Shown here: positions 1-64,000 of the stretch, one piece after another | Layout of the letters: each line of letters opens with the position of its first letter | How positions within the stretch are numbered: position 1 is the first letter of the stretch | Source: Trypanosoma brucei | Lineage: Eukaryota | Length of the DNA stretch: 64,000 nucleotides | Direction: 5' to 3' | Assembly: GCA_000002445.1 (NCBI GenBank) | Contig: CH464491.1 | Coordinates: 2,976,001-3,040,000, forward strand | Notes under the pieces: generated by a model | Told to the model about the DNA's origin: nothing | Seen by the model: only the letters and a program-made list of their open reading frames with translations | Database searches by the model: none | Position numbers and translations under genes: made by a program

Positions 1-429
1 TGCGCGTGTTGTGAAGCAAATTCTGTTGAACGTTCCGGTACGTACTACTGAAGGAGTGGTTGGGAGCGGTGTGTTTGTTCGTCTGTGCGTTGTTGCCGCT
101 GACCGCTGTTTTACACCGGCATAGAAGGTATGCATACATATTTCATAAAAGCAGATTAAACGCGATCACCTTCGTATGCGGGTGGCAAGAGTGTGTAGGT
201 GCAATCCAAGGGGGAGTAGAGATGACGACAGCTGATAAGGAAAACTGCGTGTGTGCTGTTGTGGACCGAAGCGCTTCGGTCTGCATCATGGATGAATGCG
301 TTGCCTCCTCTTTTTCTCCTAGATCTGTCGCGCACTACAGGAAGCGTAGGAAGAGGAAGCAATAGTTTTTTTTTTTTTTTGCATATTTGCGTAGGTAACA
401 GCAACCCAGAAAGTGATTTAGGGTTATGA

Positions 430-2121
430 ATGCAATCAACGTCTGCAGGTAGCGACTTCGCACTTGGCACATCGGTTCCGCCGTTCTTGGAGCTCTTGCC
501 ACTACTTGTCATCTTGCTGATATTCGCGTTTGGTATCCAGGCTGTTGTTCTTCTTTCAAAGTCGCGGTGGGAGGATCAGCAGGGAAACGGTGAGGGTGAG
601 GTGGTGCGCACCATCACAGGGACGTTTTACCGCAGTAGCTTTTACCATCGTTTCTATGAAAACTCGAAGTGCGAGCACACAGGTATTCTCTTGAGCTCTA
701 CCTTGCTTAATATCGCAAGACATGTGCAGAACGGCTCGAAACAGCTGGTGTGCACAACGGTTTACCCACGCGATGCTCGACACGGACCCGACAAGCAGTC
801 CGTGCTATTCCTTTTTGACCCACTGAAAAGTGATTCGGAGTTGGTACTGGGACCCTCTTCCTTTGAGTCTACCGGCTTCTTTTACGCAGGTGTTGCGCTC
901 CGGGGGTTTAATTTACGTGATCAGCTCCCCCGTTACGCTGTGGCAAGCCTCCCAACGTGTGGCATGTGGATTACGGTGGATGACGGCATTGAGGTCACGT
1001 ACCAGCGATGCCGGAAAGATGAAGACTTTGCACAGAGGGTGGATCATGTATTGTATCTGAAAGCGCGTGGGCCCGGCGCCGCGCAAAAACTCGAACGATT
1101 TGTTGATCAGTCGCTGAAGGAGTACATATCAAACCTTCCCCGCACGGCCGGTGGCCAGCAGTATCACTTCCAGTTGACCGGCGGGGAGAAGACATTACAA
1201 TTTACGAAGCAACTACTCTCCACATCAAAGACATTCGACACGTTGTTTTTCTCACAAAAAGATGAATTGCTGTCGCGCCTCGAGCAGTTTGTCGAAAAAA
1301 AGGGGCGCTTCGCTATCGAGGGGTTTCCTTACAAATTGGGTTTCCTTGTGTACGGGGAGTCAGGTGTGGGTAAAACCGCTCTGGTCTCCGCCATCGCTGC
1401 TTACACGGGTCGACATGTTATTTCGCTACATCTTCCTATCATTTCAACGGACCAGCAGCTTTCCGACATCTTTCTTACCCGAACGCTGCGTTGCACTAAA
1501 GATTTTCAACCTTTTGTATACGAACTTGATGATGTTATTTTTCTGTTTGAGGACGTCGACGCAAGCGATGACCTTGTTCGCTGCCGGCAGGCGTCAACGG
1601 GACAAGGACCAGAGGGGGGAAACCAGTGTGGATATGGTTTGGGAGGCGTTGCCTCACAACAGGCGCGATGTGATGGTAGGTACAAAGTCCCGGGTCTCTC
1701 GGGGTTTCTTAACGTTCTTGATGGCGTGGTTGACATGCACTCCCTAATTGTAGTAATGACAACGCGAGACCCCAATGACATTGATTCAGCCCTCCTTCGA
1801 CCTGGGCGTTTTGGATACAAGATTCACATGGAGAATATGCGAACGGACGAGCTAGTGGGGCTGGTAGGACTACACTTTGGAACTGAACAACGACACACGG
1901 CAGAGGTGGAGGGGAAAACAGAAGGGGAACGCAGTGTGAATGCGGGAAGAAACTTATACCGCCTCAGCAGGGCCGACGAGAAGACGGTTCGTGAGTATAT
2001 TGTGTCTCGGTGTGGAGAGGAATTTTCAATTAATGGTAGAGTTGCAGAGGCTATGTGTATGGGTAGTGACACCTTGGATGAATTCTTGGCGCGACTTGCT
2101 AAATGGTACGGTGAAAAGTAA
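430..2121 (+). CDS. AAA+ ATPase, BCS1-like (mitochondrial chaperone family)
   Basis: 563-aa ORF. Walker A GESGVGKT, Walker B hhhhDVDA (FLFEDVDA), sensor/Arg-finger region VVMTTRDPNDIDSALLRPGRF. N-terminal hydrophobic segment as in BCS1. The first ATG in the ORF may not be the true start. Confidence 0.7.
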   Translation: MQSTSAGSDFALGTSVPPFLELLPLLVILLIFAFGIQAVVLLSKSRWEDQQGNGEGEVVRTITGTFYRSSFYHRFYENSKCEHTGILLSSTLLNIARHVQNGSKQLVCTTVYPRDARHGPDKQSVLFLFDPLKSDSELVLGPSSFESTGFFYAGVALRGFNLRDQLPRYAVASLPTCGMWITVDDGIEVTYQRCRKDEDFAQRVDHVLYLKARGPGAAQKLERFVDQSLKEYISNLPRTAGGQQYHFQLTGGEKTLQFTKQLLSTSKTFDTLFFSQKDELLSRLEQFVEKKGRFAIEGFPYKLGFLVYGESGVGKTALVSAIAAYTGRHVISLHLPIISTDQQLSDIFLTRTLRCTKDFQPFVYELDDVIFLFEDVDASDDLVRCRQASTGQGPEGGNQCGYGLGGVASQQARCDGRYKVPGLSGFLNVLDGVVDMHSLIVVMTTRDPNDIDSALLRPGRFGYKIHMENMRTDELVGLVGLHFGTEQRHTAEVEGKTEGERSVNAGRNLYRLSRADEKTVREYIVSRCGEEFSINGRVAEAMCMGSDTLDEFLARLAKWYGEK

Positions 2122-2364
2122 CGCTATTCGTTGTTATGCAGAACAACTGTGTTTTCGTTTCATTTAAGGTCGATGTTAAAGCACGGGTTTTAACCACGTA
2201 CATTTGGAGGGCTGCATCACTTGCACATCAGATGCAACTTTTTGTCGTGCGGGGCCCCCCCTTACGCGATATTTGGGTCCCTCTACCTGCTTCTTCTTCA
2301 TTTGGTTTTTGGCGTAGCAAGCTGAGTAGCGCAAGGCTAACCGCTCTATTTTCTGCCCACAATC

Positions 2365-3321
2365 ATGGCTGTCGCTTACGAAGGACAACTGACGGGTCAC
2401 CGTGGCTGGGTTACATCCCTCGCCTGCCCACAAACGCCTGAAACCGCAACGAAGGTGGTATCCACATCCCGGGACAAGACCCTTCTTTCATGGGGCCCTA
2501 ACCCCGACCGGCACAGCAGTGAGTGCAGCTATGGCCTTCCCGACAGGCGTCTGGAGGGGCACAGCGCATTTGTGTCTGACGTTGCCCTTTCCAACAACGG
2601 GAATTTCGCTGTGTCTGCGTCATGGGACCATTCCCTGCGCTTGTGGAACCTGCAGAACGGACAATGCCAATACAAGTTTCTTGGCCACACAAAGGACGTA
2701 CTCTCCGTGGCCTTCTCTCCCGACAACCGACAGATTGTCTCCGGTGGTCGTGACAACGCTCTGCGCGTATGGAATGTCAAGGGCGAATGCATGCACACTC
2801 TGAGCCGCGGTGCTCACACCGACTGGGTGAGTTGTGTCCGCTTCTCCCCGTCTTTGGATGCCCCTGTCATCGTCTCTGGTGGTTGGGACAACCTGGTGAA
2901 GGTCTGGGACCTCGCTACCGGGCGACTTGTCACGGACCTTAAGGGACATACAAACTATGTCACATCTGTGACCGTTTCCCCTGACGGTTCCCTCTGTGCA
3001 TCTTCCGACAAGGACGGCGTCGCTCGTCTGTGGGACCTGACTAAGGGTGAGGCCCTTTCTGAGATGGCCGCTGGTGCGCCTATCAACCAAATCTGCTTCT
3101 CCCCCAACCGTTATTGGATGTGTGCGGCTACCGAAAAGGGCATCCGCATCTTTGACCTGGAGAACAAGGACATCATCGTCGAGCTTGCGCCGGAGCATCA
3201 GGGCAGCAAAAAGATTGTCCCGGAGTGCGTTTCCATCGCGTGGTCTGCGGATGGTAGCACCCTGTACTCTGGGTACACGGACAATGTCATCCGTGTCTGG
3301 GGTGTATCGGAGAACGCGTGA
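2365..3321 (+). CDS. RACK1: RACK1 / receptor for activated C kinase (WD40 Gbeta-like), tandem copy 1
   Basis: 318-aa seven-WD40 protein with GH...WD repeats throughout. N-terminus MAVAYEGQLTGHRGWVTSLACP and overall layout match trypanosomatid RACK1/TRACK/LACK. Confidence 0.93.
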   Translation: MAVAYEGQLTGHRGWVTSLACPQTPETATKVVSTSRDKTLLSWGPNPDRHSSECSYGLPDRRLEGHSAFVSDVALSNNGNFAVSASWDHSLRLWNLQNGQCQYKFLGHTKDVLSVAFSPDNRQIVSGGRDNALRVWNVKGECMHTLSRGAHTDWVSCVRFSPSLDAPVIVSGGWDNLVKVWDLATGRLVTDLKGHTNYVTSVTVSPDGSLCASSDKDGVARLWDLTKGEALSEMAAGAPINQICFSPNRYWMCAATEKGIRIFDLENKDIIVELAPEHQGSKKIVPECVSIAWSADGSTLYSGYTDNVIRVWGVSENA

Positions 3322-3669
3322 GGCAGCTAAAGGGCATGTGGTATAAGTGGTTTAATTTTGTGCTTTCTGCGCCTTTTCCCGGGCGTGCATACAGTTGCAC
3401 GTAACCTAGAAGGGTGTCGCTTGCAATTTTCATTTGGTCAGCAGTTGGAGCTGTCTTTATTTTTTCTTTTTCACCTAACATTTAATGGCCGCGCTTTTGG
3501 GTACGGAGGTGCGCAGCGTGTAACGTTGGATTTTGTATGCAACTTTTTATCGTGCGGGGCCCCCCCTTACGCGATATTTGGGTCCCTCTACCTGCTTCTT
3601 CTTCATTTGGTTTTTGGCGTAGCAAGCTGAGTAGCGCAAGGCTAACCGCTCTATTTTCTGCTCACAATC

Positions 3670-4626
3670 ATGGCTGTCGCTTACGAAGGACAACTGACGG
3701 GTCACCGTGGCTGGGTTACATCCCTCGCCTGCCCACAAACGCCTGAAACCGCAACGAAGGTGGTATCCACATCCCGGGACAAGACCCTTCTTTCATGGGG
3801 CCCTAACCCCGACCGGCACAGCAGTGAGTGCAGCTATGGCCTTCCCGACAGGCGTCTGGAGGGGCACAGCGCATTTGTGTCTGACGTTGCCCTTTCCAAC
3901 AACGGGAATTTCGCTGTGTCTGCGTCATGGGACCATTCCCTGCGCTTGTGGAACCTGCAGAACGGACAATGCCAATACAAGTTTCTTGGCCACACAAAGG
4001 ACGTACTCTCCGTGGCCTTCTCTCCCGACAACCGACAGATTGTCTCCGGTGGTCGTGACAACGCTCTGCGCGTATGGAATGTCAAGGGCGAATGCATGCA
4101 CACTCTGAGCCGCGGTGCTCACACCGACTGGGTGAGTTGTGTCCGCTTCTCCCCGTCTTTGGATGCCCCTGTCATCGTCTCTGGTGGTTGGGACAACCTG
4201 GTGAAGGTCTGGGACCTCGCTACCGGGCGACTTGTCACGGACCTTAAGGGACATACAAACTATGTCACATCTGTGACCGTTTCCCCTGACGGTTCCCTCT
4301 GTGCATCTTCCGACAAGGACGGCGTCGCTCGTCTGTGGGACCTGACTAAGGGTGAGGCCCTTTCTGAGATGGCCGCTGGTGCGCCTATCAACCAAATCTG
4401 CTTCTCCCCCAACCGTTATTGGATGTGTGCGGCTACCGAAAAGGGCATCCGCATCTTTGACCTGGAGAACAAGGACATCATCGTCGAGCTTGCGCCGGAG
4501 CATCAGGGCAGCAAGAAGATTGTCCCGGAGTGCGTTTCCATCGCGTGGTCTGCGGATGGTAGCACCCTGTACTCTGGGTACACGGACAATGTCATCCGTG
4601 TCTGGGGTGTATCGGAGAACGCGTGA
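3670..4626 (+). CDS. RACK1: RACK1 / receptor for activated C kinase, tandem copy 2
   Basis: Identical 318-aa product to copy 1, with flanking UTR sequence duplicated. The two repeat units differ at a few nucleotides only, outside the sense frame. Confidence 0.93.
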   Translation: MAVAYEGQLTGHRGWVTSLACPQTPETATKVVSTSRDKTLLSWGPNPDRHSSECSYGLPDRRLEGHSAFVSDVALSNNGNFAVSASWDHSLRLWNLQNGQCQYKFLGHTKDVLSVAFSPDNRQIVSGGRDNALRVWNVKGECMHTLSRGAHTDWVSCVRFSPSLDAPVIVSGGWDNLVKVWDLATGRLVTDLKGHTNYVTSVTVSPDGSLCASSDKDGVARLWDLTKGEALSEMAAGAPINQICFSPNRYWMCAATEKGIRIFDLENKDIIVELAPEHQGSKKIVPECVSIAWSADGSTLYSGYTDNVIRVWGVSENA

Positions 4627-4997
4627 GGCAGCTAAAGGGCATGTGGTATAAGTGGTTTAATTTTGTGCTTTCTGCGCCTTTTCCCGGGCGTGCATACAGT
4701 TGCACGTAACCTAGAAGGGTGTCGCTTGCAATTTTCATTTGATCAGCAGTTGGAGCTGTCTTTTTTTTTTCTTTTTCACCTAACATTTAATGGCCACGTG
4801 TGTAACTTCCATTTTCAGGTGTGCCGCGGTGGGGTAGTGCTACTCTGCACGTGGCCTGTCCCGGTGTTTGTCTTTCGCCGTGCGATATATATATATATTT
4901 TTGGGCGTATGTATATGTACATTTGTTCCTGCTTTTGTTTTGTGTGCTGGGCGGAGGTTAGTAGGACAAGAGTGCTGTACGAATTAGATTCGCTAAA

Positions 4998-6650
4998 ATG
5001 CTGCGCCGCGGTGCGACCCTGTTGACAAGTGCCGCGGCTGGTGGATCGTCTGTGGGCAACCCGCCTGCCGTGGCTCCCGGTGTCGTTCGTTCCCTTTATC
5101 GCATGCTTCTCAGGGAAGTTAGGAAAATTGACGAATCACCCCTGTCCAAGACACTTTTCCCGCTTACAGTAGATCTCCAACACTTGACTAAGAGCCACGG
5201 ACCGCTGTATTTTCCCAATGGTCAAAAGTATATGGATATCTTGCGTGAAGTCTTTCATGACGCGGCAACACCACAAAAAGTAAATCTGGCCTTCGAGACA
5301 CTGACACGGCTTAGGTCTCATAACGAGCGAGTAACTTCAAGACTTTCCGTCTTTGAGAAAGACCGAATGCATCTCATCAACACGATGGAAGCGTCACAAC
5401 CCGACAAGGGCTTATACCGTGTTGAGCGCGCCCCATACAATGTTAACGCTACTTCGTACAGACTGCCTGTGGGAGGTGGTCCCTCCTCGTTACACTCAAA
5501 ACTGAAAATTCGGCAAGGTTATGCGGTCGAACTCGAGGAAGGCGTGGCTTTAGTTGCTCATCCGCTCTCTTCGACACACATGGACCGACGTGTGATACTA
5601 ATTTATGAAAAGGGTCCTCATTTCACCACGGGTGTCGTTCTCGACATGTTGTTTACGTACCCGCTTTCGCACGGCAACCCCATGTTTCCAGAGGTGTTTT
5701 GGGGGCACAAGGTTTATGACGGTGGCGTGTCGCAGATCAACTTCACGATGCCTCCCACCGCGCACATCAGCATCTTGCACACACTGGAACCGCCAACAGA
5801 GCCAGAGTCACCTCAGTATCTTGCCTGGCTCAAATGGAAGGATGTTAAGTCAAAATCTAGGAACACAGAGACGACAGCGGAGCATCCTCGGCTCCTATGT
5901 AAGCCCTTGATTCGGGGCGGTGTATTGGATGACGGGACGGTCGAGCCTACGCTGTACCTTTCTAAGGTGGAGGCGCTGCCTTACTTGGCCCAGCTCGTGC
6001 CGGGAAAGCCGCGCTCTTCCGCTAGGGTGTACTGGGGTAATATGCGATGGCCAACCCGCCAACTGGAGGCGGAGGTGGCGAATGGACACTGGATTCCAGT
6101 CAAGCTTTCGCCAACGTTTTTTGGACCATTTCCGTTGATGGCGGAGTCGGGGAGGGCGGACATGTTTCCAACGGTCGCGGAACTGAAGGGCATGAAGGAA
6201 ACCCGTGAGCGACGGTACGGCGTGGATGTTTCGTTGCCGCAGGTTTTCCCTCCGGATCGAATCCTTCGCCGCCGCGAGTGTCTGTGGGACCAAATTATGT
6301 ACTGTCTTGGCGGTGAATACCGTTCCTTGGTTGGTTGTTTCAACCCATTTCTAGAAAGCACGCAGGGCGTGCTACCGTACGACTTGCCGTCCCCACCGTC
6401 CGTCGTTGGTTGTGGGTTGAGTGATACCGAAGAAAGTGTTATGATGATGGAGGACTTAATTGATGACGCGGTTGAAAGGGGTGCTGGGGAAGAGGCGGAG
6501 AGTGGAAATTACGAGGAGGATCTTCCTTTCAGTGCGCAGATGCTCGGGGTGACCGAGGTGCAAGGCGAAGAACAGCTCGCCAAGGGTGAGAGGCCTCCCG
6601 GATCTGAAAAGGAATCAGACAATGAAGACGACGATAAAAAAAAGAGCTAA
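4998..6650 (+). CDS. Conserved hypothetical protein with AlgH/YqgE-like (DUF179/UPF0301) domain and N-terminal LYR-like motif
   Basis: 550-aa ORF. ALVAHPLSSTHMDRRVILIYEKGPHFTTGVVLD resembles the YqgE/AlgH core. The N-terminus SLYRMLLREVRK is LYR-like. The C-terminus is an acidic tail. Confidence 0.45.
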   Translation: MLRRGATLLTSAAAGGSSVGNPPAVAPGVVRSLYRMLLREVRKIDESPLSKTLFPLTVDLQHLTKSHGPLYFPNGQKYMDILREVFHDAATPQKVNLAFETLTRLRSHNERVTSRLSVFEKDRMHLINTMEASQPDKGLYRVERAPYNVNATSYRLPVGGGPSSLHSKLKIRQGYAVELEEGVALVAHPLSSTHMDRRVILIYEKGPHFTTGVVLDMLFTYPLSHGNPMFPEVFWGHKVYDGGVSQINFTMPPTAHISILHTLEPPTEPESPQYLAWLKWKDVKSKSRNTETTAEHPRLLCKPLIRGGVLDDGTVEPTLYLSKVEALPYLAQLVPGKPRSSARVYWGNMRWPTRQLEAEVANGHWIPVKLSPTFFGPFPLMAESGRADMFPTVAELKGMKETRERRYGVDVSLPQVFPPDRILRRRECLWDQIMYCLGGEYRSLVGCFNPFLESTQGVLPYDLPSPPSVVGCGLSDTEESVMMMEDLIDDAVERGAGEEAESGNYEEDLPFSAQMLGVTEVQGEEQLAKGERPPGSEKESDNEDDDKKKS

Positions 6651-7221
6651 TGTCAGGCTTTGTGTGGACACGTCTAGTGACGGCAGCGCCGCGTGTCGTG
6701 CACGCCTCAATATTCACGTCAATATATGCGGAAAACGGTGATATGTTGGAGGAGGTTTTTTGTTTCAAGTGAATAAAGTTTCGTTTAAGTAGCAGTTTGA
6801 TAGGGTGAAGACTGAGGATTGTATACGGAGGAGCCCTTGGGTTCGGTATATATATTCGGGCATATGCTAATGGTATTCAACTGTTTGTTCATAAGCATGA
6901 TATGGACCTGTTTCACTGGGTATAAAACAACCCGATTCCGCTTGCTAATTTAAACATCATTTGCCGTTGTTATTGTTGGCATTTCTTGATACCAACGTGG
7001 CACGGTGTGGCGTCAAACGAACCTAATGCGCGCATTTTTTATCTTCTTAGCTCTTCTCGCGGCTACCATTGCCCCGCTAGCTCTTTTACCATTATTATTA
7101 TTATTGGGGCCCTTTCCTTTCCACCTGAGCGTCCTTCACACGACCCTGTGGCTGAAACGGAAAAGCAGTTATTGGAGTGGTCTATTGTGTCCCCCCCTTT
7201 CCCTCCTGGCCTGTCAGTGCG

Positions 7222-7515
7222 ATGGCTGAAAAAATAGCAAGCGACAAAATCACCCTACATCTCGCGGCAAAGACTGGCATAACAGAGGCCCTGGGGAACA
7301 TGGAATGTGATCCAGCGGAGACACTCGGCAAAGTATTATCCCGCATAAAGAAGAAGCTGAAGCGTCCAGCGCTGTATTTGTTTCTTATGCGCGGTTCTGA
7401 GGGATTCATTCCAACCCCGGACCAGACAATAGGGTCACTGCTACACGCCTACGCGGAATCAAGTGATCAGCGCCACCTGTCTTTCGCTGTGTCGACGGCG
7501 ATATTTCACGGATAA
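7222..7515 (+). CDS. ATG12: ATG12-like ubiquitin-fold protein
   Basis: About 97 aa starting at MAEKIASDKITLHL. The C-terminal half LYLFLMRGSEGFIPTPDQTIGSLLHAYAESSDQRHLSFAVSTAIFHG matches the ATG12 pattern (..SFAPSPDQ.VG.L...F......L.L.Y....A.G) and ends in a C-terminal Gly. The ORF track starts earlier at 7177. Confidence 0.5.
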   Translation: MAEKIASDKITLHLAAKTGITEALGNMECDPAETLGKVLSRIKKKLKRPALYLFLMRGSEGFIPTPDQTIGSLLHAYAESSDQRHLSFAVSTAIFHG

Positions 7516-7801
7516 TGTCATCGTTTTTCTGCCGTCGTTATCAATTGCTTGTTTTGCGTTGGCTGACAACGCTTGGCCACTCCCTCTTTCACGCCCCGTT
7601 GTTAGCTTAGACTCTTTGTGCGAAAGCGTTTCTCCCTGACACTTGTCGTTCGTGCTGTTGGGCCCGCCTGTTGGCCATAACAATTTGTGTCGACTCAAAG
7701 AATCAACAAAAAGTAAACCGGGCGAAACAACACAATAGGGCCTAAGCAGACGGTTTCGGAAAAATTCAAAGTAGCAACCGTTAGCCAAGGGGAGCGAAAC
7801 G

Positions 7802-8620
7802 ATGCAAACGTCGCCGGTCCGTCTGGGGGCGCTCATCCGGTACGTATCGTTTCGGCACGCCCCTAAGTTCCGACAGCCACGCCCCGAGGAAGTTATCGGC
7901 CTACCGGTCAAGGAAACGCCGCCTCACTGCGTTCCTGCCTTTGTCCTTCCCGACTTTATCAACGAGGCGGAGGAGCGCGCACTCTTGGCGCTTACGGAGC
8001 CGTGGTTCTCGCGACTTCCGTGCAACGAGGGGCATATGGACGCACTGATACACCATTACAAGGAATTTTATCGATCCTACAAGGGGCTGATGGAGGGTGA
8101 GGGGGCGTGTGGGAGTTGTGAAGACGGATGCCGACATGTGCGTAGGGCTCTCGAGAGGTGTTGGAGCGCGGCAAGTGGATATGTTCCCGCCACGCCATTG
8201 GATGACAGAGTGCATTTCCTGCGGTTGAGCGAATGTGGGTTCATAAGGGCCCATGCCGATGACACCCGCAACTCAAGCGGCATCATTGCCGGGCTGTGCC
8301 TTGGCTCCGCAAGGGTGATGACGCTAACGCACCCCGACCACGCGGGGCAGCGAGTGGAACTCATGCTTGCTCCCCGTGCGTTTTACGTGCTTATGGGGGC
8401 GGCGAGATACAAATGGGAGCACAGCGTTGACTGGATAAGGGATGACGATGAGCACATCGAACGAGTTCGTGGCAGGGTGCCACCGGGCGAGAGATCACTA
8501 GTATTTGACGGAAAGGAAACGGAGTTTAGGCGAGGAGAGCGAACAGCTATTATTTTTCGAGGAGTTTCGCCCCTGGAGTTACTCAAACACAAGACGTTGG
8601 AAAGAAAGGGCCACACATGA
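7802..8620 (+). CDS. AlkB-like 2OG-Fe(II) dioxygenase
   Basis: 272-aa ORF. RAHADD supplies an HxD iron ligand, with downstream His residues (LTHPDH, WEHSV). LMGAARYKWEHSV resembles the AlkB-family G.aRy.W.H motif. Confidence 0.55.
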   Translation: MQTSPVRLGALIRYVSFRHAPKFRQPRPEEVIGLPVKETPPHCVPAFVLPDFINEAEERALLALTEPWFSRLPCNEGHMDALIHHYKEFYRSYKGLMEGEGACGSCEDGCRHVRRALERCWSAASGYVPATPLDDRVHFLRLSECGFIRAHADDTRNSSGIIAGLCLGSARVMTLTHPDHAGQRVELMLAPRAFYVLMGAARYKWEHSVDWIRDDDEHIERVRGRVPPGERSLVFDGKETEFRRGERTAIIFRGVSPLELLKHKTLERKGHT

Positions 8621-8879
8621 AGGGCATGATCCATCTGCACGTAAGCCGCGGCGTTTACCCAAATTGAGCTGTCATTCGCTTTCTCGGTTGGCGTGAATCA
8701 CGCGATAAATGTGTGAAGGGGGCTGAAGGATATTTTAGCAGCCCCCTGGGCGCGGTTGAGTGCGTATCGATAAAAGGGAGGGGGGCTGGGGGGCGGTCCA
8801 CGGCATGGGTGAGTGGAAGGGGACGTTTTGCCTCAGCTGCAGAGTGATACAATGTGCGTGGCCGCCACGTTACCCCCGC

Positions 8880-11760
8880 CTTTTTTTGGGGGGGAGCTTG
8901 CGAAAGGAATGGTCGATCTTTTCATATTTTTTATCGTATCAATGTTATTTTTTATCATTCTTCGTCTAGTCCTACTTCTCATGTGGTTAGACAAGTTATC
9001 GTTAGTAATTTGTTGGAAAAGGTGTAAGGTTTTTAAGTGTTATGACAGAATATGAGGAGAAAGAGCGGAAAACTAGTCTAGCAGCGCTTAGGAGGTTTGT
9101 GAAACATTGTGGTCCCACGCGATTTACATTCATTACCCGCATACCGTTGAGTAGAAATACAAATCAGGTAAACGGAACTTTACTACTGGAAAATGGAGAT
9201 CTGACTGTATGCGCTCAAGATATGAAAGCAAATATCGCGGATATAAGAGAGGATATAGCGTCTTTTAGTGTCCCTCAGCATCAAGATTTTATAAGAGCTT
9301 TTGAAGAAGCAAAAAATATGCTCAAAAATGAATTGGCAGCATTACAAGAACATAAATCAATATTAATGGTGCAATACGAAATGGCTCGTCCATAGTTGGA
9401 AGACGAACATTTAAGGATTTAACAAGCGGCAGTGAACCACTCAGCAGAAATGCAAGATGTTATACAAAATATGAAAAATCAAATGAACCGGATGCAGGTT
9501 GAAAACAATCAAATACTCAACTAATACGGTATGTTGCAAGGGATGTTAAACCAAAAGGAAACTGAAATACAGTATTGGAAATCTATGGTAAACTCACACG
9601 GGTCAACGAACAAAAAGGAGGAAGTGGACAGCTCATCTATGAAAAAGAAAGTCTATGATTGGAAAAGAGAAGAAAATGAAAAAAAAAAATTGTCACCATG
9701 TAATTCCTTGGATGATATTTTACGAAAGAACAGATGAATACACAACTCCAGGATAGGTTGGGTATTTTTCGGCAGTGCCGACGAAGAGTTGCAGGCGGAG
9801 AGGATAAAAACGAGGAGAGAAAATACACCTTCGAAGGATTCGTGGATTACGTGATGGAGACGTCTCCAGTACACATGTCGGCAGCATTTGAGGAAGTGTG
9901 CCCAATGAAAGTAAGACATGAAAGTTACTACTATAAGACTTGGAATATGTTCGTCAAACGGGTTCATACCATACCAGACGTGGGCCTTGCGGAGGCTTTA
10001 TTCCAACTGAGAAAAAAAAAAAATATATATATATATATACGGAACTGCGTATCCTACAAACGGCATCGATGTTTCCTCGAGTCAAAATCCAAGATATTCG
10101 TAACGGCCCAGAGTCATCACAAAATTCAAAAGACCAATTCTGGCAACTGGGGGAGAAACTAAATAAGGTAAGAGCTCCTTCCCCGGAAAAAGCCAAATGC
10201 TATGTGGCCGCATTGGACATTACAGTACGACATGTTATGTGAAGGAAACAGCGGTATGTAAATCAAAAAACGGGGTTCAACCCTCAGAGCAATAAATTGA
10301 GGGATCGTTAATGCCTTGGGGTCCAACCACATAAGAAAAAATTGAGTGGAAACATACCAAGAGAGAAGAAAGGAAAGAACACAAACACGCTTTACATCAA
10401 GGCGAAGAAATAAGGGCAGAAAGTTTGAAAAGGGTGAAAATAAAAGGATACTGGCTCAGATGGTCCGATCTCATCAGAAAAGAACTTCCTCCGTTAAAAA
10501 CCTCGGTAAACGGGGTAACGGTGATCCCGGCACCATCTCACGATCCGATCGTGGTGGCATTGGAAACAGAGGCCAACAGGATCGCCTTAAGTGCATGGAC
10601 AAAAACAACATGGGAGCAAAGGGTGTCCATACTACGGAGACTTTGCGAGTTTGCGGAAAAGAACAACATAGATTCGAGAAGGGAACGTCCCTTTATTCGT
10701 CCTAAGTTTACAATTGGCAAAAAGCAGCGCCGTCCAGTATAAAAGGACGTTATTAAGTTTATTGGCCGCTGTAAGAACACCGGCGCAGATGTTTCTGGCA
10801 TGCCTACAAAAATCAGCGACCAAGGTGCTGATAAAGCAGGCTAGCCCCATGGAGAGATGGGAACTCGACTAGATAAGCGATATGATGACTACGAATCGGG
10901 ATCGAGTGGCGTTGCGCCTGGCGCGGATTACGGCAAGTTGATGGGTAGAAATTGCCCTCCATCAAAAAGAAAATTTTATACCGCGTCCCACCGACAGAGA
11001 GGCTTCTCATACTAGATTGGGGAGCCCTTCCGAAAACGTTCAAGATCAACCTAAACATGGCGGCACGATACGTAGTAATAGGAGGAACAGACGCAAAAAT
11101 GGTTCGGGAACTAACGACAACATTGGAGGAAAACGAAAAAATTACCAACCTGTCCACAAAAGATTTGGAAAAAATACTCCGTCCCTATGGAATGACAGCA
11201 CACTCCATAAAAAGAGGGGCACTAGCCCATGCACCGACAGTGGTCTTCGAGCACGACCTCGACCCGCGTTTTTTAACCCAACTGGGAAAAACAGCGGATC
11301 CTTTGGAATTTCCACGCAGCACGGCAAGATATCTCGGGCATTGTGTAGCACTAATAAACAAATCAGAGCAATTGACTCAGCACGTGCAGAGGAGTTATAG
11401 AGATGGACTTCGGCCCGATGGGCGCTACCAACTGCATGTGGAGAAAGAGATCAAACGCTATTTCAGGGACATAGCATTCTGAGACGCACCCATCACACGA
11501 GGGTGGCTACGGTGGAAGAAAACAAAATACCACTACGAAAAATATGCGTCAACACATTATCCTTGCACCGAATCAAAAACCGAATGAATAGCAAGGCGAA
11601 ACATCGTTTCGAGGAGGCGCGGGAGATCATGAGACAACCCACAAACCTGCAGGAAAGTGAAAGAGGATCTCAGCTAACAGTTTCTACCAAGGATGCCAGA
11701 ATCATGAAGAACGCAGGCATCGTACAAACGGTATCGGCAGCAACCCCCTTGGTTTGAGGT
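8880..11760 (+). mobile_element. Degenerate, 3'-truncated DIRS/VIPER-like tyrosine-recombinase retroelement remnant (AT-rich island)
   Basis: Sharp shift to A-rich composition. ORFs in order: a charged coiled-coil gag-like ORF (9042-9395 and neighbours), a basic ORF (10346-10705), then a tyrosine-recombinase-like ORF split over two frames (10425-10742 and 10952-11482). No RT/RNaseH follows. Boundaries are approximate. Confidence 0.45.
10425..11482 (+). pseudogene. Tyrosine recombinase (phage-integrase superfamily) ORF, frameshifted
   Basis: C-terminal ORF has HSIKRGALAHA (box II H-x-x-R/K-R-G-A), then ARYLGH and downstream Tyr candidates (..QRSYRDG). The N-terminal part sits in a different frame (10425-10742), so at least one frameshift is present. 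Confidence 0.4.
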
Positions 11761-14658
11761 CTGGGAAGAGCTGTCCTCTACAAAGTGCCTTTCCACCTCG
11801 TTTACTTCCCCAACTTTTGCGACATCGGGAATTTAAACAGCCAACTGCGACCCCCGATATTCCGATTTCGACCGAATGCGGGTATCCTTTGATTCCTAAA
11901 CCCTGTAGCTGGCGAGGCCAACCTCCTTGACGTAGTGCTTGGGTTATGACGAATGGTTGCTGCACTCCTTTGTCACGTTCAACTTCTCCGACTCTCCACA
12001 TGGAAACTTTCTAACAACCCCGCCACTGACAGGATGATTCCGCCTGCCGCATCCGTGTCAGCCGCTTCGCCCTATAGGGTTAACCTTGTCCACTGCGCTT
12101 TGCGGGGCTTGCTGGGAGGGTGTCTGGGAGTGTCATCGCTGACTCTCCATTTTGTAACCACTTCGGTTGTTTTTTTCCCCTCTCCTTGTATCCGCACTTG
12201 CTGCGCGGATGGTCAGCCACACGTTTGTTCACGCTGTGTGGCACAGGGACCGCGCCTCTCATTAGATGCTCCTCGAAGTTTCCAGTTGGCAAGCGTCCCG
12301 CAACAAGTCCCCTCCCGCGTGTCAGATTCGCCATCCTTGCAACGGCAATACTTCCTATCTGACAGACTTTTCTCGCGTCTGCCTGTTTTGTGTCTTCCTA
12401 TTCCTCCACGGGCTCCCTCCTTAACTTTCTTCGCCAGTTTTCAACCCTATTCCCCCTTTTCAAATGGGCACGGGGTAAGTCCTCTCTCGAAAATGCGCGG
12501 TTGCAAGCAAAGCGCCTTCGAGCCTCACCACCACAGGTTATGGGTTCGCTTTGCCCTCTCCTTTTCTCTGTCTAGGAGTTTGTGGCCTTCGATCCCACCC
12601 ATTGCCTCGAGGCGATGCGAGTAACTATTTTTCATATCCTCATCACCATCTGGGGTCCCGAACAGGGTAATTGAATATTGCCGCAGGGTGCTGACTTCCC
12701 ACTTTTAGCCAAATGCACACCCCCATTTCGCAATGTTCGCGCGGCGAACCTACAAAATTTTCCCTTTCTCTTAGTCGCGATCTACGCTTTAGCGCCGTTG
12801 TCAACCCCCCTTCCCCGAAGAAACCGTGGGCTCAGGTATGCACACGCTAAGATTGTTGTCTTTTGTCCTGTTTTCCATTCCCCGCAGCAAGGAGTTCACG
12901 TTTTCCAGCGTTTCGTCCGCCACTGCCCCAGGGGAAGATGCGGTTGGGCACCGTACAAACCACCAGATTGCAGTGTCCTAGCCCCAGTTTCAGTAAGTGG
13001 AAACGGTGTGCCTAATCCGCTGGTTGGCGCCACTAAGCTTTGCTTTTGCCGTTTCTGCCTTCGAAAGCACTCCTATTTACACTCATTCCCGCATTTGTTT
13101 GTTTGGGGGGGGGGGAGGGAAGGGAAGTGCCACGCAGTGTCACCAAGAGTTTTTCAAGGTTTTGGCATAGACATGAACAAAGATGGCATCCCTCACCCGT
13201 GGTGGGCGGTTCTTCTTTGCAACGAACCGAATACCGACGGGAAGGTCACTCGTGCGTGTATCTGCCTAGCCTTGAGCAAACCCCCATACACAGCACATTC
13301 CTCGTCACACCCCCGCTCAGTGGGACCGGCGCGCTAGCAGCGTCAGTCTCTTACGTGCTGCGCTGTCGAATTCTAACTCCCCCGCCCGCCTCCACACGAG
13401 TGTATCAGCCTGCAATGCGATATGCGTTGCCGCTGGCTTCGTACACGGTGAAAATAACTTCTCTGTGTGGGCATACGCGGCTTTCCCTATGAGCCGCCGA
13501 TGCAATTCAGCGGTGATGATGTGTGGGCGGCACGGTCTGCGCATGCTCATTTTCGTTGGAAAACACAGTCGCACGCCACGTGCTTCGTTTGGCGTCACTT
13601 ATTGGACGTGCCCGCCCAGCCACCGTCACTCTAAACTGCCCACAAACGGCGAAGATGTATTAGGTTGCCACGATTGCCGCTGCTTTCGCATCGTTTGAGA
13701 AAACGAACGCGCGTCCTGCGTCGCCGTCGAGGAACCAACCCCATCCTTTCCACCTACCGGCAAAAAGAGGCACGCCAGTAAAACGGAAAATGAGATGCCA
13801 AATTACAGAGGTGCGCTGCCTGGCGCGACGGAGTCGCTGGCATCAGTGCATGATAATCGTTTCTGACCGGCACGTGGGGTGCTTAGTAGACCCGCTCCGT
13901 CACTGCGGAAGCACCTCGAGAAAGATTTTGTAGCCACCTGGGGCTGCAAGTCCCCGTACTGACACACGTGAACAAAATCAGAGACCGCGGTTTGGCATCG
14001 CCGTGGCAAATCACGTTGTGCACATAGCATGACCTGTTACCTACGCCTCCATAGCGCTCGGGCCTGGCACCTTGGCTCGCGGAACTGCGACAAGCCCGGT
14101 CCCTCTGGAATCAAATTTCATTCAAGGATGACACCGCCGCTGGAGTGTGTGTAGAAACAAGCGTCCACATGCGGCCCGCGTGCACCCAACTTTACCCTCG
14201 ACACCTAGGAGATCGGAAACGCCAACGAGAACTAAATTAACGTTATTGGGGGAAAAAAAAACACAACCGATGTCGCGTCCTACGGTCCTGATGTGGGGAA
14301 GGAAAAGGGTGACCCCCTGACCGCGGAAAAAATCGTTGGTGAGTGTGCGGTGCATACTTAGGCGTAGCGTATCCCGTACACCTGCGGATGTTTCTCCATC
14401 ACTCGACGTTTGACGCGTTAAAAGTAAAGACAAAACAGTCATACCTTTGGGACGAAAGTTAGGTGCGCTTAAGAAAAAAAAGGGGGGAGGGGCGACCGTG
14501 AACCCTTATCGTTGAAAGAACGAAAGACGCATGAATCGGCTGGGCAAAGATTTGTAGGAGTGTGCCACTGTTATCAATGCCCCTCAGGGGTTCGAGCATC
14601 ACTTGTCAAATCGGTCTGAACAGCGCGAGGCCGGCAAAATTTTGGTTGCCGCCACGCG

Positions 14659-15016
14659 TCGGAGAGGGGTGGGGAGTATGTGGCGCTAGTACCCGCCGTC
14701 AGCATCGCGTGGGCTTATTTTCTTCTGGGTCTTCTTCTGAGCACTTACCCTGTATGAAAGGCTGGAGTGGCAGAAAAGACGTGTCCTTGATTTATGCGTA
14801 CCACACCTGCCTCTTACATTTTCTGTTGTTGCATACGTGTGTGCGGGAAGACGTGGTGACTACTCCGGTCTTCTCGCCGAGCACCTCATGTGCCTTGCTC
14901 GAGTGCTGAGTCTACGCGGCGCGACGGGTGGGCAGTAGGGGGGGGGGCTTGTACATAGAAAAAAAAAACTAGAGCCACCGGATGCTCTTTGTGCGACCCT
15001 GGTGAAAGTGAGAAAG
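14659..15016. repeat. 358-bp direct repeat copy A, in the 3' flank of the sialidase gene
   Basis: Identical by eye to 20249-20607, from cggagaggggtggggagtatgtggcgctag through ggtgaaagtgagaaag. Contains G10 and A10 homopolymers. Confidence 0.9.
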
Positions 15017-15165
15017 AGATAAAGTAAAACCAGTAACCGGAATTATCCGGTGAAGCAGTCGGCCGTGTGTCACCGTCATTCCTAACATGTGACCCCTTAG
15101 AGAGACTGACTCGAGAACCAGAGCGATTTCTATTTGCATTCTGAGTCCGTACTGTCCTGCAGTTT

Positions 15166-17211
15166 TCAAAAAGTGACAACAAAGATCATAGCAGCAAGCG
15201 CCACATATACGTGCGTTGCGTTATCAATTTGCCCGTTGCTGTGACCCTCCTGTGGTTCATCAACAGCAACTAGAGGTGCCTTTGACGGGCATCTAGGCCA
15301 GTACGTTCGCATGAACATCACTTGGACTTCGGCAAGGGTCAACTCCCTTTTGAAAAGAACAGCACTCTTCACCAGTAGTTTTCCATTGGGAGTAGCTTTC
15401 TTCTCTCCATATCCTCCAATATAGAAATGCATAACATCTCGCACTCGCCTAACAGTCTTGATACCGCTTCCCGTCCTCGAGAAGGCGGCACCATCGATAT
15501 TAACAGTGAACAAACCATTGTACATGGTTATCGTAACTTGGTGAGTCTCGTTGTGGATGGAGGATCCAAATGTAGGCACATGCCGGCCCCCAAACGTTAC
15601 GTACCATTTGTCATCCGATGTGTACGACACTTCAAGACACTCGTCGACACTTCCCTCGCTGATGACAACGCCCACAACCGGGATTTTTTCACTCACTCGG
15701 TCAGGCACCTCCACAGTCACCCCAAGTGTAAATTCATAATTTGCAAAGTTGTAAAGCTGAGCCCCCGTGTGGTTGCTCACAGTCCATGTGGCACCCCGAT
15801 TAGGGCCACTAAATAATATACCATTCAATGTTTTCTTAGCCCCAACAGCTTTGATGCTCACGCTGTTATATGTGTCCTTCCACTGATCACCATCTAAATC
15901 ATTCAAAAAAAGCCCAGCGGGTGCATCATCAACACAGTTTACGCGGTCGGTGGCTCCTCTGGTTCCGGAACGGAGCACACTCTCGGTCCTCCATTTTTCC
16001 ACAACCGCTTTTATCTTTTCGAGTTCATGATCTAAATGCGCAACCTTGCCTATGTCATAGGGTACCGCGTTGCTTACCTCATCATGAAAGGTGCCAGTTT
16101 TTTTGTAGAAGTAAAGCAGTTTGCCGTTGCTGTACAGCAGTGTCCCTTCACCATCTATTCCACCTTCAAGAGTGACGTGACCAATATCAAAAAAATGTTC
16201 GCCATCAGATAGCCAAATATTGAGCCCATCCCCATATGAGTCAGTCGACGGTGCGCGCCGGGTGAAAATCAACAACCTTTTCCCTTCAATTGTGACAACA
16301 AGCAAGTTGTGTGATCCACCTTCGGCTGCACCACTGGCCCACACACGCGAGAACGTCCTCTTGGCTTCCGTCCATTCCCTTCCCATATTGATGGATTCAT
16401 AAACAGCCAAGTGACCGGTATACGAGCCGTTGCTCAACATAAGCCTCCCTCCCCATTCAAAGATGTTGCAATTCTCCTTGCATACATGAGCTTCTAGGGG
16501 TGTCGACTTCCAGTGGATACCGTCGTCCACGGAATAAATTATTGTGGGTACGTCTTCGCTATTCTCGTTCTTTAAACAAACGAGAAATACAAGTAAACCC
16601 CCTTCAGTGACGATTGCATCCCTTCTTCCTCGGAAAAACTTGTTCACTGGCCCCGCTTGAAGTCCAGTGGGGAAGACCCCCTTCAACGGCACCTGTTTGT
16701 TCCACTCTACACCAGCTGATTGCGAAAAAAAACCTCTCGACCTTACAACTTTCCCAGAAATTAGAAGGAGACTATCTTTGCACTCACTTATCGTTACCTT
16801 GCCTAAGCCATCGCCTTGCACATCATACCCGCTTGCAAGCACATACACATTGCTCCCTTTGGCAACTACTTCAAGTGGTATTGGATAGGAAGAATACTCC
16901 ATCTCCTTTCTTCCTTCAATTATGTTGTCCTTTTTCCATGTCCTCCCCCCATCTATGCTCGAAAGTGAAAACGTTCTTAGCCTTACTTCACCAGCCAGGT
17001 GATATCTGAATTCTCCGATTGCAACCAACACACCTTCAGCCTCGACGACGGAATGAATATGTACGGCATCAACGACGGAGAGCAAGAAACTGCCCTTTTC
17101 TTCCCCGTCGAAAAGATCAAATTCATAAACATCCGGTGTCTTAGCAATACTACGTGTCCAGCCGATGTTGCACAGGACAAGTAACAGTAAAATGAGTATT
17201 TGCATTCTCAT
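15166..17211 (-). CDS. Trans-sialidase / sialidase-family surface glycoprotein
   Basis: 681-aa ORF, the only convincing minus-strand gene. N-terminal signal peptide MRMQILILLLLVLC. Three Asp-box motifs S-x-D-x-G-x-T/E-W (SIDGGRTW, SVDDGIHW, SINMGREW). C-terminal lectin-like region and hydrophobic GPI-anchor-type tail (VALAAMIFVVTF). The FRIP-like motif is altered to FRYH. Confidence 0.85.
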   Translation of the reverse strand: MRMQILILLLLVLCNIGWTRSIAKTPDVYEFDLFDGEEKGSFLLSVVDAVHIHSVVEAEGVLVAIGEFRYHLAGEVRLRTFSLSSIDGGRTWKKDNIIEGRKEMEYSSYPIPLEVVAKGSNVYVLASGYDVQGDGLGKVTISECKDSLLLISGKVVRSRGFFSQSAGVEWNKQVPLKGVFPTGLQAGPVNKFFRGRRDAIVTEGGLLVFLVCLKNENSEDVPTIIYSVDDGIHWKSTPLEAHVCKENCNIFEWGGRLMLSNGSYTGHLAVYESINMGREWTEAKRTFSRVWASGAAEGGSHNLLVVTIEGKRLLIFTRRAPSTDSYGDGLNIWLSDGEHFFDIGHVTLEGGIDGEGTLLYSNGKLLYFYKKTGTFHDEVSNAVPYDIGKVAHLDHELEKIKAVVEKWRTESVLRSGTRGATDRVNCVDDAPAGLFLNDLDGDQWKDTYNSVSIKAVGAKKTLNGILFSGPNRGATWTVSNHTGAQLYNFANYEFTLGVTVEVPDRVSEKIPVVGVVISEGSVDECLEVSYTSDDKWYVTFGGRHVPTFGSSIHNETHQVTITMYNGLFTVNIDGAAFSRTGSGIKTVRRVRDVMHFYIGGYGEKKATPNGKLLVKSAVLFKRELTLAEVQVMFMRTYWPRCPSKAPLVAVDEPQEGHSNGQIDNATHVYVALAAMIFVVTF

Positions 17212-20200
17212 TGCGAAAAACTCTTAGGGTACGGAAATAGTCTCCCTGCAGATGTGCGCGGTGTGTGCTTGATCGTTGTGAGGGCACCCTGAGTACTTTG
17301 GCGGTGGTACTCTTCAACTGGCTGCGTGCGGGTAGTGTTTTACAGAAAGGGGACAAATTACCTAACTTATGTATATAGCCGAAAAAAAGGGGTGACAACA
17401 CAGCACTTACAAACGGTGACATCATAAATATTAGGTACGAATGCTTATGTAATATGTAGCGGTGCCCTCAAATACTGAAGCGATCAAGGAACCAAAGTTG
17501 GTTTTGCACCACATCGGTGAGAGGTCCCCGATACGTCATGCGAGCCCCTAGAAGACTGCATTAACAGTGACAGGTCAATGCACTAAGATATCCTGAATCA
17601 CCGGCGGTGTATAGCTTGGCAAAAACTTCTCGCTTCCACTATTAGTTGCTGCAAAATTTTGCACGGCACTTGAAAAATATGTGGTATAAAAGCAAAGAAA
17701 AAGTGTTCGAGCCAAAACGCATTGCACCGAAACACTGTCTTCTCCCTCACCCCAACCCTGCTACGTTAACAGGTCACCAAAGTTCGTCACCGAACAAGGA
17801 CAAGATGTTCATTATTAGGAAGCAACTAATCCTTATGCACCTCGAGTTGCAGAAACTATTTCTTTTTTTGGCACCCGAATAACCCAGTGTATTACAACTC
17901 TTTTTTTTAAAAAAATGAAGTAGTAATAGCCTTTTCTCCATTAGTTTTATTCGTCCATATGGCGAAATTGAACCTGTCACTTGCATATAGCCAATCTTTC
18001 TTCACCCATCGTCGGCGTGCGTTTTCACATTTACTGCCCACTTGTGTGTAAAGACGGACGCACGAAACAATGGTTTGCAGGACAACGAGGGAAATCAAGC
18101 CATACCATAGCCGCCTACTTTCTAAACCATCTCGTATCTGTTTGCACATTCAAGGGGAATGGTTATTTCCCACTGGCTGCTACAGTCAGTGAATCGTAAT
18201 AAAGACGCTACACGGGTATTGAAAGCACAGGCGAAAATACGTAGGACAACATCTAATCGACACAATCTTCGCGGCAATTATAGTCTTTTCCCTACAATGG
18301 GAAACGCACTCCGCATGGTGACCCGCGTACAAACGCATGGATCTGCGTTTGTGCATGTTTGTTAAAAAAAAAACAACAAACAAACTATGTTAGCCCATCA
18401 TTTCAAAGCATCCATTTGCCGTAAGAAAGGTAAGCCCAGACCGCGGTTTCCCCACAACTTACCGCCAACACGAAGCAGCCGCTCGCAGCCGCGCCCCAAC
18501 GCAAACGCATGGGACCTCTCGCCCGTTGGGGCGTGAGAGGTCCCCGTGAGTTTCGGTGGGCAGGCGGGGGTAACAACGTGAAAGCTCCCTCCGCCCATTT
18601 CTGGGCTATGATGAAATATTAGCTCCGCCACCCCTCCTGAAGCTTCCCTTCCGCATACCGGGCGTCGCTTGCTGCCACCGCGAGGAAATACGAATCACCG
18701 ACGACATATCGGCGGGTGTGGTGGGGGAAGCCAGGGGGTGGACAACTAAACAGAGTGGTATCCCAACAAAGCGCAGCTGGCCCCCCGCCGTCCGACGCCG
18801 TAGCTTGCGAGCAAGGGGGGACCGTTACGGAGATGAGGAATGCTGGTGGTTCTTTAGTTATCCCATACATACGGGACAGCGGGCCCAGCGTCATGAAAAC
18901 CCCTTTAAAACGCCTAAAGGGACGGAAGCAGCGACTGTTGGCCCCGAAGCACGCCCACAAGAGCATGGAGGTGCCTTGGAGGGCGCTCCGCAGACTGGCA
19001 TGCAATTTCTTTGTCCTTTTAGTCGTGTTAACCCCTCACCTTTTCCTGTGGAAGGCGTGTCGGCTGCTGATCTGAACGAAGCGGTGAATGACCACTGCCA
19101 CTCCCGGCGCTTGGACGAGCGGCCAATTAAGGGCATGACCTTCGCAAAGAAAGTTGGAGGGCCGGGGCGCTATATGGGAAAACCCCCCTCGACGACGTGA
19201 GGAAGCTGTCGCACACGATTGAATCTAGTTCCGTGAGTTTCCCATGAAGGTCCTTAATATGTTTTGATTTCGCTCCAGAAGCTTACTTCGCAACCTTTGA
19301 GTGATTGATGCGCTTTCGCAAAGATTGCTCCACTTTCACCTGTTAACATCCTCGCTCTTTGAATTTCAAGGGTCACAATCATTAGGTTTCGAGGAATCAC
19401 TCAAAAAAACCTCTACCAAGCCCGGAAAATTCCCCTTCCAGGTGCTGTCAGAGGAAGTGCTGCTTCCGAGATGCGTGGTCCTTTGTTCGACCCCCTCCCG
19501 TCCCTCGAGAGGGTGTCGTCCACTCCATCTTTGGAGGAATCGGATAACGGCGCCCCCGTCCTTTACAGCGGAAGAGTTCCTCCTCCCAACGAAAGTTCTG
19601 CCCTAGCACCCAATTTACTGGCTAACGACTGGGAATTTGCCGTTCCGTGTTGGTATTGAGTACTCCCTCCACTTTAACCCTTCTTGATCGCCATGGCTGT
19701 GCGTCAGCTTTGTTTCGACCGCTTTGCAAAAAAAGAAAAAAAAATGCCATCCCCTCCCGAGCCGTCCTCCGTGCTCCTTCGCCGAGGAAAAGCGTATTTT
19801 ATCTGCCGGGGCCGGGAGCGCCTCTAGGGGAAGGAAAATAGCGTAAACCCCCTCGCCAGCGCGGTGGTAGTTGGTGGTGGCACTAGCTCAAACAGGTGCG
19901 GAGCTCGCACAAAACTTGTTGTAGGTTTTTTTTTCGCGAGGATGGGCATCGTCTGGCAAAACCGAGAGGTGGCGAGCGCCGTTGCTATTGCCCCCAAAAC
20001 TGGGAGACTTCAGTCAGCGGTGTAGCGATTAAGGATGCGACGCGTACGGTTGTCGCCGCCGCTCCTCCGGTTCCCAGGTTCCCTCTTTCCGAAAAAAAAT
20101 TTGTTCAGTAAGGCAATCCCACTGGCAATTCAGACCTGCCGTCTCTTTGTTTCCTACAGTGAACCTTCGTTATTATTATTATTATTATCACAATAGTTGT

Positions 20201-20248
20201 ATGTGTGAGGTTATCCGGAGTGCGCGTGACTCAGCCGAGCGTATGGGC

Positions 20249-20607
20249 TTCGGAGAGGGGTGGGGAGTATGTGGCGCTAGTACCCGCCGTCAGCATCGCG
20301 TGGGCTTATTTTCTTCTGGGTCTTCTTCTGAGCACTTACCCTGTATGAAAGGCTGGAGTGGCAGAAAAGACGTGTCCTTGATTTATGCGTACCACACCTG
20401 CCTCTTACATTTTCTGTTGTTGCATACGTGTGTGCGGGAAGACGTGGTGACTACTCCGGTCTTCTCGCCGAGCACCTCATGTGCCTTGCTCGAGTGCTGA
20501 GTCTACGCGGCGCGACGGGTGGGCAGTAGGGGGGGGGGCTTGTACATAGAAAAAAAAAACTAGAGCCACCGGATGCTCTTTGTGCGACCCTGGTGAAAGT
20601 GAGAAAG
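20249..20607. repeat. 358-bp direct repeat copy B, about 3 kb upstream of the sialidase gene
   Basis: Identical to 14659-15016. The flanks diverge immediately outside the repeat. Confidence 0.9.
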
Positions 20608-23600
20608 TTTCCAACGGTCTATTCTCGGGTTACCTCTTCTGGATTTTTACCGAAGTAGTCCCGCTGTCTTTACATGTGCGTAGCGACGCTGGTTGCCGCT
20701 GCATGTTTTGTCTTCCGTCTTAAGGTTGCGGTGGCCCAAAAGTCTACAAGCTGTTTGGAGGCTACTGTGGCGCACGGCGTCTGTTTTGTGGCCCTGTCGA
20801 ATGTTGCTTTTTGTCATTTGTGTTGCGTGCATGTCGTGAGCGGTGGATAAAGATATGCGACATTTACAGTATATGCTGGTTTCAACAGGTAATGCTGGTG
20901 CCTACTAGGTCGTAAAATGTCGTTACGGGACCTTGCAAATTTTGGACGGCGTCGAATAAGAGGAGTGCCGAATGCAAAGGTGTTGTTGCACTAACCTTAG
21001 GAATGCGAAAATTTCGTGTTGAAGTACCTGCTGCATTCGCATACAGGTAGAGAATTGGTTGATAATACTTTCCGGCCTCCGAGTTACGTCACTCTGTTAG
21101 AGAGCAGAGTTGATTTTTTATTAATGTGGCAATCGGGACGTATATGGTACATGTCAACCCCTTGTTGCCACGGTGAGGTCTGTGACAGGTGTGCGTGCTG
21201 TTTTCACGTTAGAATCGTGTAATAAGTGTTTACAAGGTTGGGAAATCTGACATTTCTTCCACCCAAATTCTCAAACGCGTTTCCTCGTATGGAATCTGCG
21301 TTGGTTTTTGGTTGATTTGTATACACAGGACTAATGTTTTTTGTACTCGACGGTGAGGGTTGCCGGAAATATCAGGATGGTGTTAATAACCCTCCCCCCA
21401 TCAAGGATAATAAGCAAAAGGAGGGAGGCGGGAGCGGGGGGCCATTTGCTGACTGTTTGGCCTTTGGCGCGGAGAGGGGCTTGACGAGGTACAATGTGTA
21501 GAAATTTGAAACTTTTGTTTTCTATCATTGGAATTATATATATTTCTCCGTGTAGTGAAATGATCCTTTGACGGAACTTGAAAGTTTTTTTAATGATCTC
21601 TCTCTCTGTTTTTGTGGAGTAGCAGCCGCTTTTCTTTCATTTACTTTGAATGTATTAATGTGCTTAGGGGAAAAGACGCTTACTCGTGTTTCCCTGCTGG
21701 TACACTCACCGACATTTTATTAGGACAAACACACCCGCGTATATAAACAAAACAATTTTGATGTTGCGGCGGTTGCTACTGAAACAATGGTGCCAGCCAA
21801 ACGGTGGATGACTGGGATAAAACTTCGATACCATTGTGGAACGAGTAGAGGGGAAATAAAGTTGGTGCTGCCCTAGCCGTCCCAGAACTCTTTAGATCCA
21901 CCCCGCTGGGACGACCCCATCTGTATACCATGGGATGTGATACCCAATTGGCACTCTTTTTGCATTTCCCCCCCTCCAGGATAGGAGCCGGGGGCGTTTA
22001 TCATGCTCTTTTAAAATTTCTGTTGATAGGTCTTCACCATTTTCAGAAAAGAAACAAAACAGTTCGTGCAGGCAGGGTTCCGTTCTAAGTCGCTTGGACT
22101 GGGAGCGGACTTGCTAAACGTGTCTGATTTCTGACACACTTGGTGTGATCGTCACCGTAAACACAGACGTCTTGGCGATGCTCCCCCCGTAACTGGCTGA
22201 TTGTAGGTTGCACACATTTTGCACGGCTTGTTACCACGGCGTGTGAGGGAGGTGCGATACTAACGACCATAGAAAAACAATCGAAAAAAAGGTCCGCCCC
22301 TTCGTTTGCCATGAGTGAGATTATGTGAGCTACCTCAGCGATCTTTCCTGGATTCAGTGAGAATGCGTATTGAATCCTATTGAGACCCTAGGGATGCACG
22401 GCGGTGTAATTGTCCATAGATGTCTATAACCCGTGGTACATTTCCAAGTAAGGTATGTTGAACGCATTCGTTTATCGGTCGTCCGTTTAGCAATGGCCAA
22501 GAAGGGTTAAAAACTCAAGACATTGGAGCCTTCGCGATTGTGGTGTGGGGAATAATGACGTATACATGTACGTAATGTTCGACGGCATTTGGCCCATCTC
22601 AAAATGGAGTTCGTTTTGGTGGGTTCGGACTAAACATGGACTTAATTTATTAAAGACGGTGAGCAGATGATTTGTTGCAATACGTAAATAAGTTTCCCCA
22701 AGGAGAAACCTGGCGAATATTTTTGGCATGTGATAGCATATTAACCGTCAAATGTAACACCCCATTCAGCGGCAAAACCTCTTTCTGAAACCTTGCTCGT
22801 TCGTTTTACTACCATCACGCTCATATCCGGCCCTTAAGGGGCTGAAAGGTTTGCAAGCGGCTCCGTCGATAATTTCCTATCGACGTGGTCTATTCGCATA
22901 GCATGTGTTGTATCATACTGTGTTCATTTTTGTCGATGGGTGCATGTGTGTGGGCGCTTCGTATTTTTTCCAATTTTACTTCATCCGAGCAACGAAGTCA
23001 AATAACACCATTCGAAGCAAACTATGGAACCCCTGCGTTGTCATCGCAATTTAAGAAGTAGACTATGCACGTGTAGACGCTAACACCCCCTTTTTTTTTT
23101 GGGGGGGGGGTGATTGATTGAAAATATTGTTGTTGACATTCCGATCATTACTTTGGTTACCGGAGTGGCAATCCCGCCTGAAAGCGTCGCGCAGGTAAGC
23201 CTTTTTATCATTATGTATGCGTTTCGGTATATATATATATTAGGCTCAGTACTTGCCGTCTCTGTTTTACTCGGGTTATGGCTGCTGCTACCCTACTGTT
23301 ACCTTGTTATTTGTCAGCGGTTGGGGTCTCTTCATTTTTACAGTGGAGGTGCTTGTGGATAAGAGGCACCTACGAACTAACGTAGGTTTGTACCAATCAC
23401 TCACTCATGCCATCTGCCATGAGGCGGGTGCTAGCGGAGATAGGCACGTCTTTCCCGTAGAGTAACCTGCGCTTTTTTGACTGCTGCGGTGTTTGGTTAG
23501 TGCAATCTACAAGTTTACGTGATTATTTGTGGTAGTTCCTTTTTTTTTTTTGAGGAAAGAAAAGTGTCTTTGCACCATAACGCTGTATCCAAGCTATTGC

Positions 23601-26300
23601 CGGCGCCATGGAAAGATATTTTCATATGTATATTACATACAACTTAATTTCCAGGGAATGCGCTCAGTGTATGAATGCTGTACACATTCTTTTTTTTTTT
23701 TGCATTCTTTGCCTGGAAACAGCGGTAAATGTGAACTGCCTGAAAGTGTGTCTAAGTTATTTTTTCCATTCACTTCACCGCCCAACTCGGTGTGGTTGAG
23801 TTTCCCATGGCCCAGTCGGTGTGATATCTGTTATTACATATTTTTTGCGACCATTTTGTTTCGCGTTTTCTACTTGAGCATGTTATGACCATGACCACCA
23901 AAAGGATCAGAATTACCATTTCCCACTGTGTTTTTCTCTACTAACGCCTCAACGCCAGTGCCGCGCCAGCAAACATCTTATATCATAGGGGAAGAATTGT
24001 TTGCAGTCTGAATCAATTGTGTTTGGGTAGTACTGGATCGTGCTCCTGTTTTCACATTTTGAGATGTTGCGAGTGAAAAGGATACCAAGGGACCGCTTAC
24101 CGGCTTCTACTTACTCGGCCGCGGCTGTACGCCTCTTGTAAGCATATTCTTAAGTTGCTCCCTTTTCATGTCTCGGGTGGGTGTTTAATGAAATCGGTTT
24201 ACAAACTACTAGATTGCACTTCAGATGATAGGAGGGAGCTGGAACTCAAGACAGTTGGAGTGCCCGTTTCTGGGTAGCAAGGGGGGGGGGGGAAATTGAT
24301 GTTCTTTGTTCTAAGAAGTTGCTTTTGTATGCGGGATGGAGGTTCGACAAGGCTTCTGCTTTGCGGTAGAGGTTGCTGTTAGCACTGATTTCACTCGTAC
24401 TTGGGGGGAACCCTGCCATTAATAAGCAGTATGTTTGAGGGAGCAGCTCATCTTTCTTATTATTGTGCAGTGCCCCGTTCCACCTTTCTGCTGGGTCCGC
24501 GCAGTTCTCTCAGCAACGTGTGCGCGGATCTAATCCATAGATTCAAGGAACGAAGTCTTTTTCGACGGTCATAGCTGTTGAACTTCCGGCTCGGTTGGGT
24601 CATGAGCAGTGAATCGTGGTAGCGGTGCACCAGAGGTGTGGGTCTCTGTTACAATTTTAAAGGTTGCTATTGGTTTGCACGATCACATCAGAGTTGACAC
24701 AGCACTTGCACTCCTGCTGGGGTCCAGGGTGTATTGAGTGACTTGCACCTTCCTGGTGCCGTCGGTTACCGGTTCCTGCGAAAAACTTTTTGGCACGTGT
24801 TGACGAACCCCGCTGCTGGTGTGTGGTGTTCTGTGCAAACTTTTTTTTTTTGAGCAGCACTAATTTCCAGCCAGCTGAGGATCTTTTCTACAGCAAAGTG
24901 GGGAGGGCAGGGAGACCTCGTGCTGGGACTGATGAAAACGCGCTTTCTTAAAAACATGGTTAGTGTACCGCTCTCCTTGTTGTTCCGAAAGCGAGTATGT
25001 TTCGGAGTTGTCTTGCCTCCAGCAACATGATTTGCAGTGAATTTCAACTGCTAAAAACAATGTGAATGCCCAAGGCGTAACATGCTTGCTGTTCCGCCAA
25101 ATAAACTAGTGTGTGATTGTGCTAAAAGGAAATGCAAAAGGATTTGAAACCTTACGTTCAGATCTTAAAGAACTGTGAGACCCCTTTTTTTCTGGATGGC
25201 ACTCAATTACTTCCCTGGTTGGAGGAGTCACAGTTACAACCTGGCCAACTTACATGTCGTAGTACAAGCCCCCCTTTCAAGAAGGTAGCTCTGGGTTAAG
25301 CAGAAGCTGTTATGTGATGCCTGCTATTTATACCGCGGTTCTGACTCACTTCTTTTCGTGCTATCAACAGCGGTTTCTTTGCACTGGTCGACGACTAGTG
25401 TGATTTAACGGGAATTTGTTGTGGTAGGTAGCCGAAATTGGCTTCAGGTGCATCACGTAAAATTCCTCACCAGTTGTATTTTCGTCGGCACATCCTCGTC
25501 ATCGGAATCTGTTGTCGCACTACCTTGAGTGGATCCGTGACAGAGTGGGTAATTTCCGGGGCGTTGTTCTGGTGCTTACTAGAGTGGGCTCGTTGTTTTC
25601 AAGTCAAACATATCTTCAGGATAAGGGGCGCCAATAGGCACGTGGCTACCCCCTCCCCTAGTGAGAGGATTTGTCGCGCTTTTGGCGGGTGTATCCAGCC
25701 GTTTTTTTTTTGCTGAACCGCTACGGCTCGTGGGGCTTGGCATTATGCTGGTGCCGAGTGCCTATGCTTAACAGAAGAGTCGGCAATCGTTAAGTGTCCC
25801 CTGTGTTGCTGAAGGAGGGGTCTTCTGGTGAACCGGCTCCGTTTCGCTAAAGTTCCCTTAGTTTTCGGCGGCGGCGTTACGTGGTCAGAAATTGTTGTGA
25901 TTACTGCCAAGGCACTGCGGTAGTTGCTGTGTTAACACGCTCAGGGACTACTTAATCTTTTACTGAGCTGTGCGCTCTCGTGTTTGCACCGTTCTCCATG
26001 GGTTGCCTAACGGAACAGCACTGTGTGCGGCAAGTCGAAGGAAGTAATTAGCCATGCAGGTGAGAAGATGCCACCCACACCAAGTGGTGATGTTACTGGT
26101 TCCGTGGGTGGTTATATCGACTGAAGCAAACAAAAACATATGGTTATAGTATTGGTTTTCGCAACTGTCGCTTCAGCTGCGGCGGCTGACGAGGCCCACA
26201 GGCTGTGAAGCACTCGTCGGTGTCGACCCTTTTTATCTTTCTTGAGACCGCACTTGTCAAACATTTCATCTTGATACCCCTACTTGTAGGCAGCGCGGCG
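20608..26300. other. About 5.7 kb ORF-poor, non-repetitive region; candidate divergent strand-switch / transcription initiation region
   Basis: No ORF over 120 aa in any frame. Complex sequence with scattered G-rich and poly-T tracts. It lies between the minus-strand sialidase gene and the downstream + strand gene cluster that starts with the cullin gene. Confidence 0.4.
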
Positions 26301-26703
26301 CCTTTGTGGTTTGACATTTGGCACCACTAAACATGTGTGTTGTTGTCTCAGGGTTCGGTCCTCCGGCTACGTTTAACGGGGGTTATGTGAGAATGATAGG
26401 GGAGGGTTTCCGTTTTTTCGCCACCATCTGGGTGATGTGGGTGGTGGCGTTATCAACTGAAATACAGTTGCTGTTTGCGCGCGCTGGCGTCAGCAAGGGG
26501 GGATATCGTTATGGTCTTAGTACTTTTATTATTTTACTCGCACAAGTGTTTCTTGGTACGGAATGGAGTCGTACTCTTCGTATCAAGTTTCTTACGCTTT
26601 ACCATTGCTGCTTAAGTAAAGAAAAAAATAATCACCATTATGATCTGTATCTGTTTGTACCACGCTTCAGTGAAGGCTCAAGGTTATCTACGTAGTAATA
26701 CAC

Positions 26704-29160
26704 GTGTATATTGCGCGTGGGAGGAGAGGCGCTGGTAAACGGATGGAGCAGACCAACCATGACGATGTCAGCTCTGCTGAAGTTGCGAGGGCTTACTCAG
26801 GATCTTTGGGTGCATCATCGTTTCAGTTTACTCCCCTTTGGGAAAGCGTTGACTACGTTTGTAGTATTATACTAAGTTGGTATGACTTCCCTGATTTCAA
26901 AGGTGGAGAGGCGCTGCAACAGCTTGTGCGTGCGTACACAATCGTCTGCCGGTTAGTTTCTTCCCCTTGTGCTGGGTGCCCACCACTCGCTAGACCCTCA
27001 GTGGAGGGAGATATTGTTACTGCTGCTGAGGTTACGCAGTCTTTGGTGGTTTATAGCCGTATCTGCGATATGATACGCAAGAGACTGGATACCGTAGTTG
27101 GAATGCGCTTCAGGGATGCTGCGGAACAGCCACCCCCACGTCTTCTGGAGGACTACATTGTCGAATGGAAGAGGTTCATTACTTCCGTCAATATGCTGAA
27201 ATTCGTATTTTCTTATCTCCACGGACCATGGCAGAAATATGGCGTACCACCTGGTCTCATGCAGTCCACTGAGGTAATTGCCCTCAACAAGTGGAGCGAA
27301 ATGTTAATGAACACTAATTTTCAAGAGGCCCTTACCAACCAGATTTTTGAGCTTGTTGCCATGGATCGACATCACCATCCAAACATGGAAAGGGCTCAAA
27401 TTCTTCGGGAAGTGGGCCATGCTTTGGGTGTGGTAAGTGACGCAAGGAGTAACTGGTATGTTACCCTTGTGGAAGAGCGCTACCTCCGACAATTAACCGA
27501 TTTCTGTAAGCTTAAGACTGAAGAGATGAAACTGGGTGATGTTGAGCACTATATTGAAGAAGCCCTCACCATTTTCAGGGATGAGACGGAGCGCGCCATT
27601 CGCTTGCTGGCGCAGAGCTCGATACAGCCGGTGGTCCAACGAATAGCTGAGGTGCTCATCAATGACGAACTTTCATTCTTGGATGAGTTCATTTCCAGTG
27701 AAATAGTTAAAAATAGGGTGACTCAGCTGCGCCAGTTATACTCGTTGCTTTCACAAAGTCAAGTTGGACTGAGACATTTGAGGGATGAATTTAAAAAGTG
27801 TGTCATTGAAAAGGGGCGTCGTGAAATCAATGAGGCGTGCGAAAGGGCTAAGAACTCGAATACTGGCGTTTACCAAGTTGCCCTTGAAAAAGTTATTTCA
27901 GTGTACAGGGATTTTCAGTTACCAATGAAGGCCTTCGGGGATAAGGGGGATTTTGAGAAGGAGCTCATTGATGGGCTTCATAATGTCTTAACAGCTTGTT
28001 CCTATCTTGACCCCCAAAACATGTTGGGACGTGAGGTGGCGCGATTTGCTCACAACGAACTGATTTCCAGAAAATTGGGGGTCCGCTGCGAAGAAGACGA
28101 AGGAAATATGAATAACATTGTTATATTATTTCGCGTTCTTCCCACAAAGAACCTGTTTGTGGAAACATACCCTATGTACCTCTGCTCACGGCTCCTGTCT
28201 ACTGAGTATGTTGTTGAAAACGAGCGGTTGCTTATACAGGAAATAACACAGACGGGAGAATGCACGAGAGATTTTATGAACAAGTGCGCAACGATGTTGA
28301 ATGACGTGGGGGAAGTCAGTGAGAGGCTGTCAGAACAGTTTCGAGAGAAGGCGGGACTGACGGATTTGAACTTCCACCCAACTGTCCTGAATAGCTATTT
28401 CTGGCCAAATTTCTTACCTGAACCCGAGATGGCTATTCCTGGTTACTTGCAGATGAAGTTGTTGGAATTCGGGAAGTTTTTTCAGGATGTGTGTCCGAGA
28501 CGCCACATCAGCTACGTCAACAGGTTATCACAGGGTGTATTGAGGTTTAACCTTTCTGATGCTTCTCCAGTGCAAGGCTTGGACATCTGTGTGGGCGTCC
28601 GGCACCTACCGGTTGCTGAGTTATTCAACTGCTGTGCCGAATGGGAGCTTCAGGAGCTGATACAAAGTGTAGGAAATGATAACTCTAACAGCTGTTTAAG
28701 TGCTATAAATGATTTTGCGAAGCACGGTATACTCGATATTCACGAGGAGGGAGGTGTGACGTTGAAAAGCCACTTGCGGGAAGTTCTTCCAGGCTGCCGT
28801 GTTTCCATCGGACGCACGCCCGACATCAGGAACAGAAAGATAGTTTTGCATGAAACGAAGCTCGATCGAGAGACCAAAGTGGATGGAGCAGGTTCTTCTG
28901 ATTTCTCACCAGAACGCTACGATGTTAATACCACCACAGAGCAGATGGTAGCATTGTCCACACAGGCCACGCTTATTCGTGCGTTTAAAAGTGAAGGGAC
29001 TGCTTCTTTTTCGCAGTTGTTCGAAAGAGTCGAGAATGAGTCACCGGCGCACTTAAAGCCATCGATCCAACAGATGAAAGTAGCCTTGGAGTTTCTCATC
29101 AGCCGTGAATTCGTCCGAAGAAATGAAGACGGTACAGACACGTTTTCGTACGTTACATAA
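26704..29160 (+). CDS. Cullin
   Basis: 818-aa ORF. Cullin-repeat body and a C-terminal neddylation/winged-helix region (..IQQMKVALEFLISREFVRRNEDGTDTFSYVT). The true start may be the internal Met at 26743 (MEQTNHDD). Confidence 0.75.
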   Translation: MYIARGRRGAGKRMEQTNHDDVSSAEVARAYSGSLGASSFQFTPLWESVDYVCSIILSWYDFPDFKGGEALQQLVRAYTIVCRLVSSPCAGCPPLARPSVEGDIVTAAEVTQSLVVYSRICDMIRKRLDTVVGMRFRDAAEQPPPRLLEDYIVEWKRFITSVNMLKFVFSYLHGPWQKYGVPPGLMQSTEVIALNKWSEMLMNTNFQEALTNQIFELVAMDRHHHPNMERAQILREVGHALGVVSDARSNWYVTLVEERYLRQLTDFCKLKTEEMKLGDVEHYIEEALTIFRDETERAIRLLAQSSIQPVVQRIAEVLINDELSFLDEFISSEIVKNRVTQLRQLYSLLSQSQVGLRHLRDEFKKCVIEKGRREINEACERAKNSNTGVYQVALEKVISVYRDFQLPMKAFGDKGDFEKELIDGLHNVLTACSYLDPQNMLGREVARFAHNELISRKLGVRCEEDEGNMNNIVILFRVLPTKNLFVETYPMYLCSRLLSTEYVVENERLLIQEITQTGECTRDFMNKCATMLNDVGEVSERLSEQFREKAGLTDLNFHPTVLNSYFWPNFLPEPEMAIPGYLQMKLLEFGKFFQDVCPRRHISYVNRLSQGVLRFNLSDASPVQGLDICVGVRHLPVAELFNCCAEWELQELIQSVGNDNSNSCLSAINDFAKHGILDIHEEGGVTLKSHLREVLPGCRVSIGRTPDIRNRKIVLHETKLDRETKVDGAGSSDFSPERYDVNTTTEQMVALSTQATLIRAFKSEGTASFSQLFERVENESPAHLKPSIQQMKVALEFLISREFVRRNEDGTDTFSYVT

Positions 29161-30438
29161 AAATTTTACTTTTGCGCATTGTTAGAGCTTCAGCTTGATG
29201 TTGTTACTGTTCGGCAGAGAGCTAGGACTTTTGACAGAGAGGTGGGAGTTGTGAATACGTTTGAGCGGATCAGGGTCTAGCAGGAAGAGAGAAGACCCCT
29301 TCTGTGTTTTTCGTTTCTACTCGTCGACAATTTCGTCTCTACTGTGTTTCACATATCGTAAGAAAAGAGTGAGTCTGATCTAAACTGATTGCGTGAATGG
29401 AAGCAATTGTGCCGCGCCGAGTTACCTTTGAAAGGAGAGCGGGGAAAGGGATGAGAACGAGTTTTTGACTGCACTACTGCTTTTCATCATTTTCCTCACC
29501 GGAGGAATTAAGCCCCTTCGCCGCTGTCGCATTAACCCTAACTTCGAAGTAAGATCGCTAGTACACGGGTGCGCCTGCATACGTAACTGCCGTCTCTGTG
29601 TGTATTCGTGCTGTTGTGCACCCCATTTTGAAAAGGGGCGTTACTTGGAATCCAGCCGGGGGCTTGCTGCCTTTGAGATGCATAGGGAGAAGCAAGGCAA
29701 GGGAAATGTTTTTTAATAGTGGTAGATCTTTGTTTTTTTTTGCCTTTGCCAGCACCTGCTCTTTTTTAACGCCGTTTCATGACGTGGTACGATTCGTGAA
29801 GACAACCTTTTGACTGTTACTTCATCCGCGTTGGGTCGCTGGGGAAGTGGAATTGCGCAAACGGCCTTCCATTGGTTGTGGGTGTCGTCGAATTTTGTGT
29901 ATGCAACCTTTACTTCTCTGTATGTACCAGGCCTCCGATGTTGGTTGTGTTTGACCGTGTTCGTGTATGCGGTTGGTGGGATTGTTAGGGGCCAATCGAC
30001 ATGGGGGAGAGTGATGAAGGAAACCTCATGTGCGTGGTGTCAACATTCTAATGTTTGTAAGGAGAAGGAGTTGTGGATATGTTTTTCAAAGTATTGTCGT
30101 GGAGAAGCGAAGCAACAAGGCCCGTAATTGTGCTTGTTAACTGGTGTGCGTCTACGGGCACATTCTTTTGCCTTCAGTCCATGTTCATTTTTTTGTGGCC
30201 TCTCAGCAAGGGGGAGCGATGATCTTTCAAGAAAACTGCTTATCTTTACCCTCCTTTCCTGTATACTTACTTTTCCCTCCTATTTTTACACGTTGTAAGT
30301 CCTGTAAACGATTCGTTGCCCTACACCGGCATTGGGAGGCAAAGCGTCAACGCAAAGCAAGAGGAGGGAGTAAGTCTTCACAAAGTACTGGAAGGACACC
30401 CCGAGTTGTACTGCCAAGCTCGCAGGACTAGGCACACA

Positions 30439-30711
30439 ATGACGCAGCTCCCCTCAGCAACCATTAAGCTCATAGAGATGCCGAAACATATGGAGAATTA
30501 TGCCGTTAACTGTGCGCAAGATGGTTTTACGAAGTACTACACCGAGAAGGACGTAGCCTCTCATATCAAGAAGGAGTTTGATAAAAAGTACGGACCAACG
30601 TGGAACTGCTTCGTTGGACGTAACTTTGCCAGCTATGTTACCCACGAAACGAAACACTACATATATTTCTACATGGGGCAGATGGGTGTGCTTCTTTTCA
30701 AGTCGTCATGA
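30439..30711 (+). CDS. DYNLL: Dynein light chain LC8
   Basis: [46 protein letters not shown] is near-identical to the conserved LC8 core. The ORF track starts earlier at 30316, but the LC8-length product begins at Met 30439. Confidence 0.9.
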
Positions 30712-31802
30712 GGACCTGTTATTGTTCCGCACATTCTACGTCAGTGCCTTCACTACCCTTTGATGCCCAATGGACCAAAGGGTGGCATCACTGATGATTT
30801 TTGTTCCCCTTTCCCTTCGCTCCCGTTTAGTGTGTGTTTCGTTTCTTCATAGACCTAGAGTTGTGAGGAGTGTAGGACGTGCATTTGTCTCGGTTTCAGT
30901 GCTTCACCTTTCAGTTAAGACTGCTCTTGAAAGTTACCCTACCCTTAAAGCCCCGTTTGTCGTCGTGTGATTAAGGAAACAAGAATGAAATGAAGCAAAC
31001 TTTTAAAAAAAGGGTGCTAAGAGGAAAAGGAAAACGTGAAAATGTATATGTTGGCCAGAACCGGAGGGGTGGCGACTCTTGCGACTTCTTCCCAAGTGGT
31101 CTTCCCCCTTCTGTGGCTTCGATTTGTTCTGTACATGTCGTTATTCGTAAATATTGTATATAGAATAATTCATTGGCTGCAAATTCTCTTGCGAGGAACT
31201 CATCTTCGTTCCTTTGGTTTGATAAGTGTTACATCCTGAAATTTTAACGGTTCTATTTGACACCCCCCCTTTTTTTTTTCCTGTGACTCTTTTGGGGATG
31301 GCCTATAAGGTTTAGATGGCGGCACGGAAACGAGGAAAAGCTGTTCAATTACTTGCACATGGCTGATGGTAGACACTGTTTTCCCAAATAAAAAAAAATT
31401 TAATTCACATGCAAGGCCTTGTGCGGAATGATGGCCGTTGCTGTGCAGTGAGGGAAACCAGCTGTAGTTGTGTGTTTGTGTGTGTGTGTTGCTCTCTTTC
31501 TGTACAACTTTCCGTAATGCTTTGGGAATGCCCGCGATTTTTGCTGTTGGGTCGGTGCTCCGGGAGAGACGTGGGGTGGGCTCCGTTGGTTGGCAAGGAT
31601 AACCTTCATGTTAGCCCGCGGGGCGAGACATGGGTGTTCACTCCCGATGGATCGAGAGGTCAGTTTCTCTCGATGGTGTGGCAACTGCGTAATTTTGGCG
31701 TTCGCAGTTAACTCTTGTTTGGAGGTGAAGTCACATGTGCCCCAGTCTTGTTTCACTTCCCCCCGCGCGGCCTCGCTCTGTCATTGACCACAAATATCCC
31801 TC

Positions 31803-33335
31803 ATGAACTTTCCCCTTCAATTTTCACTGAACACACCCCTCCCTAGTGCTCAATCGCGCGTGATCGTGACGAGAAACGGTTATGGCAGGCCAGCTGTGTG
31901 CTATCTGGTGGTTTTCTTGAAAAGTTCATACGAACTGTTATTAAAGGTTGCGCTGCCCGTCGGGGAGTCCATGCCAGCGATGAAAAATAATTGTGCCGAC
32001 ATACGGCAAGCAACAATTGAGTGGTTTCATACCAATCAGCGCCGCGACCTACCGTGGCGACAGACATTTTCCGACACAGATGCGTGTCATCCGGTGGTAC
32101 CCGTTGTTACTCCTCTGACTGATCCCTATCATGTGTGGGTCTCAGAGGTGATGTCGCAGCAAACGCAGATGGACACTGTCATTCCCTACTTCAAGCGATG
32201 GATAGCGGTCTTTCCGGATATTGCCACTTTGGCTCGAGCCACAGAGGCGTCTGTCATGGCGGTTTGGTCGGGCATGGGCTATTACCGCCGCGCGCTGTAC
32301 TTGAAAAAAGGCGCAGAACATGTCATGAAGCACTTTGGGGGCTCATTGCCAACTACTGCGGCTCAGCTACGTGCAATCCCTGGTATTGGCCTCTACACTT
32401 CGGCGGCTATTGCTTCCATTTGCTTTCGTGAAAGAATTATTTCAGTGGACGGTAATGTTGTGCGTGTTTTGAGTCGGTTGCGCTGCGAGAGAAATTTTGA
32501 CCCCAAGTCCGCCAAGAGTATCAAAGAAGTATTCCACTGGGGGCAGGAAATTATGGGGGAGGGTCCTTGTGACCGCCCCGGGGACTTCAACCAAGGCTTA
32601 ATGGAGATTGGAGCGAGGGTATGCAAACCGTCCGGCAGGCCGCTTTGTGAGGAGTGCCCGCTTCACCGTTATTGTGGGGCATACGCCGCAATGCAGAGCG
32701 GTGAGATACCTTCCATTGAGGGCGTCATTCCACTGAGAGCGAAAACACTCAAAAAGAAGAAAGAGCATGTTTTTTGCTTAGTTCATGAATTTCGAGAGAA
32801 AACGGCGGGTGACAGTGCGTTGAAGCGGCGCTTCATTGTTGTACGGCGTCCAGAAGAAGGGCTCTTGGGCGGTATGTTGGAATTCCCCTCCAGGACGTAT
32901 GTTTCTTCACCTGATGGTGGTACTGACATAAAAGGGAGCAGAGACGTTACCGATGAGTTGCGCAAGAAACTTGCTGCTGGACACAAAAATGTAGTGGAGG
33001 TCGGGCATGTTCAGCACATATTTTCCCACATTGATATGCGTGTGCTGGTCTATCACGCTGTCTGGGATGGGCCGTCGTTAGATTGTGGTGGCTACACGAG
33101 GGGCACGGACCCCAGAGTTGCTGCTCGACGCCCTTCCGAAGAAAAGATATGCAACGCCCTGAGAAGAGAGCTTTGTCTGGACTCTTCACGCATTTCCGTG
33201 AAGACGGAGGAGGAGATAAAGGGTGCTGCTGCTAGTCGCTTGTTGCTGAAAATACTTGACAAGCTAACTCCACTTAATTCCGAAGGGAGGGTGCGAAAAC
33301 CATCAACGAGGAAACGACCTAGATTGGCCGGATAG
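31803..33335 (+). CDS. A/G-specific adenine DNA glycosylase (MutY homologue)
   Basis: HhH-GPD region (VSEVMSQQTQMDTVIPYFKRWIAVFPDIATLA..., IPGIGLYTSAAIASICF), a 4Fe-4S loop (CKPSGRPLCEECPLHRYC), and a C-terminal NUDIX-like domain. The likely true start is Met at 31971. Confidence 0.8.
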   Translation: MNFPLQFSLNTPLPSAQSRVIVTRNGYGRPAVCYLVVFLKSSYELLLKVALPVGESMPAMKNNCADIRQATIEWFHTNQRRDLPWRQTFSDTDACHPVVPVVTPLTDPYHVWVSEVMSQQTQMDTVIPYFKRWIAVFPDIATLARATEASVMAVWSGMGYYRRALYLKKGAEHVMKHFGGSLPTTAAQLRAIPGIGLYTSAAIASICFRERIISVDGNVVRVLSRLRCERNFDPKSAKSIKEVFHWGQEIMGEGPCDRPGDFNQGLMEIGARVCKPSGRPLCEECPLHRYCGAYAAMQSGEIPSIEGVIPLRAKTLKKKKEHVFCLVHEFREKTAGDSALKRRFIVVRRPEEGLLGGMLEFPSRTYVSSPDGGTDIKGSRDVTDELRKKLAAGHKNVVEVGHVQHIFSHIDMRVLVYHAVWDGPSLDCGGYTRGTDPRVAARRPSEEKICNALRRELCLDSSRISVKTEEEIKGAAASRLLLKILDKLTPLNSEGRVRKPSTRKRPRLAG

Positions 33336-33480
33336 GAGTTTCCAATCAATTTGGCCGAACCGGCTTCTGTGGGAGGATATGTCGGAGCGGCGGTACTCCA
33401 CCTGTGTTGCACGCACACAGAAGAAAAGGAAGACGTATACGCATGAGCTGTAGTGCCCGCTGTGGTGCCGTTGGTGGATA

Positions 33481-35652
33481 GTGAGTCATTGTACTATTTA
33501 TGTAAAATGGGAGACTTGCCTTCACCTCTTTTTTTTTCTTTTCACCGTTTATGTTTGTCCACTTAGTTGCCGTTGTTTTCCTGCCTCCAACGAGCAAAAT
33601 AGTATGCAGGCATGGTACCAATTCGGATACGACGGTTTCCCGTCTGGGGACGCACGGCGTCGCTTCTACTGCCAACGTGACGACCCGTGTGATAGCGAGG
33701 AGGAGCAAGAGGGGTACGACGGCAACGACCGACCAATCTACTACTATCCTATGCGTGACAGCGAGGAGGCTTCAATCGCAAGCGCCCCAATAGCGGAAGA
33801 GGAGGAGGATGCGTTACTACAGCAACTCCCTACAAGTCCGTTTCCGATTAATATATCTGTCTGCAATGAAATTTTGGGTAGGTGTGGTGCTGATGTTGTG
33901 CCACTAAGGACGATTTGCGGTGACACTAGTGCGGGGGAGGAGGTTTACTTCTTCGTGCATGGCGGTGCGTTAACAGCAACCGGACGCGTTACGAATGCAT
34001 CGGAGGTGGTTCGTATCAAGGGATGCACGGGCGGCAAGGAATCGGGTGAAGCGGTGACTTCCGTGGCCACGGATGCTTCACTGGCGGAAGTTATTTTTTC
34101 GGTGTGTGGAGGCAATCCCATTTTTCACGAGTTGTACATGGGTACCAGTTCCTCCTCCTCACCGCCAGCGCGTTTTGGGCACTGCACGGTTGGCATCCAA
34201 GCCCCTCCTTGGGTTGAAGCGCTTTCTTCCCGTTGCCGCAGCGATTGTGAGTTGTATTTATCGTTAGTCATTGGTGGTGCCTTTGTTGACCAGGTTCCGA
34301 AGTCTTTCCACGATGTTATTGCACGTGATTCTGTGCTGTGCGAACCATGGTTATGCGCAACAGTCCTTAAAGGTAACCTGGGCTCCCCGGGGGCCGATGG
34401 GATCCGCGAAAAGAGACAGCGGCCCTTGACTGAGGTATGTGAAGAACCTAAACAATACACACTGCATGCTCCCCTGCCTGGAATGACGGGACTCACCTCC
34501 ACACCGCGATTATTTGCCACTTTAACACCATGGCCAGTTGCCCATCGTGATCCAATTATTACCTCCTACGCGTATATGGGCGGTAGTCTTAACGGTTGGG
34601 ACCCGTTACCTTTATTTGGGCTGTGGTTGCTGCATGTTGACACTTTCAACTGGAGTGTTTCGGTTTCTTTGCTTGAGACGCTAGGCGAGGAACCACCTTC
34701 ACGCTTTGGACACTCCGCTACCCTTGTTAATGAAAAGGAAATATATGTGTTTGGTGGCATCGGCACCCGCCGCACTTACTTGAATGACCTCATGGTTTTA
34801 AACTGCACAACGAAGGTATGGCGGGAGGTGTACGCACCTTCTTGTTTCTCCATACCTCCCCGAGCATTCCATAGCAGCGCTTTGCTTCCGGGTAACTGCA
34901 CCGTAGTTATTGTTGGAGGTGAGGCAGAAGGTCGTCACGAATCTAGTGTCTGGAGGTACGATGTAACCCGTGGTGATTGGCGTTTGTTGTCATTCCCATT
35001 ACTTGAGCGTGCTTTGCGCCCCCCTCGTGGGGCATGTGGTGCTTCCCAAACGGGCTGCACTGTCTCAGCCACCCGGTTGCTGTGCGAGCGGGAGCGACTA
35101 ACATCAGAGGGGAAAAATTCACTCGACGACGCACGGCAAATACGCGTGGATCATTCTGATATGAGTTCGTCCAACCGACCCAGCAGTGGTGAAATGCCAC
35201 GGTCGACGACATCGGGCGTGCATGTGACTAGCCGCACATTCTGTTCCTCTGGACCGTCGATGGGTGGAGATACCCCCAACTCCCCTCTAGGTGTCTACTA
35301 TTTCGCAGCCATGCATGGGTCTCAGCCCCAGGTGTTTACTGTAAAGGATGGCACGTTGGTGCTGGGTGGCACGAAGTCTCCCGGCGTAGCTTCGCTTAGC
35401 TGGATTCCAGCACGGACCTACTCGCTTAAGGAGTGCGCAGCTCTATGGATTTGCACTCATCGGGAGGGATTTTTGGAGGAAGCGGGGTGCCGGCTCCGAT
35501 CACCCTGTGATGAGGTTAGCCAATCTGAGGCATGCCACTACGGTAAGAGTCCGGTTGAGGGGTGCTGCGCTTCGTTAGTGGACCGCTCGCTTGCGGAGGA
35601 TCAGCTTGACAAATGGCAACGTAGCGCCCGGAAGCGACTTCGTGGCCAATGA
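33481..35652 (+). CDS. Kelch/galactose-oxidase-type beta-propeller repeat protein, conserved hypothetical
   Basis: Repeated motifs YFFVHGG, LVIGGAF, YVFGGIG...W, VVIVGGEA...W.YD typical of kelch blades. The N-terminus is acidic. Confidence 0.45.
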   Translation: MSHCTIYVKWETCLHLFFFLFTVYVCPLSCRCFPASNEQNSMQAWYQFGYDGFPSGDARRRFYCQRDDPCDSEEEQEGYDGNDRPIYYYPMRDSEEASIASAPIAEEEEDALLQQLPTSPFPINISVCNEILGRCGADVVPLRTICGDTSAGEEVYFFVHGGALTATGRVTNASEVVRIKGCTGGKESGEAVTSVATDASLAEVIFSVCGGNPIFHELYMGTSSSSSPPARFGHCTVGIQAPPWVEALSSRCRSDCELYLSLVIGGAFVDQVPKSFHDVIARDSVLCEPWLCATVLKGNLGSPGADGIREKRQRPLTEVCEEPKQYTLHAPLPGMTGLTSTPRLFATLTPWPVAHRDPIITSYAYMGGSLNGWDPLPLFGLWLLHVDTFNWSVSVSLLETLGEEPPSRFGHSATLVNEKEIYVFGGIGTRRTYLNDLMVLNCTTKVWREVYAPSCFSIPPRAFHSSALLPGNCTVVIVGGEAEGRHESSVWRYDVTRGDWRLLSFPLLERALRPPRGACGASQTGCTVSATRLLCERERLTSEGKNSLDDARQIRVDHSDMSSSNRPSSGEMPRSTTSGVHVTSRTFCSSGPSMGGDTPNSPLGVYYFAAMHGSQPQVFTVKDGTLVLGGTKSPGVASLSWIPARTYSLKECAALWICTHREGFLEEAGCRLRSPCDEVSQSEACHYGKSPVEGCCASLVDRSLAEDQLDKWQRSARKRLRGQ

Positions 35653-35730
35653 GGAGTCGACTTATCCCCTCCTTCGGTCATTTGTTTTTTCCACCTTGCT
35701 ATCACCCGTTTTCTTTACCGTTAACGCACT

Positions 35731-37776
35731 ATGGACATGGAGTGGGTCTATTTCCCCCCGCTTGTTGAAGCAGAGCTTCGCCTGTTCTACCCTTCAACGA
35801 TTTTATGTTTCCATCTGCTTTACGCTGCCGTTTGCATTGGTTCGTACTATGCCTCTTTCCCCCCCTTTCTGACGACATCACAAGAGAAAACAACACACAC
35901 AGACATGTCTAGTGACGCCACTGCTGCCGCAGTTAACTGGTCCCAGGGTGACGAGGGCGATACAGCTCTGGAGATATGCGTGCCAATTGTCCTCCCACAG
36001 TCGGGGCGTGCGAAGGAACTCACTGTAGAAGTGAAAGATCTCGCTGTTCTGCGGGTGTCACACCGCGACACGATCATCTTACAGTGGCGCCTCTACGAAC
36101 CAGTGGCGGAAGAGGTCGAGTGGCGCGTGGAGAATGAGGGCTCCCTTCTAATCATGGACATGGTGAAACGGAGCTGCGCCGTGTGGCCCTGTTTGCTTGA
36201 CCTCCCAATGCGTGCTGATGATAAGTTGCTCCGTTCAACAGCGGAACTTGACAATCTTTTCCGTGAGCACCACCCGCCACTTCCACCCGACCCTTCTTTG
36301 GAACGCAAAGGGGCTGGAGCTGCCGCCGTCGACAAGGTGGATGGTAACGGCGGTGAGGCAGGCACGGCTGCTGTGGGTGGGGAGGACGACCTCGAACGCC
36401 TTTTGGAGGAGGCCGCCGAAGAGGTTGTGGGAGAGGGTGCCGCCACTGAAGAAAATAACGACAGGGAATTCATCAACGCGGAGCTGGAAAACTGTAGGAC
36501 AGAGATTGAGGAAATACAGAAGAAACTCGACGAAGTTATGAAGACTCTAGAGGATGGCGCCGATGGAGAAGCCAAACAACAGGCTCTGAAGCAGAAGACG
36601 ATTCTGGAGGAGATGCTAAGGTTACACTTTGAAATTTGTGAGAAACGCCGCTTGCCATCCAGCCTTTCTGGCTTTATTGAAATTACCCAGCTCGACATAC
36701 GTAAGTCGCGCGTTAATGTGGGTGAGCTGTCGGAGGAAGAAAGGGAGGAGTATGCTTCTGATGAGGAGCGCGCAATGACTGCCCACGAGCTCATGACAAG
36801 GGGCCTGCAGCATTTTGAGCAGCAGGAGATACAACCGGCTCTTCATTTCCTTCGTCTTGCGGCTCTTCATCACAACCATGACCAGAGTACTATAATCCTC
36901 CACAGCATTTACTCTCAGCTCAACTCACCTCGTGGTGCGTTCATTCTTCTGAGACGTGCCCTGCAGGACGATAACATCAGCAGCACTGCGAACCTGAAGG
37001 TTGCCGAACAATTTGACGTAGGTGCCCGTCACTTCCTTCCTATGTTTCCCGCAGCGCTGTACTTCTATCAGCGCGCTGCAAAGGCTGGCTGCGTCAGTGC
37101 GATGCTTGCAATTGCTCAACTGTATTTGCGTGGTTGTACCTCATCCACAATGCTTTCCGCCAAGCAGATTGAAAGGCTAAGAAACACTGATATGTACCAA
37201 GAGTGGTTACAACGTGCTATTGATCGAGGATGTGGATCTGCAAACTTTGTGAAGGGCTGCGCACATCTCAAGGGTGAGCACGGCTGTGTGAAGTCGTATA
37301 AATTGGCCAAAGAATATTTGGATAGGGCTACTGCAGCCCAACCTAAAATTGCACAGCGGGCTCCACAGGTCTACGTTATGCTGGAAAAGTTACGACAGGA
37401 GGAGGAGGGGGTGGCCTCACTGAGCGCATCTACATCGCTCTCGCTATCGAAGGGTAATTATGCCAATGGCCGAGCCGGTACAAATGGTGACGGTGACGCC
37501 GTTTGTGTGACCTCATCCGTCGAAAGACTGAACAACATGACATCAAAGCCGTATGCCTCAGCGTCCGCTGGGCCGGGGAGACTAAAGAAGGGCAATCAAA
37601 GGTCGGGTGCAAAAGCATTCTGGGAGGGTGCGGTCACGACCGGGCTGACACTCTACAGTCTATACACGTTGGCCTTCCCCGTGCGCCTGCTGATCCTTCC
37701 TCACATCTACACACTGTTGAGTCATGTAGTTGACCGCGTTCCATGGCTCGCCGCCTCACAACCTCTCCAGTTCTGA
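35731..37776 (+). CDS. Sel1/TPR-like repeat protein with acidic coiled-coil region
   Basis: Sel1-like units (YQRAAKAGCVSAMLAIAQLYLRG, VKGCAHLKGEHGCVKSYKLAKEYLDRA). A central E-rich coiled-coil segment and a C-terminal hydrophobic segment. The antisense ORF 36093-36794 is a composition artefact. Confidence 0.45.
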   Translation: MDMEWVYFPPLVEAELRLFYPSTILCFHLLYAAVCIGSYYASFPPFLTTSQEKTTHTDMSSDATAAAVNWSQGDEGDTALEICVPIVLPQSGRAKELTVEVKDLAVLRVSHRDTIILQWRLYEPVAEEVEWRVENEGSLLIMDMVKRSCAVWPCLLDLPMRADDKLLRSTAELDNLFREHHPPLPPDPSLERKGAGAAAVDKVDGNGGEAGTAAVGGEDDLERLLEEAAEEVVGEGAATEENNDREFINAELENCRTEIEEIQKKLDEVMKTLEDGADGEAKQQALKQKTILEEMLRLHFEICEKRRLPSSLSGFIEITQLDIRKSRVNVGELSEEEREEYASDEERAMTAHELMTRGLQHFEQQEIQPALHFLRLAALHHNHDQSTIILHSIYSQLNSPRGAFILLRRALQDDNISSTANLKVAEQFDVGARHFLPMFPAALYFYQRAAKAGCVSAMLAIAQLYLRGCTSSTMLSAKQIERLRNTDMYQEWLQRAIDRGCGSANFVKGCAHLKGEHGCVKSYKLAKEYLDRATAAQPKIAQRAPQVYVMLEKLRQEEEGVASLSASTSLSLSKGNYANGRAGTNGDGDAVCVTSSVERLNNMTSKPYASASAGPGRLKKGNQRSGAKAFWEGAVTTGLTLYSLYTLAFPVRLLILPHIYTLLSHVVDRVPWLAASQPLQF

Positions 37777-38751
37777 TGATCAAGGAGAGGATAGGCATTT
37801 GTCGCACTGCCACTTTTCACATGCGCTATTGCCCTCATAACATTGTGCATACCTGGTCTACCTGTTTGTACAAAGCGGGAGTGGGCGAGGAGGATACTGG
37901 TGTTACCAGCGGCTGATCCCCCCCCCCCCCTACAACGGAGGCAAGGGGCAACGACAACAATCAGGGAGCATTTCCGCATCTCCCTCTTTTACCACCATCA
38001 CTATCATCAGCGACAACATCACACTCATTCTAGCCTGACGCTGAGGAGTATGAATGATTGACGAAAGTCAAGGTAGTGATAACCGGAGGGGGGTAGCAAA
38101 GAAAAAAAATAATTCGTTAGCTTTAAAAGGGGCTACCAGGCAAGAACGGACGTGAGTTGGTGATAAAACGTGTTAGTCGGAGGAAGTAAATAAGGATGCG
38201 ATTTGACACTTTTTTCTTTTTTAATTATTGTTAGGTAACAGTTATCAGCGCGAGAACGTCCCCGGGAATGGGCACAATATTTAGCTGCGTCAAACATATG
38301 AGGTCTGATCCAGGGAGTTTGCACTGGCGACGACAGGAGGGGTAGCGACTGGTCGTGTTGTTGTGCTGCGTGTGCTTTCTCTTTCAATATGGAAAGTGCC
38401 CGTGAAGCCCATAGGGCGGTGTGAGTGCAATCTGATGGGTCATGAGATCACAATGGTTTTCCCACGGAAGCGTGTAGGAGTGAATCAGTCTTTGCTTGTT
38501 TAGCTCTTTACACCCCTAAGGCGTGCTACTTTATTAAGTTGTTTCTTTTTTTCCTTCCAGAAAACAAATAAAAGAATATGTGGATTATCTGCTGTCCTGA
38601 TTCGTGCATGATCTTGCCCGTTCTTACGGCATCTCTTTTCCTTTGCGTGATTGCTATTTTTCGTTTTGTCTCCCTTACTTACCTTCCTCTCTGTGGGTCC
38701 TGCGGCTGAGAGGGTGCTGCAAGCCGCTTTTTTTTTTCTTTACGACGCCAA

Positions 38752-39600
38752 ATGCGTCGTTTCTGCACTGCTCGTGTAAGTAGTTATGTTAAGCGTGCGC
38801 CACTCCTGCTTCCCCGTGGTGGGCGGCGCTGGAGATCGGGGGCAGGAACCACTGCGGATGGCGGTGGGGAAAAAGAATACATAGCGGACTCTTTTGAATC
38901 CACTGCCGGTTCTAATGCGTATGCCGCGATGGAATTAGCTGCTGAGGCTCGGAGGGAGATTCACGAACTGTGGCTGTCGGCCGAAACAGCACTTGAGAGG
39001 GAGAAACGTGTTCAGCAGGTGGCGGCACTTATCGAAAAATACAAGTTAGACCCCTCTACACCGCGGGAGGCAGATGTGAGCCGGGGATTAGGTGATGCTT
39101 TTGATCGACTGCTCCTCTTGTGTCTGCCCCTTGGCAAAACAGACGCTAAAGGAACTGATAACTTGGAGCGACTTATGCACCTAGCTGGGAGGAATGGTAG
39201 GGAGCTTTCTGTGCGGACGATTCAACATTTGTTTGCTCGTACGGACTCATTCGCGGAAGCGCTCGCTGTTTTCTACACCATGCGGCGATGCCATGTGGCA
39301 ATGAATATGGAGGCTTATTATTCCATGCTTTACTCTTTGCAACGGCTCGAGGAGGAAGGGTGGGGGCAACACTTTCGCAACGAGTATGAGGAAAATGGAG
39401 CCCCTTCTGAGCAAGCGATGGACTTCATAGTGAAGGGCATCAGTAACGCTTTATTGCCGGAAAACAAGCCGTGGCTTGGTCGTGTGATGTTCCAGGACCG
39501 GAATGTGCCAGATCGAAGGTATGACACGCGTGACTTCGATGAGCTGGACACAGCATGGACACAACGCTATAAAAGTGGTACGCCTGCCGGTGCCCATTGA
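38752..39600 (+). CDS. Hypothetical protein, possibly helical-repeat (PPR-like)
   Basis: 282-aa ORF with an Arg-rich N-terminus resembling a mitochondrial presequence, and helical-repeat-like segments (AEALAVFYTMRRCHVAMNMEAYYSMLYSL). No firm family assignment. Confidence 0.3.
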   Translation: MRRFCTARVSSYVKRAPLLLPRGGRRWRSGAGTTADGGGEKEYIADSFESTAGSNAYAAMELAAEARREIHELWLSAETALEREKRVQQVAALIEKYKLDPSTPREADVSRGLGDAFDRLLLLCLPLGKTDAKGTDNLERLMHLAGRNGRELSVRTIQHLFARTDSFAEALAVFYTMRRCHVAMNMEAYYSMLYSLQRLEEEGWGQHFRNEYEENGAPSEQAMDFIVKGISNALLPENKPWLGRVMFQDRNVPDRRYDTRDFDELDTAWTQRYKSGTPAGAH

Positions 39601-40003
39601 TTTCCGTTTGCCATAGGATGATTGAATTGGATGGAGCCGATAAGGCAGGGGAGGCACTTCGAGATTGTGGCGTTCAAATGTTTTATCGTGTGCTCGTCTG
39701 TGTAAGCGTTTCTGCACATAAGTATGACACTCAGTCAACGCATGCACACCCATTAATTTCATACGTCTGCGAGTAAACAACTTTTCTGTATGGGCCCGGG
39801 CCACCGCATATAGTTAAGTTACAAAAAACAAAAAGTAGTTCGAACTTTGTTGGATATGGCTGCGCTTCGCTCTCAACGTCTTCGCTGACATCGCCTCCCC
39901 GAACTTTGTTTGCATCTTTTCCCTTGTTTGCCCACTTTTGGAAATTACAGCGTAACCAAGCCTCCTGCTTAGTAGCAGCACAAAGCAAAAGGAAGTAGAC
40001 AAA

Positions 40004-40177
40004 TGGGTCACCTCCACCAATGGCGCTCCCGCCAAAAGATTGGCATGGGCAAAGGATCCCGCCACTGCGTCATTTGCTCCAACCAAAAGGCTCTCATCCG
40101 CAAGTATGAACTGAACGTCTGTCGTCAGTGCTTCCGTGAGAATGCCGAGAACATTGGTTTCGTCAAGCTGCGTTAAG
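40004..40177 (+). CDS. RPS29: 40S ribosomal protein S29
   Basis: 57-aa [60 protein letters not shown] with the C-x2-C...C-x2-C zinc ribbon and the conserved RKY..CRQCFRE signature of S29/S14. Absent from the ORF track because it is under 60 aa. It overlaps the spurious minus ORF 39814-40188. Confidence 0.9.
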
Positions 40178-41838
40178 ATCGCTGACACGTCATCGAATGA
40201 TGAGCGAAATGGAGGGACTGACGACTCCCGTGACTGGCTGTATGGAAGGCCCTTCTCTTTTTGTCTTTTCTTTCACTGATAGGGGTACGCAACTTACGTG
40301 CTTTTTTCCTCTTTTTTTTTCTTGGGGATGAGCACCGTTTCTGGTCTGTTCTCTCGTTCTTAAATTATTTTTTCCGTTTGACCTCCCACTACTACCTACT
40401 CGTGTCGTTTGCTCGTTTATCTGTTCAACGGACCCCTGTAACTGAGCAGCTGCAGAACCAGGGACAGAGGGAACGGAAGGCGGAGGCATGGGGTGGTAGA
40501 AGAAACTGCGCTGTCTACGATGCTTTTGTGTCCCTGAGTTTTTTGTGTTTAAAAATTACTGCAGCATTTCCCCCTTTTTTTCTTTCCTTGTGCTTCCACA
40601 ATTCGTCAATATTTTTGTTCAGGCGAAGGTAAACGCCGTAAGTAGTTCAAAGGCGACTACTCGAAGGGAAAGGGGAGGTAAGTACCTCTGAAGAAAGACT
40701 GGCGGTGGTTAAGTGAGGGGAGCGAAGGAATGTGCCATAGGTGAGGACGCTGTAGCTGAGGTGACATAAGGTAGCAGTTAGAGTATTCGGCACAGGGGGT
40801 TGGACTTCCCATTTACGTTTTGTTTGTGTGCCTTCCCGAAGATGTCACTGATGCGTGTGCTTTGCTGGTGGCATCGCCATTTTGTAGGTACTACGATCCT
40901 GAAGCTGGTTGTCGTCGATTGGAGTACCCTTACTCCCGGTGGTCTCAAGGTGTGAGTACGGCGGTGTTAGGTGTCTCGAATAGCTTGCCCGTAGAGAGGC
41001 TATGCTTGTTAATAAAATTAAGAAGTGGTGCAACTTCAGTTGCCAATAGCACAGGCGACACTTGGTGTAGAGCAGTGGAAAAGAAGGATGAAAATATCCC
41101 TGAGTGTGTCGACATGCAGGTATGTGTTGGACCCAAGCGGTTAACTTTGCACGGACGAAGAGGCAAGGGGGAGGAATTTGCATGATGTGTTCTGAGGGAT
41201 GAACCAAGGAATGAGTAAAAGTACGCGCGGTGGATTGGGTGCTGGTCAGCAGGCGATGCAAGAGGAGCTTCAAGTGGGAATTTGTTCGCTATTTCTTCGT
41301 ACTTTTGTCTTCTTGTATCGTTTGTAGTCTCATATGGCTGGTTGGCAGGCTGCACCGCCGATTTGAACAAGGGCTCTGCGCTTGTGTGTACACATGCCCA
41401 TAAACTTACATTTACATTTACTGATTTGTGTTTTCCAGTAGCCTCAGAGTGGGTTGTGGGGGCACCTTTCCACTGTAACTTGAGTAGTTGCAGCCTCTTA
41501 GTGCTGTGTTGCCGTAAAGTCACACTTACTGCTATTTATTTCTGTCTTTCTGTCCTGTGCTGCTTTTCATCGTTCCACGGGAGGTGCATTAGCACAAGCA
41601 AGTGAAATAATCAGCAATAACACCACTGTCAAAGGATTAGTAGTAAATAAACGCAAGTCCTGGAGCTGCTTGTTTTTCTCGTACCTCTTTCCCCCTTTGT
41701 CGTTACCTGTTCTTGTTTTCATTTGGTTACACAGGAGAGACCGCTTACGACCTGTACCACTGCAAGTGGTCTAATAGGCGTTTGTTTACCCGAATTTATT
41801 GTCATTTTCATCTGCTGTGATTTGCTTCCCGCCTTCAC

Positions 41839-43815
41839 ATGCCTGACAGCGAGGGTGCAGCTTCCATTCACGATGAGCGTCCTTCTGAAGTTCCAGAGGG
41901 CGGCTCTCCACTCGGTGAAGCAGCTATCACTTCAACGGCTAACGGCCATTCCAAGGTGAAGAGACGACGGATTCTTCAAAGGGAGATAGACAAATTCCGG
42001 CAGCAGAGTATTGAAAACGCGAAACAAACTGTAAGCAGAATAAAGGCGAGCGAAGTCGAGGTGAAGAGACGACGTGAACAGGATGCTGAGACGAGGGCAA
42101 AAAGGGCTGAAGATGTGAAGAAATCTTTGGAGGAGGAGCGTCTTTTTCTACAAAAGGTGCGTGAAAGGGAGGAGCAACGCAAGGTTGCCCAGGTTAAACT
42201 CCTTCGGACAAGCACTCCGCCACGCGAAGAGGTTAGAAGACGTATCGAGGAAGACCGCAGGAAAAACCGAGAGCGTGTACAAGCTGAGAGTGAGAAACTT
42301 CTGGCTGCTGCACGTGAGGAGGAGGAGAGGCGAATGGAGATGATCCTTAAGAGGAAGCAAGAGGAGGAGGAGGCCCCACGGAAACAGCGAAATGCTGAGC
42401 TGGAAAGGAAGGCAAAGGAGCTTGAGAACCTCAAGAAATCGTTGGAAAGGGACCGCCAGGCTATTCGGAAAGCACGTGAGGAGGAGGAGCGACGCAAAGC
42501 GCGGGAGGTGCGGATACTTCGCAGGATTGAAAAAGACTGGTGCGCGGAGGCTGTGAAAGAGTCTTTGGAGCATCGGCGAAAGATCAAAGAGCGTGTACAA
42601 GCTGAGAGTGAGAAACTTCTGGCTGCTGCACGTGAGGAGGAGGAGAGGCGAATGGAGATGATCCTTAAGAGGAAGCAAGGTGAGGAGGATGGCCCACGAC
42701 GGGTGCAAGAGTCTGAGCTTGAGAAGCAAAGGAAGGCAAAGGAGCTTGAGAACCTCAAGAAATCTTTGGAGGAGGAGCGTCTTTTTCTCAGAAAGATGCG
42801 CGAAGAGGAGGAGCAACGCAAGGTTGCCCAGGTTAAACTCCTTCGGACAAGCACTCCGCCACGCGAAGAGGTTAGAAGACGCATCGAGGAAGACCGCAGG
42901 AAAAACCGAGAGCGTGTACAAGCTGAGAGTGAGAAACTTCTGGCTGCTGCACGTGAGGAGGAGGAGAGGCGAAGGAAGATGATCCTTCAGAAAAAACAAG
43001 GGGAGGAGGAGGCCCCACGGAAACAGCGAAACGCTGAGCTGGAAAGGAAGGCAAAGGAGCTTGAGAACCTCAAGAAATCGTTGGAAAGGGACCGCCAGGC
43101 TATTCGGAAAGCACGTGAGGAGGAGGAGCAACGCAAGGTTGCCCAGGTTAAACTCCTTCGGACAAGCACTCCGCCACGCGAAGAGGTTAGAAGACGCATC
43201 GAGGAAGACCGCAGGAAAAACCGAGAGCGTGTACAAGCTGAGAGTGAGAAACTTCTGGCTGCTGCACGTGAGGCAGAGGAGAGGCGAATGGAGATGATCC
43301 TTAAGAGGAAGCAAGGTGAGGAGGATGGCCCACGACGGGTGCAAGAGTCTGAGCTTGAGAAGCAAAGGAAGGCAAAGGAGCTTGAGAACCTCAAGAGGCG
43401 TCTGGAGAAGGATCGTCTTGCCCTGCAGAAGATTCGTAAGGAGGACGACAGCGTTGACGAGACCGCATTGGCGGAGAATGGAATCGTGGAACTGCTTGAA
43501 GTCGCCCACGCTGTCGTCGAGGAAGGGGAAAAGGTTCTGCTGCAAAGAAAGCATACCACCAGGGAGGCCAGCACGCCGAGGCGCATGGAAGTGGAGAAGA
43601 AGAAAGCGAAGGCAGTGGAGGATATAAAGAAAGCCCTTGAGGAAGAGCGCTTGGCTCGGCAGAAGGAACGTGAGCAGGAGGTCCAACGCAAGGCGGAGCA
43701 GGTTCGACTGTTACGCGAGAAGATGAAGCAGCGACGCGAGGACCTGCTGAGGGCGCAGGAGGAAAAAAGGAAAAAGGCAGCTGAGGGCATTTGGGAGTTC
43801 GTGCCCGTTTCGTAG
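41839..43815 (+). CDS. Highly charged coiled-coil repeat protein (E/R/K-rich), cytoskeleton/MAP-like
   Basis: 658-aa ORF containing about 3.3 tandem copies of a 106-aa unit (..EERLFLRKMREEEEQRKVAQVKLLRTSTPPREEVRRRIEEDRRKNRERVQAESEKLLAAAREEEERR..KAKELENLKKSL). Confidence 0.7.
   Translation: MPDSEGAASIHDERPSEVPEGGSPLGEAAITSTANGHSKVKRRRILQREIDKFRQQSIENAKQTVSRIKASEVEVKRRREQDAETRAKRAEDVKKSLEEERLFLQKVREREEQRKVAQVKLLRTSTPPREEVRRRIEEDRRKNRERVQAESEKLLAAAREEEERRMEMILKRKQEEEEAPRKQRNAELERKAKELENLKKSLERDRQAIRKAREEEERRKAREVRILRRIEKDWCAEAVKESLEHRRKIKERVQAESEKLLAAAREEEERRMEMILKRKQGEEDGPRRVQESELEKQRKAKELENLKKSLEEERLFLRKMREEEEQRKVAQVKLLRTSTPPREEVRRRIEEDRRKNRERVQAESEKLLAAAREEEERRRKMILQKKQGEEEAPRKQRNAELERKAKELENLKKSLERDRQAIRKAREEEEQRKVAQVKLLRTSTPPREEVRRRIEEDRRKNRERVQAESEKLLAAAREAEERRMEMILKRKQGEEDGPRRVQESELEKQRKAKELENLKRRLEKDRLALQKIRKEDDSVDETALAENGIVELLEVAHAVVEEGEKVLLQRKHTTREASTPRRMEVEKKKAKAVEDIKKALEEERLARQKEREQEVQRKAEQVRLLREKMKQRREDLLRAQEEKRKKAAEGIWEFVPVS
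42125..43440 (+). repeat. Intragenic tandem repeat, 318-bp period, about 3-4 copies with variant sub-units
   Basis: The string aaggttgcccaggttaaactccttcggacaagcactccgccacgcgaagaggttagaagacg recurs at 42181, 42821 and 43139. Flanking half-units recur at 42560-42760 and 43240-43400. Confidence 0.85.
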
Positions 43816-45927
43816 AATATCTTCCGTTCGTACTCTCGTGAATGTTGGGACACTTTCTCGTTTTATTTTTGCTTTTTCTACTTGCTTTATCCACACTTTC
43901 TTTCCATGGGTGGATATTCCTTTTTATTTTTGTGCGGTGGTCTAAAAAGATGCTGAGTGGGAAAAGTTGCTGTTATTACTGAAAGTATATGTTTATGTTG
44001 AAACAAAAAAAAAAGAGGCAACAATTAAAATGTCTCATTTTTTCCATGAAGGCCTCTTTTACGAGAAGAAAGGATATATAACTGGCGGTTGAGGTCGTGT
44101 GCCTCAACCCCGGACGGTTTCTGTTTTTTGTTTTTAATCCCTTTTTGGTCACCAACGTGATCATTGTATCTGCTCGTCGTTGGTGCCGTGGTGATAAAAG
44201 TACGTTTAGGTGATGCGAAGCACGATGTAGGGAAGATGTGGTGGTGGCTGCGCTTGTATATGGACGTTGGGTTGAGGTTTTGCCGAATATACATATTTTT
44301 TTTTTCTACCGTTGCCCCCCCCCTCCCCACCACTTCTGAAATATTGGGAAGGCGAAAGTGTGAAGTGTTTGAGAAGTGGAGGATTGTGCCATGGCAGGCT
44401 TGTAATTTTGCGGTAGCCACGGCAGGTGAGTTGCTGCTGTGGGCGTGGGCGTGGGCGTGTGTATGTTGCTCGTACAATTGTTCTCTTGTTATTTTACGTG
44501 AGAGCATCTGCAGAGCACTAGCTCACGTCCAACCTTCTTCACTCCATGTAATGCTTAAGTTTTAATTTCACTCCTTTTTCTTTGTCAAAACCTACCCTGT
44601 TTTCACACGTCTTTACGCATCTCTTCCTTCTTTTCGAATTCGGTGTAATTTGTCTGTGTTGCTGTTTTACCTTCTTTTGGGGAATAACTTCTCAAATAAC
44701 TAAACAGGGAAGGAGGAGACGACATGAGGAAAGAACTCTGCAGGGCAAATGTGTAGAATCTCTGTTATACGTACGCCAAAAGACTTGTTCGTACAGAGCC
44801 AGAGGGGGTGATGATAAATTTTCTTGAAGATAGAGGAGAGTTAATGCATTTTTCATCTCATCCCTTTCCTTTTTCATCCCTCGTTTTTCCTCCTATTTGA
44901 TGTTTTCCTCCGCGGTGTTTCCGTAGCCGAACATGTCGTGTGGTGTGTGAAGGGGTGCGATCCTTTTCCCCATCATCAACAATGAAACAAGAGGAATGTG
45001 AAAAAGATAGGTGAAAGAACAGAGAGGAAAAGGGTGAGAAAACTGTGAGGGGGGGCCGTTTGGGCCAAGCAGCCCGTCTCATCGTGCCTTTCATACCTAT
45101 CGAATGTGGTGGTGTACCCCCTATCTTTTCTGTTTCTGTAAGGGGAATCTGACGGTACCCCTCTCTCTCTCTGTATGTGTGTGTGTAATTTCCTTTTGCC
45201 CTGCTTCCTGAGCCACAGCGGCCTCGAGGTGTAACTGAGCGTGATGTCTCTGCCTTCCCCTAGGCGGGGTCGGATGTAACTTTATGTGGAGAAAGAGATA
45301 GCCGATCGACTGATTTTGAAAGAAAAGAAGCCTTACCTCCATGTCTCGGAATTAGGGATGTGCCTGTACACGTATCTATGTATTTAAATGTAGTTGTGTT
45401 TAACATGGAGGGAAGAAAAGGAGGGAACAATGAAAGGACAGCAGACGGTGAGGGTAATGTGACACAATGTGATTGTAGGCACTCACTTGTACGGTAAGTG
45501 GAAGTGTTAGGTAGCAGATACGGATAAACATTTGCTGCCGGAGGAAGCAGTTTGGGGTTGTGGTGACTTTTCTTCTTTCTTTCTATTTTTTCTCTATTTT
45601 GCTGTTGTGGTTGTCAATGAAAAATGGTAGGAGAAGGTGCCGCTGCGCGCACTTTTTTGTTTCTCTTGTTATTTGGCTTTCAGATTTTATACCATATCTG
45701 TACTCTCACTGCAGCGGTTGCCTGTATTCTGTTGCACACCCTGTGGCACAAAGTCGCCCAAAACAACGGGAAACATTGCTTTGTGCATGCTACGGACGGG
45801 TAAAGTTTCGATAATACCATTTCGTACCTCACTGTTCCGTAAGCTTCAGGCACAGCCACCAGGATATTTGACACCTATCATTTTTTTATATTTCTTTTTT
45901 TTTTCCAATTTCAAAAGCGTCAACTTC

Positions 45928-48030
45928 ATGAGGAATGCGATGGCGGATGCGACGAGCAGCCACTTGGAAGGACCCACCACTCTTGTGTTTGTCTATGGTA
46001 CTCTCCAGCGTGGAGAGAACAACTACCCCTGGTGGTTGGCCAACCCACGGCATGCCGCCTTCATTACTGTGGCGATAACTAGGAGGCGGTATCCATTATT
46101 TGTCAACCTGCTTCCTGGGAGCAGTTCCTGTTCGCCCTGTTTACTCAACCTTCCGGAAGAAGGGGAGGAAGATTTTCCCGAAGGTAGTTTTGCAGGTGTT
46201 GATAGTGACGGTCGTGTGACGGCGCATCATGTCGTGGGTGAATTGTTTGCGGTCACGGAAACTATGAAACGGTGGCTTGATGTGCTGGAGGACGTGGAAA
46301 CAGGGTTATATAGCGTTGGTACCATAGATGTTGTTCCCCTCGGCAACGCGCAGTTTGTAGAGAGAGTACTGCTTGTCGGGGAGGGCGAGGCGATACGTGC
46401 GCTGGTTTACTTCCGTGAAAGGGATTATTCAGAGGACTGGAGGAGCCCTAGTCCCAAGTGCGGCTCGACGTTGTTGAGGCGATTTTCAGCATCGGAATGC
46501 GTGCGGATTTATGGTCACCGTTTCACTGGGTCGCCTGCCCACCTCCGGGGGGCGGTGGGGTTGAGGGAAGGCCTTGAGCGGATTGGTCACCGGAGTCCCA
46601 CAGCTACCCCCGTCAACCCGAAGCCCATCGTACTATTCATTATTGACGGGATTGGGGACGTCTCATATCCGGGGTTGGGTCATCGCACCCCTCTTGAGGT
46701 CGTCTCCGGTTGTCCCTCCCGTGGCGAGGGTAGTGGCGGCACTGGTCAAGGCGACGATGAAACATTCGATAAATTTGTAGCCCCTGGAATCAATGTGGTG
46801 ACACGACATGGTGTCAGTGGTGTCATGGATGTTTTTGAAGCTGGTGTCACTTGCGGCAGCGATACGGCACACTTGTCAATTTTCGGCTATCCCCCCCAGC
46901 AGTATTACAGGGGTCGCGGAGCATATGAAGCCTTGGGAGCGGGGTTGCACCTCGATGAGGGTGATATCGCCTTCAAATGTAATTTTTCTGTTTTAGATGA
47001 GAAGACAGGCATCGTGCTGAAGCGGCGCTGCGATCGCGACTTCACACGTGAGGGACCAATTCTTTGCGAGTTCCTTGACGGTCTGGTCGTTGAAGTCGAG
47101 CCCGAACACGAGATAGGCGAAGTGAAGACCCACACGCTGAAGGTGCGCTACGCGACAGAGCACCGCTGCGGTGTGGCCATCACTGGTAACGGCCTCTCAC
47201 ATAAGATCACAGGGACAGATCCTCTCGCTGATGATCGTCCGCTGCTTCACTGCAAACCGACTGTGTCACCTGGCCACGAGGAGTACGAGGCGGCACTTTA
47301 CACTAGCCGTGTTGTCAATGCGGCATCGGAGCGTGTGAACGAGTTACTGCGGTGCCACCCAATTAACGAAACCCGGCGCGTAGAAGGGAAACAAGTTGCA
47401 AATATTGTTCTTTTCCGCGGTGCCTCAAACAAGGGATGGGTTCCACCGTTTACGGTACGCCATGGACTTAACGGCTTCATCGTGAGTCCCACATGCATCA
47501 TAAAAGGATTAGGCATCTGTTGTGGACTAAGCTCCGTGGATGCGGAGGGGGCTACTGGCGATTGGGACACAAATGTCAACGCCAAAGTGGATGCCGTACT
47601 AAAGGAACTGGGAGTTGCGAATTTGTTGGAGAAAGGTAGCGGTGATAATACCGAAGAAATCACTGCATCTCCATACAATTTTGCTGTGCTCCATGTGAAG
47701 GGTGTCGATGACGCTGGGCATGAGTGCAGTTTAACGCACAAATTGGTGATGCTGAAGAAGTGTGGTGATGCCATGCAGCGGTTGTGGGATGCCCTTCCGA
47801 CCGGAAGCACAATGGTAGTGTTGGCAGACCATTCCACACCAATTTCGCTAGGGGACCACAGCTGTGAACCGGTGCCCGTTTCTCTGGCAACTAAGGGGTC
47901 TGAAATCACGGATGGTGTGCAGTTCTATAGCGAGGTCGAATGTGTTGCAGGAGCTCTCGGACGGTTCCGCGGTGAGGTTCTAATGGACGTTGTCAAGCGT
48001 GCGCACCATTGGTATCACTACCGCCAGTAA
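45928..48030 (+). CDS. Fusion protein: N-terminal GGCT/AIG2-like domain plus C-terminal archaeal-type cofactor-independent phosphoglycerate-mutase-like (ApgM / alkaline-phosphatase-superfamily metalloenzyme) domain
   Basis: N-terminus has TLVFVYGTLQRGENNYPWW (YGTL..G..N motif of gamma-glutamyl cyclotransferase-like proteins). The C-terminal two thirds has IVLFIIDGIGDVSYPGLGHRTPLEV and VVLADHSTPISLGDHS, matching the ApgM-type ..DG.GD.. and ADHSTP signatures. The ORF track starts at 45637; the start chosen here is the Met after the polypyrimidine tract. Confidence 0.6.
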   Translation: MRNAMADATSSHLEGPTTLVFVYGTLQRGENNYPWWLANPRHAAFITVAITRRRYPLFVNLLPGSSSCSPCLLNLPEEGEEDFPEGSFAGVDSDGRVTAHHVVGELFAVTETMKRWLDVLEDVETGLYSVGTIDVVPLGNAQFVERVLLVGEGEAIRALVYFRERDYSEDWRSPSPKCGSTLLRRFSASECVRIYGHRFTGSPAHLRGAVGLREGLERIGHRSPTATPVNPKPIVLFIIDGIGDVSYPGLGHRTPLEVVSGCPSRGEGSGGTGQGDDETFDKFVAPGINVVTRHGVSGVMDVFEAGVTCGSDTAHLSIFGYPPQQYYRGRGAYEALGAGLHLDEGDIAFKCNFSVLDEKTGIVLKRRCDRDFTREGPILCEFLDGLVVEVEPEHEIGEVKTHTLKVRYATEHRCGVAITGNGLSHKITGTDPLADDRPLLHCKPTVSPGHEEYEAALYTSRVVNAASERVNELLRCHPINETRRVEGKQVANIVLFRGASNKGWVPPFTVRHGLNGFIVSPTCIIKGLGICCGLSSVDAEGATGDWDTNVNAKVDAVLKELGVANLLEKGSGDNTEEITASPYNFAVLHVKGVDDAGHECSLTHKLVMLKKCGDAMQRLWDALPTGSTMVVLADHSTPISLGDHSCEPVPVSLATKGSEITDGVQFYSEVECVAGALGRFRGEVLMDVVKRAHHWYHYRQ

Positions 48031-48601
48031 CGGTGCAGCTGCCACAACTAATAAGCATGCGGGGGAAGAAAAATTTTCTTCTTGTGGATGCTTATCGGAT
48101 GCTCATCGCACACCGTTGGAAGAGTCAGGGTCGCTGGGGCGGTGCCTCCCGTGTAACTTCCACCGCGAGTCGGTTCCTCGTATATGCACTCGTAAATACG
48201 CTTTCTGTACTGTTTCCCCCTGAATCAGCACCTGTAAGTACTGTAGTTACCGCCATCTGCCGTCTTCTTTTTCTTATTTCGTGTGACTACTGATGTTTCC
48301 AGCCGGGGGCAACGAGCTTGCTTATATTTTTTTTTGCCAGGAGACTCTTCAGTAGGGGCGAAGGTTAATCAGGTATAGGAAAGAGAAAGCATATATTCCC
48401 TATCTGTTGTTTTGTACTCGATTCCGTGCCGAAGGTGCTAGCAAACTTTAAGTAAAGCGCGCACTGGTGCTGTTTGCTCCTTTGCCCTCGCGGCCGACGT
48501 CACCGTAATAGGAACTGCCCAGGAAGGAGCAGAGATCGGCCTGGGAAGCGTCAAAATCCCAACCCCAGCGGACTGTTTGCCGAGATGTAAACAACTCTGC
48601 G

Positions 48602-50392
48602 GTGGCAGGGGATGAGGAAGATGGGGGCGAGGAGGTTGGCGGAGATGGCAGTAGTGGTAGTAGAGACAGTAGTTATAATCAACCGCCTAATACTATTATG
48701 AACGATCTGTCCGCAGTCGGCGACCGCAGCAGCAGCGCAGTGACGGAAGGTAGTGCAATCTCTAGTGGCTCTGGTGGCACCGCGGCGGCTACAAGCAGCG
48801 ATTGTACTCCAACCACCTCCCGTGCTCGAAGTGTGGTTCAGGAGCAGCTGTCTCGGACAACTTCACTTCTTGAAGATGTCCATCCGTGTGTGCAGGCAAC
48901 TGGTGGTGACCTTGGTAAGGACTCGACGAGTGACCTGGGTTGCCCCTATGCGGTTACAGTCGGAAGGACGCCCCACCGGGAGCTGGGGCCGCCCCCCTCA
49001 GGGGGGGGTTCGGCGACGACGCTAAACACTGGGAATTCTGAAGTCCCTGCGGCGACGCATCTCCCCCAACAAGGCGGGGAGCATGAGCTGAACCTCGATG
49101 CGTGCATTCATCCCAAACAAGTGGCCTTTCTCACTGGAATCGGGGAAATGGTACGGCAGCATGCTCGTCAGCACAGGCAGCAGAACCGCGCCACCAGGAG
49201 ACGTGACGACGCCTCGGCATGCAGCAGCTCCTGTTCCGACACAGAACGTCATGCAGCCCGACTTTCTGTTGGAGCACTGATTAGCGCTGAAGGACAGCGC
49301 GTTCGCATGCATCTTGTGCAGGCAGCAGCTTCGGCGTCGTCATCTGGTTGCCAAGCGGACAGCAGTAGCTCCGAAAAACGGAGTTGCGAGGGAATTTGTG
49401 GCCGCTATCAGACAGCCTTCAGTCTTTGCACAATTATTTCTGCCTTTCAACCCCGTAAGGCTTCCTATTGGCAGGATGACCACCTTGTGGAGCCCTATCA
49501 CGGCGAAAGTTATGGACCCATTGCACAGCGCTCTCGTTTCAATAAAAGCGATGACAACAGCGTTAGTGGGGAAAGGGACGATGATGTTAACAGAAGTGGT
49601 CCCGCGGCCGACGGTGGCCTTCTGTGCAATGCCGCGTCCTCCGCGGAGAACGGCGACTATAACGATGAGAACTTTGAACCAGCAGACGGCGCACCGAGCG
49701 ATGTTGCGGATGATGATCGTGCGATGAGATCCTACGGCAAGATGCTGATCCACAATGGTTGTCGCAGCGACAATGTCTTTAGTGACGCCTTTTTCCTCGA
49801 TAAGGGCAACATTACCGGTGGAGAGCGACGCAAGAAGCTGATCGTTTTGCACTCCTACCGTGCCTCTGTTATCTCTTTTGTTGACAAAAAAGTTCTGAAG
49901 AAGGACATCAACAATCACTTCTACGTTCAGCACCCAGAGTTGGAGGTTCGTGAAATCAAGCTAACTCACATGCGAGCTATACGCACGGATTTGCTGAATC
50001 TCGCGTTGGAAGAGAATTCTCCAGTTGAATTAGCCACCGTGGCGTATGCAAACTGGTACTTTGAGCGGCTTATCATGCGCGGAATGGTTGGTAAGCGGAA
50101 CCGTCGTCTTGCGCTTGCCGTCTGTCTTTTGTTGGCAATCAAATTTGTCGAGACAGGTGATGTACACCGCAAGATACAGTATCTGAAGGCGCGCATTCGG
50201 CACGACGACGCATTCAAGGGGGTGACGTGGCAGAAAACACAAGAGTGGGAGTTCTGTGCGTACGTTGGGCTCGAGTTTACACTTCTTCCTTCCCCCGGAA
50301 ACCGTGTTGTCGAAACTCACCTGGAGCGGTTACTTGCTCAAGTGAACTTGACATCCCAAGAGTATTACAGTAAGAAGTTTGCGTGGCCCTAA
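48602..50392 (+). CDS. Cyclin-fold protein (PHO80-like cyclin domain at C-terminus) with long low-complexity N-terminal extension
   Basis: 596-aa ORF. The C-terminal about 200 aa (LATVAYANWYFERLIMRGMVGKRNRRLALAVCLLLAIKFVETGDV...) fits a cyclin box. The N-terminal 350 aa is S/G/A/D-rich low complexity. Confidence 0.5.
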   Translation: MAGDEEDGGEEVGGDGSSGSRDSSYNQPPNTIMNDLSAVGDRSSSAVTEGSAISSGSGGTAAATSSDCTPTTSRARSVVQEQLSRTTSLLEDVHPCVQATGGDLGKDSTSDLGCPYAVTVGRTPHRELGPPPSGGGSATTLNTGNSEVPAATHLPQQGGEHELNLDACIHPKQVAFLTGIGEMVRQHARQHRQQNRATRRRDDASACSSSCSDTERHAARLSVGALISAEGQRVRMHLVQAAASASSSGCQADSSSSEKRSCEGICGRYQTAFSLCTIISAFQPRKASYWQDDHLVEPYHGESYGPIAQRSRFNKSDDNSVSGERDDDVNRSGPAADGGLLCNAASSAENGDYNDENFEPADGAPSDVADDDRAMRSYGKMLIHNGCRSDNVFSDAFFLDKGNITGGERRKKLIVLHSYRASVISFVDKKVLKKDINNHFYVQHPELEVREIKLTHMRAIRTDLLNLALEENSPVELATVAYANWYFERLIMRGMVGKRNRRLALAVCLLLAIKFVETGDVHRKIQYLKARIRHDDAFKGVTWQKTQEWEFCAYVGLEFTLLPSPGNRVVETHLERLLAQVNLTSQEYYSKKFAWP

Positions 50393-51758
50393 TGACAGTT
50401 AGACGAGGAAAAGTAGGAGTAGTGAAGGCATAAGGAGATAACACGGTTTGGAGTAGGAAGTACAGATATAAAGCACGAGAGAAAGAAGGAAAAAACCATT
50501 GGCAGAGATAAACCTTGGGATACAGGAAGTGCTTGTTGACGTGTTAAGGGAGACGACTCTTCCGTTACTATACTATGCAGTCAAGGTTACTAGTGGAAAC
50601 AAGGAGAGGTAATTTTTTTTTTTGAATCTGCGGCGATGGCTGCGCTTGACTTCTAATTCTTCGGGGGGGGGGGAGTAGAGGGAGAAAGGATAAAAGAAGG
50701 GTGTAGCAAGGACGGTTCAAAATAGCAGCTCCCCGCCCCTGTATTCACAGCCTGCCCGTCCGGAACGTATATGACTGCATGTCAGTATCTGTGTGAGTTT
50801 CTCGTGACATGAAAGATGGGGCTGGGCGGAAGTTGCTGTAGCACCACGTGAACCGTGGGTGAGAAAGACAAAAACAGCTCAGTATCGCCCGACTGGCTTC
50901 CGGATCCTCCGCATCTCGGTTGTCATTCATTTTTTTTATTTTTATTTGTTTTCCATCGGCAGACGCTAGAGAGAGATTTGTGAGGATTGTAGAAGCGAAG
51001 GGAGAGGAGCGATGGTACATTTCCAAGTATTAACGACTGCGTGGGTGGTGGTAAATGACAGTGAGGCTCCATGGGTTGAGGAGAAAAAGAGAGAACATGG
51101 AAAAGTGCTAGTTGTAGTTGAGCTATGGAGAGCACATTCTCAAGTGTTACGCACGTTTAGCCGCGTAAACTTTTGTTGTTTTAGAGTACGCATGCTTCGC
51201 TTCCATCACTTCCGCAGTCATCGCTTTCTTTGCCTTTTGTTGCACAGCTTCATTTGTTGATTTTGCGACTGCAAATAATGTGTAACTCAGCGGACGCGTC
51301 GTCCAAAGGAAAAAAAAACAACAACAACTCAGGGGCGCAAGAAAGCGAGACTCGCTGCCGTTTTCGTTGGTGTGCGGTGGATTGAATAAACTCTTTGCAA
51401 TCAGGAAGGTGTGTGTATCAGTCTCAGTTTTATCCTCCTCACTACATGCTCATGTAGAGCTATTGCTTCGGTGTTTCGGGAGGGGGTAATGTTTTATTCT
51501 CCCTTTTGGCGTTGTTCTGGTTTCCAATCTGCAGAGAGAATCTTTTGTTGCCGCAACCGTTAACGATCTTTGATTCGCATGAATATTACCGATGAACGGT
51601 GATACATTCGTAGTTGTTTGTTCTTTTATGTGTTTCATACTGAGAGCAGGTACCTATGAATTGCTTACAGCTAAGAGTAGTGTCAATTCGCAACGAAAGG
51701 GTGTAGTCGGTGGAAAATAAAGCGTGGGTAGCTCGTTTGGTTTGGGAAGGACTCGCCG

Positions 51759-52640
51759 ATGGCAAACTGTACGACTCAGGCATCCGATGAGGAGAATGGT
51801 TTGGCGTTTCTGTGTTGGCGTCGTTGCTTGTCGCTGCTCCTTCCCTCCCACTGCGCAGTGCAAGGGAAGACCGTTGACGAGATGTGGATGCGGTACATTT
51901 TTGACCGATACACGGAGCCACAAAGGTACTATCACACAATGGCACATGTTGAAGAGATGTTGAATTACTTTCTTCAATACCAGAAGGGAACCCGCCCAGA
52001 TCATAGGCTGCCAGAGGACGGTGCGAGGTGTCTCGCTTTGGAACTTGCGGTACTGTTCCATGATGTTGTGTACGACCCGAAGCGCGGTGACAACGAGGAG
52101 TGCAGCGCAGATTGGTTCTCTGCCTTCTGGGAGGAGTGCCGAGAATTGGCTGTTTCATGGGAAACTAAGATGACAAGTGGAGACGATCGGTTACAGCAGC
52201 AGCAGAGGGAGAAGTTGATATGGCACAACGCCAAGGCCGCTATGGACATTAAGATGACAGTGGTGGATTTTATTCTCCGTACGAAGCACCACATGTCTGT
52301 CGAACCGTGTTACAGGAGAGACTTGCCTGGCGGGGGCGAGGGCGCTTTGGAGACGGGAAACCCACCACCGGATCTTCATTTGTTTCTTGACCTCGACTTG
52401 GCAATCCTTGGAAGTGAAGCCGACAGGTACATGCGGTATGCGAGTGATGTGAGACGAGAATACGCGTGGTACAGCGATGAAGAATTTTCGCGGGGTCGCA
52501 TTGCCTTTTTACAAGGGTTTCTGAATTACCCGCAGTGGTACAAAACTAAATATTTTTGCGATGCGATGGAGGAAACGGCGAGAGCCAACGTAACGGCAGA
52601 GCTAAAGTTGTTGGAGGAACGGCTTGGGAGAACCGCGTAA
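51759..52640 (+). CDS. HD-superfamily metal-dependent phosphohydrolase-like protein
   Basis: 293-aa ORF. YHTMAHVEEML and LAVLFHDVVYDP are consistent with an HD motif pair (H...HD). Otherwise uncharacterised. Confidence 0.4.
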   Translation: MANCTTQASDEENGLAFLCWRRCLSLLLPSHCAVQGKTVDEMWMRYIFDRYTEPQRYYHTMAHVEEMLNYFLQYQKGTRPDHRLPEDGARCLALELAVLFHDVVYDPKRGDNEECSADWFSAFWEECRELAVSWETKMTSGDDRLQQQQREKLIWHNAKAAMDIKMTVVDFILRTKHHMSVEPCYRRDLPGGGEGALETGNPPPDLHLFLDLDLAILGSEADRYMRYASDVRREYAWYSDEEFSRGRIAFLQGFLNYPQWYKTKYFCDAMEETARANVTAELKLLEERLGRTA

Positions 52641-53095
52641 TTCCTTGTGTTCATTTCGTCTGTGCGCGTGGGCTAGGGTTTGCTCCTGCGTTTCGTCAGT
52701 TATTTTCCCACAGCCCTGCCACTTGCATCAAAACAGAACCCATTCAGTTTGGTGACTTATTTTACCTCGTTATGCTTGACTTTTGGCTCTAACGCGTTAT
52801 CTTTGCATTGCGTTGTAGTAATTGTGGCTTCTCGTTGCCCTCTTCCAGGCGTTTCTGCGCAGCGTGTAGCTCGTGATGTAGGGCGCAAGCTTTCGATCCC
52901 TCCCACACATCTGTCTGTTTCTTCATAACGGCTTCTTACAATTATATGCTCTCGTTCTCCTTTGTCTACATTCCCCCCCCCATTGCTAACTCATTGCCGT
53001 CGTTTGATGATAACCACCGTCCTGTCCACCATCTTTATTGTGATGCGTGGGGAAATAGACTCCATTAACGCACAATTGTATTCGATAACAGCAGT

Positions 53096-53752
53096 ATGTC
53101 TGAGTTCCAAAGGTTTGTTAAGCTTCTTGAGCAGACAGATGGCCGCGACAAGATTCTAAAGGCATTTTCTGGTGTCTTTAAGGCACTTGGCTCCCTCGAC
53201 ACCTGTCAGAGCCGCTCAAGTGCGTTTGGCGCCGTCGGGAAGTCTATTGGAGACGCCCGTTGTCTCCTTCGTATGGCGAAGTGGGTGGGTGATGTGCCCA
53301 AGATGCAGAATACCATTCAGGATTGCAGGGCAAAGGGCAAGGTCAACATGAAAGAGGTCTTGAAGTTCCTCCGCGTGCTGTGCAACTTCCTCTATGTGCT
53401 CGGCGACAATGTGGCCTTCGTCGCCCGCTACAATTTGTTGGCTTTGCGGCACAAGAGCATCCACCTAAAGGCAAAAACAGCGCAATTCTGGGGATTCTTC
53501 CTTGCCGCTGTGCTTGATGTTGTTGCCCTTTACGGTGCGCTTCAGAAGCGTGCGAGTGACCCCGCCACAAGCAAGAAGGAGATGAAGGCAGCACTTATCA
53601 GTTTCGTAAAGGATGCCTCGGACACCCTCGTAACAATGGCCTTTGTTGGTTACCTCCGTGAAGTCTGGCGACCCAGCGCGACAACTTCTGGAGCTCTCAC
53701 TGCAGTTGCTGGTGGTGTTGCAACGTATTTGAACTGGAACAAGATCAAATAG
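53096..53752 (+). CDS. PEX11: Peroxin-11 (PEX11) family glycosomal/peroxisomal membrane protein
   Basis: 218-aa ORF with an N-terminal amphipathic region containing the PEX11-family motif ..LEQTDGRDKILKAF.., then two predicted membrane-associated helices. The size matches PEX11. Confidence 0.65.
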   Translation: MSEFQRFVKLLEQTDGRDKILKAFSGVFKALGSLDTCQSRSSAFGAVGKSIGDARCLLRMAKWVGDVPKMQNTIQDCRAKGKVNMKEVLKFLRVLCNFLYVLGDNVAFVARYNLLALRHKSIHLKAKTAQFWGFFLAAVLDVVALYGALQKRASDPATSKKEMKAALISFVKDASDTLVTMAFVGYLREVWRPSATTSGALTAVAGGVATYLNWNKIK

Positions 53753-55504
53753 ACAAGGGTCACAGGCTGCCAGCCGCCGGAAACTGGCTGCTGCGCGATG
53801 TGAAAAGGAGAGAAGAAAAGTGAAAAAAACATAAAGGAAGAAAGGGTTATTGATAGCGGCAATACGCGTTCACGCCAATTTGCAAGTAGGTGCTAGGCAC
53901 TGGAGGGGGTGAATAAACGGGTGAGAAAGCAGCAAAGAGACAATGTTTATATATATATATATATATGTTCATCATCCCGAGTTGTGATGCAACGCCTAGA
54001 GGAAAGGATGAGGTGGAAGTGTCCGCTCGCATGCGCATATTTATTTACTCATTTTTTTTATAATTAACTTAAACAAGAGAAGGGATCCCCCGTTCATTCT
54101 CCAAATATATTTGGAGTGGGGTCTGGTCATGAGAGAGTGCTTTTCTCACTGTTTTGTTCATTTTTCTTTACCCACTCTTGGCTGACTCCAAAAAAAAAAC
54201 TTGGAGCGAGGAGAAAGAAAAAGAGGGGGGTGATAGGGGATAGTGGGGGGAAGAGAGTAAAATGTGCAGTGAGAAGGCCACCAGAACCGAAATGAGTAAT
54301 GTAAAGGAGAGACCTGTGGAGTGTGGGAATGGGGTACTCCACACAGATAGATAAGTGGCCACAGACCGGCCACTCGTCGGTGTGTGCGGGTAGTGTATGA
54401 TATGCCGCTGCAGGCAAACTGAAAGCAAAAAAATTAACGGAGATATCCCAATAAGGACAAATATGGAAACAACGACATCTTCTTTTTCCTTTCCTTTACT
54501 TCTAAGAAGCTGCGAAGGTATGCAAGGATAGTTATGAACGAGAAGGGAAGGTTCTCAAGGTGCGACATCTATGTGTCTAATATCATTCCATCATGCGCGC
54601 AGCTTCGCAGGTAAACGTTGGGAGAGGGAGAAGTGAGGCTATGGGAGAACGGTGCAGCTCCAGCAACTGCTGGAGCTGCAGTGTATGTGCTTGCATCTTT
54701 GATCCTTCGTGTTTCCGTGTAACGCTGCGAAACTTTTCTCGGTACCCCACCCTTTTTTTTGTTGTTGTACCGGCTTCATTAAGGTTGCGTGCTGAAGACC
54801 TCTTAAGTTTTGAGATGTGGAAACTGGACGGCGTGCTCGGCAATTGGCGGTATTGCCTCCAGCACGCGGCCAGCTTTATGCATTGGCTCCCTCCTCCTCT
54901 ATCATCACCATCTTTATGGCTAACACTTTTGGAGATTGCGTGTTAATGATGTTCTTGTCCTTTTGGTTGCCTCTTAGTGCTGGCCGCTTATTCTGTCGGT
55001 TGATGCAATTTCGTACATGCTTTATTATTGTGGTGATGTTAGTGGAAGTACTTCCCACGCCGGTTGCCGGTTAACTTTAAATGCCCCATTCCTCTTCCTG
55101 TTCATATTGTTATCTTTACATCATCGTTTTGCTTTCGTATTTTTTTGTTCGTAGGACCGCTGTCTGGTAAGTACAGATTAATTCGAGCGAACGTGGGGGC
55201 GACAACGGGTGGGTCGGGGCTATGTAAGGCCAGGTGCTAGACTTCTCCGCATCGGCAGTGTGTTAAAGAGCACGGTTTCTTACATCGTGGAAGGATGTGG
55301 GATTGTCGCTACCCTTGTTAATGAATTTCATCTTGCACACAGTTTTTTCGAAGTTGTTTTGTTAACCTTTCTTACGTATATTCGGCCGCAATCTTTTTAA
55401 AAAGTGTTTTCCACTCCCTCCACCGCCTTCATTCATTTCTCCACGCCCACCGGCAACATAGCTGTAGCGGTTTTGTGATCGGAGGTTGAGAGTTCTGTTG
55501 CCTA

Positions 55505-57340
55505 GTGGATGCGAGAGGTTGCGCAATGGCGTCGTTAGCAGCAAAAAAAGACGGAGGTGACATCAATGGGGGCCCGTCTGAGGAAGAGGATCAGCTCCAA
55601 CAACTCTTAGGGACTTCTTGTTGTGTTAATCTCAGCGACTCCACGGTGAAGCGTGGTTTTCTGTTGGAAGTGCGATACCTCTGGCTGCCCAGGTTGCTAA
55701 GTGGTAACGGCACTACTGGTGTAGCTCCACAACTCTATGGGTTTGTGCGCATAAAGGACGCGGACCACCGTATTAGTGGCTGGTTCCCCATTGACTGTAT
55801 TGACCTTAAGGAAACTGGAGGGGCTAATGGAGCTACGAGTTGCGGCAGCAGCTACCCTACGAACAGCGCAGCTTACAACTCAATGGTGGTAGCAAAGAGC
55901 AAAATCACGCATCCCATAATTAGTCCGGTATACCGGGAGGTTACACCGGGAATGGTACGGACCCGCCGTGAGGGGAAGCAGCTCGACTTCTTTGAGGAAC
56001 GCCTCCTCCGCGACTGCCGGACTCCCACCACAGTGCGATACTTCATATACCTGTGTAAGTTTGCCTTTCCTCCCTGGTACTATGCGCCTTATGGTATGCT
56101 GAATCGCGAATACGATCCTTTAGCACCTTTAAGCGACGCAGAGCGGGAGGCGTTGCGTTTCACTGAGGGGAGCACCAATGAAAGCATTGATACTAACCCT
56201 TTCATTCGAGATGCTTACCTTTGCCCGTTCTCCCTCCGTATATATAGTACCTTCGAGCAGATGCAGCACGAAACCCTAAGATATCGCGCTGGTCACTTGC
56301 ACCCCCCCGGACTTGAGATTTATCGGGACGACACCCGTGGGTTTTCCATGTTCGAGGTGAATGGGAGTCGTCACGTCACGTACTGCCGTCACTTGTTCTT
56401 GTTAGGGAAGTCGTTCCTTGAGAACAAGTTGGCCGGACATGACGTACACAACTACTACTTTTATGTTGTGTGCCTTCATCATCGGCACTATCCACACTAC
56501 ACGGATGACACCTCCGCTATGTATTTTGTTGGGTATTTCACATGGGAGAAGCAGGTGACTGACAACAATCTGGCATGCATCGTCACTTTACCATACTTTA
56601 TGGGTGGGGGAGCCTCATCGGGACAACAGAATGACTTAAGCGATGATCGCGGCCCAGTTGGGGCAGACACTGCCTCCCGTGAAGGGGACACACCCAAATT
56701 AGGTCATTTTGGGCAATTCATGATCGCTGCGAGCTACGAACTGGCTTACAGGAGGAAGAATGTTGGCTCCCCAGAAAAACCACTCACAGACTTGGGAGCA
56801 GCTGCCTACGACCGCTACTGGAAACGTGTTCTCATAAAGTGGATGCACACGTTACTGGAGGGTAACGCCGCAGCAATTACCGTTGACGACGACGCCGGTG
56901 ATGATGGTCAGTCTGTAACGATTGTGGTGGCCCATGAGAACGAGGCGAAAATGGCGGCCCCGGGGGCCTTAAAGCGACCGCGTCCCGGCACCACTGATGG
57001 GAGCGGCTGCGCGGAGGCGGTGCGGGGTGCACGTGTGGCCGAGGGAGACACCCTGGTGGACACAACCGTTCGGAGTATAGCCAAGCAAGTACGGTTGGAA
57101 GAGGCGGATGTGCTGCGAACTTTGTTACAAATGGGTGTTCTTCACCTTAATGCAGAGGATAGAAGTATGCGCGTCGTCATCCCCGTCTCTTTTGTCAACA
57201 GAGAGTACGGTAAAATGAAAAAGTGGGCACATGACATGACGCGCGCTGAATTTGACCCCAAACTGCTCACTGGCCGTGGCGGGCCTGCCTGGCTTGTTAA
57301 CACACCATCGCCGCGTCGGCACAATCAGCACCAGAGCTGA
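55505..57340 (+). CDS. MYST-family histone acetyltransferase
   Basis: 611-aa ORF. MYST catalytic core: FEVNGSRHVTYCRHLFLLGKSFLENK, active-site region GYFTWEKQV...LACIVTLPYFMGGG, acetyl-CoA binding region PLTDLGAAAYDRYWKRVL. A C2HC-type zinc-finger region lies upstream (YLCKFAFPPWYYAPYGM). The start may be the Met at 55526. Confidence 0.85.
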   Translation: MDARGCAMASLAAKKDGGDINGGPSEEEDQLQQLLGTSCCVNLSDSTVKRGFLLEVRYLWLPRLLSGNGTTGVAPQLYGFVRIKDADHRISGWFPIDCIDLKETGGANGATSCGSSYPTNSAAYNSMVVAKSKITHPIISPVYREVTPGMVRTRREGKQLDFFEERLLRDCRTPTTVRYFIYLCKFAFPPWYYAPYGMLNREYDPLAPLSDAEREALRFTEGSTNESIDTNPFIRDAYLCPFSLRIYSTFEQMQHETLRYRAGHLHPPGLEIYRDDTRGFSMFEVNGSRHVTYCRHLFLLGKSFLENKLAGHDVHNYYFYVVCLHHRHYPHYTDDTSAMYFVGYFTWEKQVTDNNLACIVTLPYFMGGGASSGQQNDLSDDRGPVGADTASREGDTPKLGHFGQFMIAASYELAYRRKNVGSPEKPLTDLGAAAYDRYWKRVLIKWMHTLLEGNAAAITVDDDAGDDGQSVTIVVAHENEAKMAAPGALKRPRPGTTDGSGCAEAVRGARVAEGDTLVDTTVRSIAKQVRLEEADVLRTLLQMGVLHLNAEDRSMRVVIPVSFVNREYGKMKKWAHDMTRAEFDPKLLTGRGGPAWLVNTPSPRRHNQHQS

Positions 57341-57933
57341 TGTGTCGTCCCTCCCACAATATAAATGGTCTTTTATTTCTAACTTACCTTTCCCAGAGTC
57401 AGTGCTTCTGCGGTTTCTGTCTTACTCGTGGGTGTATGACTGCCTCTGTGTGACCTCCATTTCCCACACAAATTATTGCGGCTGCGTTGCACCCCTTTTA
57501 TAAATTACATTTATGCCATCCGTGTCCTTCTTTTTATCAATGTCCCTACCTCACTCTTCTATTCACTATTGTTTCATTCCTTGCGGTAGCATCGTCAGAT
57601 TTTGCACTAGTGTAAAAAGAAAAATAACACAAATTTATTACCGGCAAGAAGGCTTACAAAATCCGGTGCACACCGCTTCTTAATTAAAAAAAATACTCAT
57701 ATAGATATATCCAGAGGGGTTCTACGAACCATACACATCATATACACAACCCTCATCAGTATAAACAAAAAAATTACTAAGAACCAACCGAAACAGAGTT
57801 ACTACGTCAGACATAAATATTCAGACAAAGTACCACATTAAGTGTTGGGAGTGCTCAGTTGGGGAGGCAACTGAGTTTCTTCCAGCCGTGTGACGCGTGG
57901 GAGGAGGAAATCGGAACCGGGCCCGAAAGCACA

Positions 57934-60900
57934 ATGTCGGGTCGCACCGTTGAGGAAATATACCAAAAGAAAACGCAGCATGAACATATCCTTGCCCGAC
58001 CTGATATGTACATTGGTACAATCGAGCCTGTAACGGAGGATGTGTGGGTGTACGACGAGGCGGACAATGTGATGAAGCTACGGAAATGCACATGGACACC
58101 TGGTCTGTATAAAATATTCGACGAGATACTCGTTAATGCTGCAGACAATAAGGTACGTGATCCCCATGGGCAGACGACCATCAAAGTGTGGGTTGATGCC
58201 GCGAGGGGACTAGTGCGTGTGTACAACAATGGTGAGGGTATTCCCGTACAACGCCACCGGGAGCATGACTTATGGGTACCAGAGATGATATTTGGTCACC
58301 TGCTGACTTCGTCAAATTACGATGACACAGAGGCAAAGGTGACGGGTGGGAGGAACGGGTTTGGTGCGAAGCTGACGAACGTGTTTTCCACACGCTTTGA
58401 GGTGGAAACAGTTCACTCCCGGTCGCGTAAGAAGTTCTTTATGCGGTGGCGAAATAACATGCTGGAGAACGAGGAGGCTGTAATCACCCCTTGTGATGGT
58501 CCTGACTATACTGTTGTGACTTTCTACCCGGACTTCGAGAAGTTCAATTTGGAAGGTTTCACGGAGGACATGGTTCTCATCATGCAGCGTCGTGTGTATG
58601 ATATAGCAGGCTGCACAGACAAGTCGTTGTGCTGCTACCTTAATGATACACGGATTGCATGCAGGTCCTTTCCCGAGTACGTAGATTTATATCCCACGAT
58701 GGGTGAGGAACGTAAACCTTCTAGCTACTCCCGAGTAAATGACCGATGGGAAGTTTGTGTGCGTGTCTCAAATGTTGGGTTCCAGCAGGTGAGCTTCGTC
58801 AATTCGATTGCAACGACACGTGGCGGGACGCACGTGAAGTACATCGTGGATCAGATTATTGCTAAGGTGACAGATCAAGCGATGCGTAAAAGCAAGACGG
58901 AGGTGAAACCACACATGATCCGACCGCATCTTTTCATTTTCGTCAATTCACTAATTGAGAACCCCAGTTTTGATTCCCAAACAAAGGAGACGCTGAACAC
59001 ACCTAAAGCACGCTTCGGTTCTACTTGTGATCTCCCTGCGTCTTTGATTGACTGCGTGCTGAAGTCGAGTATCGTGGAGCGTGCGGTGGAGATGGCGAAC
59101 AGCAGACTGAACCGTGAGATGGCCATGAAAATGCGCAACACGAATCGTAAACAGATATTGGGAATACCTAAGTTGGACGATGCGAATGAAGCTGGTGGAA
59201 AGTACAGCCAACGTTGCACCCTGATACTTACTGAGGGAGATTCCGCCAAGGCTCTCTGTACTGCTGGGCTGGCTGTTGAAAATAGAGACTATTTCGGTGT
59301 CTTCCCCTTGCGCGGTAAGCCACTCAATGTTCGTGATGCTTCAGTAAAGAAAGTGATGGGATGTGCTGAATTTCAAGCGGTAAGTAAGATCATGGGCCTT
59401 GATCTCAGCCAGAAGTATACGAGCACCGAAGGACTGCGGTATGGGCACCTGATGATTATGTCTGATCAGGATCACGATGGGTCACACATTAAGGGTCTCA
59501 TCATCAATATGATTCATAATTATTGGCCTGACCTGCTGAAAGTGCCTGGCTTCCTCCAGCAGTTCATAACTCCCATTGTGAAGGCGCGCAAGAAGGGAAG
59601 AGGGAACAATGACGAAGGTACTATTTCCTTCTTTTCCATGCCTGACTATTTTGAGTGGAAAAATGCGGTTGGTGAGGGCATCAAGAATTATGAGCTGAGG
59701 TATTACAAGGGTCTTGGTACCTCCGGTGCAAAGGAGGGTCGTGAGTACTTTGAGAACATTGACCGTCACCGACTAAACTTTGTATATGAAGATAGAAAGG
59801 ACGATGATGACATTGTGATGGCCTTCGCGAAGGACAAGGTTGACGAGCGTAAGCGGTGGATTACCGAATTTAAGGCAAATACGAACATTAATGAGTCCAT
59901 GAACTATAACGTCCGGAACGTATCCTACTCTGAATTTGTTCACAAAGAGCTTATTCTTTTCTCTGTCGCAGATTGTGAGCGGTCTATTCCCAGTGTTGTG
60001 GATGGTTTAAAACCTGGGCAGCGGAAGATAATGTTTTCAGCGTTTAAGCGTAATCTTGTTCGATCGCTTAAGGTGGCTCAGCTTGCTGGTTACGTCTCAG
60101 AGCACGCTGCATATCACCACGGCGAGCAGTCATTGGTTCAAACCATTGTTGGACTTGCACAGGATTACGTGGGTGCAAACAATGTCCCACTCCTCTACCG
60201 TGATGGTCAATTTGGTACAAGACTACAGGGAGGTAAGGACCATGCTGCGGGACGTTACATTTTCACCCGTCTCACTGACATTGCGCGTCGCATTTACCAT
60301 CCCTCCGATGATTTTATTGTAGAATACAGGGATGACGATGGTCTTTCTGTGGAACCTTTTTACTATGTTCCTGTGATTCCTATGGTGCTTGTGAACGGGA
60401 CTGCTGGTATTGGCACTGGTTTTGCTACGAACATACCCAACTATTCTCCCCTTGATGTCATTGACAACCTAAACCGTCTGCTCTCTGGGGAGGAATTGCA
60501 ACCAATGAAACCATGGTATTTTGGATTCACCGGTACGATTGAGGAACGGGAGAAGGGTAAATTTGTGTCGTCTGGGTGTGCGACTGTGCGTCCTGATGGG
60601 GTGGTACACATCACGGAGCTTCCTATCGGCACGTGGACGCAGCAATATAAGAAGTTCTTGGAGGACCTTCGTGAACGCGAGATTGTTATACAGTACCGTG
60701 AGCACAATACAGATGTGACAGTTGACTTCGAAGTGTTCATTCATCCTGAAGTGCTGCGGCAGTGGGTAGCACAGGGGTGTGTGGAGGAACGTTTGCAGCT
60801 ACGGGAATACATCCATGCGACGAACATCATTGCATTTGACCGAGAAGGGAAGATTACGAAATACCTTGATGCTGAGTCTGTACTGAAGGAGTTCTACCTG

Positions 60901-62208
60901 GTTCGTCTCGAGTACTACGCTCGCCGTCGTGAGTTCTTGCTGGAGCAATTGCAACGCGCGGCACTCAAGCTTGAGAATATGGTTCGTTTTGTGAATGAGG
61001 TTATTGATGGCACATTTATTGTTACACGGAGGAGCATGAAGGATGTGTTGAAGGACTTAAAGCAACGTGGATACACTCCCTTCCCCCCGCAGCAAAAGAA
61101 GAAGATGAGCTCCACCACTATCGTTGATGAGGAGGATAACGATGGTGCGCGTAAAATATTACCCGATGTTTTTGAGTTTGAAAGTGTTCCGTTGTGCGAG
61201 CAAGTAATTGGAAAAATCTTATGCACAGCTGAGCCGGAAGAGATTAATATGTGGAAAGGGGTCTTAGTTGAATACGACTACCTGCTCAGTCTAAGGATGG
61301 TGGACTTAACAGTGGAAATGGCTATGTACTTTCGTACAAAGAGGGAACAAATGCTGAATAAGCATAATTTTGTGCTGTCTGCTTCCTCGAAGGACTTGTG
61401 GCGTGAGGACTTGGATCTCCTGCGGTCCGATATTGAAAAACTTTTTGACGAACGGAGAAGAGAGATTGCGCTGATCCAATGTAAGAAACTTGAGAAGAGG
61501 CAGTTTTTTGATGTTTCGCGGTTGCGTGTACCTCTGCTGTCGGATGCGGCGCGGAAAGCTGATCGTAGTTTAGCACTTCGACAGTCGAACTGTAAGCGTG
61601 AAATGTCTAGCAAATGTGCCAGTGAAAGTTTTGCCCTTTTGGTCGATGCGGGTGTTCGGGTTAGCGGGTTAACTGAAGGTTCTTCGATCTGTGATATAAA
61701 CGAGGCAAGGAGGAAATATGGACACTCAGTCGCTGGAGGTAAAAGGAGGTTGGTGCGTCATGATGAGGTTAGTAAGCGTGGGAAATTTTCTTCCTGTGGG
61801 GATCAAAGACATGTTTCCCTTTCAGATGGCTCTGATACGGATGATTGTAGCATTGGGGCGCCGAGTGTTTCACCCTCCGATGCGACCCCGGCGACTCAAA
61901 AATCGAGGAAAATATCCGATTCTTCTTATGGGTTCGGTATCGAGGGCGAAGTGGATATATTTTTTGAAGATACCGTCGGGGAAGATTTTTCGGAGCCAGC
62001 GACGCAGGCTAACATTGTGCGTTCCAAGTCAGAATCACCAGTCCTCGACTTTTCAGCAGAATATGCAACCGAACCAAAAAGCAGGAAACGACCCCGTAGC
62101 ATTGAGGACAACGATGAAAACACGTGTCCCTTTTACGTTGACGTGGTTGGTGAAGACGTGGAATATGACTCAGATCAATGCATTGGGTTTGATGCCTGCG
62201 TATTTTGA
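57934..62208 (+). CDS. TOP2: DNA topoisomerase II, nuclear type
   Basis: About 1424 aa starting at MSGRTVEEIYQKKTQHEHILARPDMYIGTIEP. GHKL ATPase motifs (EILVNAADN, GRNGFGAKL), TOPRIM (LTEGDSAK, IMSDQDHDGSHIKGL), and the active-site Tyr region of the breakage-reunion domain. The long acidic/Ser-rich C-terminal tail is typical of nuclear isoforms. The ORF track begins at 57859, but the alignment-consistent start is 57934. Confidence 0.95.
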   Translation: MSGRTVEEIYQKKTQHEHILARPDMYIGTIEPVTEDVWVYDEADNVMKLRKCTWTPGLYKIFDEILVNAADNKVRDPHGQTTIKVWVDAARGLVRVYNNGEGIPVQRHREHDLWVPEMIFGHLLTSSNYDDTEAKVTGGRNGFGAKLTNVFSTRFEVETVHSRSRKKFFMRWRNNMLENEEAVITPCDGPDYTVVTFYPDFEKFNLEGFTEDMVLIMQRRVYDIAGCTDKSLCCYLNDTRIACRSFPEYVDLYPTMGEERKPSSYSRVNDRWEVCVRVSNVGFQQVSFVNSIATTRGGTHVKYIVDQIIAKVTDQAMRKSKTEVKPHMIRPHLFIFVNSLIENPSFDSQTKETLNTPKARFGSTCDLPASLIDCVLKSSIVERAVEMANSRLNREMAMKMRNTNRKQILGIPKLDDANEAGGKYSQRCTLILTEGDSAKALCTAGLAVENRDYFGVFPLRGKPLNVRDASVKKVMGCAEFQAVSKIMGLDLSQKYTSTEGLRYGHLMIMSDQDHDGSHIKGLIINMIHNYWPDLLKVPGFLQQFITPIVKARKKGRGNNDEGTISFFSMPDYFEWKNAVGEGIKNYELRYYKGLGTSGAKEGREYFENIDRHRLNFVYEDRKDDDDIVMAFAKDKVDERKRWITEFKANTNINESMNYNVRNVSYSEFVHKELILFSVADCERSIPSVVDGLKPGQRKIMFSAFKRNLVRSLKVAQLAGYVSEHAAYHHGEQSLVQTIVGLAQDYVGANNVPLLYRDGQFGTRLQGGKDHAAGRYIFTRLTDIARRIYHPSDDFIVEYRDDDGLSVEPFYYVPVIPMVLVNGTAGIGTGFATNIPNYSPLDVIDNLNRLLSGEELQPMKPWYFGFTGTIEEREKGKFVSSGCATVRPDGVVHITELPIGTWTQQYKKFLEDLREREIVIQYREHNTDVTVDFEVFIHPEVLRQWVAQGCVEERLQLREYIHATNIIAFDREGKITKYLDAESVLKEFYLVRLEYYARRREFLLEQLQRAALKLENMVRFVNEVIDGTFIVTRRSMKDVLKDLKQRGYTPFPPQQKKKMSSTTIVDEEDNDGARKILPDVFEFESVPLCEQVIGKILCTAEPEEINMWKGVLVEYDYLLSLRMVDLTVEMAMYFRTKREQMLNKHNFVLSASSKDLWREDLDLLRSDIEKLFDERRREIALIQCKKLEKRQFFDVSRLRVPLLSDAARKADRSLALRQSNCKREMSSKCASESFALLVDAGVRVSGLTEGSSICDINEARRKYGHSVAGGKRRLVRHDEVSKRGKFSSCGDQRHVSLSDGSDTDDCSIGAPSVSPSDATPATQKSRKISDSSYGFGIEGEVDIFFEDTVGEDFSEPATQANIVRSKSESPVLDFSAEYATEPKSRKRPRSIEDNDENTCPFYVDVVGEDVEYDSDQCIGFDACVF

Positions 62209-63062
62209 AAATTAATTTTTTTCTTTTTTACACGAATGTCTGTGTCCCCTCTCTTTTTTTCTTTTTTGGGAAGAGGATGTGAAAGAATAATTAACTACCT
62301 TTTGTTTTACCTATTCGGGTCTTTTTCTTTTCTTTTTTTTTTATAATTGTAAATTGAGCCCTTGAGTCTGGGTCGCAACCGGTTGTGTGCGCACGAGACA
62401 TCAACTTATATGTGATGGCAAAACCGGGGCGTATGACCGAGGGTATAAAGGGGTATGATCTCGGAGGCTCCCAAAGGTAGGGATTTTTCCGGAGACTAAA
62501 TATGTTTATTTTTGTGCTGTTTTGCTAGATTTTGGCTTCTTTTCTCTTTTTAATGTTTTTTCTTTGGTATTTTTCGTTTTTTGGGTTTTTTAATTTTGAG
62601 TACTTTCTATTTGGCCGTCTCTCACGGTGCATTTAGTAACTGCTCAGTTGCTGGTGCGCAGTGATCAATAACATTTTGTCCTCTGGAAACGGCAGTCGCT
62701 TCTTTTTTCTGTTCTCCTTTCTCTCTCTCTATATATATGTATATTTCTCTCTTTTTTTTTTTAATATACTTTTACTGCTTATCCATAATTTTTTTGCTGG
62801 TTCTTCCTGAGAGTCGCGTCATCCACTTCCCATTGCTGCGTGGAGAGTGGACTGAACAGGTTACCGAGCGTTTGGTGCTAACACGGACTCAGTAGGAACT
62901 TTAAGCAGAGGAATAGCTTAGCAATACTAAGGAGCCAGCAAAAAGGTGTGTGTGTGTGGGGACTGCGTTGGAGAGGAGAGGTATCGCCTGTGCAGGAGGT
63001 AGAGGATATAAGTGAGCGCTGAGACTGATATTGTTGCAACAGCCTCACACGAGAACGCGAAG

Positions 63063-64000
63063 ATGGACATATCAGCCACGCGCCGTGGGGCAGATGCGGG
63101 TCGGAGGCGCCATGGCCCCCGGTTTCCTGTCATAATAGTTGGTGAGGTGTTTACGAATGCATCTGCACCGGTTCACCCTCTCTTTCCCGTGGCGCCCTCC
63201 GGAAAGTTGCCGTTCGCACTTCTACCCATTTGCAACACGCCCATAATTGACTACATTCTGGAGAACCTAGCAGAGAATGGAGTAGACGAAGTGTTTATTC
63301 TCTTTAACAGTGAATCAGTACCTCTCGTGCATTCTCATCTAAAGAACAACCGTACAGTGCGCGGCCGACCGTGGCTAGAATGCAAGGACATGAAGGTCCG
63401 CGTTGTAGAAAGCGTGCGCACAATGACACGCCTTTGTGACGTTACAGCAGAAATTGTGGAGCAAAACCTTGTTGAGCAGAACTCGTCTTTTCTCTTCGTT
63501 CCAATTGACTCCGTGGCAGTTTTCACCAACCTTCGCGGCCTCTTTCACATGCATTTGGAGCGTTCGCGGAACATAAAAAGCTACGCCGCCACTCTTGTCT
63601 GTACATCAGTTAAGGCTGCTCTCGAGGAGACTCTTCACAATGTGCTCGTCAACAATGCAGACAACACGGGGACTTCAGCTACACAGCAGCAACGGGAGCC
63701 ATCGCCGGGTGGCGGATTCGGGCTCTACGCGTTAGAGCGTCGTCCCCTCCCGGCCCCAGCGCTCCCACCGAGTCCACTGACAATGTTTGCGATCCAGCAG
63801 TCAACAGGTGTGGTGCGAAGTATGACTCGACTCGAGCCGGCTGGGGAAACGTCAGAGCCAGTCCGAATGGAGTTCAGTAGCCGTGACCGCATTTCAGTGC
63901 GCAGCGACCTCGTACCAACAGGATTTTTATTCTGTTCGGGAGGGGCGTTATCCCTCTTCTCGTTTCCGATGGCTGACCAGCACGCGTTCCTAGTGGATTT
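63063..64000 (+). CDS. eIF2B gamma/epsilon-like nucleotidyltransferase-domain protein (5' partial; runs off the window end)
   Basis: Open frame from ATG 63063 to the window end. N-terminus VIIVGEVFTNASAPVHPLFPVAPSGKLPFALLPICNTPIIDYILENLAENGVDEVFILF matches the NTP-transferase fold of eIF2B gamma/epsilon and GDP-mannose pyrophosphorylase-like proteins. Confidence 0.55.
   Translation, partial: MDISATRRGADAGRRRHGPRFPVIIVGEVFTNASAPVHPLFPVAPSGKLPFALLPICNTPIIDYILENLAENGVDEVFILFNSESVPLVHSHLKNNRTVRGRPWLECKDMKVRVVESVRTMTRLCDVTAEIVEQNLVEQNSSFLFVPIDSVAVFTNLRGLFHMHLERSRNIKSYAATLVCTSVKAALEETLHNVLVNNADNTGTSATQQQREPSPGGGFGLYALERRPLPAPALPPSPLTMFAIQQSTGVVRSMTRLEPAGETSEPVRMEFSSRDRISVRSDLVPTGFLFCSGGALSLFSFPMADQHAFLVD

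Follow-up and report, generated by a model that had tools for sequence, protein, structure and literature searches.

An A-rich island on chromosome 11 of a Trypanosoma brucei-group trypanosome is very likely an inert, 3'-truncated VIPER retrotransposon

Introduction

What is the A-rich island that lies between an AlkB7-like gene and a trans-sialidase-like gene on Trypanosoma brucei chromosome 11, and does it still encode anything that works? The island occupies 9.0-11.8 kb of the DNA analysed here, a stretch of 64,000 nucleotides (contig CH464491.1, positions 2,976,001 to 3,040,000 of the forward strand) referred to as the window. An earlier note, made from the sequence itself, had read it as the fossil of a DIRS/VIPER-like retroelement with a tyrosine recombinase (YR). 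We conclude with high confidence that the island is an inert, 3'-truncated copy of a VIPER tyrosine-recombinase retrotransposon of the 'TbVIPER' lineage.

VIPER elements make up the VIPER-like subgroup within the DIRS order of retrotransposons. In an intact VIPER element, a Gag-like protein with a CCHC knuckle binds RNA, and reverse transcriptase/RNase H (RT/RH) copies the RNA into DNA. Complete elements carry split direct repeats, with A1 at the 5' terminus and B1-A2-B2 at the 3' terminus. Through these repeats the DNA presumably passes into a circular double-stranded intermediate, which the tyrosine recombinase integrates without target-site duplication.

Results

The YR pseudogene (ORF2) was delimited at 10392..11482 on the + strand by tblastn with T. 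theileri and T. cruzi YRs. The T. theileri YR P0006 matched positions 10392-10685, 10678-11064 and 11006-11377 (E values of 5e-53 and 3e-50), and the T. cruzi Dm28c YR matched with an E value of 1.8e-43. ORF2 retains no start codon and runs in frame 0 to about 10680, in frame 1 to about 11000 and in frame 2 to the stop codon at 11480-11482. After repair of the frames, its translation shared 62.9% of residues with P0006 over 299 aa; identity to P0016 of T. cruzi Dm28c (338 aa) was 39% (blastp E value of 8e-61), and E values against trypanosome VIPER YRs ranged from 3e-120 to 8e-61. The window YR is homologous to the VIPER YRs of T. cruzi, T. theileri, T. grayi and T. vivax. It is extremely improbable that the element belongs instead to another tyrosine-recombinase type (TATE, DIRS1-like, Ngaro or Crypton). 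The YRs of VIPER and TATE are akin without being reciprocally monophyletic (PMC6681497), but the best YR matches were VIPER-architecture elements of T. theileri and T. cruzi, the published tblastn survey recorded 0 TATE hits in T. cruzi and T. brucei-group genomes, and the same survey picked up this locus with VIPER queries (PMC6681497).

Alignment of the YR family revealed the near-invariant columns R171, K202, H258, R262, K287 and H288, and the R171 column aligns with the Cre arginine of 'NTLLRIAEIA'. Frame translation of the window copy placed an in-frame TAG inside the YR at 10870..10872 (WELD*, + strand) and a TGA at 10939..10941 (+ strand) that replaces the catalytic Arg-I codon, such that the family motif TASRWGE reads TAS*WVE. 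Box II (HSIKRGALAHA, 11201..11233, + strand) keeps the catalytic His at 11201-11203 and Arg-II at 11213-11215. Within GKTADP (11285..11302, + strand) the His-II position, part of L.KH in the family, is now occupied by Thr at 11291-11293, and the candidate nucleophile Tyr is kept at 11330-11332 in ARYLGH (11324..11341, + strand), corresponding to the family motif T.RY. Thus Lys, His, Arg-II and Tyr of the catalytic set are kept, and Arg-I and His-II are lost. Judged by sequence, the window YR is a member of the tyrosine recombinase superfamily by descent and no longer a working enzyme. The motifs HSIKRGALAHA and ARYLGH had been named in the earlier note and were found again at these positions; the split into two frames described there becomes one into three, the frame changing near 10680 and again near 11000, and there are two in-frame stops.

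The assignment to the superfamily was examined on the structural level with an AlphaFold (AF2) model (pLDDT 75.9) of the intact homologue P0006, not of the window copy. Foldseek returned 37 PDB matches at E <= 1e-3, all of them tyrosine recombinases, including Cre (8.5e-8), XerA and Tn1549 Int. Lambda Int and P2 Int came next, with E values of 1.8e-3 to 6.4e-3, and the catalytic domain of the model deviated from that of P2 Int by an rmsd of 3.9-4.5 A. The model predicts that P0006 has the two-domain tyrosine-recombinase fold, consisting of an N-terminal helical core-binding domain and a C-terminal catalytic domain. This fold and the R-K-H-R-H-Y set are common to Cre, XerA, phage integrases and intact members of the VIPER YR family, whereas sequence similarity between the two groups is marginal. 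A shallow YR profile had no match among PDB sequences, and a deeper family profile matched only Cre (E value of 0.021). Likewise, a Pfam search with ten window ORFs assigned no significant family to the ORFs of the VIPER copy, PF00589 Phage_integrase included; in intact homologues this domain appeared below the gathering score in three of the 20 sequences of the family alignment (E values of 0.0085-0.069). Of the two similarity checks proposed for the recombinase, BLAST against VIPER recombinases therefore gave strong matches and Pfam Phage_integrase no significant one.

Upstream of the YR, a gag-like pseudogene (ORF1) with a coiled-coil N-terminal half and a basic C-terminal part was located at 9042..10295 on the + strand by tblastn and repaired translation. 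The 421-aa gag-like protein of T. theileri matched positions 9051-9494, 9806-9973 and 10033-10292 (E values of 1e-15 and 2e-12), whereas the T. cruzi gag-like protein, used as tblastn query against the window, gave no match, being too diverged. ORF1 passes through frames 0, 2, 1 and 0 and contains four in-frame stops, at 9393, 9420, 9522 and 9735. Its repaired 418-aa translation is colinear with the T. theileri protein over the full length (29% identity, E value of 2e-44). The remnant of a retroviral-type CCHC zinc knuckle (C-..-CGRIGHYSTTC) at 10198..10235 (+ strand) aligns with T. theileri CYRCGRIGHYSSTC; its first two Cys codons are separated by only 2 nt instead of the expected 6, which shifts the frame. 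A CX2CX4HX4C (CCHC) box has been reported in the VIPER gag-like protein of T. cruzi, T. theileri and Leptomonas pyrrhocoris copies, and it is recognisable, though disrupted, in ORF1. The alignments of both repaired translations, ORF1 and YR, exceed what chance would give. The order of a gag-like gene followed by a recombinase, as originally described, was thereby affirmed, but a single gag-like gene accounts for both the coiled-coil and the basic ORF. Taken together, YR homology to VIPER YRs, the YR fold of the homologue and the CCHC knuckle in the gag-like gene substantiate the DIRS/VIPER-like identity.

The N-terminal, pre-RT part of ORF3 was identified at ~11425..11802 (+ strand, frame 1) by tblastn with T. 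grayi ORF3, whose N-terminal sequences matched up to 11802 (E values of 6e-24 and 2e-42). This remnant of approximately 100-125 codons is interrupted by a stop at 11755-11757. Its overlap with the 3' end of the YR gene is an arrangement also seen in VIPER. The homology stops roughly 10 codons before the conserved RRRFIAWP that marks the entry to the RT domain, as compared by eye with T. theileri ORF3. Neither tblastn with the T. grayi, T. theileri and T. cruzi RTs nor an RT HMM applied with filters off to all six-frame stop-to-stop fragments detected RT or RNase H in the 64 kb. By these sequence searches, the VIPER copy appears truly truncated within the 64 kb. The lack of an RT/RNaseH module noted previously was thus confirmed, although the start of ORF3 is retained, and the end of the element has to be moved from 11760 to about 11802. 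SIRE-like terminal sequences, suggested for the island edges, did not materialise: searches within the window for terminal repeats, split direct repeats and further element copies returned only short chance matches. With the 3' end that would carry B1-A2-B2 missing, the lack of split direct repeats is no surprise and has little weight.

Base composition delimits the same region. The fraction of A is 0.33-0.38 in the island, compared to 0.24 in the whole window, and amounts to 0.38 in 9042-10292 and 0.33 in 10392-11482. In the composition profile windows of 9001-11750, GC content falls to 0.35-0.49 and AT skew rises to +0.18 to +0.34, before the skew turns to -0.25 in the profile window 11751-12250. 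The abrupt A-rich shift initially seen at about 8.9-11.7 kb is therefore real. The drop begins in an AT/T-rich leader (8897..9041, + strand) between a G-rich tract and the gag-like ATG. This leader may represent the 5' untranslated end of the copy; its nucleotide sequence resembles none of the T. theileri, T. grayi and T. cruzi elements and is repeated nowhere else in the window, and the 5' edge of the copy falls somewhere within 8897-9042. Since an intact T. theileri copy has an A fraction of 0.31-0.32, the A-richness of the island was probably mostly inherited from the VIPER coding strand, and the gag part seems to have undergone some extra AT drift. Scans for tRNAs, Rfam families and tandem repeats around the copy were empty.

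The element follows an AlkB7-like 2OG-Fe(II) oxygenase gene (7802..8620, + strand; Pfam PF13532), which has orthologues across trypanosomatids and is the last conserved gene of a + strand transcription unit. A trans-sialidase-like gene (15166..17211, - strand; Pfam BNR_3 4e-31 and TS_C 2e-36) lies 3.4 kb past the end of the element, followed by 9.5 kb without an ORF longer than 160 aa and by + strand genes for a cullin and others. The neighbours of the AlkB7-like gene on this side are different in T. vivax, T. cruzi and T. melophagium, where COX15 and Metallophos genes come next, both on the minus strand; these species keep the ancestral convergent junction and carry no such A-rich VIPER sequence at the syntenic position. 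The possibility raised beforehand that relatives might harbour the A-rich sequence there as an ordinary conserved gene is thus not borne out in these three genomes. In T. grayi, the contig breaks off 188 bp past the AlkB7 orthologue, which places this species outside the junction comparison.

It is possible, albeit rather unlikely, that a rearrangement with a breakpoint at about 11.8 kb truncated the 3' side of the element, broke synteny, set the minus-strand trans-sialidase-like gene beside it and left the RT/RH half at the other breakpoint, which would refine the reading as a VIPER fossil. Such an event is consistent with the loss, in the window, of the adjacency between the AlkB7-like gene and the minus-strand COX15/Metallophos genes, and with the sharp flip in composition where homology ends, but a simple internal deletion, or decay beyond recognition, would look identical. 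T. theileri, a distant lineage, has independently and recently gained a VIPER fragment in + orientation shortly past its AlkB7-like gene, and here, as in T. brucei, the next gene is a surface-protein gene specific to the lineage and on the minus strand. Because T. brucei and T. theileri independently carry a VIPER fragment past the same gene, one might speculate that VIPER copies are targeted to, or survive only at, polycistron ends, and that the T. brucei fragment marks the chromosome 11 synteny breakpoint through which the minus-strand trans-sialidase-like gene arrived, an idea we regard as doubtful. The position at a synteny break and unit end, common to the independent T. theileri insertion, nevertheless provides a modest lead on where VIPER elements persist. 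A T. congolense YR fragment (P0053) was considered as an orthologous insertion and rejected on account of its unrelated gene context. According to PMC1868937, the T. cruzi chromosome 1 centromere has its counterpart in a region of T. brucei chromosome 11; equating the window with that region found no support, the syntenic junction in T. cruzi being devoid of a VIPER/L1Tc domain.

All three ORFs of the copy are broken, with six in-frame stops and at least five frameshifts. Nothing survives of the element except ORF1, ORF2 and some 125 codons of ORF3; neither RT/RH nor terminal repeats remain. Broken frames together with the lost start codon, Arg-I, His-II, RT/RH and repeats imply that the copy can neither encode a working protein nor transpose. 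Frameshifts, stops and the loss of Arg-I and His-II also uphold the status as a fossil. Divergence from T. b. gambiense was 2.2% in the element and 3.2% in gag; the values were 0.7-0.9% for the non-coding flanks and 0.24-0.73% for genes. Probably, the copy forms a passively transcribed tail of the + strand polycistron and serves no function itself. That it might instead be a domesticated or otherwise functional VIPER derivative, acting as a gene or as a transcription-termination or RNA-processing sequence at the polycistron end, is very improbable. The position of the fragment is conserved between the window and T. b. gambiense and coincides with a transcription-unit end, VIPER-derived genes have been published for Leishmania (Viannia) and Crithidia (PMC5146736), and the T. 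b. gambiense annotation contains a 141-aa ORF at the locus, labelled 'hypothetical protein, unlikely'. However, domestication is contradicted by the stops, frameshifts and lost catalytic residues, by an element divergence two to three times that of flanking non-coding DNA, and by the syntenic sites of T. vivax, T. cruzi and T. melophagium, which lack the fragment; the locus does not have the long intact ORF, kept in synteny across species, that would mark a domesticated VIPER-derived gene (PMC5146736).

Discussion

Comparison with known systems places this inert VIPER copy close to the T. theileri element at locus L005, which is potentially coding and comprises a 421-aa gag-like protein, the 319-aa YR P0006 and an RT. 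As far as the window copy is retained, both have the same ORF order, overlapping ORF2 and ORF3, the CCHC knuckle and an A-rich coding strand, but the T. theileri ORFs are open, whereas those of the window copy are broken and RT/RH is gone. The order of gag-like, YR and RT genes applies to the T. theileri and T. cruzi reference loci alike, P0016 being situated between a 446-aa ORF and an RT ORF; its 338 aa equal the VIPER YR alignment length in Table 1 of PMC6681497. T. cruzi VIPER/SIRE (Vazquez 2000; Dm28c copies, PMC6681497) thus has a homologous YR and the same ORF order as the retained part of the window copy. It differs in its split direct repeats and SIRE derivative, neither of which was seen in the window, and in being GC-rich (0.55-0.56, compared to 0.40-0.49 in the window copy).

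Identity between the window and chromosome 11 of T. b. gambiense amounts to 98-99%. The window element itself shares 98% identity with the orthologous locus L001 (FN554974.1, 3007785-3028210, YR ORF at 3017785-3018210). Ribeiro et al. 2019 (PMC6681497, Additional file 2) listed Tbg972_11_3009734_3026114 as a VIPER copy degenerate in all three ORFs, and the midpoint of this entry is gene P0001 of L001, the orthologue of 11.06-11.48 kb of the window. The same file contains Tb927_11_v5.1_3036323_3052622 and Tb427_11_01_v4_2979871_2996251, which, given their similar coordinates, presumably correspond to the window locus as well. The degenerate TbVIPER copies of that study and the window copy agree in species group, chromosome 11 locus and degenerate status. 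According to PMC6681497 and PMC6390901, VIPER in T. brucei was described by Lorenzi et al. 2006. Hence the group is not poorly catalogued here, as had been assumed: both the VIPER family in T. brucei and the window copy itself are already known, and the finding is correct but ordinary. VIPER has a low copy number in TREU927 (36 YR and 58 RT/RH tblastn hits, PMC6681497), and one of a few dozen dead copies in T. brucei has little significance alone.

Beyond the published record, our analysis adds the anatomy of the copy, that is its gag-like part, lesions, truncation point and synteny context. T. cruzi gag queries gave 0 gag hits in T. brucei in the published survey (PMC6681497), whereas a T. 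theileri query makes the T. brucei gag-like ORF recognisable. An exact anatomy is now available for a copy that annotation pipelines call "hypothetical protein, unlikely". In public databases, VIPER YR ORFs are widely mislabelled "trans-sialidase".

Anatomy and composition of the element

Three-frame translation and tblastn with reference proteins resolved three successive plus-strand genes in the A-rich island, all of them broken: a gag-like gene, a tyrosine recombinase (YR) gene and the start of ORF3. The gag-like pseudogene (9042-10295, + strand) passes through frames 0, 2, 1 and 0 and is interrupted by in-frame stops at 9393, 9420, 9522 and 9735. Its repaired product of 418 aa aligned end to end with a 421-aa Trypanosoma theileri protein encoded directly upstream of the recombinase in its element (29% identity, E 2e-44). 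At its C-terminus lies the remnant of a retroviral-type CCHC knuckle, CGRIGHYSTTC (10203-10235, + strand), in which the first two Cys codons are 2 nt apart instead of the expected 6. The YR pseudogene (10392-11482, + strand) lacks a start codon, carries in-frame stops at 10870 and 10939, and occupies three frames, which change near 10680 and 11000. Its 3' end is overlapped by the N-terminal, pre-RT part of ORF3 (~11425-11802, + strand, frame 1, stop at 11755), matching the arrangement described for VIPER. The earlier note had listed a coiled-coil gag-like ORF, a basic ORF and a recombinase ORF split over two frames; the order and the splitting were right, but the first two are halves of one gag-like gene and the frames number three. 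The motifs HSIKRGALAHA (11201-11233) and ARYLGH (11324-11341) were found where it had placed them.

Similarity to T. grayi ORF3 (tblastn, E 2e-42) stops at 11802, about 10 codons ahead of RRRFIAWP, the conserved opening of the RT domain in this species and in T. theileri. Neither tblastn nor an RT HMM applied without filters to all six frames detected RT or RNase H across the 64 kb, in agreement with the proposed lack of this module, and neither terminal repeats nor a second element copy were found within the window.

In the composition profile GC falls to 0.35-0.49 between ~9.0 and 11.8 kb, and across the same interval AT skew is +0.18 to +0.34, reversing to -0.25 in the profile window 11751-12250. 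The A fraction is 0.33-0.38, compared to 0.24 for the whole window. The A-rich shift originally placed at ~8.9-11.7 kb is confirmed. Intact T. theileri VIPER gag and YR genes have an A fraction of 0.31-0.32 and an AT skew of 0.20-0.27; the A-richness of the island is thus largely a trait of the element itself.

Identity of the recombinase

Pfam returned no recombinase for the window ORFs, and Phage_integrase scores were sub-threshold even for intact relatives (E 0.0085-0.069). The suggested comparison of the conceptual translation failed for Pfam but succeeded for VIPER recombinases. The repaired window YR shares 63% identity over 299 aa with P0006, an intact 319-aa T. theileri VIPER YR (E 3e-120), 66% with the T. 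grayi YR (E 5e-104), 42-49% with T. vivax YRs (E 9e-57 to 2e-81) and 39% with P0016, a 338-aa YR of T. cruzi Dm28c (E 8e-61). P0006 has the 421-aa gag-like ORF on one side and an ORF weakly matching RVT_1 on the other, and P0016 is flanked by a 446-aa ORF and an RT ORF; its 338 aa equal the alignment length of the T. cruzi Dm28c VIPER YR in Ribeiro et al. 2019 (PMC6681497). Together, YR and gag-like homology, ORF order and the lost RT/RNase H support the original reading as a 3'-truncated VIPER-like fossil.

A profile search recovered 57 relatives from T. grayi, T. theileri, T. melophagium, T. vivax, T. congolense, T. cruzi, Leptomonas and environmental samples. Nearly invariant columns of the family alignment are W166, T168-R171 (TASR), K202, H258, R262, K287, H288 and T298, which make up the R-K-H-R-H constellation followed by a T..Y motif. 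In the family profile the Arg of TASRW pairs with that of Cre "NTLLRIAEIA" (E 0.021). When the AlphaFold2 model of P0006 (pLDDT 75.9) was compared with the PDB, all 37 matches at E <= 1e-3 were tyrosine recombinases (Cre at 8.5e-8, XerA, Tn1549 Int), with lambda Int and P2 Int next (E 1.8e-3 to 6.4e-3). Whole-chain rmsd was high because domain orientation differs; the catalytic domain alone gave 3.9-4.5 A against P2 integrase. In the window copy Arg-I is replaced by a TGA stop and His-II by Thr, while Lys, His, Arg-II and Tyr are retained.

VIPER recombinase ORFs of T. grayi, T. theileri, T. cruzi and Leptomonas (P0002, P0003, P0004, P0006, P0009, P0011, P0023, P0030, P0045) bear the database names 'trans-sialidase', 'mitotic centromere-associated kinesin' and 'retrotransposon hot spot protein', which looks like propagated mis-annotation.

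A catalogued copy in decay

The group had been considered poorly catalogued, which does not hold for T. brucei VIPER or for this locus. According to passages in PMC6681497 and PMC6390901, T. brucei VIPER was described by Lorenzi et al. 2006. Its copy number is very low (Pita et al. 2019, PMC6390901); for TREU927, 36 YR, 58 RT/RH and 0 gag matches to VIPER, and 0 to TATE, are reported (Additional file 1, PMC6681497). Additional file 2 of that survey includes, as degenerate in all three ORFs, Tbg972_11_3009734_3026114, whose midpoint (3,017,924) lies within P0001 (3,017,785-3,018,210), a 141-aa T. b. gambiense ORF orthologous to window 11057-11482. This entry is centred on the orthologue. Both the family and this copy were thus already catalogued, and neither the type of element nor the individual copy is new. 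From similar coordinates we infer that the TREU927 (Tb927_11_v5.1_3036323_3052622) and Lister 427 entries (PMC6681497) represent the same locus.

Window positions 1-21.5 kb match T. b. gambiense DAL972 chromosome 11 (FN554974.1, 3.008-3.028 Mb) at 98.6-99.3% identity. Divergence is 2.2% for the whole element and 3.2% for its gag-like part, compared to 0.7-0.9% in flanking non-coding DNA and 0.24-0.73% in neighbouring genes. Taken with the lesions, this raised divergence speaks for neutral decay and against domestication. Within the gag-like part, 15 differences cluster in ~90 bp (9770-9861), many at CpG sites with CG in the window and CA or TG in gambiense.

Synteny and a second insertion

The last conserved plus-strand gene encodes an AlkB7-like 2OG-Fe(II) oxygenase (7802-8620, + strand). 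The T. vivax, T. cruzi and T. melophagium orthologues converge on minus-strand COX15 and Metallophos genes downstream, with no VIPER at the junction. The window departs from this order, a synteny break: downstream of the AlkB7-like gene come the VIPER fragment, a 3.4 kb interval with no convincing ORF and a trans-sialidase-like gene with BNR_3 and TS_C (15166-17211, - strand). A 9.5 kb stretch (17212-26703) without ORFs >160 aa, tandem repeats, tRNAs or Rfam matches precedes further plus-strand genes, beginning with a cullin gene (26704-29160, + strand). A 361-bp direct repeat (14656-15016 and 20247-20607, 99.7% identical), also present in T. b. gambiense, flanks the trans-sialidase-like gene plus ~3 kb on both sides, possibly as a scar left when the 'strand-discordant' block was duplicated or inserted. 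Upstream, two 318-aa WD40 genes lie in tandem (2365-3321, 3670-4626); one is called in the T. b. gambiense locus and five in T. vivax, a difference in copy number among species.

In T. theileri, too, a VIPER fragment lies downstream of the AlkB7 orthologue, at a distance of 580 bp and oriented as in the window (comparison locus L007:10001-12800), comprising YR aa 1-247 (P0011) and RT aa 1-144 without gag, and followed by minus-strand IGP-lectin genes. Since it is 91% identical to intact P0006 and absent in T. melophagium, this copy is young and arose separately from the one in T. brucei. Independent occupation of the same transcription-unit end in both species could reflect targeting; survival where insertions are harmless is more likely. 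In T. grayi, the contig with the AlkB7 orthologue stops 188 bp past the gene (L011:10329-10516), as it would if a repeated element lay there.

Follow-up and report, generated by a model that had tools for sequence, protein, structure and literature searches.

A pair of 358-bp direct repeats brackets the trans-sialidase-like gene TbTS-like D2 at a putative junction of transcription units in Trypanosoma brucei

Low-copy direct repeats that undergo conversion are known as two direct copies lying a few kb apart, in which paralogues are closer to each other than orthologues and whose length is sufficient for homologous recombination. In Leishmania, repeats belonging to dispersed families reportedly mediate amplification (Ubeda et al. 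2014). Direct repeats of a few hundred bp around several kb of DNA are also a feature of LTR retrotransposons, VIPER/SIRE and ingi/RIME, and tandem arrays such as those of RACK1 and HSP70 (PMC8459984) are head-to-tail, near-identical and maintained by recombination. A further class consists of the 'reverse' genes in T. brucei polycistronic units, which lie on the opposite strand, show low expression and are up-regulated on de-repression of non-productive transcription (RBP33 study, PMC9757043). One gene on the opposite strand, TbTS-like D2 (Tb927.11.11410), was described by Montagna et al. (2006; as given in Table S2 of PMC3855035), and its reverse orientation has already been published (PMC10064699). 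In its accessible text the latter, the one indexed paper citing this gene ID, gives the orientation and places the gene within a unit, and leaves the flanking repeats unmentioned.

In the present study, we analyzed a 64,000-nucleotide stretch of T. brucei chromosome 11 (hereafter the window), in which TbTS-like D2 is bracketed by two copies of a 358-bp repeat, R1 (14659–15016) and R2 (20250–20607). Like the low-copy converting repeats, R1 and R2 are two direct copies a few kb apart, long enough for homologous recombination, with paralogues closer than orthologues. Unlike the Leishmania repeats, they were seen in two copies only, and none of the genomes examined showed a deletion, a circle or an amplification product. 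The locus differs from the retroelements in having no gag, pol, reverse-transcriptase, recombinase, target-site duplication or canonical termini, in holding a cellular gene and in its fixed position in all genomes examined. In contrast to tandem arrays, of which RACK1 lies in the window and HSP70 nearby, it is 358 bp and not the gene that is repeated, and tblastn detected no second gene copy or remnant. As in the class of 'reverse' genes, TbTS-like D2 is opposite in strand to the supported neighbours on both sides and its expression is low; unlike them, it appears to occupy a junction where ancestral units end and start, rather than the interior of one. The main value of the analysis is to clear up the finding: the structure is real, and the gene and its orientation were known already. 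As far as the searchable literature goes, what is new is that the 'reverse gene inside a unit' seems to lie at an old junction of two transcription units, and that a duplicated fragment of a putative GT-rich start region is antisense to a silent gene. In the accessible parts of that literature, no mention of gene conversion between the repeats or of a synteny break was found.

The bracketed segment (15017–20249, 5.23 kb) holds the gene (15166–17211, minus strand, 681 aa) with a 3' flank of 150 bp and, on the upstream side, about 3 kb without a supported ORF. The gene is TbTS-like D2 (= Tb11.01.3240 = Tb927.11.11410): its product matches the TREU927 entry (XP_829206.1/EAN80094.1) at 100% identity, and the primers published for cloning and for qPCR agree with the window sequence. 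The preliminary description had assigned it to the sialidase family, and the Pfam domains BNR_3 (4e-31, residues 54–364) and TS_C (2.4e-36, residues 433–625) bear this out. The protein aligns over its full length with the structures of T. cruzi trans-sialidase and T. rangeli sialidase (E 2e-71), and has the N-terminal beta-propeller and C-terminal lectin-like domain of the trypanosomal trans-sialidase/sialidase family. The alignment with T. cruzi trans-sialidase revealed replacement of the arginine triad (R35 to H, R245 to G and R314 to G), the acid/base D59 (to E) and the nucleophile Y342 (to E), with E230 retained (T. cruzi numbering). The inactive TconTS-Like2 shares the H/E/R pattern of TbTS-like D2 at positions 35/59/53 (PMC3855035 Table 2). 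TbTS-like D2 is a family member by homology and, judged from these residues, is catalytically dead, with no enzyme predicted. Its N-terminus is hydrophobic and leader-like (MRMQILILLLLVLCNIGW) and its C-terminal tail is hydrophobic (VALAAMIFVVTF), and it is a putative surface-type protein.

TbTS-like D2 is single-copy and at least 99% identical across those Trypanozoon genomes in which its reading frame is intact (pN/pS of 0.21 against gambiense, synonymous divergence of 1.5%). The locus had been presented as a possible route to rapid copy-number and antigenic variation. This framing does not hold for a single-copy, conserved gene which has lost its catalytic residues and has a syntenic relative in T. 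congolense; the locus is neither mobile nor an antigen-switching cassette. No second sialidase copy or fragment was detected in the window by tblastn of the protein (next matches E > 4), and no sialidase fragment in the corresponding loci of T. vivax, T. theileri and T. cruzi. Among the remaining ORFs of the segment, the three largest in its upstream part had no Pfam match at E ≤ 1, 15017–20249 had no Rfam match at E ≤ 1, no tRNA was found, and haplotype divergence is typical of non-coding DNA (11–15 per kb). On the minus strand, a polypyrimidine tract followed by AG is located 130–190 nt upstream of the ATG of TbTS-like D2. The 3' UTR extends at least to 15073, the position of a published qPCR primer, and probably runs into R1. 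All remaining supported genes of the window lie on the plus strand, as had been noted: every other ORF with a Pfam match is on this strand, and other long minus-strand ORFs either overlap plus-strand genes or have no Pfam match.

R1 is on the downstream side of TbTS-like D2, 150 bp from its stop codon, while R2 lies 3.04 kb upstream of its ATG and 6.1 kb upstream of a cullin gene. The two copies are identical over 358 bp (100%, 0 mismatches) at an offset of 5591 bp. The direct repeats reported in the preliminary description are thus present, and its interval for the first is exact; that for the second (20249–20607) is one base too long, the correct start being 20250. The G10 and A10 runs reported in these non-coding repeats were also found (14938–14947 and 14959–14968 in R1). 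The three bases preceding the copies (GCG versus GCT) were excluded from the repeat because just one of the three matches in the other haplotype. Homology ends sharply on both sides in three genomes, and blastn against the window with word sizes of 7 and 11 found no weaker homology past the repeat ends. A perfect match of this length cannot have arisen by chance. No third copy was found in the 64-kb window (blastn of the repeat and of 9–27 kb) or in the related loci, which cover about 60 kb, a metagenome scan with the 358-bp repeat gave no match, and a search around the pair found neither tandem nor inverted repeats. Counted within the 64 kb and the related loci, the pair is probably an ordinary locus-specific low-copy direct repeat. 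The possibility that the repeat holds a structured RNA or belongs to a known RNA family was considered and rejected on the basis of the Rfam search (no match at gathering score or at E ≤ 1), the tRNA search and the predicted folding (no better than shuffles, z-scores −0.04 and +0.82). The RACK1 units of the window, put forward earlier as a diverged contrast to the repeats, make a weak one, as the two RACK1 coding sequences differ at 1 of 957 positions.

Both copies, with the same boundaries as in the window, are present in T. b. gambiense DAL972 and also in T. b. equiperdum IVM-t1, where they lie on a 3.65-Mb contig in a stretch free of gaps. In these two assemblies each copy keeps its own unique flanks, and copy-specific differences exist. 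All assemblies examined carry one unit, and the position of the locus is constant across the Trypanozoon genomes examined. To compare the copies, six full repeats from three genomes (the window, gambiense and IVM-t1) were aligned. At seven sites (five substitutions and two homopolymer indels) the window haplotype and the gambiense/IVM-t1 haplotype carry different states, in R1 and R2 alike, and only 1–3 sites are copy-specific. Copies within a genome differ at 0–3 sites, in contrast to 7–8 sites between orthologous copies across haplotype classes; paralogous copies are closer than orthologous ones and share their boundaries in the three genomes, which is the pattern of concerted evolution. Because the seven sites have changed in both copies at once, this comparison shows that R1 and R2 exchange sequence by non-allelic gene conversion, and the identity of the copies would be due to such conversion rather than to recent origin or selection. 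The divergence of the repeat between haplotypes (7/358, 2.0%) is close to the synonymous divergence of the gene and to that of neighbouring non-coding DNA, and in the other haplotype even the G10 run is shorter and has an interruption. These seven differences suggest that the repeat is neutral, under no extra constraint. For the T. brucei core genome, the locus offers a small, clean case of non-allelic gene conversion, with 358-bp repeats 5.2 kb apart, and conversion at this pair appears to be new relative to the searchable literature.

Analysis of the neighbouring genes revealed a gene-poor region between two plus-strand units. The upstream unit comprises genes for an AAA ATPase, two RACK1 copies, a DUF179 protein and a 2OG-Fe(II) oxygenase (AlkB-like; 7802–8620), the last being its last Pfam-supported gene, followed by a decayed gene (10392–11482, plus strand). 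By tblastx and tblastn, the latter is a homologue of the 247-aa T. theileri gene next after the 2OG gene (45–65% identity over two or three frames), with stop codons present in gambiense. Its presence shows that the upstream unit formerly extended at least to this position. A tyrosine-recombinase-like motif had made 9.5–12 kb a candidate retroelement remnant, which was rejected since Pfam and PDB gave no support and the region holds the decayed homologue instead. The downstream unit consists of the cullin gene TbCul-E (Tb927.11.11430, 26704–29160, plus strand; Pfam Cullin 9e-63; name from PMC12816148), its first supported gene, then MutY-like and Kelch genes, and the order of MutY-like and then Kelch is common to T. 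theileri. The annotated TbCul-E product of 805 aa would begin at the ATG at 26743, and identity to P0077/P0082 was recorded. In T. vivax and T. cruzi, minus-strand genes directly follow the 2OG gene, and in T. theileri one further plus-strand gene stands before them, so that the 2OG gene is at or near a transcription-unit end in all three species. The T. theileri cullin gene is about 193 kb away and inverted; it starts a transcription unit and is preceded by about 10 kb that hold just three small unsupported ORF calls. This is evidence that, compared with these three species, the junction seen in T. brucei is the product of a rearrangement.

Composition points to the same place. The cumulative G+T skew reaches its minimum at 19858, about 390 bp left of R2, and the curve then climbs steadily; 19859–26703, a GT-rich, gene-poor leader of plus-strand type that holds R2 and a G12 run (24281–24292), has a mean skew of +0.13. 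A similar stretch, about 7 kb long, precedes the cullin gene in T. theileri. GT-rich sense strands mark start regions in T. brucei (PMC5579346), and this leader is a putative start region of the downstream unit. To the left, skews are mixed over 9–15 kb and the boundary is fuzzy. The density of polypyrimidine tracts was also tried as a strand indicator, and proved too sparse. On the grounds of synteny and skew, we infer that TbTS-like D2 sits at the junction of two transcription units, in 18 kb of gene-poor DNA. Regarding the earlier view of a lone antisense gene in a transcription unit, the orientation agrees with what has been published, and the location is probably better described as a unit junction.

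The closest T. congolense relative of TbTS-like D2 occupies the syntenic place: TCIL3000_11_12070 shares 43% identity with the C-terminal 168 aa of the protein and stands two locus tags from the 2OG gene TCIL3000_11_12050. This is evidence that a D2-like gene was already at the site when T. brucei and T. congolense diverged. Because the 2OG/cullin synteny and the T. congolense fragment agree, TbTS-like D2 would be an old resident of the unit boundary.

To determine which copy is native, the composition of the repeat was compared with its surroundings. Its G+T skew (+0.152) exceeds that of all 427 segments of the same size in 9.4–19 kb and is ordinary in plus-strand regions, where 18.6% of segments reach or exceed this value; R2 is flanked left and right by DNA of the same plus-type composition. 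Because the repeat is GT-rich like the R2 side and an outlier near R1, R2 is probably the native copy and R1 the ectopic one, as far as the composition of 358 bp can tell. The explanation we prefer, at a probability of roughly 0.55, is that a local duplication made a low-copy direct repeat around the known TbTS-like D2, a one-gene minus-strand unit at the junction, and that conversion has acted since. R2 would be the original sequence, the first piece of the GT-rich leader, and R1 a duplicate of it, placed 150 bp beyond the stop codon, for instance by templated patching while a break was being repaired; non-allelic gene conversion would afterwards have kept the two identical. The gene itself would most likely form a minus-strand unit of its own, starting near 19.9 kb and converging on the upstream unit. 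The repeats could allow the 5.59-kb unit to be deleted, to form a circle or to be amplified. None of the corresponding products was seen in the genomes examined, and the pair provides a predictable site for deletion or amplification of TbTS-like D2 in field isolates.

Among the other explanations, a tandem duplication of the whole 5591-bp unit, with later deletion of the second unit except for its first 358 bp, would make R1 native. The geometry fits, as the direct repeat has a period of one unit, and tandem arrays are common in this genome, the adjoining RACK1 being present in 2–5 copies. However, two events are required instead of one, tblastn gave no sign of another sialidase copy, in three genomes the homology is cut off sharply at each end of the repeat, and the plus-type composition of the repeat fits the R2 side. 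No duplicate was found of the 150 bp between stop codon and R1. We regard this course of events as unlikely, and the related suggestion that the locus is the remnant of a sialidase array gained no positive support.

A somewhat more doubtful alternative is that the 5.23-kb segment was inserted into a single pre-existing repeat, so that both copies derive from one target, either by staggered-break repair with a 358-bp fill-in or by a Campbell-type single crossover of a repeat-bearing circle; the pair could then still excise the segment as a circle. Direct repeats around an insert are the expected footprint, and the segment is nearly all of minus-type composition, with the repeat and the right flank of plus type. 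A T. equiperdum OVI contig of 5598 bp, one period of the unit, would also suit a circle or an array. However, this contig ends in the G run and its neighbour stops 35 bp into R1, so it is attributable to an ordinary assembly break at the G run and repeat. In addition, the T. congolense relative already beside the 2OG gene means that any insertion is old, no donor locus or empty site is known, and a circle would need to carry the repeat beforehand.

It is improbable that the repeat is a functional element kept in two copies, whether a GT-rich promoter or boundary fragment, with R2 helping to start the cullin unit and R1 driving or stopping plus-strand transcription across the reverse gene, or a polypyrimidine signal, with T10...C10 on the minus strand directing 3'-end formation of the mRNA. 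In favour of function are the GT-richness and G10 run of the repeat, the position of R2 at the very start of the GT-rich domain, the 3' UTR that probably enters R1, and the finding that GT-rich elements of 210–416 bp drive directional transcription in T. brucei (PMC5579346); the accessible text of PMC10064699 also reports TbTS-like D2 mRNA as low in procyclic forms and up on perturbation. These points are opposed by the haplotype divergence of the repeat, as fast as at synonymous sites and in neighbouring non-coding DNA and affecting even the G10 run, and by gene conversion, which accounts for the identity of the copies. A more specific version, in which the repeat would be a portable Pol II start-region piece, is a long shot: R2 would belong to the start region of the cullin unit, and R1, just beyond the 3' end of the reverse gene and directed into it, would fire antisense plus-strand transcription or pair with R2 as a boundary, silencing TbTS-like D2 in procyclics, and conversion would keep the match. 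In a related variant, the pair may support regulated loop-out or amplification of the 5.59-kb unit. R1 is a simple natural test case for promoter or boundary activity of GT-rich fragments.

The direct-repeat architecture is all that favours a mobile cassette of LTR-like or SINE-like type, or membership of a dispersed family on the pattern of RIME or SIRE-like elements, and the corresponding suggestion in the preliminary description is very improbable. Neither transposition genes nor remnants of them occur in the segment, where gag, pol and recombinase ORFs are all missing, the outer flanks (...CCGCCACGCG and TTTCCAACGG...) form no target-site duplication, and no third copy exists in the 64 kb or about 60 kb of related loci. 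The repeat starts with TCGGAG and ends with GAGAAAG, so that its termini are TCGG...AAAG and not TG...CA, with no terminal poly(A) and no inverted repeats, and every Trypanozoon genome examined has the pair at this position. The sequence reads ...GCCGCCACGCG before R1 and TTTCCAACGG... after R2.

Finally, an assembly artefact, that is a duplicated consensus in the reference, was suggested by the perfect identity of the copies in this assembly and can practically be dismissed, since DAL972 and the gap-free, chromosome-scale IVM-t1 contig are two further independent assemblies holding both copies with identical boundaries, unique flanks and copy-specific differences. Short-read contigs break at the repeat as a true two-copy sequence would: among the T. 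equiperdum OVI contigs, ends lie 35 bp inside R1 and within the G run of both copies, and a Logan contig terminates 30 bp into R1. The repeats cause short-read assembly breaks at this locus.

Comparison of the sequence with itself confirmed two perfectly identical direct repeats of 358 bp (R; R1 at 14659-15016 and R2 at 20250-20607, identical at 358/358 bp), which are offset by 5591 bp and contain a G10 run (14938-14947 in R1) and an A10 run (14959-14968), as the preliminary description had reported. The repeat ends abruptly on both sides, and the three bases preceding it fall outside R. A sensitive blastn search of the 64 kb window revealed neither a third copy nor weaker homology extending R, and a metagenome scan for R obtained no match. 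The segment between the copies (15017-20249) carries TbTS-like D2, the sole supported minus-strand gene of the 64 kb; in agreement with that description, every other family-matching ORF is on the plus strand.

The possibility that the pair is an assembly artefact, which had also been raised, is contradicted by other genomes. Both copies are found at matching positions in T. b. gambiense DAL972 (FN554974.1), where they are 99.2% identical to each other, and in T. b. equiperdum IVM-t1 (CM010682.1, 3.65-Mb contig), in which the stretch is read without N. Short-read contigs break inside the repeat: in the T. equiperdum OVI short-read assembly one contig ends 35 bp into R1 and the two ends of the D2-bearing contig lie in the G runs of the two copies, while a Logan contig ends 30 bp into R1. 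Such contig breaks, together with both copies elsewhere, are what a sequence truly present twice should give. The OVI assembly also has 421 bp and ten N in a row (contig L010, 15537-15966) between the equivalents of window positions 13330 and 13331, all of it missing from the window and gambiense; the 421 bp have no match elsewhere in the window and are probably a scaffolding or gap-filling artefact.

The six complete copies of R from three genomes (the window, gambiense DAL972 and IVM-t1) were aligned. In R1 and R2 alike, the window haplotype differs from that of gambiense and IVM-t1 at seven sites, of which five are substitutions and two are indels, one in the G run and one in the A run; sites specific to one copy number only one to three. 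The partial copies of T. equiperdum OVI carry the window haplotype. Because the boundaries of R are the same in 3/3 genomes, the duplication is older than the haplotype split. The changes shared by R1 and R2 therefore imply that non-allelic conversion has occurred at least once, over a tract no shorter than 216 bp, and such conversion accounts for the identity of R1 and R2. Haplotype divergence in R (7/358, 2.0%) resembles that of adjacent non-coding DNA and of synonymous sites in D2 (1.5%; pN/pS = 0.21), a comparison which gives no sign of constraint on the R sequence itself. With copies counted in the 64 kb, the pair adds one more example to a familiar class, low-copy direct repeats that evolve in concert.

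The gene between the copies is already known, as is its orientation. D2 (15166-17211, minus strand) encodes 681 aa with the Pfam domains BNR_3 and TS_C, matches T. cruzi trans-sialidase structures (E = 2e-71), and its protein is 100% identical to XP_829206.1 and EAN80094.1 (T. brucei brucei TREU927, 'trans-sialidase, putative') and to a T. equiperdum OVI entry. Table S2 of PMC3855035 lists TbTS-like D2 as Tb11.01.3240 (present identifier Tb927.11.11410); the published cloning primers match the window sequence, and a published qPCR primer shows that the 3' UTR extends to at least 15073. When D2 was aligned to T. cruzi trans-sialidase, five catalytic residues were found to be replaced (R35 to H, D59 to E, R245 to G, R314 to G and Y342 to E), so that D2 is a family homologue and not a predicted enzyme; TS-like genes are likewise described as homologues, not enzymes, in the literature. 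The reverse orientation of D2 is reported in the sole indexed paper with the gene identifier (PMC10064699), whose indexed passages on D2 do not mention the flanking repeats, and 'reverse' genes inside transcription units are a recognised class in T. brucei (PMC9757043). The junction context described below refines that published description. In IVM-t1, the D2 coding sequence (L019 and L020) carries 1-bp indels in two homopolymers, at the equivalents of window 16307 and 16725; these indels, separated by 418 bp, compensate each other and introduce three stop codons across about 140 codons. Compared with gambiense there are four extra nonsynonymous and no synonymous changes. The indels reflect either long-read error or gene decay in a parasite no longer transmitted by tsetse.

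The genes on either side of D2 were compared among trypanosomes. In T. vivax and T. cruzi, the 2OG-Fe(II) oxygenase gene (2OG gene; 7802-8620 in the window) is directly followed by opposite-strand genes, including COX15 and a metallophosphatase (in T. vivax also CEP44), and in T. theileri by one further plus-strand gene and then minus-strand genes; no sialidase homologue was found within 10 kb at the 2OG loci of these three species. The T. theileri homologue of the cullin gene neighbouring D2 on the right (TbCul-E, Tb927.11.11430, 26704-29160) is on the same contig as the 2OG gene, about 193 kb away and inverted, and is the first supported gene past about 10 kb with only three small unsupported ORF calls. 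The order downstream of it, MutY-like and then Kelch, is common to T. theileri and the window. Synteny is thus broken between the 2OG and cullin genes, and the 18 kb that separates them in T. brucei is therefore probably a rearrangement junction, joining the end of one transcription unit to the start of another.

Base composition agrees with such a junction on its right-hand side. The cumulative G+T curve is lowest at 19858, past which it climbs steadily, and 19.9-26.7 kb is GT-rich on the plus strand, as has been described for the sense strands of T. brucei start regions (PMC5579346). Composition is clean minus-type over 15-19 kb and mixed over 9-15 kb. On the junction model, transcription of the upstream unit would terminate at about 13-15 kb, and a start region firing in both directions would lie at about 19-26 kb. 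Two long G runs lie on the plus strand, G11 at 13105-13115 and G12 at 24281-24292; the latter belongs to the GT-rich leader, 2.4 kb ahead of the cullin gene, and differs from gambiense by a 5-bp length indel. Downstream of the 2OG gene, 10392-11482 (plus strand), within the mixed stretch, is a decayed homologue of the 247-aa gene following the T. theileri 2OG gene (L005, 11422-12162), with 45-65% identity over three frames in the window; gambiense and IVM-t1 have two frames, and gambiense has stop codons in addition. It has no Pfam or PDB match and looks like a pseudogene common to Trypanozoon. In two T. cruzi strains a minus-strand GP63 gene (Peptidase_M8) directly follows the 2OG gene (L007 12794-14497 and L008 12790-14493), and none was called there in a third strain (L006); the same convergent strand-switch site also hosts a surface-protein gene in T. 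cruzi.

A relative of D2 was identified in T. congolense. TCIL3000_11_12070, annotated as a 220-aa fragment, matches only the last 168 residues of D2, C-terminal tail included, with 43% identity, and is closer to D2 than are the other family members found (for example, 29% for TbTS-like D1). The 2OG gene of T. congolense, TCIL3000_11_12050, is two locus tags away, so that the gene already stood at this site before T. congolense and T. brucei separated. Neither the complete TconTS-Like2 (TcIL3000.0.21990) nor the cullin gene of T. congolense (contig 881) is placed; the IL3000 assembly apparently broke at this same junction.

As for the origin of the pair, the G+T excess of R (+0.152) is higher than that of every one of the 427 windows of equal size in 9.4-19 kb (mean -0.064, sd 0.062) and ordinary for plus-type DNA. 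Both flanks of R2 are of plus type and neither flank of R1 is. On these compositional grounds, R2 is most simply read as native and R1 as derived: the GT-rich leader of the cullin unit would begin with R2, a copy of R2 would have been inserted, as R1, 150 bp past the stop codon of reverse-oriented D2, and conversion would have held the two alike since then. It would be less parsimonious for the entire 5.59-kb unit to have been duplicated and then partly deleted, and no second sialidase fragment was found in the window; a segment that inserted into one original R would be less parsimonious as well. The most interesting reading would be a functional R, acting as part of a promoter or boundary or, through a polypyrimidine signal, in 3'-end formation; nothing found supports it. 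R has no Rfam match even at E ≤ 1, no tRNA was found in it, folding of either strand is no better than for shuffled sequence, and no tandem or inverted repeats were found. Nor does anything support the LTR-like mobile cassette or the role in antigenic variation proposed in the preliminary description. No ORF in the 3 kb upstream of D2 has a Pfam match, and neither target-site duplications nor LTR-type termini occur at R1 and R2.

Elsewhere in the region, the RACK1 tandem copies (2365-4626) vary in number among assemblies. There are two in the window, whose coding sequences differ at 1/957 positions, three in IVM-t1, one (possibly collapsed) in gambiense DAL972 and T. equiperdum OVI, five in T. 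vivax and one to three across T. cruzi strains. Around a 658-aa plus-strand ORF without Pfam match (41839-43815), an extreme purine skew was observed over 42-44 kb (GC skew +0.295, AT skew +0.295), and long ORFs overlapping on the other strand point to a coding region that is repetitive and of low complexity.

Follow-up and report, generated by a model that had tools for sequence, protein, structure and literature searches.

The question raised by this locus is what a long, gene-free stretch (positions 20608–26300) represents in the 64,000-nucleotide window analyzed here, which corresponds to 2,976,001–3,040,000 of Tb927_11_01_v4, chromosome 11 of Trypanosoma brucei TREU927. We consider it very probable that this stretch is the non-coding, transcribed start of a pol II polycistronic unit lying beside a divergent start site; it is a real but ordinary feature, and one that is already known. 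The trans-sialidase, cullin and 2OG-oxygenase proteins of the window match T. brucei proteins exactly, and subtracting 2,976,000 from the published v4 coordinates (Kolev 2010) gives window positions, with the open reading frames (ORFs) of Tb11.01.3220 and MutY being reproduced exactly. The features of the locus are collected in Table 1.

Table 1. Features of the locus, in window positions.
Feature	Position	Strand	Remarks
Convergent/termination-side block, last upstream plus-strand gene to trans-sialidase 3' end	8621..15165	.	Upstream unit ends at Tb11.01.3200
361-bp direct repeat, copy 1	14656..15016	+	Begins 150 nt past the trans-sialidase stop codon
Trans-sialidase Tb11.01.3240 / Tb927.11.11410, 681 aa	15166..17211	-	Pfam BNR_3 + TS_C
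Divergent strand-switch core, trans-sialidase start codon to first plus-strand splice acceptor	17212..19707	.	From composition and unit map
Tb11.01.3250, 66-aa ORF	19000-19200		Within switch core; no detectable transcript (Kolev 2010 Table S2, PMC2936537)
Tb11.NT.129	19708..21885 (published 2995708-2997885)	+	0.25 RNA per cell; first of unit; holds repeat copy 2 and G10
361-bp direct repeat, copy 2	20247..20607	+	GT-rich; G10 at 20529, A10 at 20550
Tb11.NT.130	21980..23839	+	1.85 RNAs per cell; holds C5-T10-G10 tract 23086-23110
Tb11.NT.131	23879..25166	+	2.15 RNAs per cell; holds G12 at 24281-24292
Tb11.NT.132	25225..26535	+	1.41 RNAs per cell; directly upstream of cullin mRNA
Cullin TbCul-E, Tb11.01.3260 / Tb927.11.11430	26743..29160	+	Pfam Cullin + Cullin_Nedd8; identity to T. 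brucei protein

The longest stop-to-stop open frame within the stretch, in any of the six frames, has 121 codons, which is close to what shuffling the same sequence 300 times produces (median of the longest frame 127 codons, 5–95% range 100–170), and the ORF lengths are thus those of non-coding DNA. Tandem Repeats Finder returned no tandem repeats in 8–30 kb and the GC content of the stretch is 0.46, such that it is not simple sequence either. Both results bear out the preliminary description of this DNA, which had found no frame above about 120 aa and no low complexity. That description also presented the stretch as a 5.7-kb block between the sialidase gene and the plus-strand cluster, and it is indeed gene-free, but its borders need correction: the full ORF-free block (no ORF >160 aa) spans 17212–26742, or 9.5 kb, of which 20608–26300 is the right-hand portion, the sialidase gene ends 3.4 kb to the left of 20608, and position 20608 is no gene boundary but the first base past copy 2 of a 361-bp direct repeat. 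Intergenic gaps elsewhere in the window are shorter than ~2.6 kb, and it is its length that makes the ORF-free block conspicuous.

The genes flanking this block are those named previously, with Pfam confirming both the plus-strand cullin ORF (ATG at 26743; gene identifier of TbCul-E from PMC12816148) and the minus-strand sialidase, whose protein sequence is that of EAN80094/XP_829206 (TREU927). They point apart with no supported gene in between, which is the arrangement of a divergent strand switch. The trans-sialidase gene has been described as lying in reverse orientation and being poorly expressed in procyclic forms (PMC10064699). Table S14 of Kolev 2010 (PMC2936537) lists Tb11.01.3240 alone as a minus-strand unit labelled 'Divergent', Tb11.01.3260 to Tb11.01.3790 as a plus-strand unit, also 'Divergent' and with the cullin first, and Tb11.01.2880 to Tb11.01.3200 as a plus-strand unit ending at the 2OG-oxygenase gene (7802–8620). 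According to the text of the same paper, 5'-triphosphate reads are enriched at every divergent unit; this experimental evidence for a start site is taken as published. The reading of the locus as a divergent strand switch is thus supported and already published (Kolev 2010, PMC2936537), and its label as a start region, which derives from one published table of 'putative' units together with sequence features, is itself a putative one. The genes of this locus are not mentioned in the supplements of PMC8551723 and PMC9566855, which we consulted for H2A.Z, H4K10ac, RPB9 and SPARC.

The position of the switch itself can be read from strand composition. The GT fraction is below 0.5 across 15–19 kb (and 0.48, or minus-strand-like, in 17212–19707), and is 0.53–0.60 from 20.0 kb on, with values of 0.57–0.59 in the 20.0–21.5 kb bins. 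Taken together with the coding-strand 10-mers reported by Wedel et al. 2017, of which 17212–19707 holds none on the plus and 6 on the minus strand, and 19708–26742 holds 28 and 7, respectively, this places the flip from minus-like to plus-like composition at ~19.7–20.1 kb. The switch thus lies to the left of 20608–26300, and the stretch itself is transcribed plus-strand leader; the switch core in Table 1 is the likely zone in which the minus and plus units part. The earlier suggestion of a divergent strand switch with pol II start sites is supported by the published 'Divergent' units and the composition flip, with the refinement that the switch itself is located at 17.2–19.7 kb. The plus-strand G runs of ten or more that had been placed at ~23.1 and 24.28 kb are present (G10 at 23101 and G12 at 24281), with another G10 shortly before the stretch, at 20529. 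Among the coding-strand 10-mers found at the 5' ends of start regions, G10 ranks first (132 vs 17; Wedel 2017 Dataset EV1, PMC5579346). The locus hence combines a G/T excess that flips at the switch with coding-strand G10 runs near the 5' end.

Transcripts from the stretch have been mapped. Four spliced-leader, polyadenylated plus-strand transcripts, Tb11.NT.129–132, extend across 19708–26535 (Kolev 2010 Table S7, PMC2936537), each of them a discrete transcript bounded by mapped spliced-leader acceptor and poly(A) sites, and with gaps of 39–94 nt between consecutive members. After applying the 2,976,000 offset, an AG immediately precedes the 5' end in all seven of the published transcripts considered, with pyrimidine-rich sequence upstream. 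A long non-coding RNA (lncRNA), which had been offered as an alternative to a start region, is thus also a correct description, in that these four transcripts cover the stretch.

In comparison to T. b. gambiense DAL972, the stretch shows 11.4 mismatches per kb and 20 gap columns, diverging 2–4 times faster than complete coding sequences (2.4–5.9 mismatches per kb), with a substitution and indel rate that matches other spacer sequence. The sole DAL972-annotated ORF within it is broken in TREU927 by a stop codon and a frameshift. Judging from this broken ORF, the indels, the fast divergence, the shuffle-like ORF lengths and the absence of any Pfam match, Tb11.NT.129–132 appear to have no protein-coding capacity. 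In Phytomonas Hart1, the cullin–dynein light chain–MutY cluster likewise starts after a minus-strand gene, and the GT skew flips inside the 2.15-kb gap upstream of the cullin. With respect to L. major, the locus is a synteny break, since the matches of the ATG12-like and dynein light chain genes are LmjF28.2720 and LmjF28.2130, respectively.

On the other side of the trans-sialidase gene, the block at 8.6–15 kb fits the matching convergent or termination side that had been proposed for it, with Tb11.01.3220 (11953–12624) giving no detectable transcript (Kolev 2010 Table S2, PMC2936537). None of the ORFs tested in this block has a Pfam match, and tblastn matches there are at noise level only. 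The block also carries further plus-strand G runs (13105 and 14938) and a 1.47-kb dispersed repeat at 11727–13191, another copy of which is found at the Tb11.01.2860 locus. Both copies of the 361-bp repeat are present in DAL972, the copies evolve in concert, and contigs of T. equiperdum are broken at copy 1.

Taking these observations into account, we propose that the polymerase would start in a broad, motif-poor zone at the divergent strand switch, with initiation probably concentrated around 19–21 kb and the whole of 17–27 kb probably lying within a domain of H2A.Z/H2B.V chromatin, such domains usually being 5–10 kb wide. Leftward initiation would produce a one-gene unit comprising Tb927.11.11410, and rightward initiation a long unit with TbCul-E as its first protein gene, the two directions parting at ~17.2–19.7 kb. 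The plus-strand primary transcript of 19.7–26.5 kb would then be processed like any trypanosome pre-mRNA, with polyadenylation coupled to trans-splicing at AG sites that follow pyrimidine tracts, and because it contains no reading frames, the products would be four low-abundance non-coding RNAs of 1.3–2.2 kb.

This proposal has to be weighed against one in which there is no start site at all, and an unbroken plus-strand unit runs from upstream of 8.6 kb, antisense through the trans-sialidase gene, and into the cullin, leaving the stretch as a long spacer. Composition within the stretch would be compatible with this, as its GT fraction (0.563) is the same as that of ordinary plus-strand non-coding sequence of the downstream unit (0.556), and its density of Wedel 10-mers (3.5 per kb) is not above the 4.96 per kb of such sequence, such that a start region and ordinary transcribed spacer cannot be told apart by GT-richness alone; the G runs left of the trans-sialidase gene would also be accommodated. 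However, Kolev Table S14 has three units at this locus, two of them 'Divergent', and no plus-strand transcripts are catalogued at 8.6–19.7 kb, where Tb11.01.3220 and Tb11.01.3250 gave none. The existing minus-strand trans-sialidase mRNA needs a start of its own, 15–19.7 kb has no plus-strand bias, and Phytomonas has a divergent switch at the same position, all of which makes an unbroken unit extremely improbable. Trypanosome strand-switch regions and synteny breaks often gather lineage-specific genes and retroelements, and a stretch at such a break, in a block far bigger than the Phytomonas gap and with gene-like processing signals kept by its transcripts, could also be what remains of a former gene, such as a copy of the trans-sialidase or cullin, or of a retroposon of the ingi/RIME/DIRE type, decayed to the point that no ORF is left. 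We regard this as very unlikely. Six-frame Pfam searches of 17212–26742 at E ≤ 1 returned nothing save one chance match, with no reverse transcriptase, endonuclease, sialidase, cullin or other domain, and tblastn with all 19 proteins of the window and 4 from Phytomonas (neighbors, including cullins and GDPD) gave only short noise, with a best E of 0.02 in either ORF-free block and 0.24 in 17212–26742. A 22-nt retroposon 5' hallmark had no matches at ≤3 mismatches, although this is a weak test, and the 361-bp repeat is the only internal repeat in the ORF-free block. The decayed pseudogene or retroelement of the preliminary description hence finds no support in any of these searches. Among specific candidates, there was likewise no evidence of a pseudogene of the trans-sialidase, cullin or another neighbor (no recognizable protein similarity in any frame by tblastn), an ingi/RIME/DIRE/SLACS remnant (no reverse transcriptase or endonuclease trace at Pfam E ≤ 1, and no repeats beyond the 361-bp pair) and a known structured RNA or tRNA locus (no Rfam matches at gathering thresholds in the whole window or at E ≤ 1 in 8600–27000, and no tRNAs in the window by ARAGORN).

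Finally, Tb11.NT.129–132 could be working lncRNA genes, for example regulators of the trans-sialidase or the cullin, such that the stretch would be kept for their sake and not only as promoter-proximal spacer. They are discrete, spliced-leader-capped and polyadenylated RNAs at 0.25–2.15 copies per cell, compared to a median mRNA level of ~3 (Kolev 2010, PMC2936537), a function has been demonstrated for at least one T. brucei lncRNA and candidates number ~1,400 (PMC9200285), and a 358-nt sequence of Tb11.NT.129 recurs just 3' of the trans-sialidase gene, on the transcript path of the other strand. We nevertheless consider such a role unlikely: the transcripts show no sign of constraint, with spacer-like substitutions and indels relative to DAL972, Rfam matches none of them, in Phytomonas a gap of only 2.15 kb suffices for the same switch, and Tb11.NT.129–132 appear in no supplementary table of Kolev 2010 besides the full list in Table S7. 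Our preferred reading thus remains that of a transcribed leader beside a divergent start site.

Siegel 2009 is reportedly among the studies of T. brucei divergent transcription start regions (dTSRs). In common with the dTSRs described in Kolev 2010 (PMC2936537), Wedel 2017 (PMC5579346) and Staneva 2022 (PMC9566855), the diverging genes of this locus are separated by a gene-poor block of several kb, which has no focused promoter motif and only 'hypothetical' ORFs, and this exact locus carries the 'Divergent' label in Kolev Table S14. It differs from them in that its minus-strand arm is a single trans-sialidase gene rather than a long cluster, and in that this gene sits inside a 5.6-kb cassette bracketed by the 361-bp direct repeat. 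The block is also a lineage-specific expansion, and its place at a synteny break between units recalls ingi/RIME/DIRE remnants at trypanosome strand switches, but the searches detected none of their reverse transcriptase or endonuclease traces, 5' hallmark or repeat copies. Tb11.NT.129–132 resemble other T. brucei lncRNAs (the 'novel transcripts' of Kolev 2010, and 'grumpy' of Guegan 2022, PMC9200285) in being intergenic, of low GC and low copy number, and in having no supported reading frame. They differ in showing no sequence constraint relative to DAL972, and whereas 'grumpy' is a single RNA beside its target, here four follow one another in series where a unit begins. That they are functionless is an assumption, and the sequence comparison covers very close relatives only.

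The locus is also comparable to mammalian dispersed (CpG-island type) bidirectional promoters, a parallel drawn by both Kolev 2010 (PMC2936537) and Wedel 2017 (PMC5579346), in that initiation would be broad, motif-poor, two-directional and chromatin-defined, with non-coding RNAs near the start. Unlike in mammals, one start here serves dozens of genes, and whereas mammalian upstream or promoter-proximal transcripts are unstable, the promoter-proximal RNAs here are trans-splice-capped and polyadenylated like mRNAs. We infer that Tb11.NT.129–132 are mostly by-products of this compulsory processing, and not regulators.

The ORF-free sequence between the minus-strand trans-sialidase gene and the plus-strand cullin gene is a strand-switch feature that is already in the literature, in the form of a unit map and a transcript catalogue available since 2010 (Kolev et al. 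2010, PMC2936537). Since the published coordinates of Tb11.01.3220 (2987953–2988624) and MutY Tb11.01.3270 (3007803–3009335; both PMC2936537) match the window ORFs 11953–12624 and 31803–33335, a window coordinate equals the Tb927_11_01_v4 coordinate minus 2,976,000, and with this offset all seven published transcript 5' ends inside the window sit directly 3' of an AG. The trans-sialidase, cullin and 2OG-oxygenase are exact matches to the TREU927 chromosome 11 proteins EAN80094, EAN80096 and EAN80092, respectively, with Tb927.11.11410 described as a trans-sialidase (PMC10064699) and Tb927.11.11430 as TbCul-E (PMC12816148). The preliminary description had read the stretch as a divergent strand-switch region, and this reading is supported both by the units called 'Divergent' on either side of it and by a flip in plus-strand composition. 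Enrichment of 5'-triphosphate RNA reads was reported at all divergent units (PMC2936537).

Transcription units, novel transcripts and flanking genes at the switch (window positions)
Feature	Position	Strand	Description	Source
Unit Tb11.01.2880 to Tb11.01.3200		+	'Internal'; by gene order ends at the 2OG-oxygenase	Kolev 2010, PMC2936537
Unit Tb11.01.3240 to Tb11.01.3240		-	'Divergent'; by gene order the trans-sialidase alone	Kolev 2010, PMC2936537
Unit Tb11.01.3260 to Tb11.01.3790		+	'Divergent'; by gene order starts at the cullin	Kolev 2010, PMC2936537
2OG-oxygenase	7802-8620		Exact T. brucei protein match
Trans-sialidase Tb927.11.11410	15166-17211	-	681-aa ORF; Pfam BNR_3 and TS_C
Tb11.NT.129	19708-21885	+	0.25 RNAs per cell	Kolev Table S7, PMC2936537
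Tb11.NT.130	21980-23839	+	1.85 RNAs per cell	Kolev Table S7, PMC2936537
Tb11.NT.131	23879-25166	+	2.15 RNAs per cell	Kolev Table S7, PMC2936537
Tb11.NT.132	25225-26535	+	1.41 RNAs per cell	Kolev Table S7, PMC2936537
Cullin TbCul-E, Tb927.11.11430	26704-29160	+	818-codon ORF; Pfam

The plus-strand G+T fraction stays below 0.5 across the trans-sialidase gene and on to about 19 kb, reaches 0.50–0.51 at 19–20 kb, and is 0.53–0.60 beyond 20.0 kb. The interval 20608–26300 (GC 0.464, GT 0.563, GC skew +0.09, TA skew +0.16) has the same composition as the non-coding sequence of the downstream plus-strand unit (GC 0.461, GT 0.556, GC skew +0.09, TA skew +0.13). On their coding strand, start regions are known to contain 10-mers rich in G and T, above all at the 5' end (Wedel et al. 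2017, PMC5579346), with G10 far ahead of the other 10-mers in the first fifth (132 coding versus 17 non-coding; Dataset EV1, PMC5579346). Counting the 157 10-mers of that study, we found 0 on the plus and 6 on the minus strand in 17212–19707, and 28 on the plus and 7 on the minus strand in 19708–26742, such that the flip in strand counts places the parting of the two directions at about 19.7–20.1 kb, a position that coincides with the first plus-strand splice acceptor. The density of the same 10-mers was dropped as a marker of start regions, as it does not exceed what ordinary spacer shows (3.5 per kb in the interval versus 4.96 per kb in spacer of the unit) and thus tells direction, not start-region status. 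In the two ORF-free blocks, 8621–15165 and 17212–26742, runs of at least six G occur at about 4.5 times the density seen in the remaining window. As a separate observation, a C5-T(7-10)-G7+ tract occurs twice, at 8872–8894, where the genes of the upstream unit have just ended, and at 23085–23107 in Tb11.NT.130; the pair may be a chance occurrence among low-complexity runs.

The interval was correctly described at the outset as complex sequence lacking genes: across the six frames the longest open stretch measures 121 codons, against a shuffle median of 127, no tandem repeats were found in it, and G10 and G12 runs are present at 23101 and 24281. Its boundaries hold only in part, in that the interval is ORF-free, but no open frame exceeds 160 aa anywhere in 17212–26742, so that the block is really 9.5 kb long, and position 20608 is merely the first base past the second copy of a repeat. 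The suggestion that the stretch might be a decayed pseudogene or retroelement finds no support in any of the searches made. A six-frame Pfam search of both strands of 17212–26742 at E ≤ 1 returned nothing except a chance Rz1 match (E = 0.14), and small ORFs from both ORF-free blocks gave no Pfam match; tblastn searches of the ORF-free blocks or the window, with all 19 window proteins and with the cullins, MutY and GDPD of Phytomonas as queries, gave noise only. A decayed second cullin, which the tandem pair in Phytomonas would bring to mind, is thereby ruled out as well. Rfam yielded zero matches at gathering thresholds and at E ≤ 1, ARAGORN found no tRNAs, and no internal repeats other than a 361-bp pair were detected. 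A retroposon 5' hallmark likewise gave no match, in what is a weak test. Exact look-up of ten small ORFs identified one as an annotated protein, the 223-aa ORF Tb11.01.3220. A later paper refers to the trans-sialidase gene as reverse-oriented 'within a polycistronic transcriptional unit' (PMC10064699), a phrase that we take to describe how the gene is oriented rather than to speak against a start site. Chromatin or termination data for the gene IDs of this locus are not mentioned in the supplements of PMC8551723 or PMC9566855.

[quoted passage not shown] Among the Kolev supplementary tables (PMC2936537) they appear in the full list of Table S7 only, so that the tables credit none of them with a conserved ORF or peptide support; a regulatory role for them is improbable, and nothing points to one. 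The hypothetical ORFs Tb11.01.3220 and Tb11.01.3250 (19000–19200), which flank the trans-sialidase gene, had no detectable transcript (Table S2, PMC2936537). In the mechanism that we consider most likely, RNA polymerase II would initiate across a broad zone at the switch, in both directions. The minus-strand arm would give rise to trans-sialidase mRNA only and terminate in the 8.6–15 kb block, while along the plus-strand arm, across 19.7–26.5 kb, pyrimidine tract and AG signals would direct trans-splicing with coupled polyadenylation, leaving four non-coding RNAs before the cullin mRNA. Tb11.NT.129 is the least abundant of the four, and the GT-richest bins (0.57–0.59, 20.0–21.5 kb), together with a G10 run, lie downstream of its acceptor; its low level would fit many initiations occurring downstream of that site. 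As start regions are generally 5–10 kb wide, we infer that the interval falls within an H2A.Z/H2B.V domain.

The most interesting side observation is a 361-bp direct repeat (14656–15016 and 20247–20607), the copies of which flank a 5.6-kb trans-sialidase cassette in the same orientation. They differ by one mismatch in TREU927 and by about 3 nt in the T. b. gambiense genome DAL972, and seven TREU927/DAL972 differences are common to both copies, which argues for gene conversion. The element, GT-rich at 0.58, includes runs of G10 and A10, and the T. equiperdum contigs break at it. Copy 2 lies inside Tb11.NT.129, where the plus-strand start region begins, and copy 1 lies 150 nt past the trans-sialidase stop codon. 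The antisense primer AE1095, used in published trans-sialidase qRT-PCR, maps to 15072–15093 (minus strand), 73–94 nt past the stop codon, so that the 3' UTR extends to at least 15072, 56 nt before copy 1; beyond this position there is a minus-strand T10...C10 pyrimidine tract at 14968–14938. Tb927.11.11410 is nearly silent in procyclic forms and rises about 21-fold (log2 4.4) upon ZC3H41 depletion. Copy 1 could launch plus-strand antisense transcription over the trans-sialidase gene or, alternatively, a trans-sialidase read-through RNA containing copy 1 could pair with Tb11.NT.129 over about 358 nt. Either route, if true, would produce double-stranded RNA in a species whose RNAi machinery is functional, which could account for both the near-silence in procyclic forms and the rise on ZC3H41 depletion. 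In the table of siRNAs from convergent units (Tschudi 2012), chromosome 11 2.984–2.991 Mb is not listed, and siRNAs at the trans-sialidase locus found no support. We consider it very improbable that the element is a portable promoter or boundary module, with a double-stranded RNA route to trans-sialidase silencing, instead of a passive duplication.

On the termination side, a 1.47-kb dispersed repeat (11727–13191) contains the untranscribed 223-aa Tb11.01.3220 ('T. brucei spp.-specific protein'). A second copy, 98.4% identical, is found at Tb11.01.2860, about 89 kb upstream (9775–11247 of the comparison sequence L004). It, too, lies between two transcription units (before the 'Internal' start at Tb11.01.2880), and the 9.5 kb that follow it are devoid of genes. 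T. equiperdum OVI has some 430 bp extra at 13330/13331 (L003 11372–11801), and its version of the hypothetical ORF, 237 aa long, is an exact match to TREU927 Tb11.01.2860, not Tb11.01.3220, which suggests sequence exchange between the repeat copies. Nearer the upstream unit, 9000–11500 is purine-rich on the plus strand (GC 0.39–0.45), with broken ORFs of 68–142 aa that resemble charged-protein fragments and are without Pfam matches. Relative to DAL972 no other segment diverges faster (20 mismatches per kb), and this one may represent a gene that has decayed at the end of that unit.

The DAL972 chromosome is collinear with window 5189–27213 at 98.6% identity, with both 361-bp copies present. 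Within the interval the alignment has 20 gap columns and 11.4 mismatches per kb, compared to 2.4–5.9 per kb for complete coding sequences. The sole ORF annotated there in DAL972 (109 aa, 21787–22117) spans the Tb11.NT.129/Tb11.NT.130 junction, and in TREU927 it is disrupted by a frameshift as well as a stop codon. Phytomonas sp. Hart1 carries two tandem cullins, dynein light chain and MutY in that order on one strand, with an opposite-strand GDPD gene 2.15 kb upstream of the first cullin and a GT fraction that goes from 0.39 to 0.54 across the gap. The switch upstream of the cullin in Phytomonas indicates that the unit began at this gene before the Trypanosoma/Phytomonas split, and the shorter gap there makes the 9.5-kb block of T. 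brucei an expansion; from this comparison, the start region has enlarged from about 2 kb to 9.5 kb in T. brucei. The Phytomonas cullins (L006 3727–8743; 796 and 800 aa) are 22–23% identical to TbCul-E, the single T. brucei copy, and searches of the window revealed no trace of a second one. Relative to L. major there is a break in synteny, the ATG12-like gene of the upstream unit corresponding to LmjF28.2720 and the downstream dynein light chain to LmjF28.2130; the cullin neighbor is absent from metagenomic kinetoplastid contigs found via dynein light chain.

These last two genes, ATG12-like (97 aa, 7222–7515) and dynein light chain (90 aa, 30439–30711), are Tb11.NT.128 and Tb11.NT.133. Both are shorter than the ORF-length cut-offs used and were missing from the gene annotation of 2010; orthologues exist in T. 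cruzi and L. major. Elsewhere, a WD40 gene (318 aa) lies within a 1,259-bp segment that is tandemly duplicated (2232–3490 and 3537–4795, 99.6% identity); the T. equiperdum contig has a single copy, the pair having probably collapsed in assembly. A 658-aa plus-strand ORF (41839–43815) has internal repeats of about 315–321 nt, 63–96% identical to one another, and is strongly biased towards purines (GC skew +0.3, TA skew -0.4), and the long antisense ORFs overlapping it are probably repeat artefacts.

A reading of raw sequence, from gene orientation, the absence of ORFs and G runs, thus suffices to recognize a trypanosome polymerase II start region. The locus otherwise adds little, its features being those of start regions as generally modelled: broad, GT-rich and defined by chromatin. 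Of possible use to specialists are a 1.47-kb element common to two unit boundaries about 89 kb apart, a one-gene minus-strand arm that is a trans-sialidase cassette between concertedly evolving 361-bp repeats, and a unit start at the cullin that predates the Trypanosoma/Phytomonas split, with a start region that has grown in T. brucei.

Follow-up and report, generated by a model that had tools for sequence, protein, structure and literature searches.

In a 64,000-nucleotide stretch of the Trypanosoma brucei genome (contig CH464491.1, positions 2,976,001 to 3,040,000; hereafter the window), one long open reading frame joins a GGACT/AIG2-like cyclotransferase-fold domain to an archaeal-type ApgM phosphomutase domain. 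Such a protein raises the question of what one domain does for the other. The original prediction, made from the letters of the window, had presented the gene as a discovery and read the fusion as a sign of a coupled two-step reaction. The frame spans positions 45637-48030 of the forward strand, and translation from the ATG at 45928 yields a product of 700 residues (Table 1). The gene is not new: public annotation of T. brucei-group genomes already lists it and its domains, with its function uncharacterised, and one Leishmania database record names both domains. The window protein is a 100% match to SCU68759.1/XP_067079852.1 and is 99% identical to CBH18171 of T. b. gambiense, and the TREU927 gene model has a different 5' end and encodes 747 residues. 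Judged by its neighbours, the gene is probably Tb927.11.11490, because the cyclin-box gene downstream fits the description of Tb927.11.11500 (PMC7876812). Literature searches by the fusion, the accessions, the likely and neighbouring gene identifiers and the domain names found no functional study of the protein or any orthologue, and no biochemical, localisation or knock-down data. A search for archaeal-type phosphoglycerate mutases in trypanosomatids likewise returned no study of the fusion protein, and the "phosphoglycerate mutase-like" protein of PMC5098729 has an unrelated His-phosphatase fold.

Table 1. Features of the fusion gene; coordinates are positions in the window, residues are those of the 700-residue product.
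Feature	Residues	Coordinates	Strand	Basis or remark
Polypyrimidine tract with its first AG (45916-45917), 11 nt before the ATG; candidate splice-leader acceptor region		45878..45917	+	function inferred from sequence
GGACT-ApgM fusion CDS, complete	1-700	45928..48030	+	700 codons plus stop
GGACT/AIG2-like cyclotransferase-fold domain	20-171	45985..46440	+	Pfam PF06094, PDB profile search, Foldseek
YGTL substrate-binding loop	Y23-L26	45994..46005	+	aligns with Y7-L10 of GGACT (PMC2954230)
Counterpart of catalytic Glu82 of human GGACT	E121	46288..46290	+	alignment to PDB sequences
Conserved inter-domain linker (~60 aa)	172-231	46441..46620	+	ortholog alignment; motif LLxxFSA...YGxRF..LPAHLR
ApgM-type metalloenzyme phosphomutase (alkaline-phosphatase superfamily)	232-687	46621..47988	+	Pfam PF01676, NCBIfam, PDB, Foldseek
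DGIGD motif, first metal-ligand Asp	D240-D244	46645..46659	+	invariant in 48/48 aligned eukaryotic sequences
Trypanosomatid-specific Gly/acidic insertion	260-284	46705..46779	+	alignment; between the DGIGD strand and the remaining core
PhosphMutase (transferase/cap) sub-domain	293-480	46804..47367	+	Pfam PF10143, E 1.8e-43
GSDTAH motif, predicted phospho-serine nucleophile	S311	46855..46872	+	invariant; same motif in P. horikoshii ApgM
DDAGH motif, metal ligands	D594, H598	47707..47721	+	D594 and H598 invariant
DHSTPISLGDH, metal ligands	D634, H635, H644	47827..47859	+	invariant; aligned with DHSTP...HS of 2ZKT

Pfam, PDB sequence searches, the AlphaFold model and Foldseek were concordant in supporting the predicted fusion, and PF06094, PF10143 and PF01676 all scored above their gathering thresholds. 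In the N-terminal part, PF06094 was matched with an E-value of 2.9e-9 (38 bits, against a gathering cutoff of 22.8), and an ortholog profile of the domain matched human GGACT (3JUB) in the PDB with an E-value of 1.2e-16. The modelled domain, with a core pLDDT mostly above 80, superposes on solved GGACT structures with TM-scores of 0.75 (1VKB) and 0.79 (3JUB). The signature YGTL..G..N, expected of GGACT-like proteins, is present as YGTLQRGENN (residues 23-32). While the assignment of this domain stood, its predicted length of about 120 residues did not: it extends over residues 17-172 or thereabouts, and measures about 155 residues because Trypanosoma proteins carry a specific acidic insertion of 25 residues at about positions 76-100. 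In the alignment, orthologues have only 5-25 residues ahead of the first strand of this fold; at its other end, the window protein terminates in HYRQ, which does not look PTS1-like by eye.

The nearest solved relatives of the domain, human and mouse GGACT (A2LD1; 3JUB, 3JUC, 1VKB), have the YGTL loop, the catalytic Glu and the pocket tyrosines in common with T. brucei. The Glu column was located by the position at which the wild-type and E82Q PDB sequences differ, and Y127 and Y161 align with human Y88 and Y119. None of the GGACT catalytic residues is missing in T. brucei. In contrast to the fusion proteins, the mammalian enzymes are stand-alone, of about 150 residues, and without the Trypanosoma insertion; in several of the fusion lineages, moreover, the Glu and the first Tyr have been replaced. 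Of 25 kinetoplastid-type sequences, 18 keep E121, among them every bodonid-type sequence, and the other seven carry Q, K, L, H or Y there. Y23 of the YGTL loop is replaced by C or H in L. major, L. tarentolae and Porcisia. Within the 120 top-ranking relatives of the domain, the closest sequences without the fusion were GGACT proteins of animals, plants and protists, one of them a stand-alone protein of Euglena; judged by these relatives, the domain derives from the eukaryotic GGACT clade.

The mutase part, counted as residues 232-700 (about 470 residues), was matched by PF01676 (E 1.4e-22), with PF10143 nested inside. The predicted signatures DG.GD and ADHSTP were found as IIDGIGD (238-244) and LADHSTP (632-638). 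Only ApgM chains were matched by sequence in the PDB (2ZKT, E 3e-50), and Foldseek superposed the model on the same archaeal structure with a TM-score of 0.88 (E 8e-32). The ApgM enzymes of P. horikoshii (PH0037, 2ZKT) and T. acidophilum (3KD8/3IDD) share with the fusion protein the fold, the pair of Pfam domains and identical GSDTAHLS, DxxGH and DHSTP...H motifs. They differ in that structure-based identity is about 26%, and the fusion protein has lineage-specific insertions and about 230 extra N-terminal residues. The residues that we take, by homology, to be metal ligands or nucleophile (D240, S311, D594, H598, D634, H635 and H644) are all invariant in 48 sequences, of which 25 are kinetoplastid-type and 23 come from plants, fungi and algae. 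Across the same two groups, 38 key mutase residues are identical, save for D595N, seen in four Leishmania, and R367K, seen in two sequences from outside the kinetoplastids; 122 conserved columns are the same in both groups, whereas fixed differences specific to the clade number only 7, of which 5 are conservative. The stand-alone eukaryotic proteins (from plants, Mucoromycota and an alga; P0030, P0034, P0098) are 42-45% identical to the fusion protein over the mutase domain and have all the same catalytic residues; unlike it, they have no GGACT domain. We found no characterisation of these proteins in the literature, and only two incidental mentions of At3g30841, which we take to be the ApgM-like homologue of Arabidopsis. 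The mutase half is intact, and its function is most likely that of stand-alone plant and fungal ApgM, presumably the interconversion of 3-phosphoglycerate and 2-phosphoglycerate.

The GpmI-type iPGAM enzymes of T. brucei (3NVL) and L. mexicana (3IGY) belong to the same superfamily and use the same metal and phospho-serine chemistry, but their domain organisation is different. The TM-score of 3NVL against the model was 0.30, with 11% identity, compared to 0.88 for 2ZKT, and no GpmI chain was matched by sequence at E <= 0.01 in the PDB search. As predicted, the fusion protein is a second mutase of the alkaline-phosphatase superfamily beside the GpmI-type enzyme. RNAi against the latter is lethal in T. 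brucei, so that the fusion protein is not a simple replacement for the glycolytic mutase, and another substrate or compartment is possible.

The C-terminal domain and its stand-alone plant and fungal relatives may instead be another kind of ApgM-family phosphotransferase, for example a phosphatase, a PhpG-like transferase or a kinase-like enzyme such as the putative homoserine kinase. We regard this as unlikely, though far from negligible. Kinetoplastid mutase domains scored 315-318 bits on their best NCBIfam match, the ApgM model PRK04024 (equivalog cutoff 489), and 279-282 bits on the ApgM subfamily model TIGR00306 (cutoff 320). As both scores are below the cutoffs, functional equivalence to ApgM is putative. 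Stand-alone fungal, plant and algal homologues reached 331-372 bits on the subfamily model, above 320, and all eukaryotic sequences tested remained under 489. Models for other activities (TIGR02535 and NF038358) match significantly, if more weakly, and kinetoplastids and plants already have a GpmI-type iPGAM (PMC2964296), which also speaks for a different reaction. Against it, ApgM models always scored best (315 bits, and 184 for the model of the homoserine-kinase type), archaeal cofactor-independent phosphoglycerate mutases are the solved structures nearest to it, and a published phylogeny makes eukaryotic APGM the sister of Asgard archaeal APGM, infers an Asgard-derived origin common to the eukaryotic proteins and treats eukaryotic APGM as isofunctional (PMC11976288). 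The homoserine-kinase reading in particular was rejected, with TIGR02535 scores of 184-187 bits, far under those of the ApgM models and below its own cutoff of 446.

A conserved linker separates the two domains, which is a second correction to the original prediction. P203, H205 and P228 of this linker are invariant in 24 of 25 sequences, and AlphaFold predicts helices at residues 188-198, 204-207 and 209-218, with moderate pLDDT. The Gly/acidic insertion in the mutase domain is longer in Leishmania and missing in bodonid-type sequences, and it splits HMM matches. The AlphaFold model of the whole protein has a pLDDT of 84 and a pTM of 0.82, the latter suggesting a defined inter-domain arrangement. 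The fusion was present in every kinetoplastid sampled, Bodo saltans included, and in a few environmental relatives. An exhaustive profile search with the N-terminal domain found no GGACT-ApgM fusion outside kinetoplastid-type proteins, which bears out the view of the architecture as unusual; other GGACT fusions identified by this search had partners such as D123/ATP-grasp ligases. The most divergent of the fusion sequences was P0029.

Selection on the N-terminal domain was assessed in four Leishmaniinae species, three of which lack the catalytic Glu. The N-terminal core gave dN/dS ratios of 0.11-0.23 and the mutase domain ratios of 0.12-0.18, also in pairs whose two members both lack the Glu, and amino-acid identity was 81-88% and 81-90%, respectively. 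Since purifying selection still acts on the domain despite the replacement of E121, its conserved, clade-wide role is probably independent of cyclotransferase chemistry. Because most sequences, including all those of bodonid type, keep the Glu, cyclotransferase activity may matter in most lineages, T. brucei among them. A non-catalytic use of the GGCT fold has a precedent in part 2 of the Paulinella chromatophore transit peptide (bioRxiv 10.1101/2025.01.15.633182), an N-terminal module on unrelated cargo enzymes in which the catalytic Glu is replaced; it differs in belonging to an unrelated lineage and serving import, whereas the fusion keeps the Glu in most species.

On balance we lean, with modest confidence, towards an intact mutase that carries the N-terminal domain as a probable accessory module rather than as an obligatory second step. 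A single gene for a two-domain enzyme would have been inherited by all kinetoplastids. The C-terminal domain would be a catalytically complete binuclear-metal phosphomutase, with a phospho-serine intermediate at S311 held by the six metal ligands D240, D594, H598, D634, H635 and H644, and its reaction would most likely be that of stand-alone eukaryotic and archaeal ApgM. In T. brucei the N-terminal domain still possesses all residues required for the release of 5-oxoproline from L-gamma-glutamyl-amines. More probably, however, it would assist the mutase by binding a gamma-glutamyl- or 5-oxoproline-like ligand, by structural support or by regulation, and would probably not contribute an obligatory second catalytic step. 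The analysis demonstrates the architecture, the fold, two intact active sites in T. brucei, the loss of the GGACT catalytic Glu in certain lineages and the purifying selection that persists on the domain nonetheless, whereas the substrates of both domains and an accessory or regulatory function of the N-terminal one are inferred.

It is rather unlikely that the chain holds two independent enzymes, with a housekeeping GGACT for gamma-glutamyl-amine breakdown fused to the mutase for co-expression and no functional interaction between them. The complete catalytic set in T. brucei is consistent with such an arrangement. The 120 top-ranking relatives of the N-terminal domain did not include a stand-alone trypanosomatid GGACT, which points the same way, but this absence is weak evidence, as 8000 word-sharing candidates were scored and the fusion proteins themselves were missed. 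A housekeeping GGACT would not be expected to lack its Glu in several Leishmaniinae at a dN/dS of about 0.15, and the linker itself is conserved.

The coupled two-step enzyme of the original prediction appears improbable. First the cyclotransferase and then the phosphomutase or phosphatase would act on one metabolite bearing both a gamma-glutamyl amide and a phosphate, which would be channelled from one domain to the other. The age of the fusion and its universal presence in kinetoplastids would agree with this, as would two complete active sites in T. brucei and most lineages, the compact two-domain body suggested by the pTM, and the chemically related partners of other GGACT fusions, such as the ATP-grasp ligases. 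However, 7 of 25 sequences have lost the Glu, and purifying selection on the domain persists; the mutase shows almost no clade-specific change compared to its unfused plant and fungal homologues; and none of 73 bacterial GGACT-like loci (737 kb, no archaea sampled) had an ApgM neighbour, the best E-value being 0.22. Furthermore, we know of no metabolite that would fit.

There is also a slim chance that the GGACT-fold domain senses or processes a gamma-glutamyl-amine specific to kinetoplastids, such as a conjugate related to polyamines or trypanothione, and thereby gates or feeds the ApgM domain. If true, gamma-glutamyl and polyamine-thiol metabolism would be physically tied to phosphoglycerate metabolism in kinetoplastids only, and not in their hosts.

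The GGACT and ApgM domains are encoded by one genuine gene. No stop codon lies between them in the 700-codon frame, and Met is absent from residues 113-300, so that a separately translated mutase would be without its first metal ligand, D240. Polypyrimidine tracts were found upstream (45564-45590 and 45878-45906) and downstream (48256-48280), and a sequence scan of the fusion ORF identified none within it. The domain junction is kept from Bodo to Leishmania. A separate upstream gene, named in the original prediction as the alternative, is made very unlikely by these ORF features and by the ortholog alignments. That two adjacent genes were merely read as a single ORF has next to no probability: trypanosomatid gene models are ORF-based, which calls for general caution, and that of TREU927 begins elsewhere, but the frame is unbroken in every species from Bodo to Leishmania, the linker is conserved and AlphaFold models the two domains as one compact body.

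Kinetoplastids include major pathogens of humans and animals, and their carbon metabolism has long been a field of drug-target research. The present results do not indicate essentiality or unusual chemistry of the fusion protein. Our preferred reading, an intact mutase with a probable accessory N-terminal module, concerns an ApgM-type enzyme without known human homologue that, together with its GGACT-like domain, may represent a regulatory node or an enzyme specific to the parasites. Comparison across species further offers a clean test case for the re-use of a catalytic domain as a non-catalytic module.

The protein encoded by the plus-strand frame at 45928-48030 had originally been predicted to join a cyclotransferase fold to an ApgM-like mutase, and both halves were recovered. 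GGACT, PhosphMutase and Metalloenzyme all matched it above the curated Pfam thresholds (see table). A phmmer search of PDB sequences matched only three entries, all archaeal cofactor-independent phosphoglycerate mutases (ApgM; best 2ZKT, E 3e-50). A profile made from the N-terminal regions of 13 orthologues matched human GGACT (3JUB) over nearly its full length (E 1.2e-16) and GGCT proper only at E 0.04. In Foldseek comparisons, the C-terminal part of an AlphaFold model based on 48 sequences (mean pLDDT 84, pTM 0.82) resembled 2ZKT (TM 0.88) and the N-terminal part mouse and human GGACT (TM 0.75-0.79), whereas the T. brucei glycolytic iPGAM (3NVL) was remote (TM 0.30, 11% identity). Since these matches agree, the domain assignment holds, as does the claim of a second, distinct metal-dependent mutase beside the glycolytic enzyme.

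Features of the fusion protein (residue numbers) and of the window (nucleotide positions)
Feature	Position	Remark
GGACT, PF06094	residues 20-171	Pfam, E 2.9e-9
YGTL loop	residues 23-26	counterpart of GGACT active site
Catalytic Glu	E121	aligned with human E82; exactly the column at which 3JUB and 3JUD (E82Q) differ
Tyrosines	Tyr127, Tyr161	aligned with human Y88, Y119
Metalloenzyme, PF01676	residues 232-687	Pfam, E 1.4e-22
PhosphMutase, PF10143	residues 293-480	Pfam, E 1.8e-43
C-terminal tail	residues 690-700 (47995-48027)	His/Tyr-rich, KRAHHWYHYRQ
Tandem duplicate WD40 genes	2365-3321, 3670-4626	apparently RACK1/TRACK-like; repeat unit 1305 bp; two 957-nt CDSs, one nucleotide difference
Composition shift	about 8-12 kb	AT skew up to 0.24; suggests a strand-switch or insertion region
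Trans-sialidase-like gene	15166-17211	minus strand, unlike nearly all other long ORFs of the window; BNR_3 and trans-sialidase C-terminal domain
658-aa ORF	41839-43815	66% purines on coding strand; no Pfam match; product Glu/Arg/Lys-rich, coiled-coil-like; overlapped by long spurious antisense ORFs
CABLES-like cyclin-box gene	48602-50392	fusion-gene neighbour
PEX11	53096-53752	fusion-gene neighbour
MOZ/SAS acetyltransferase	55505-57340	fusion-gene neighbour
Topoisomerase II	57859-62208	fusion-gene neighbour

Several observations argue strongly that the two domains are encoded by one gene. The fusion frame contains no stop codon, and residues 113-300 are devoid of methionine, so that a separately translated mutase would miss its first metal ligand, D240. 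Polypyrimidine tracts flank the ORF (45564-45590, 45878-45906 and 48256-48280), and none was found inside it. The continuous architecture, with a conserved linker motif between the domains (LLxxFSA...YGxRF..LPAHLR), is common to Trypanosoma, Leishmania, Leptomonas, Lotmaria, Novymonas, Angomonas, Bodo saltans and several further assemblies.

The frame is open from 45637; from the ATG at 45928 it comprises 700 codons before the stop codon (48028-48030). The encoded protein matches SCU68759.1/XP_067079852.1 exactly and an annotated T. brucei gambiense protein at 99% identity, which places the window in a T. brucei-group trypanosome. The TREU927 gene model (747 aa) uses an ATG further upstream in the same frame (45787); its 47 added residues (45787-45927) open with a basic, presequence-like stretch (MLRTGKVSIIPFRTSLFRKL), followed by a translated polypyrimidine tract (FLYFFFFSNF). 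Because of this translated tract, and because no counterpart of the extension was found among the orthologues compared, a start at 45928 (or 45940) is more likely, and 45787-45927 probably belongs to the 5' UTR or the intergenic region. At the other end, an H-x-x-Y-H-Y motif is kept across trypanosomatids and absent from bodonid-type and plant/fungal sequences. The downstream cyclin-box gene matches Tb927.11.11500, a CABLES-like cyclin-box protein (PMC7876812), so the fusion gene, its upstream neighbour, is probably Tb927.11.11490, an identifier not mentioned in the literature searched. By its position, the 658-aa ORF may be Tb927.11.11480, which is on a list of quorum-sensing pathway genes (PMC8789148).

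The mutase domain was compared between 25 fusion sequences, here called kinetoplastid-type, and 23 stand-alone plant, fungal or algal homologues. Seven residues, D240, S311, D594, H598, D634, H635 and H644, which we take from alkaline-phosphatase superfamily homology to be the binuclear-metal ligands and the serine nucleophile, were identical in 25/25 and 23/23 sequences. About 30 further motif residues were also identical, save for D595N (four Leishmania) and R367K (two non-kinetoplastid sequences). Among columns at least 90% conserved in both groups, 122 were identical and only 7 differed, mostly conservatively. ApgM models ranked first in NCBIfam (PRK04024, 315-318 bits; TIGR00306, 279-282 bits), far ahead of the "proposed homoserine kinase" ApgM-like and PhpG models (about 180 bits), with all scores of the fused domain under the curated cutoffs; unfused fungal, plant and algal homologues exceed the apgM subfamily cutoff. 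From the identical catalytic residues, the column counts and this ranking, we conclude that the mutase does not appear to have been remodelled by fusion and most likely shares the activity of stand-alone eukaryotic ApgM. That activity is presumably the 3-PG/2-PG interconversion demonstrated for archaeal ApgM in work cited by PMC2964296.

The GGACT domain presents a different picture. The T. brucei protein has counterparts of the published GGACT active-site residues (PMC2954230; see table), but conservation breaks down across the clade. The catalytic position was Glu in 18/25 kinetoplastid-type sequences; of the other seven, three had Gln (L. martiniquensis, L. orientalis, L. utingensis) and one each had Lys (Porcisia hertigi), Leu (L. 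tarentolae), His (P0006, from Trypanosoma) and Tyr (P0029, the most divergent fusion). Cys or His stood in place of the first YGTL tyrosine in L. major, L. tarentolae and Porcisia. Within Leishmaniinae, the GGACT core was 81-88% identical, as against 81-90% for the mutase domain, and dN/dS (Nei-Gojobori, genomic CDSs) was 0.11-0.23 versus 0.12-0.18, in a comparison that included species pairs with the Glu missing from both. The N-domain is thus not decaying in Glu-lacking lineages. Replacement of the Glu in 7/25 sequences despite low dN/dS points to a selected, conserved function of this domain that would be independent of canonical cyclotransferase catalysis. P0029 (locus L074, 1637-3703; 34% identity to the fusion protein) has ADTL for YGTL and a fully intact mutase site, and is an independent case of the asymmetry seen in Leishmaniinae, with a degraded GGACT site and an intact mutase site.

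When the N-domain HMM was run exhaustively against 1.84 billion cluster representatives, only 7 matches reached E <1e-30, six GGACT-ApgM fusions and one tandem GGACT; next, at steeply lower scores, came stand-alone GGACT-like proteins about 180 aa long. Among the matches listed, the nearest unfused relatives were animal, plant and oomycete GGACTs and a stand-alone Euglena gracilis transcript. No ApgM fused to GGACT occurred among the scanned proteins outside the kinetoplastid-type set. Two longer GGACT-ApgM fusions (P0022, 1193 aa; P0124, 1234 aa) carry several hundred inserted residues within the mutase domain. Other GGACT fusions in public data (P0227, P0265, P0133, P0278) were D123/ATP-grasp (R2K)+GGACT, GGACT+PCC (PF03479) and GGACT-GGACT; the ATP-grasp/GGACT combination resembles a pair of enzymes that ligate and remove gamma-glutamyl groups. 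The closest unfused relatives of the mutase domain were plant, Mucoromycota and algal proteins (42-45% identity). Both domains have unfused eukaryotic relatives, and in a published phylogeny eukaryotic APGM is the sister group of Asgard archaeal APGM, was present in LECA and has been patchily kept (PMC11976288). The simplest history is therefore that two genes already present in eukaryotes were joined on the kinetoplastid stem.

The best-supported model is an ApgM-type phosphomutase bearing an N-terminal accessory domain derived from GGACT. Judging from its residues, this domain may have kept gamma-glutamylamine cyclotransferase activity in T. brucei; clade-wide, it would behave as a module with a ligand-binding, structural or regulatory role. 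T. brucei does not survive depletion of its GpmI-type iPGAM, so the fusion protein cannot be a simple back-up and may differ from the glycolytic enzyme in compartment, expression pattern or substrate. The coupled two-step reaction of the original prediction, with both domains obligatorily acting on one substrate, could still operate in lineages retaining the catalytic Glu, but is argued against by the loss of this residue in several lineages, by a mutase domain unchanged relative to unfused homologues, and by bacterial gene neighbourhoods, where 0/73 GGACT-like genes had an ApgM gene at a distance of up to 6 kb (a limited sample with no archaea). Transit peptides of Paulinella, which carry a non-catalytic N-terminal GGCT-fold module with the Glu replaced (bioRxiv 10.1101/2025.01.15.633182), provide a precedent for an accessory domain of the kind we favour.

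Public records already contain the gene with its name and Pfam domains, and both domains are named in one Leishmania annotation; no description or experimental study of a GGACT-ApgM fusion was found in the literature searched. What is new is comparative evidence for an apparently dispensable GGACT active site in a domain retained under selection. That the fusion connects gamma-glutamyl/polyamine-thiol metabolism with phosphoglycerate metabolism in a kinetoplastid-specific way seems to us very unlikely. The finding itself is that two known enzyme families have been fused in one lineage.
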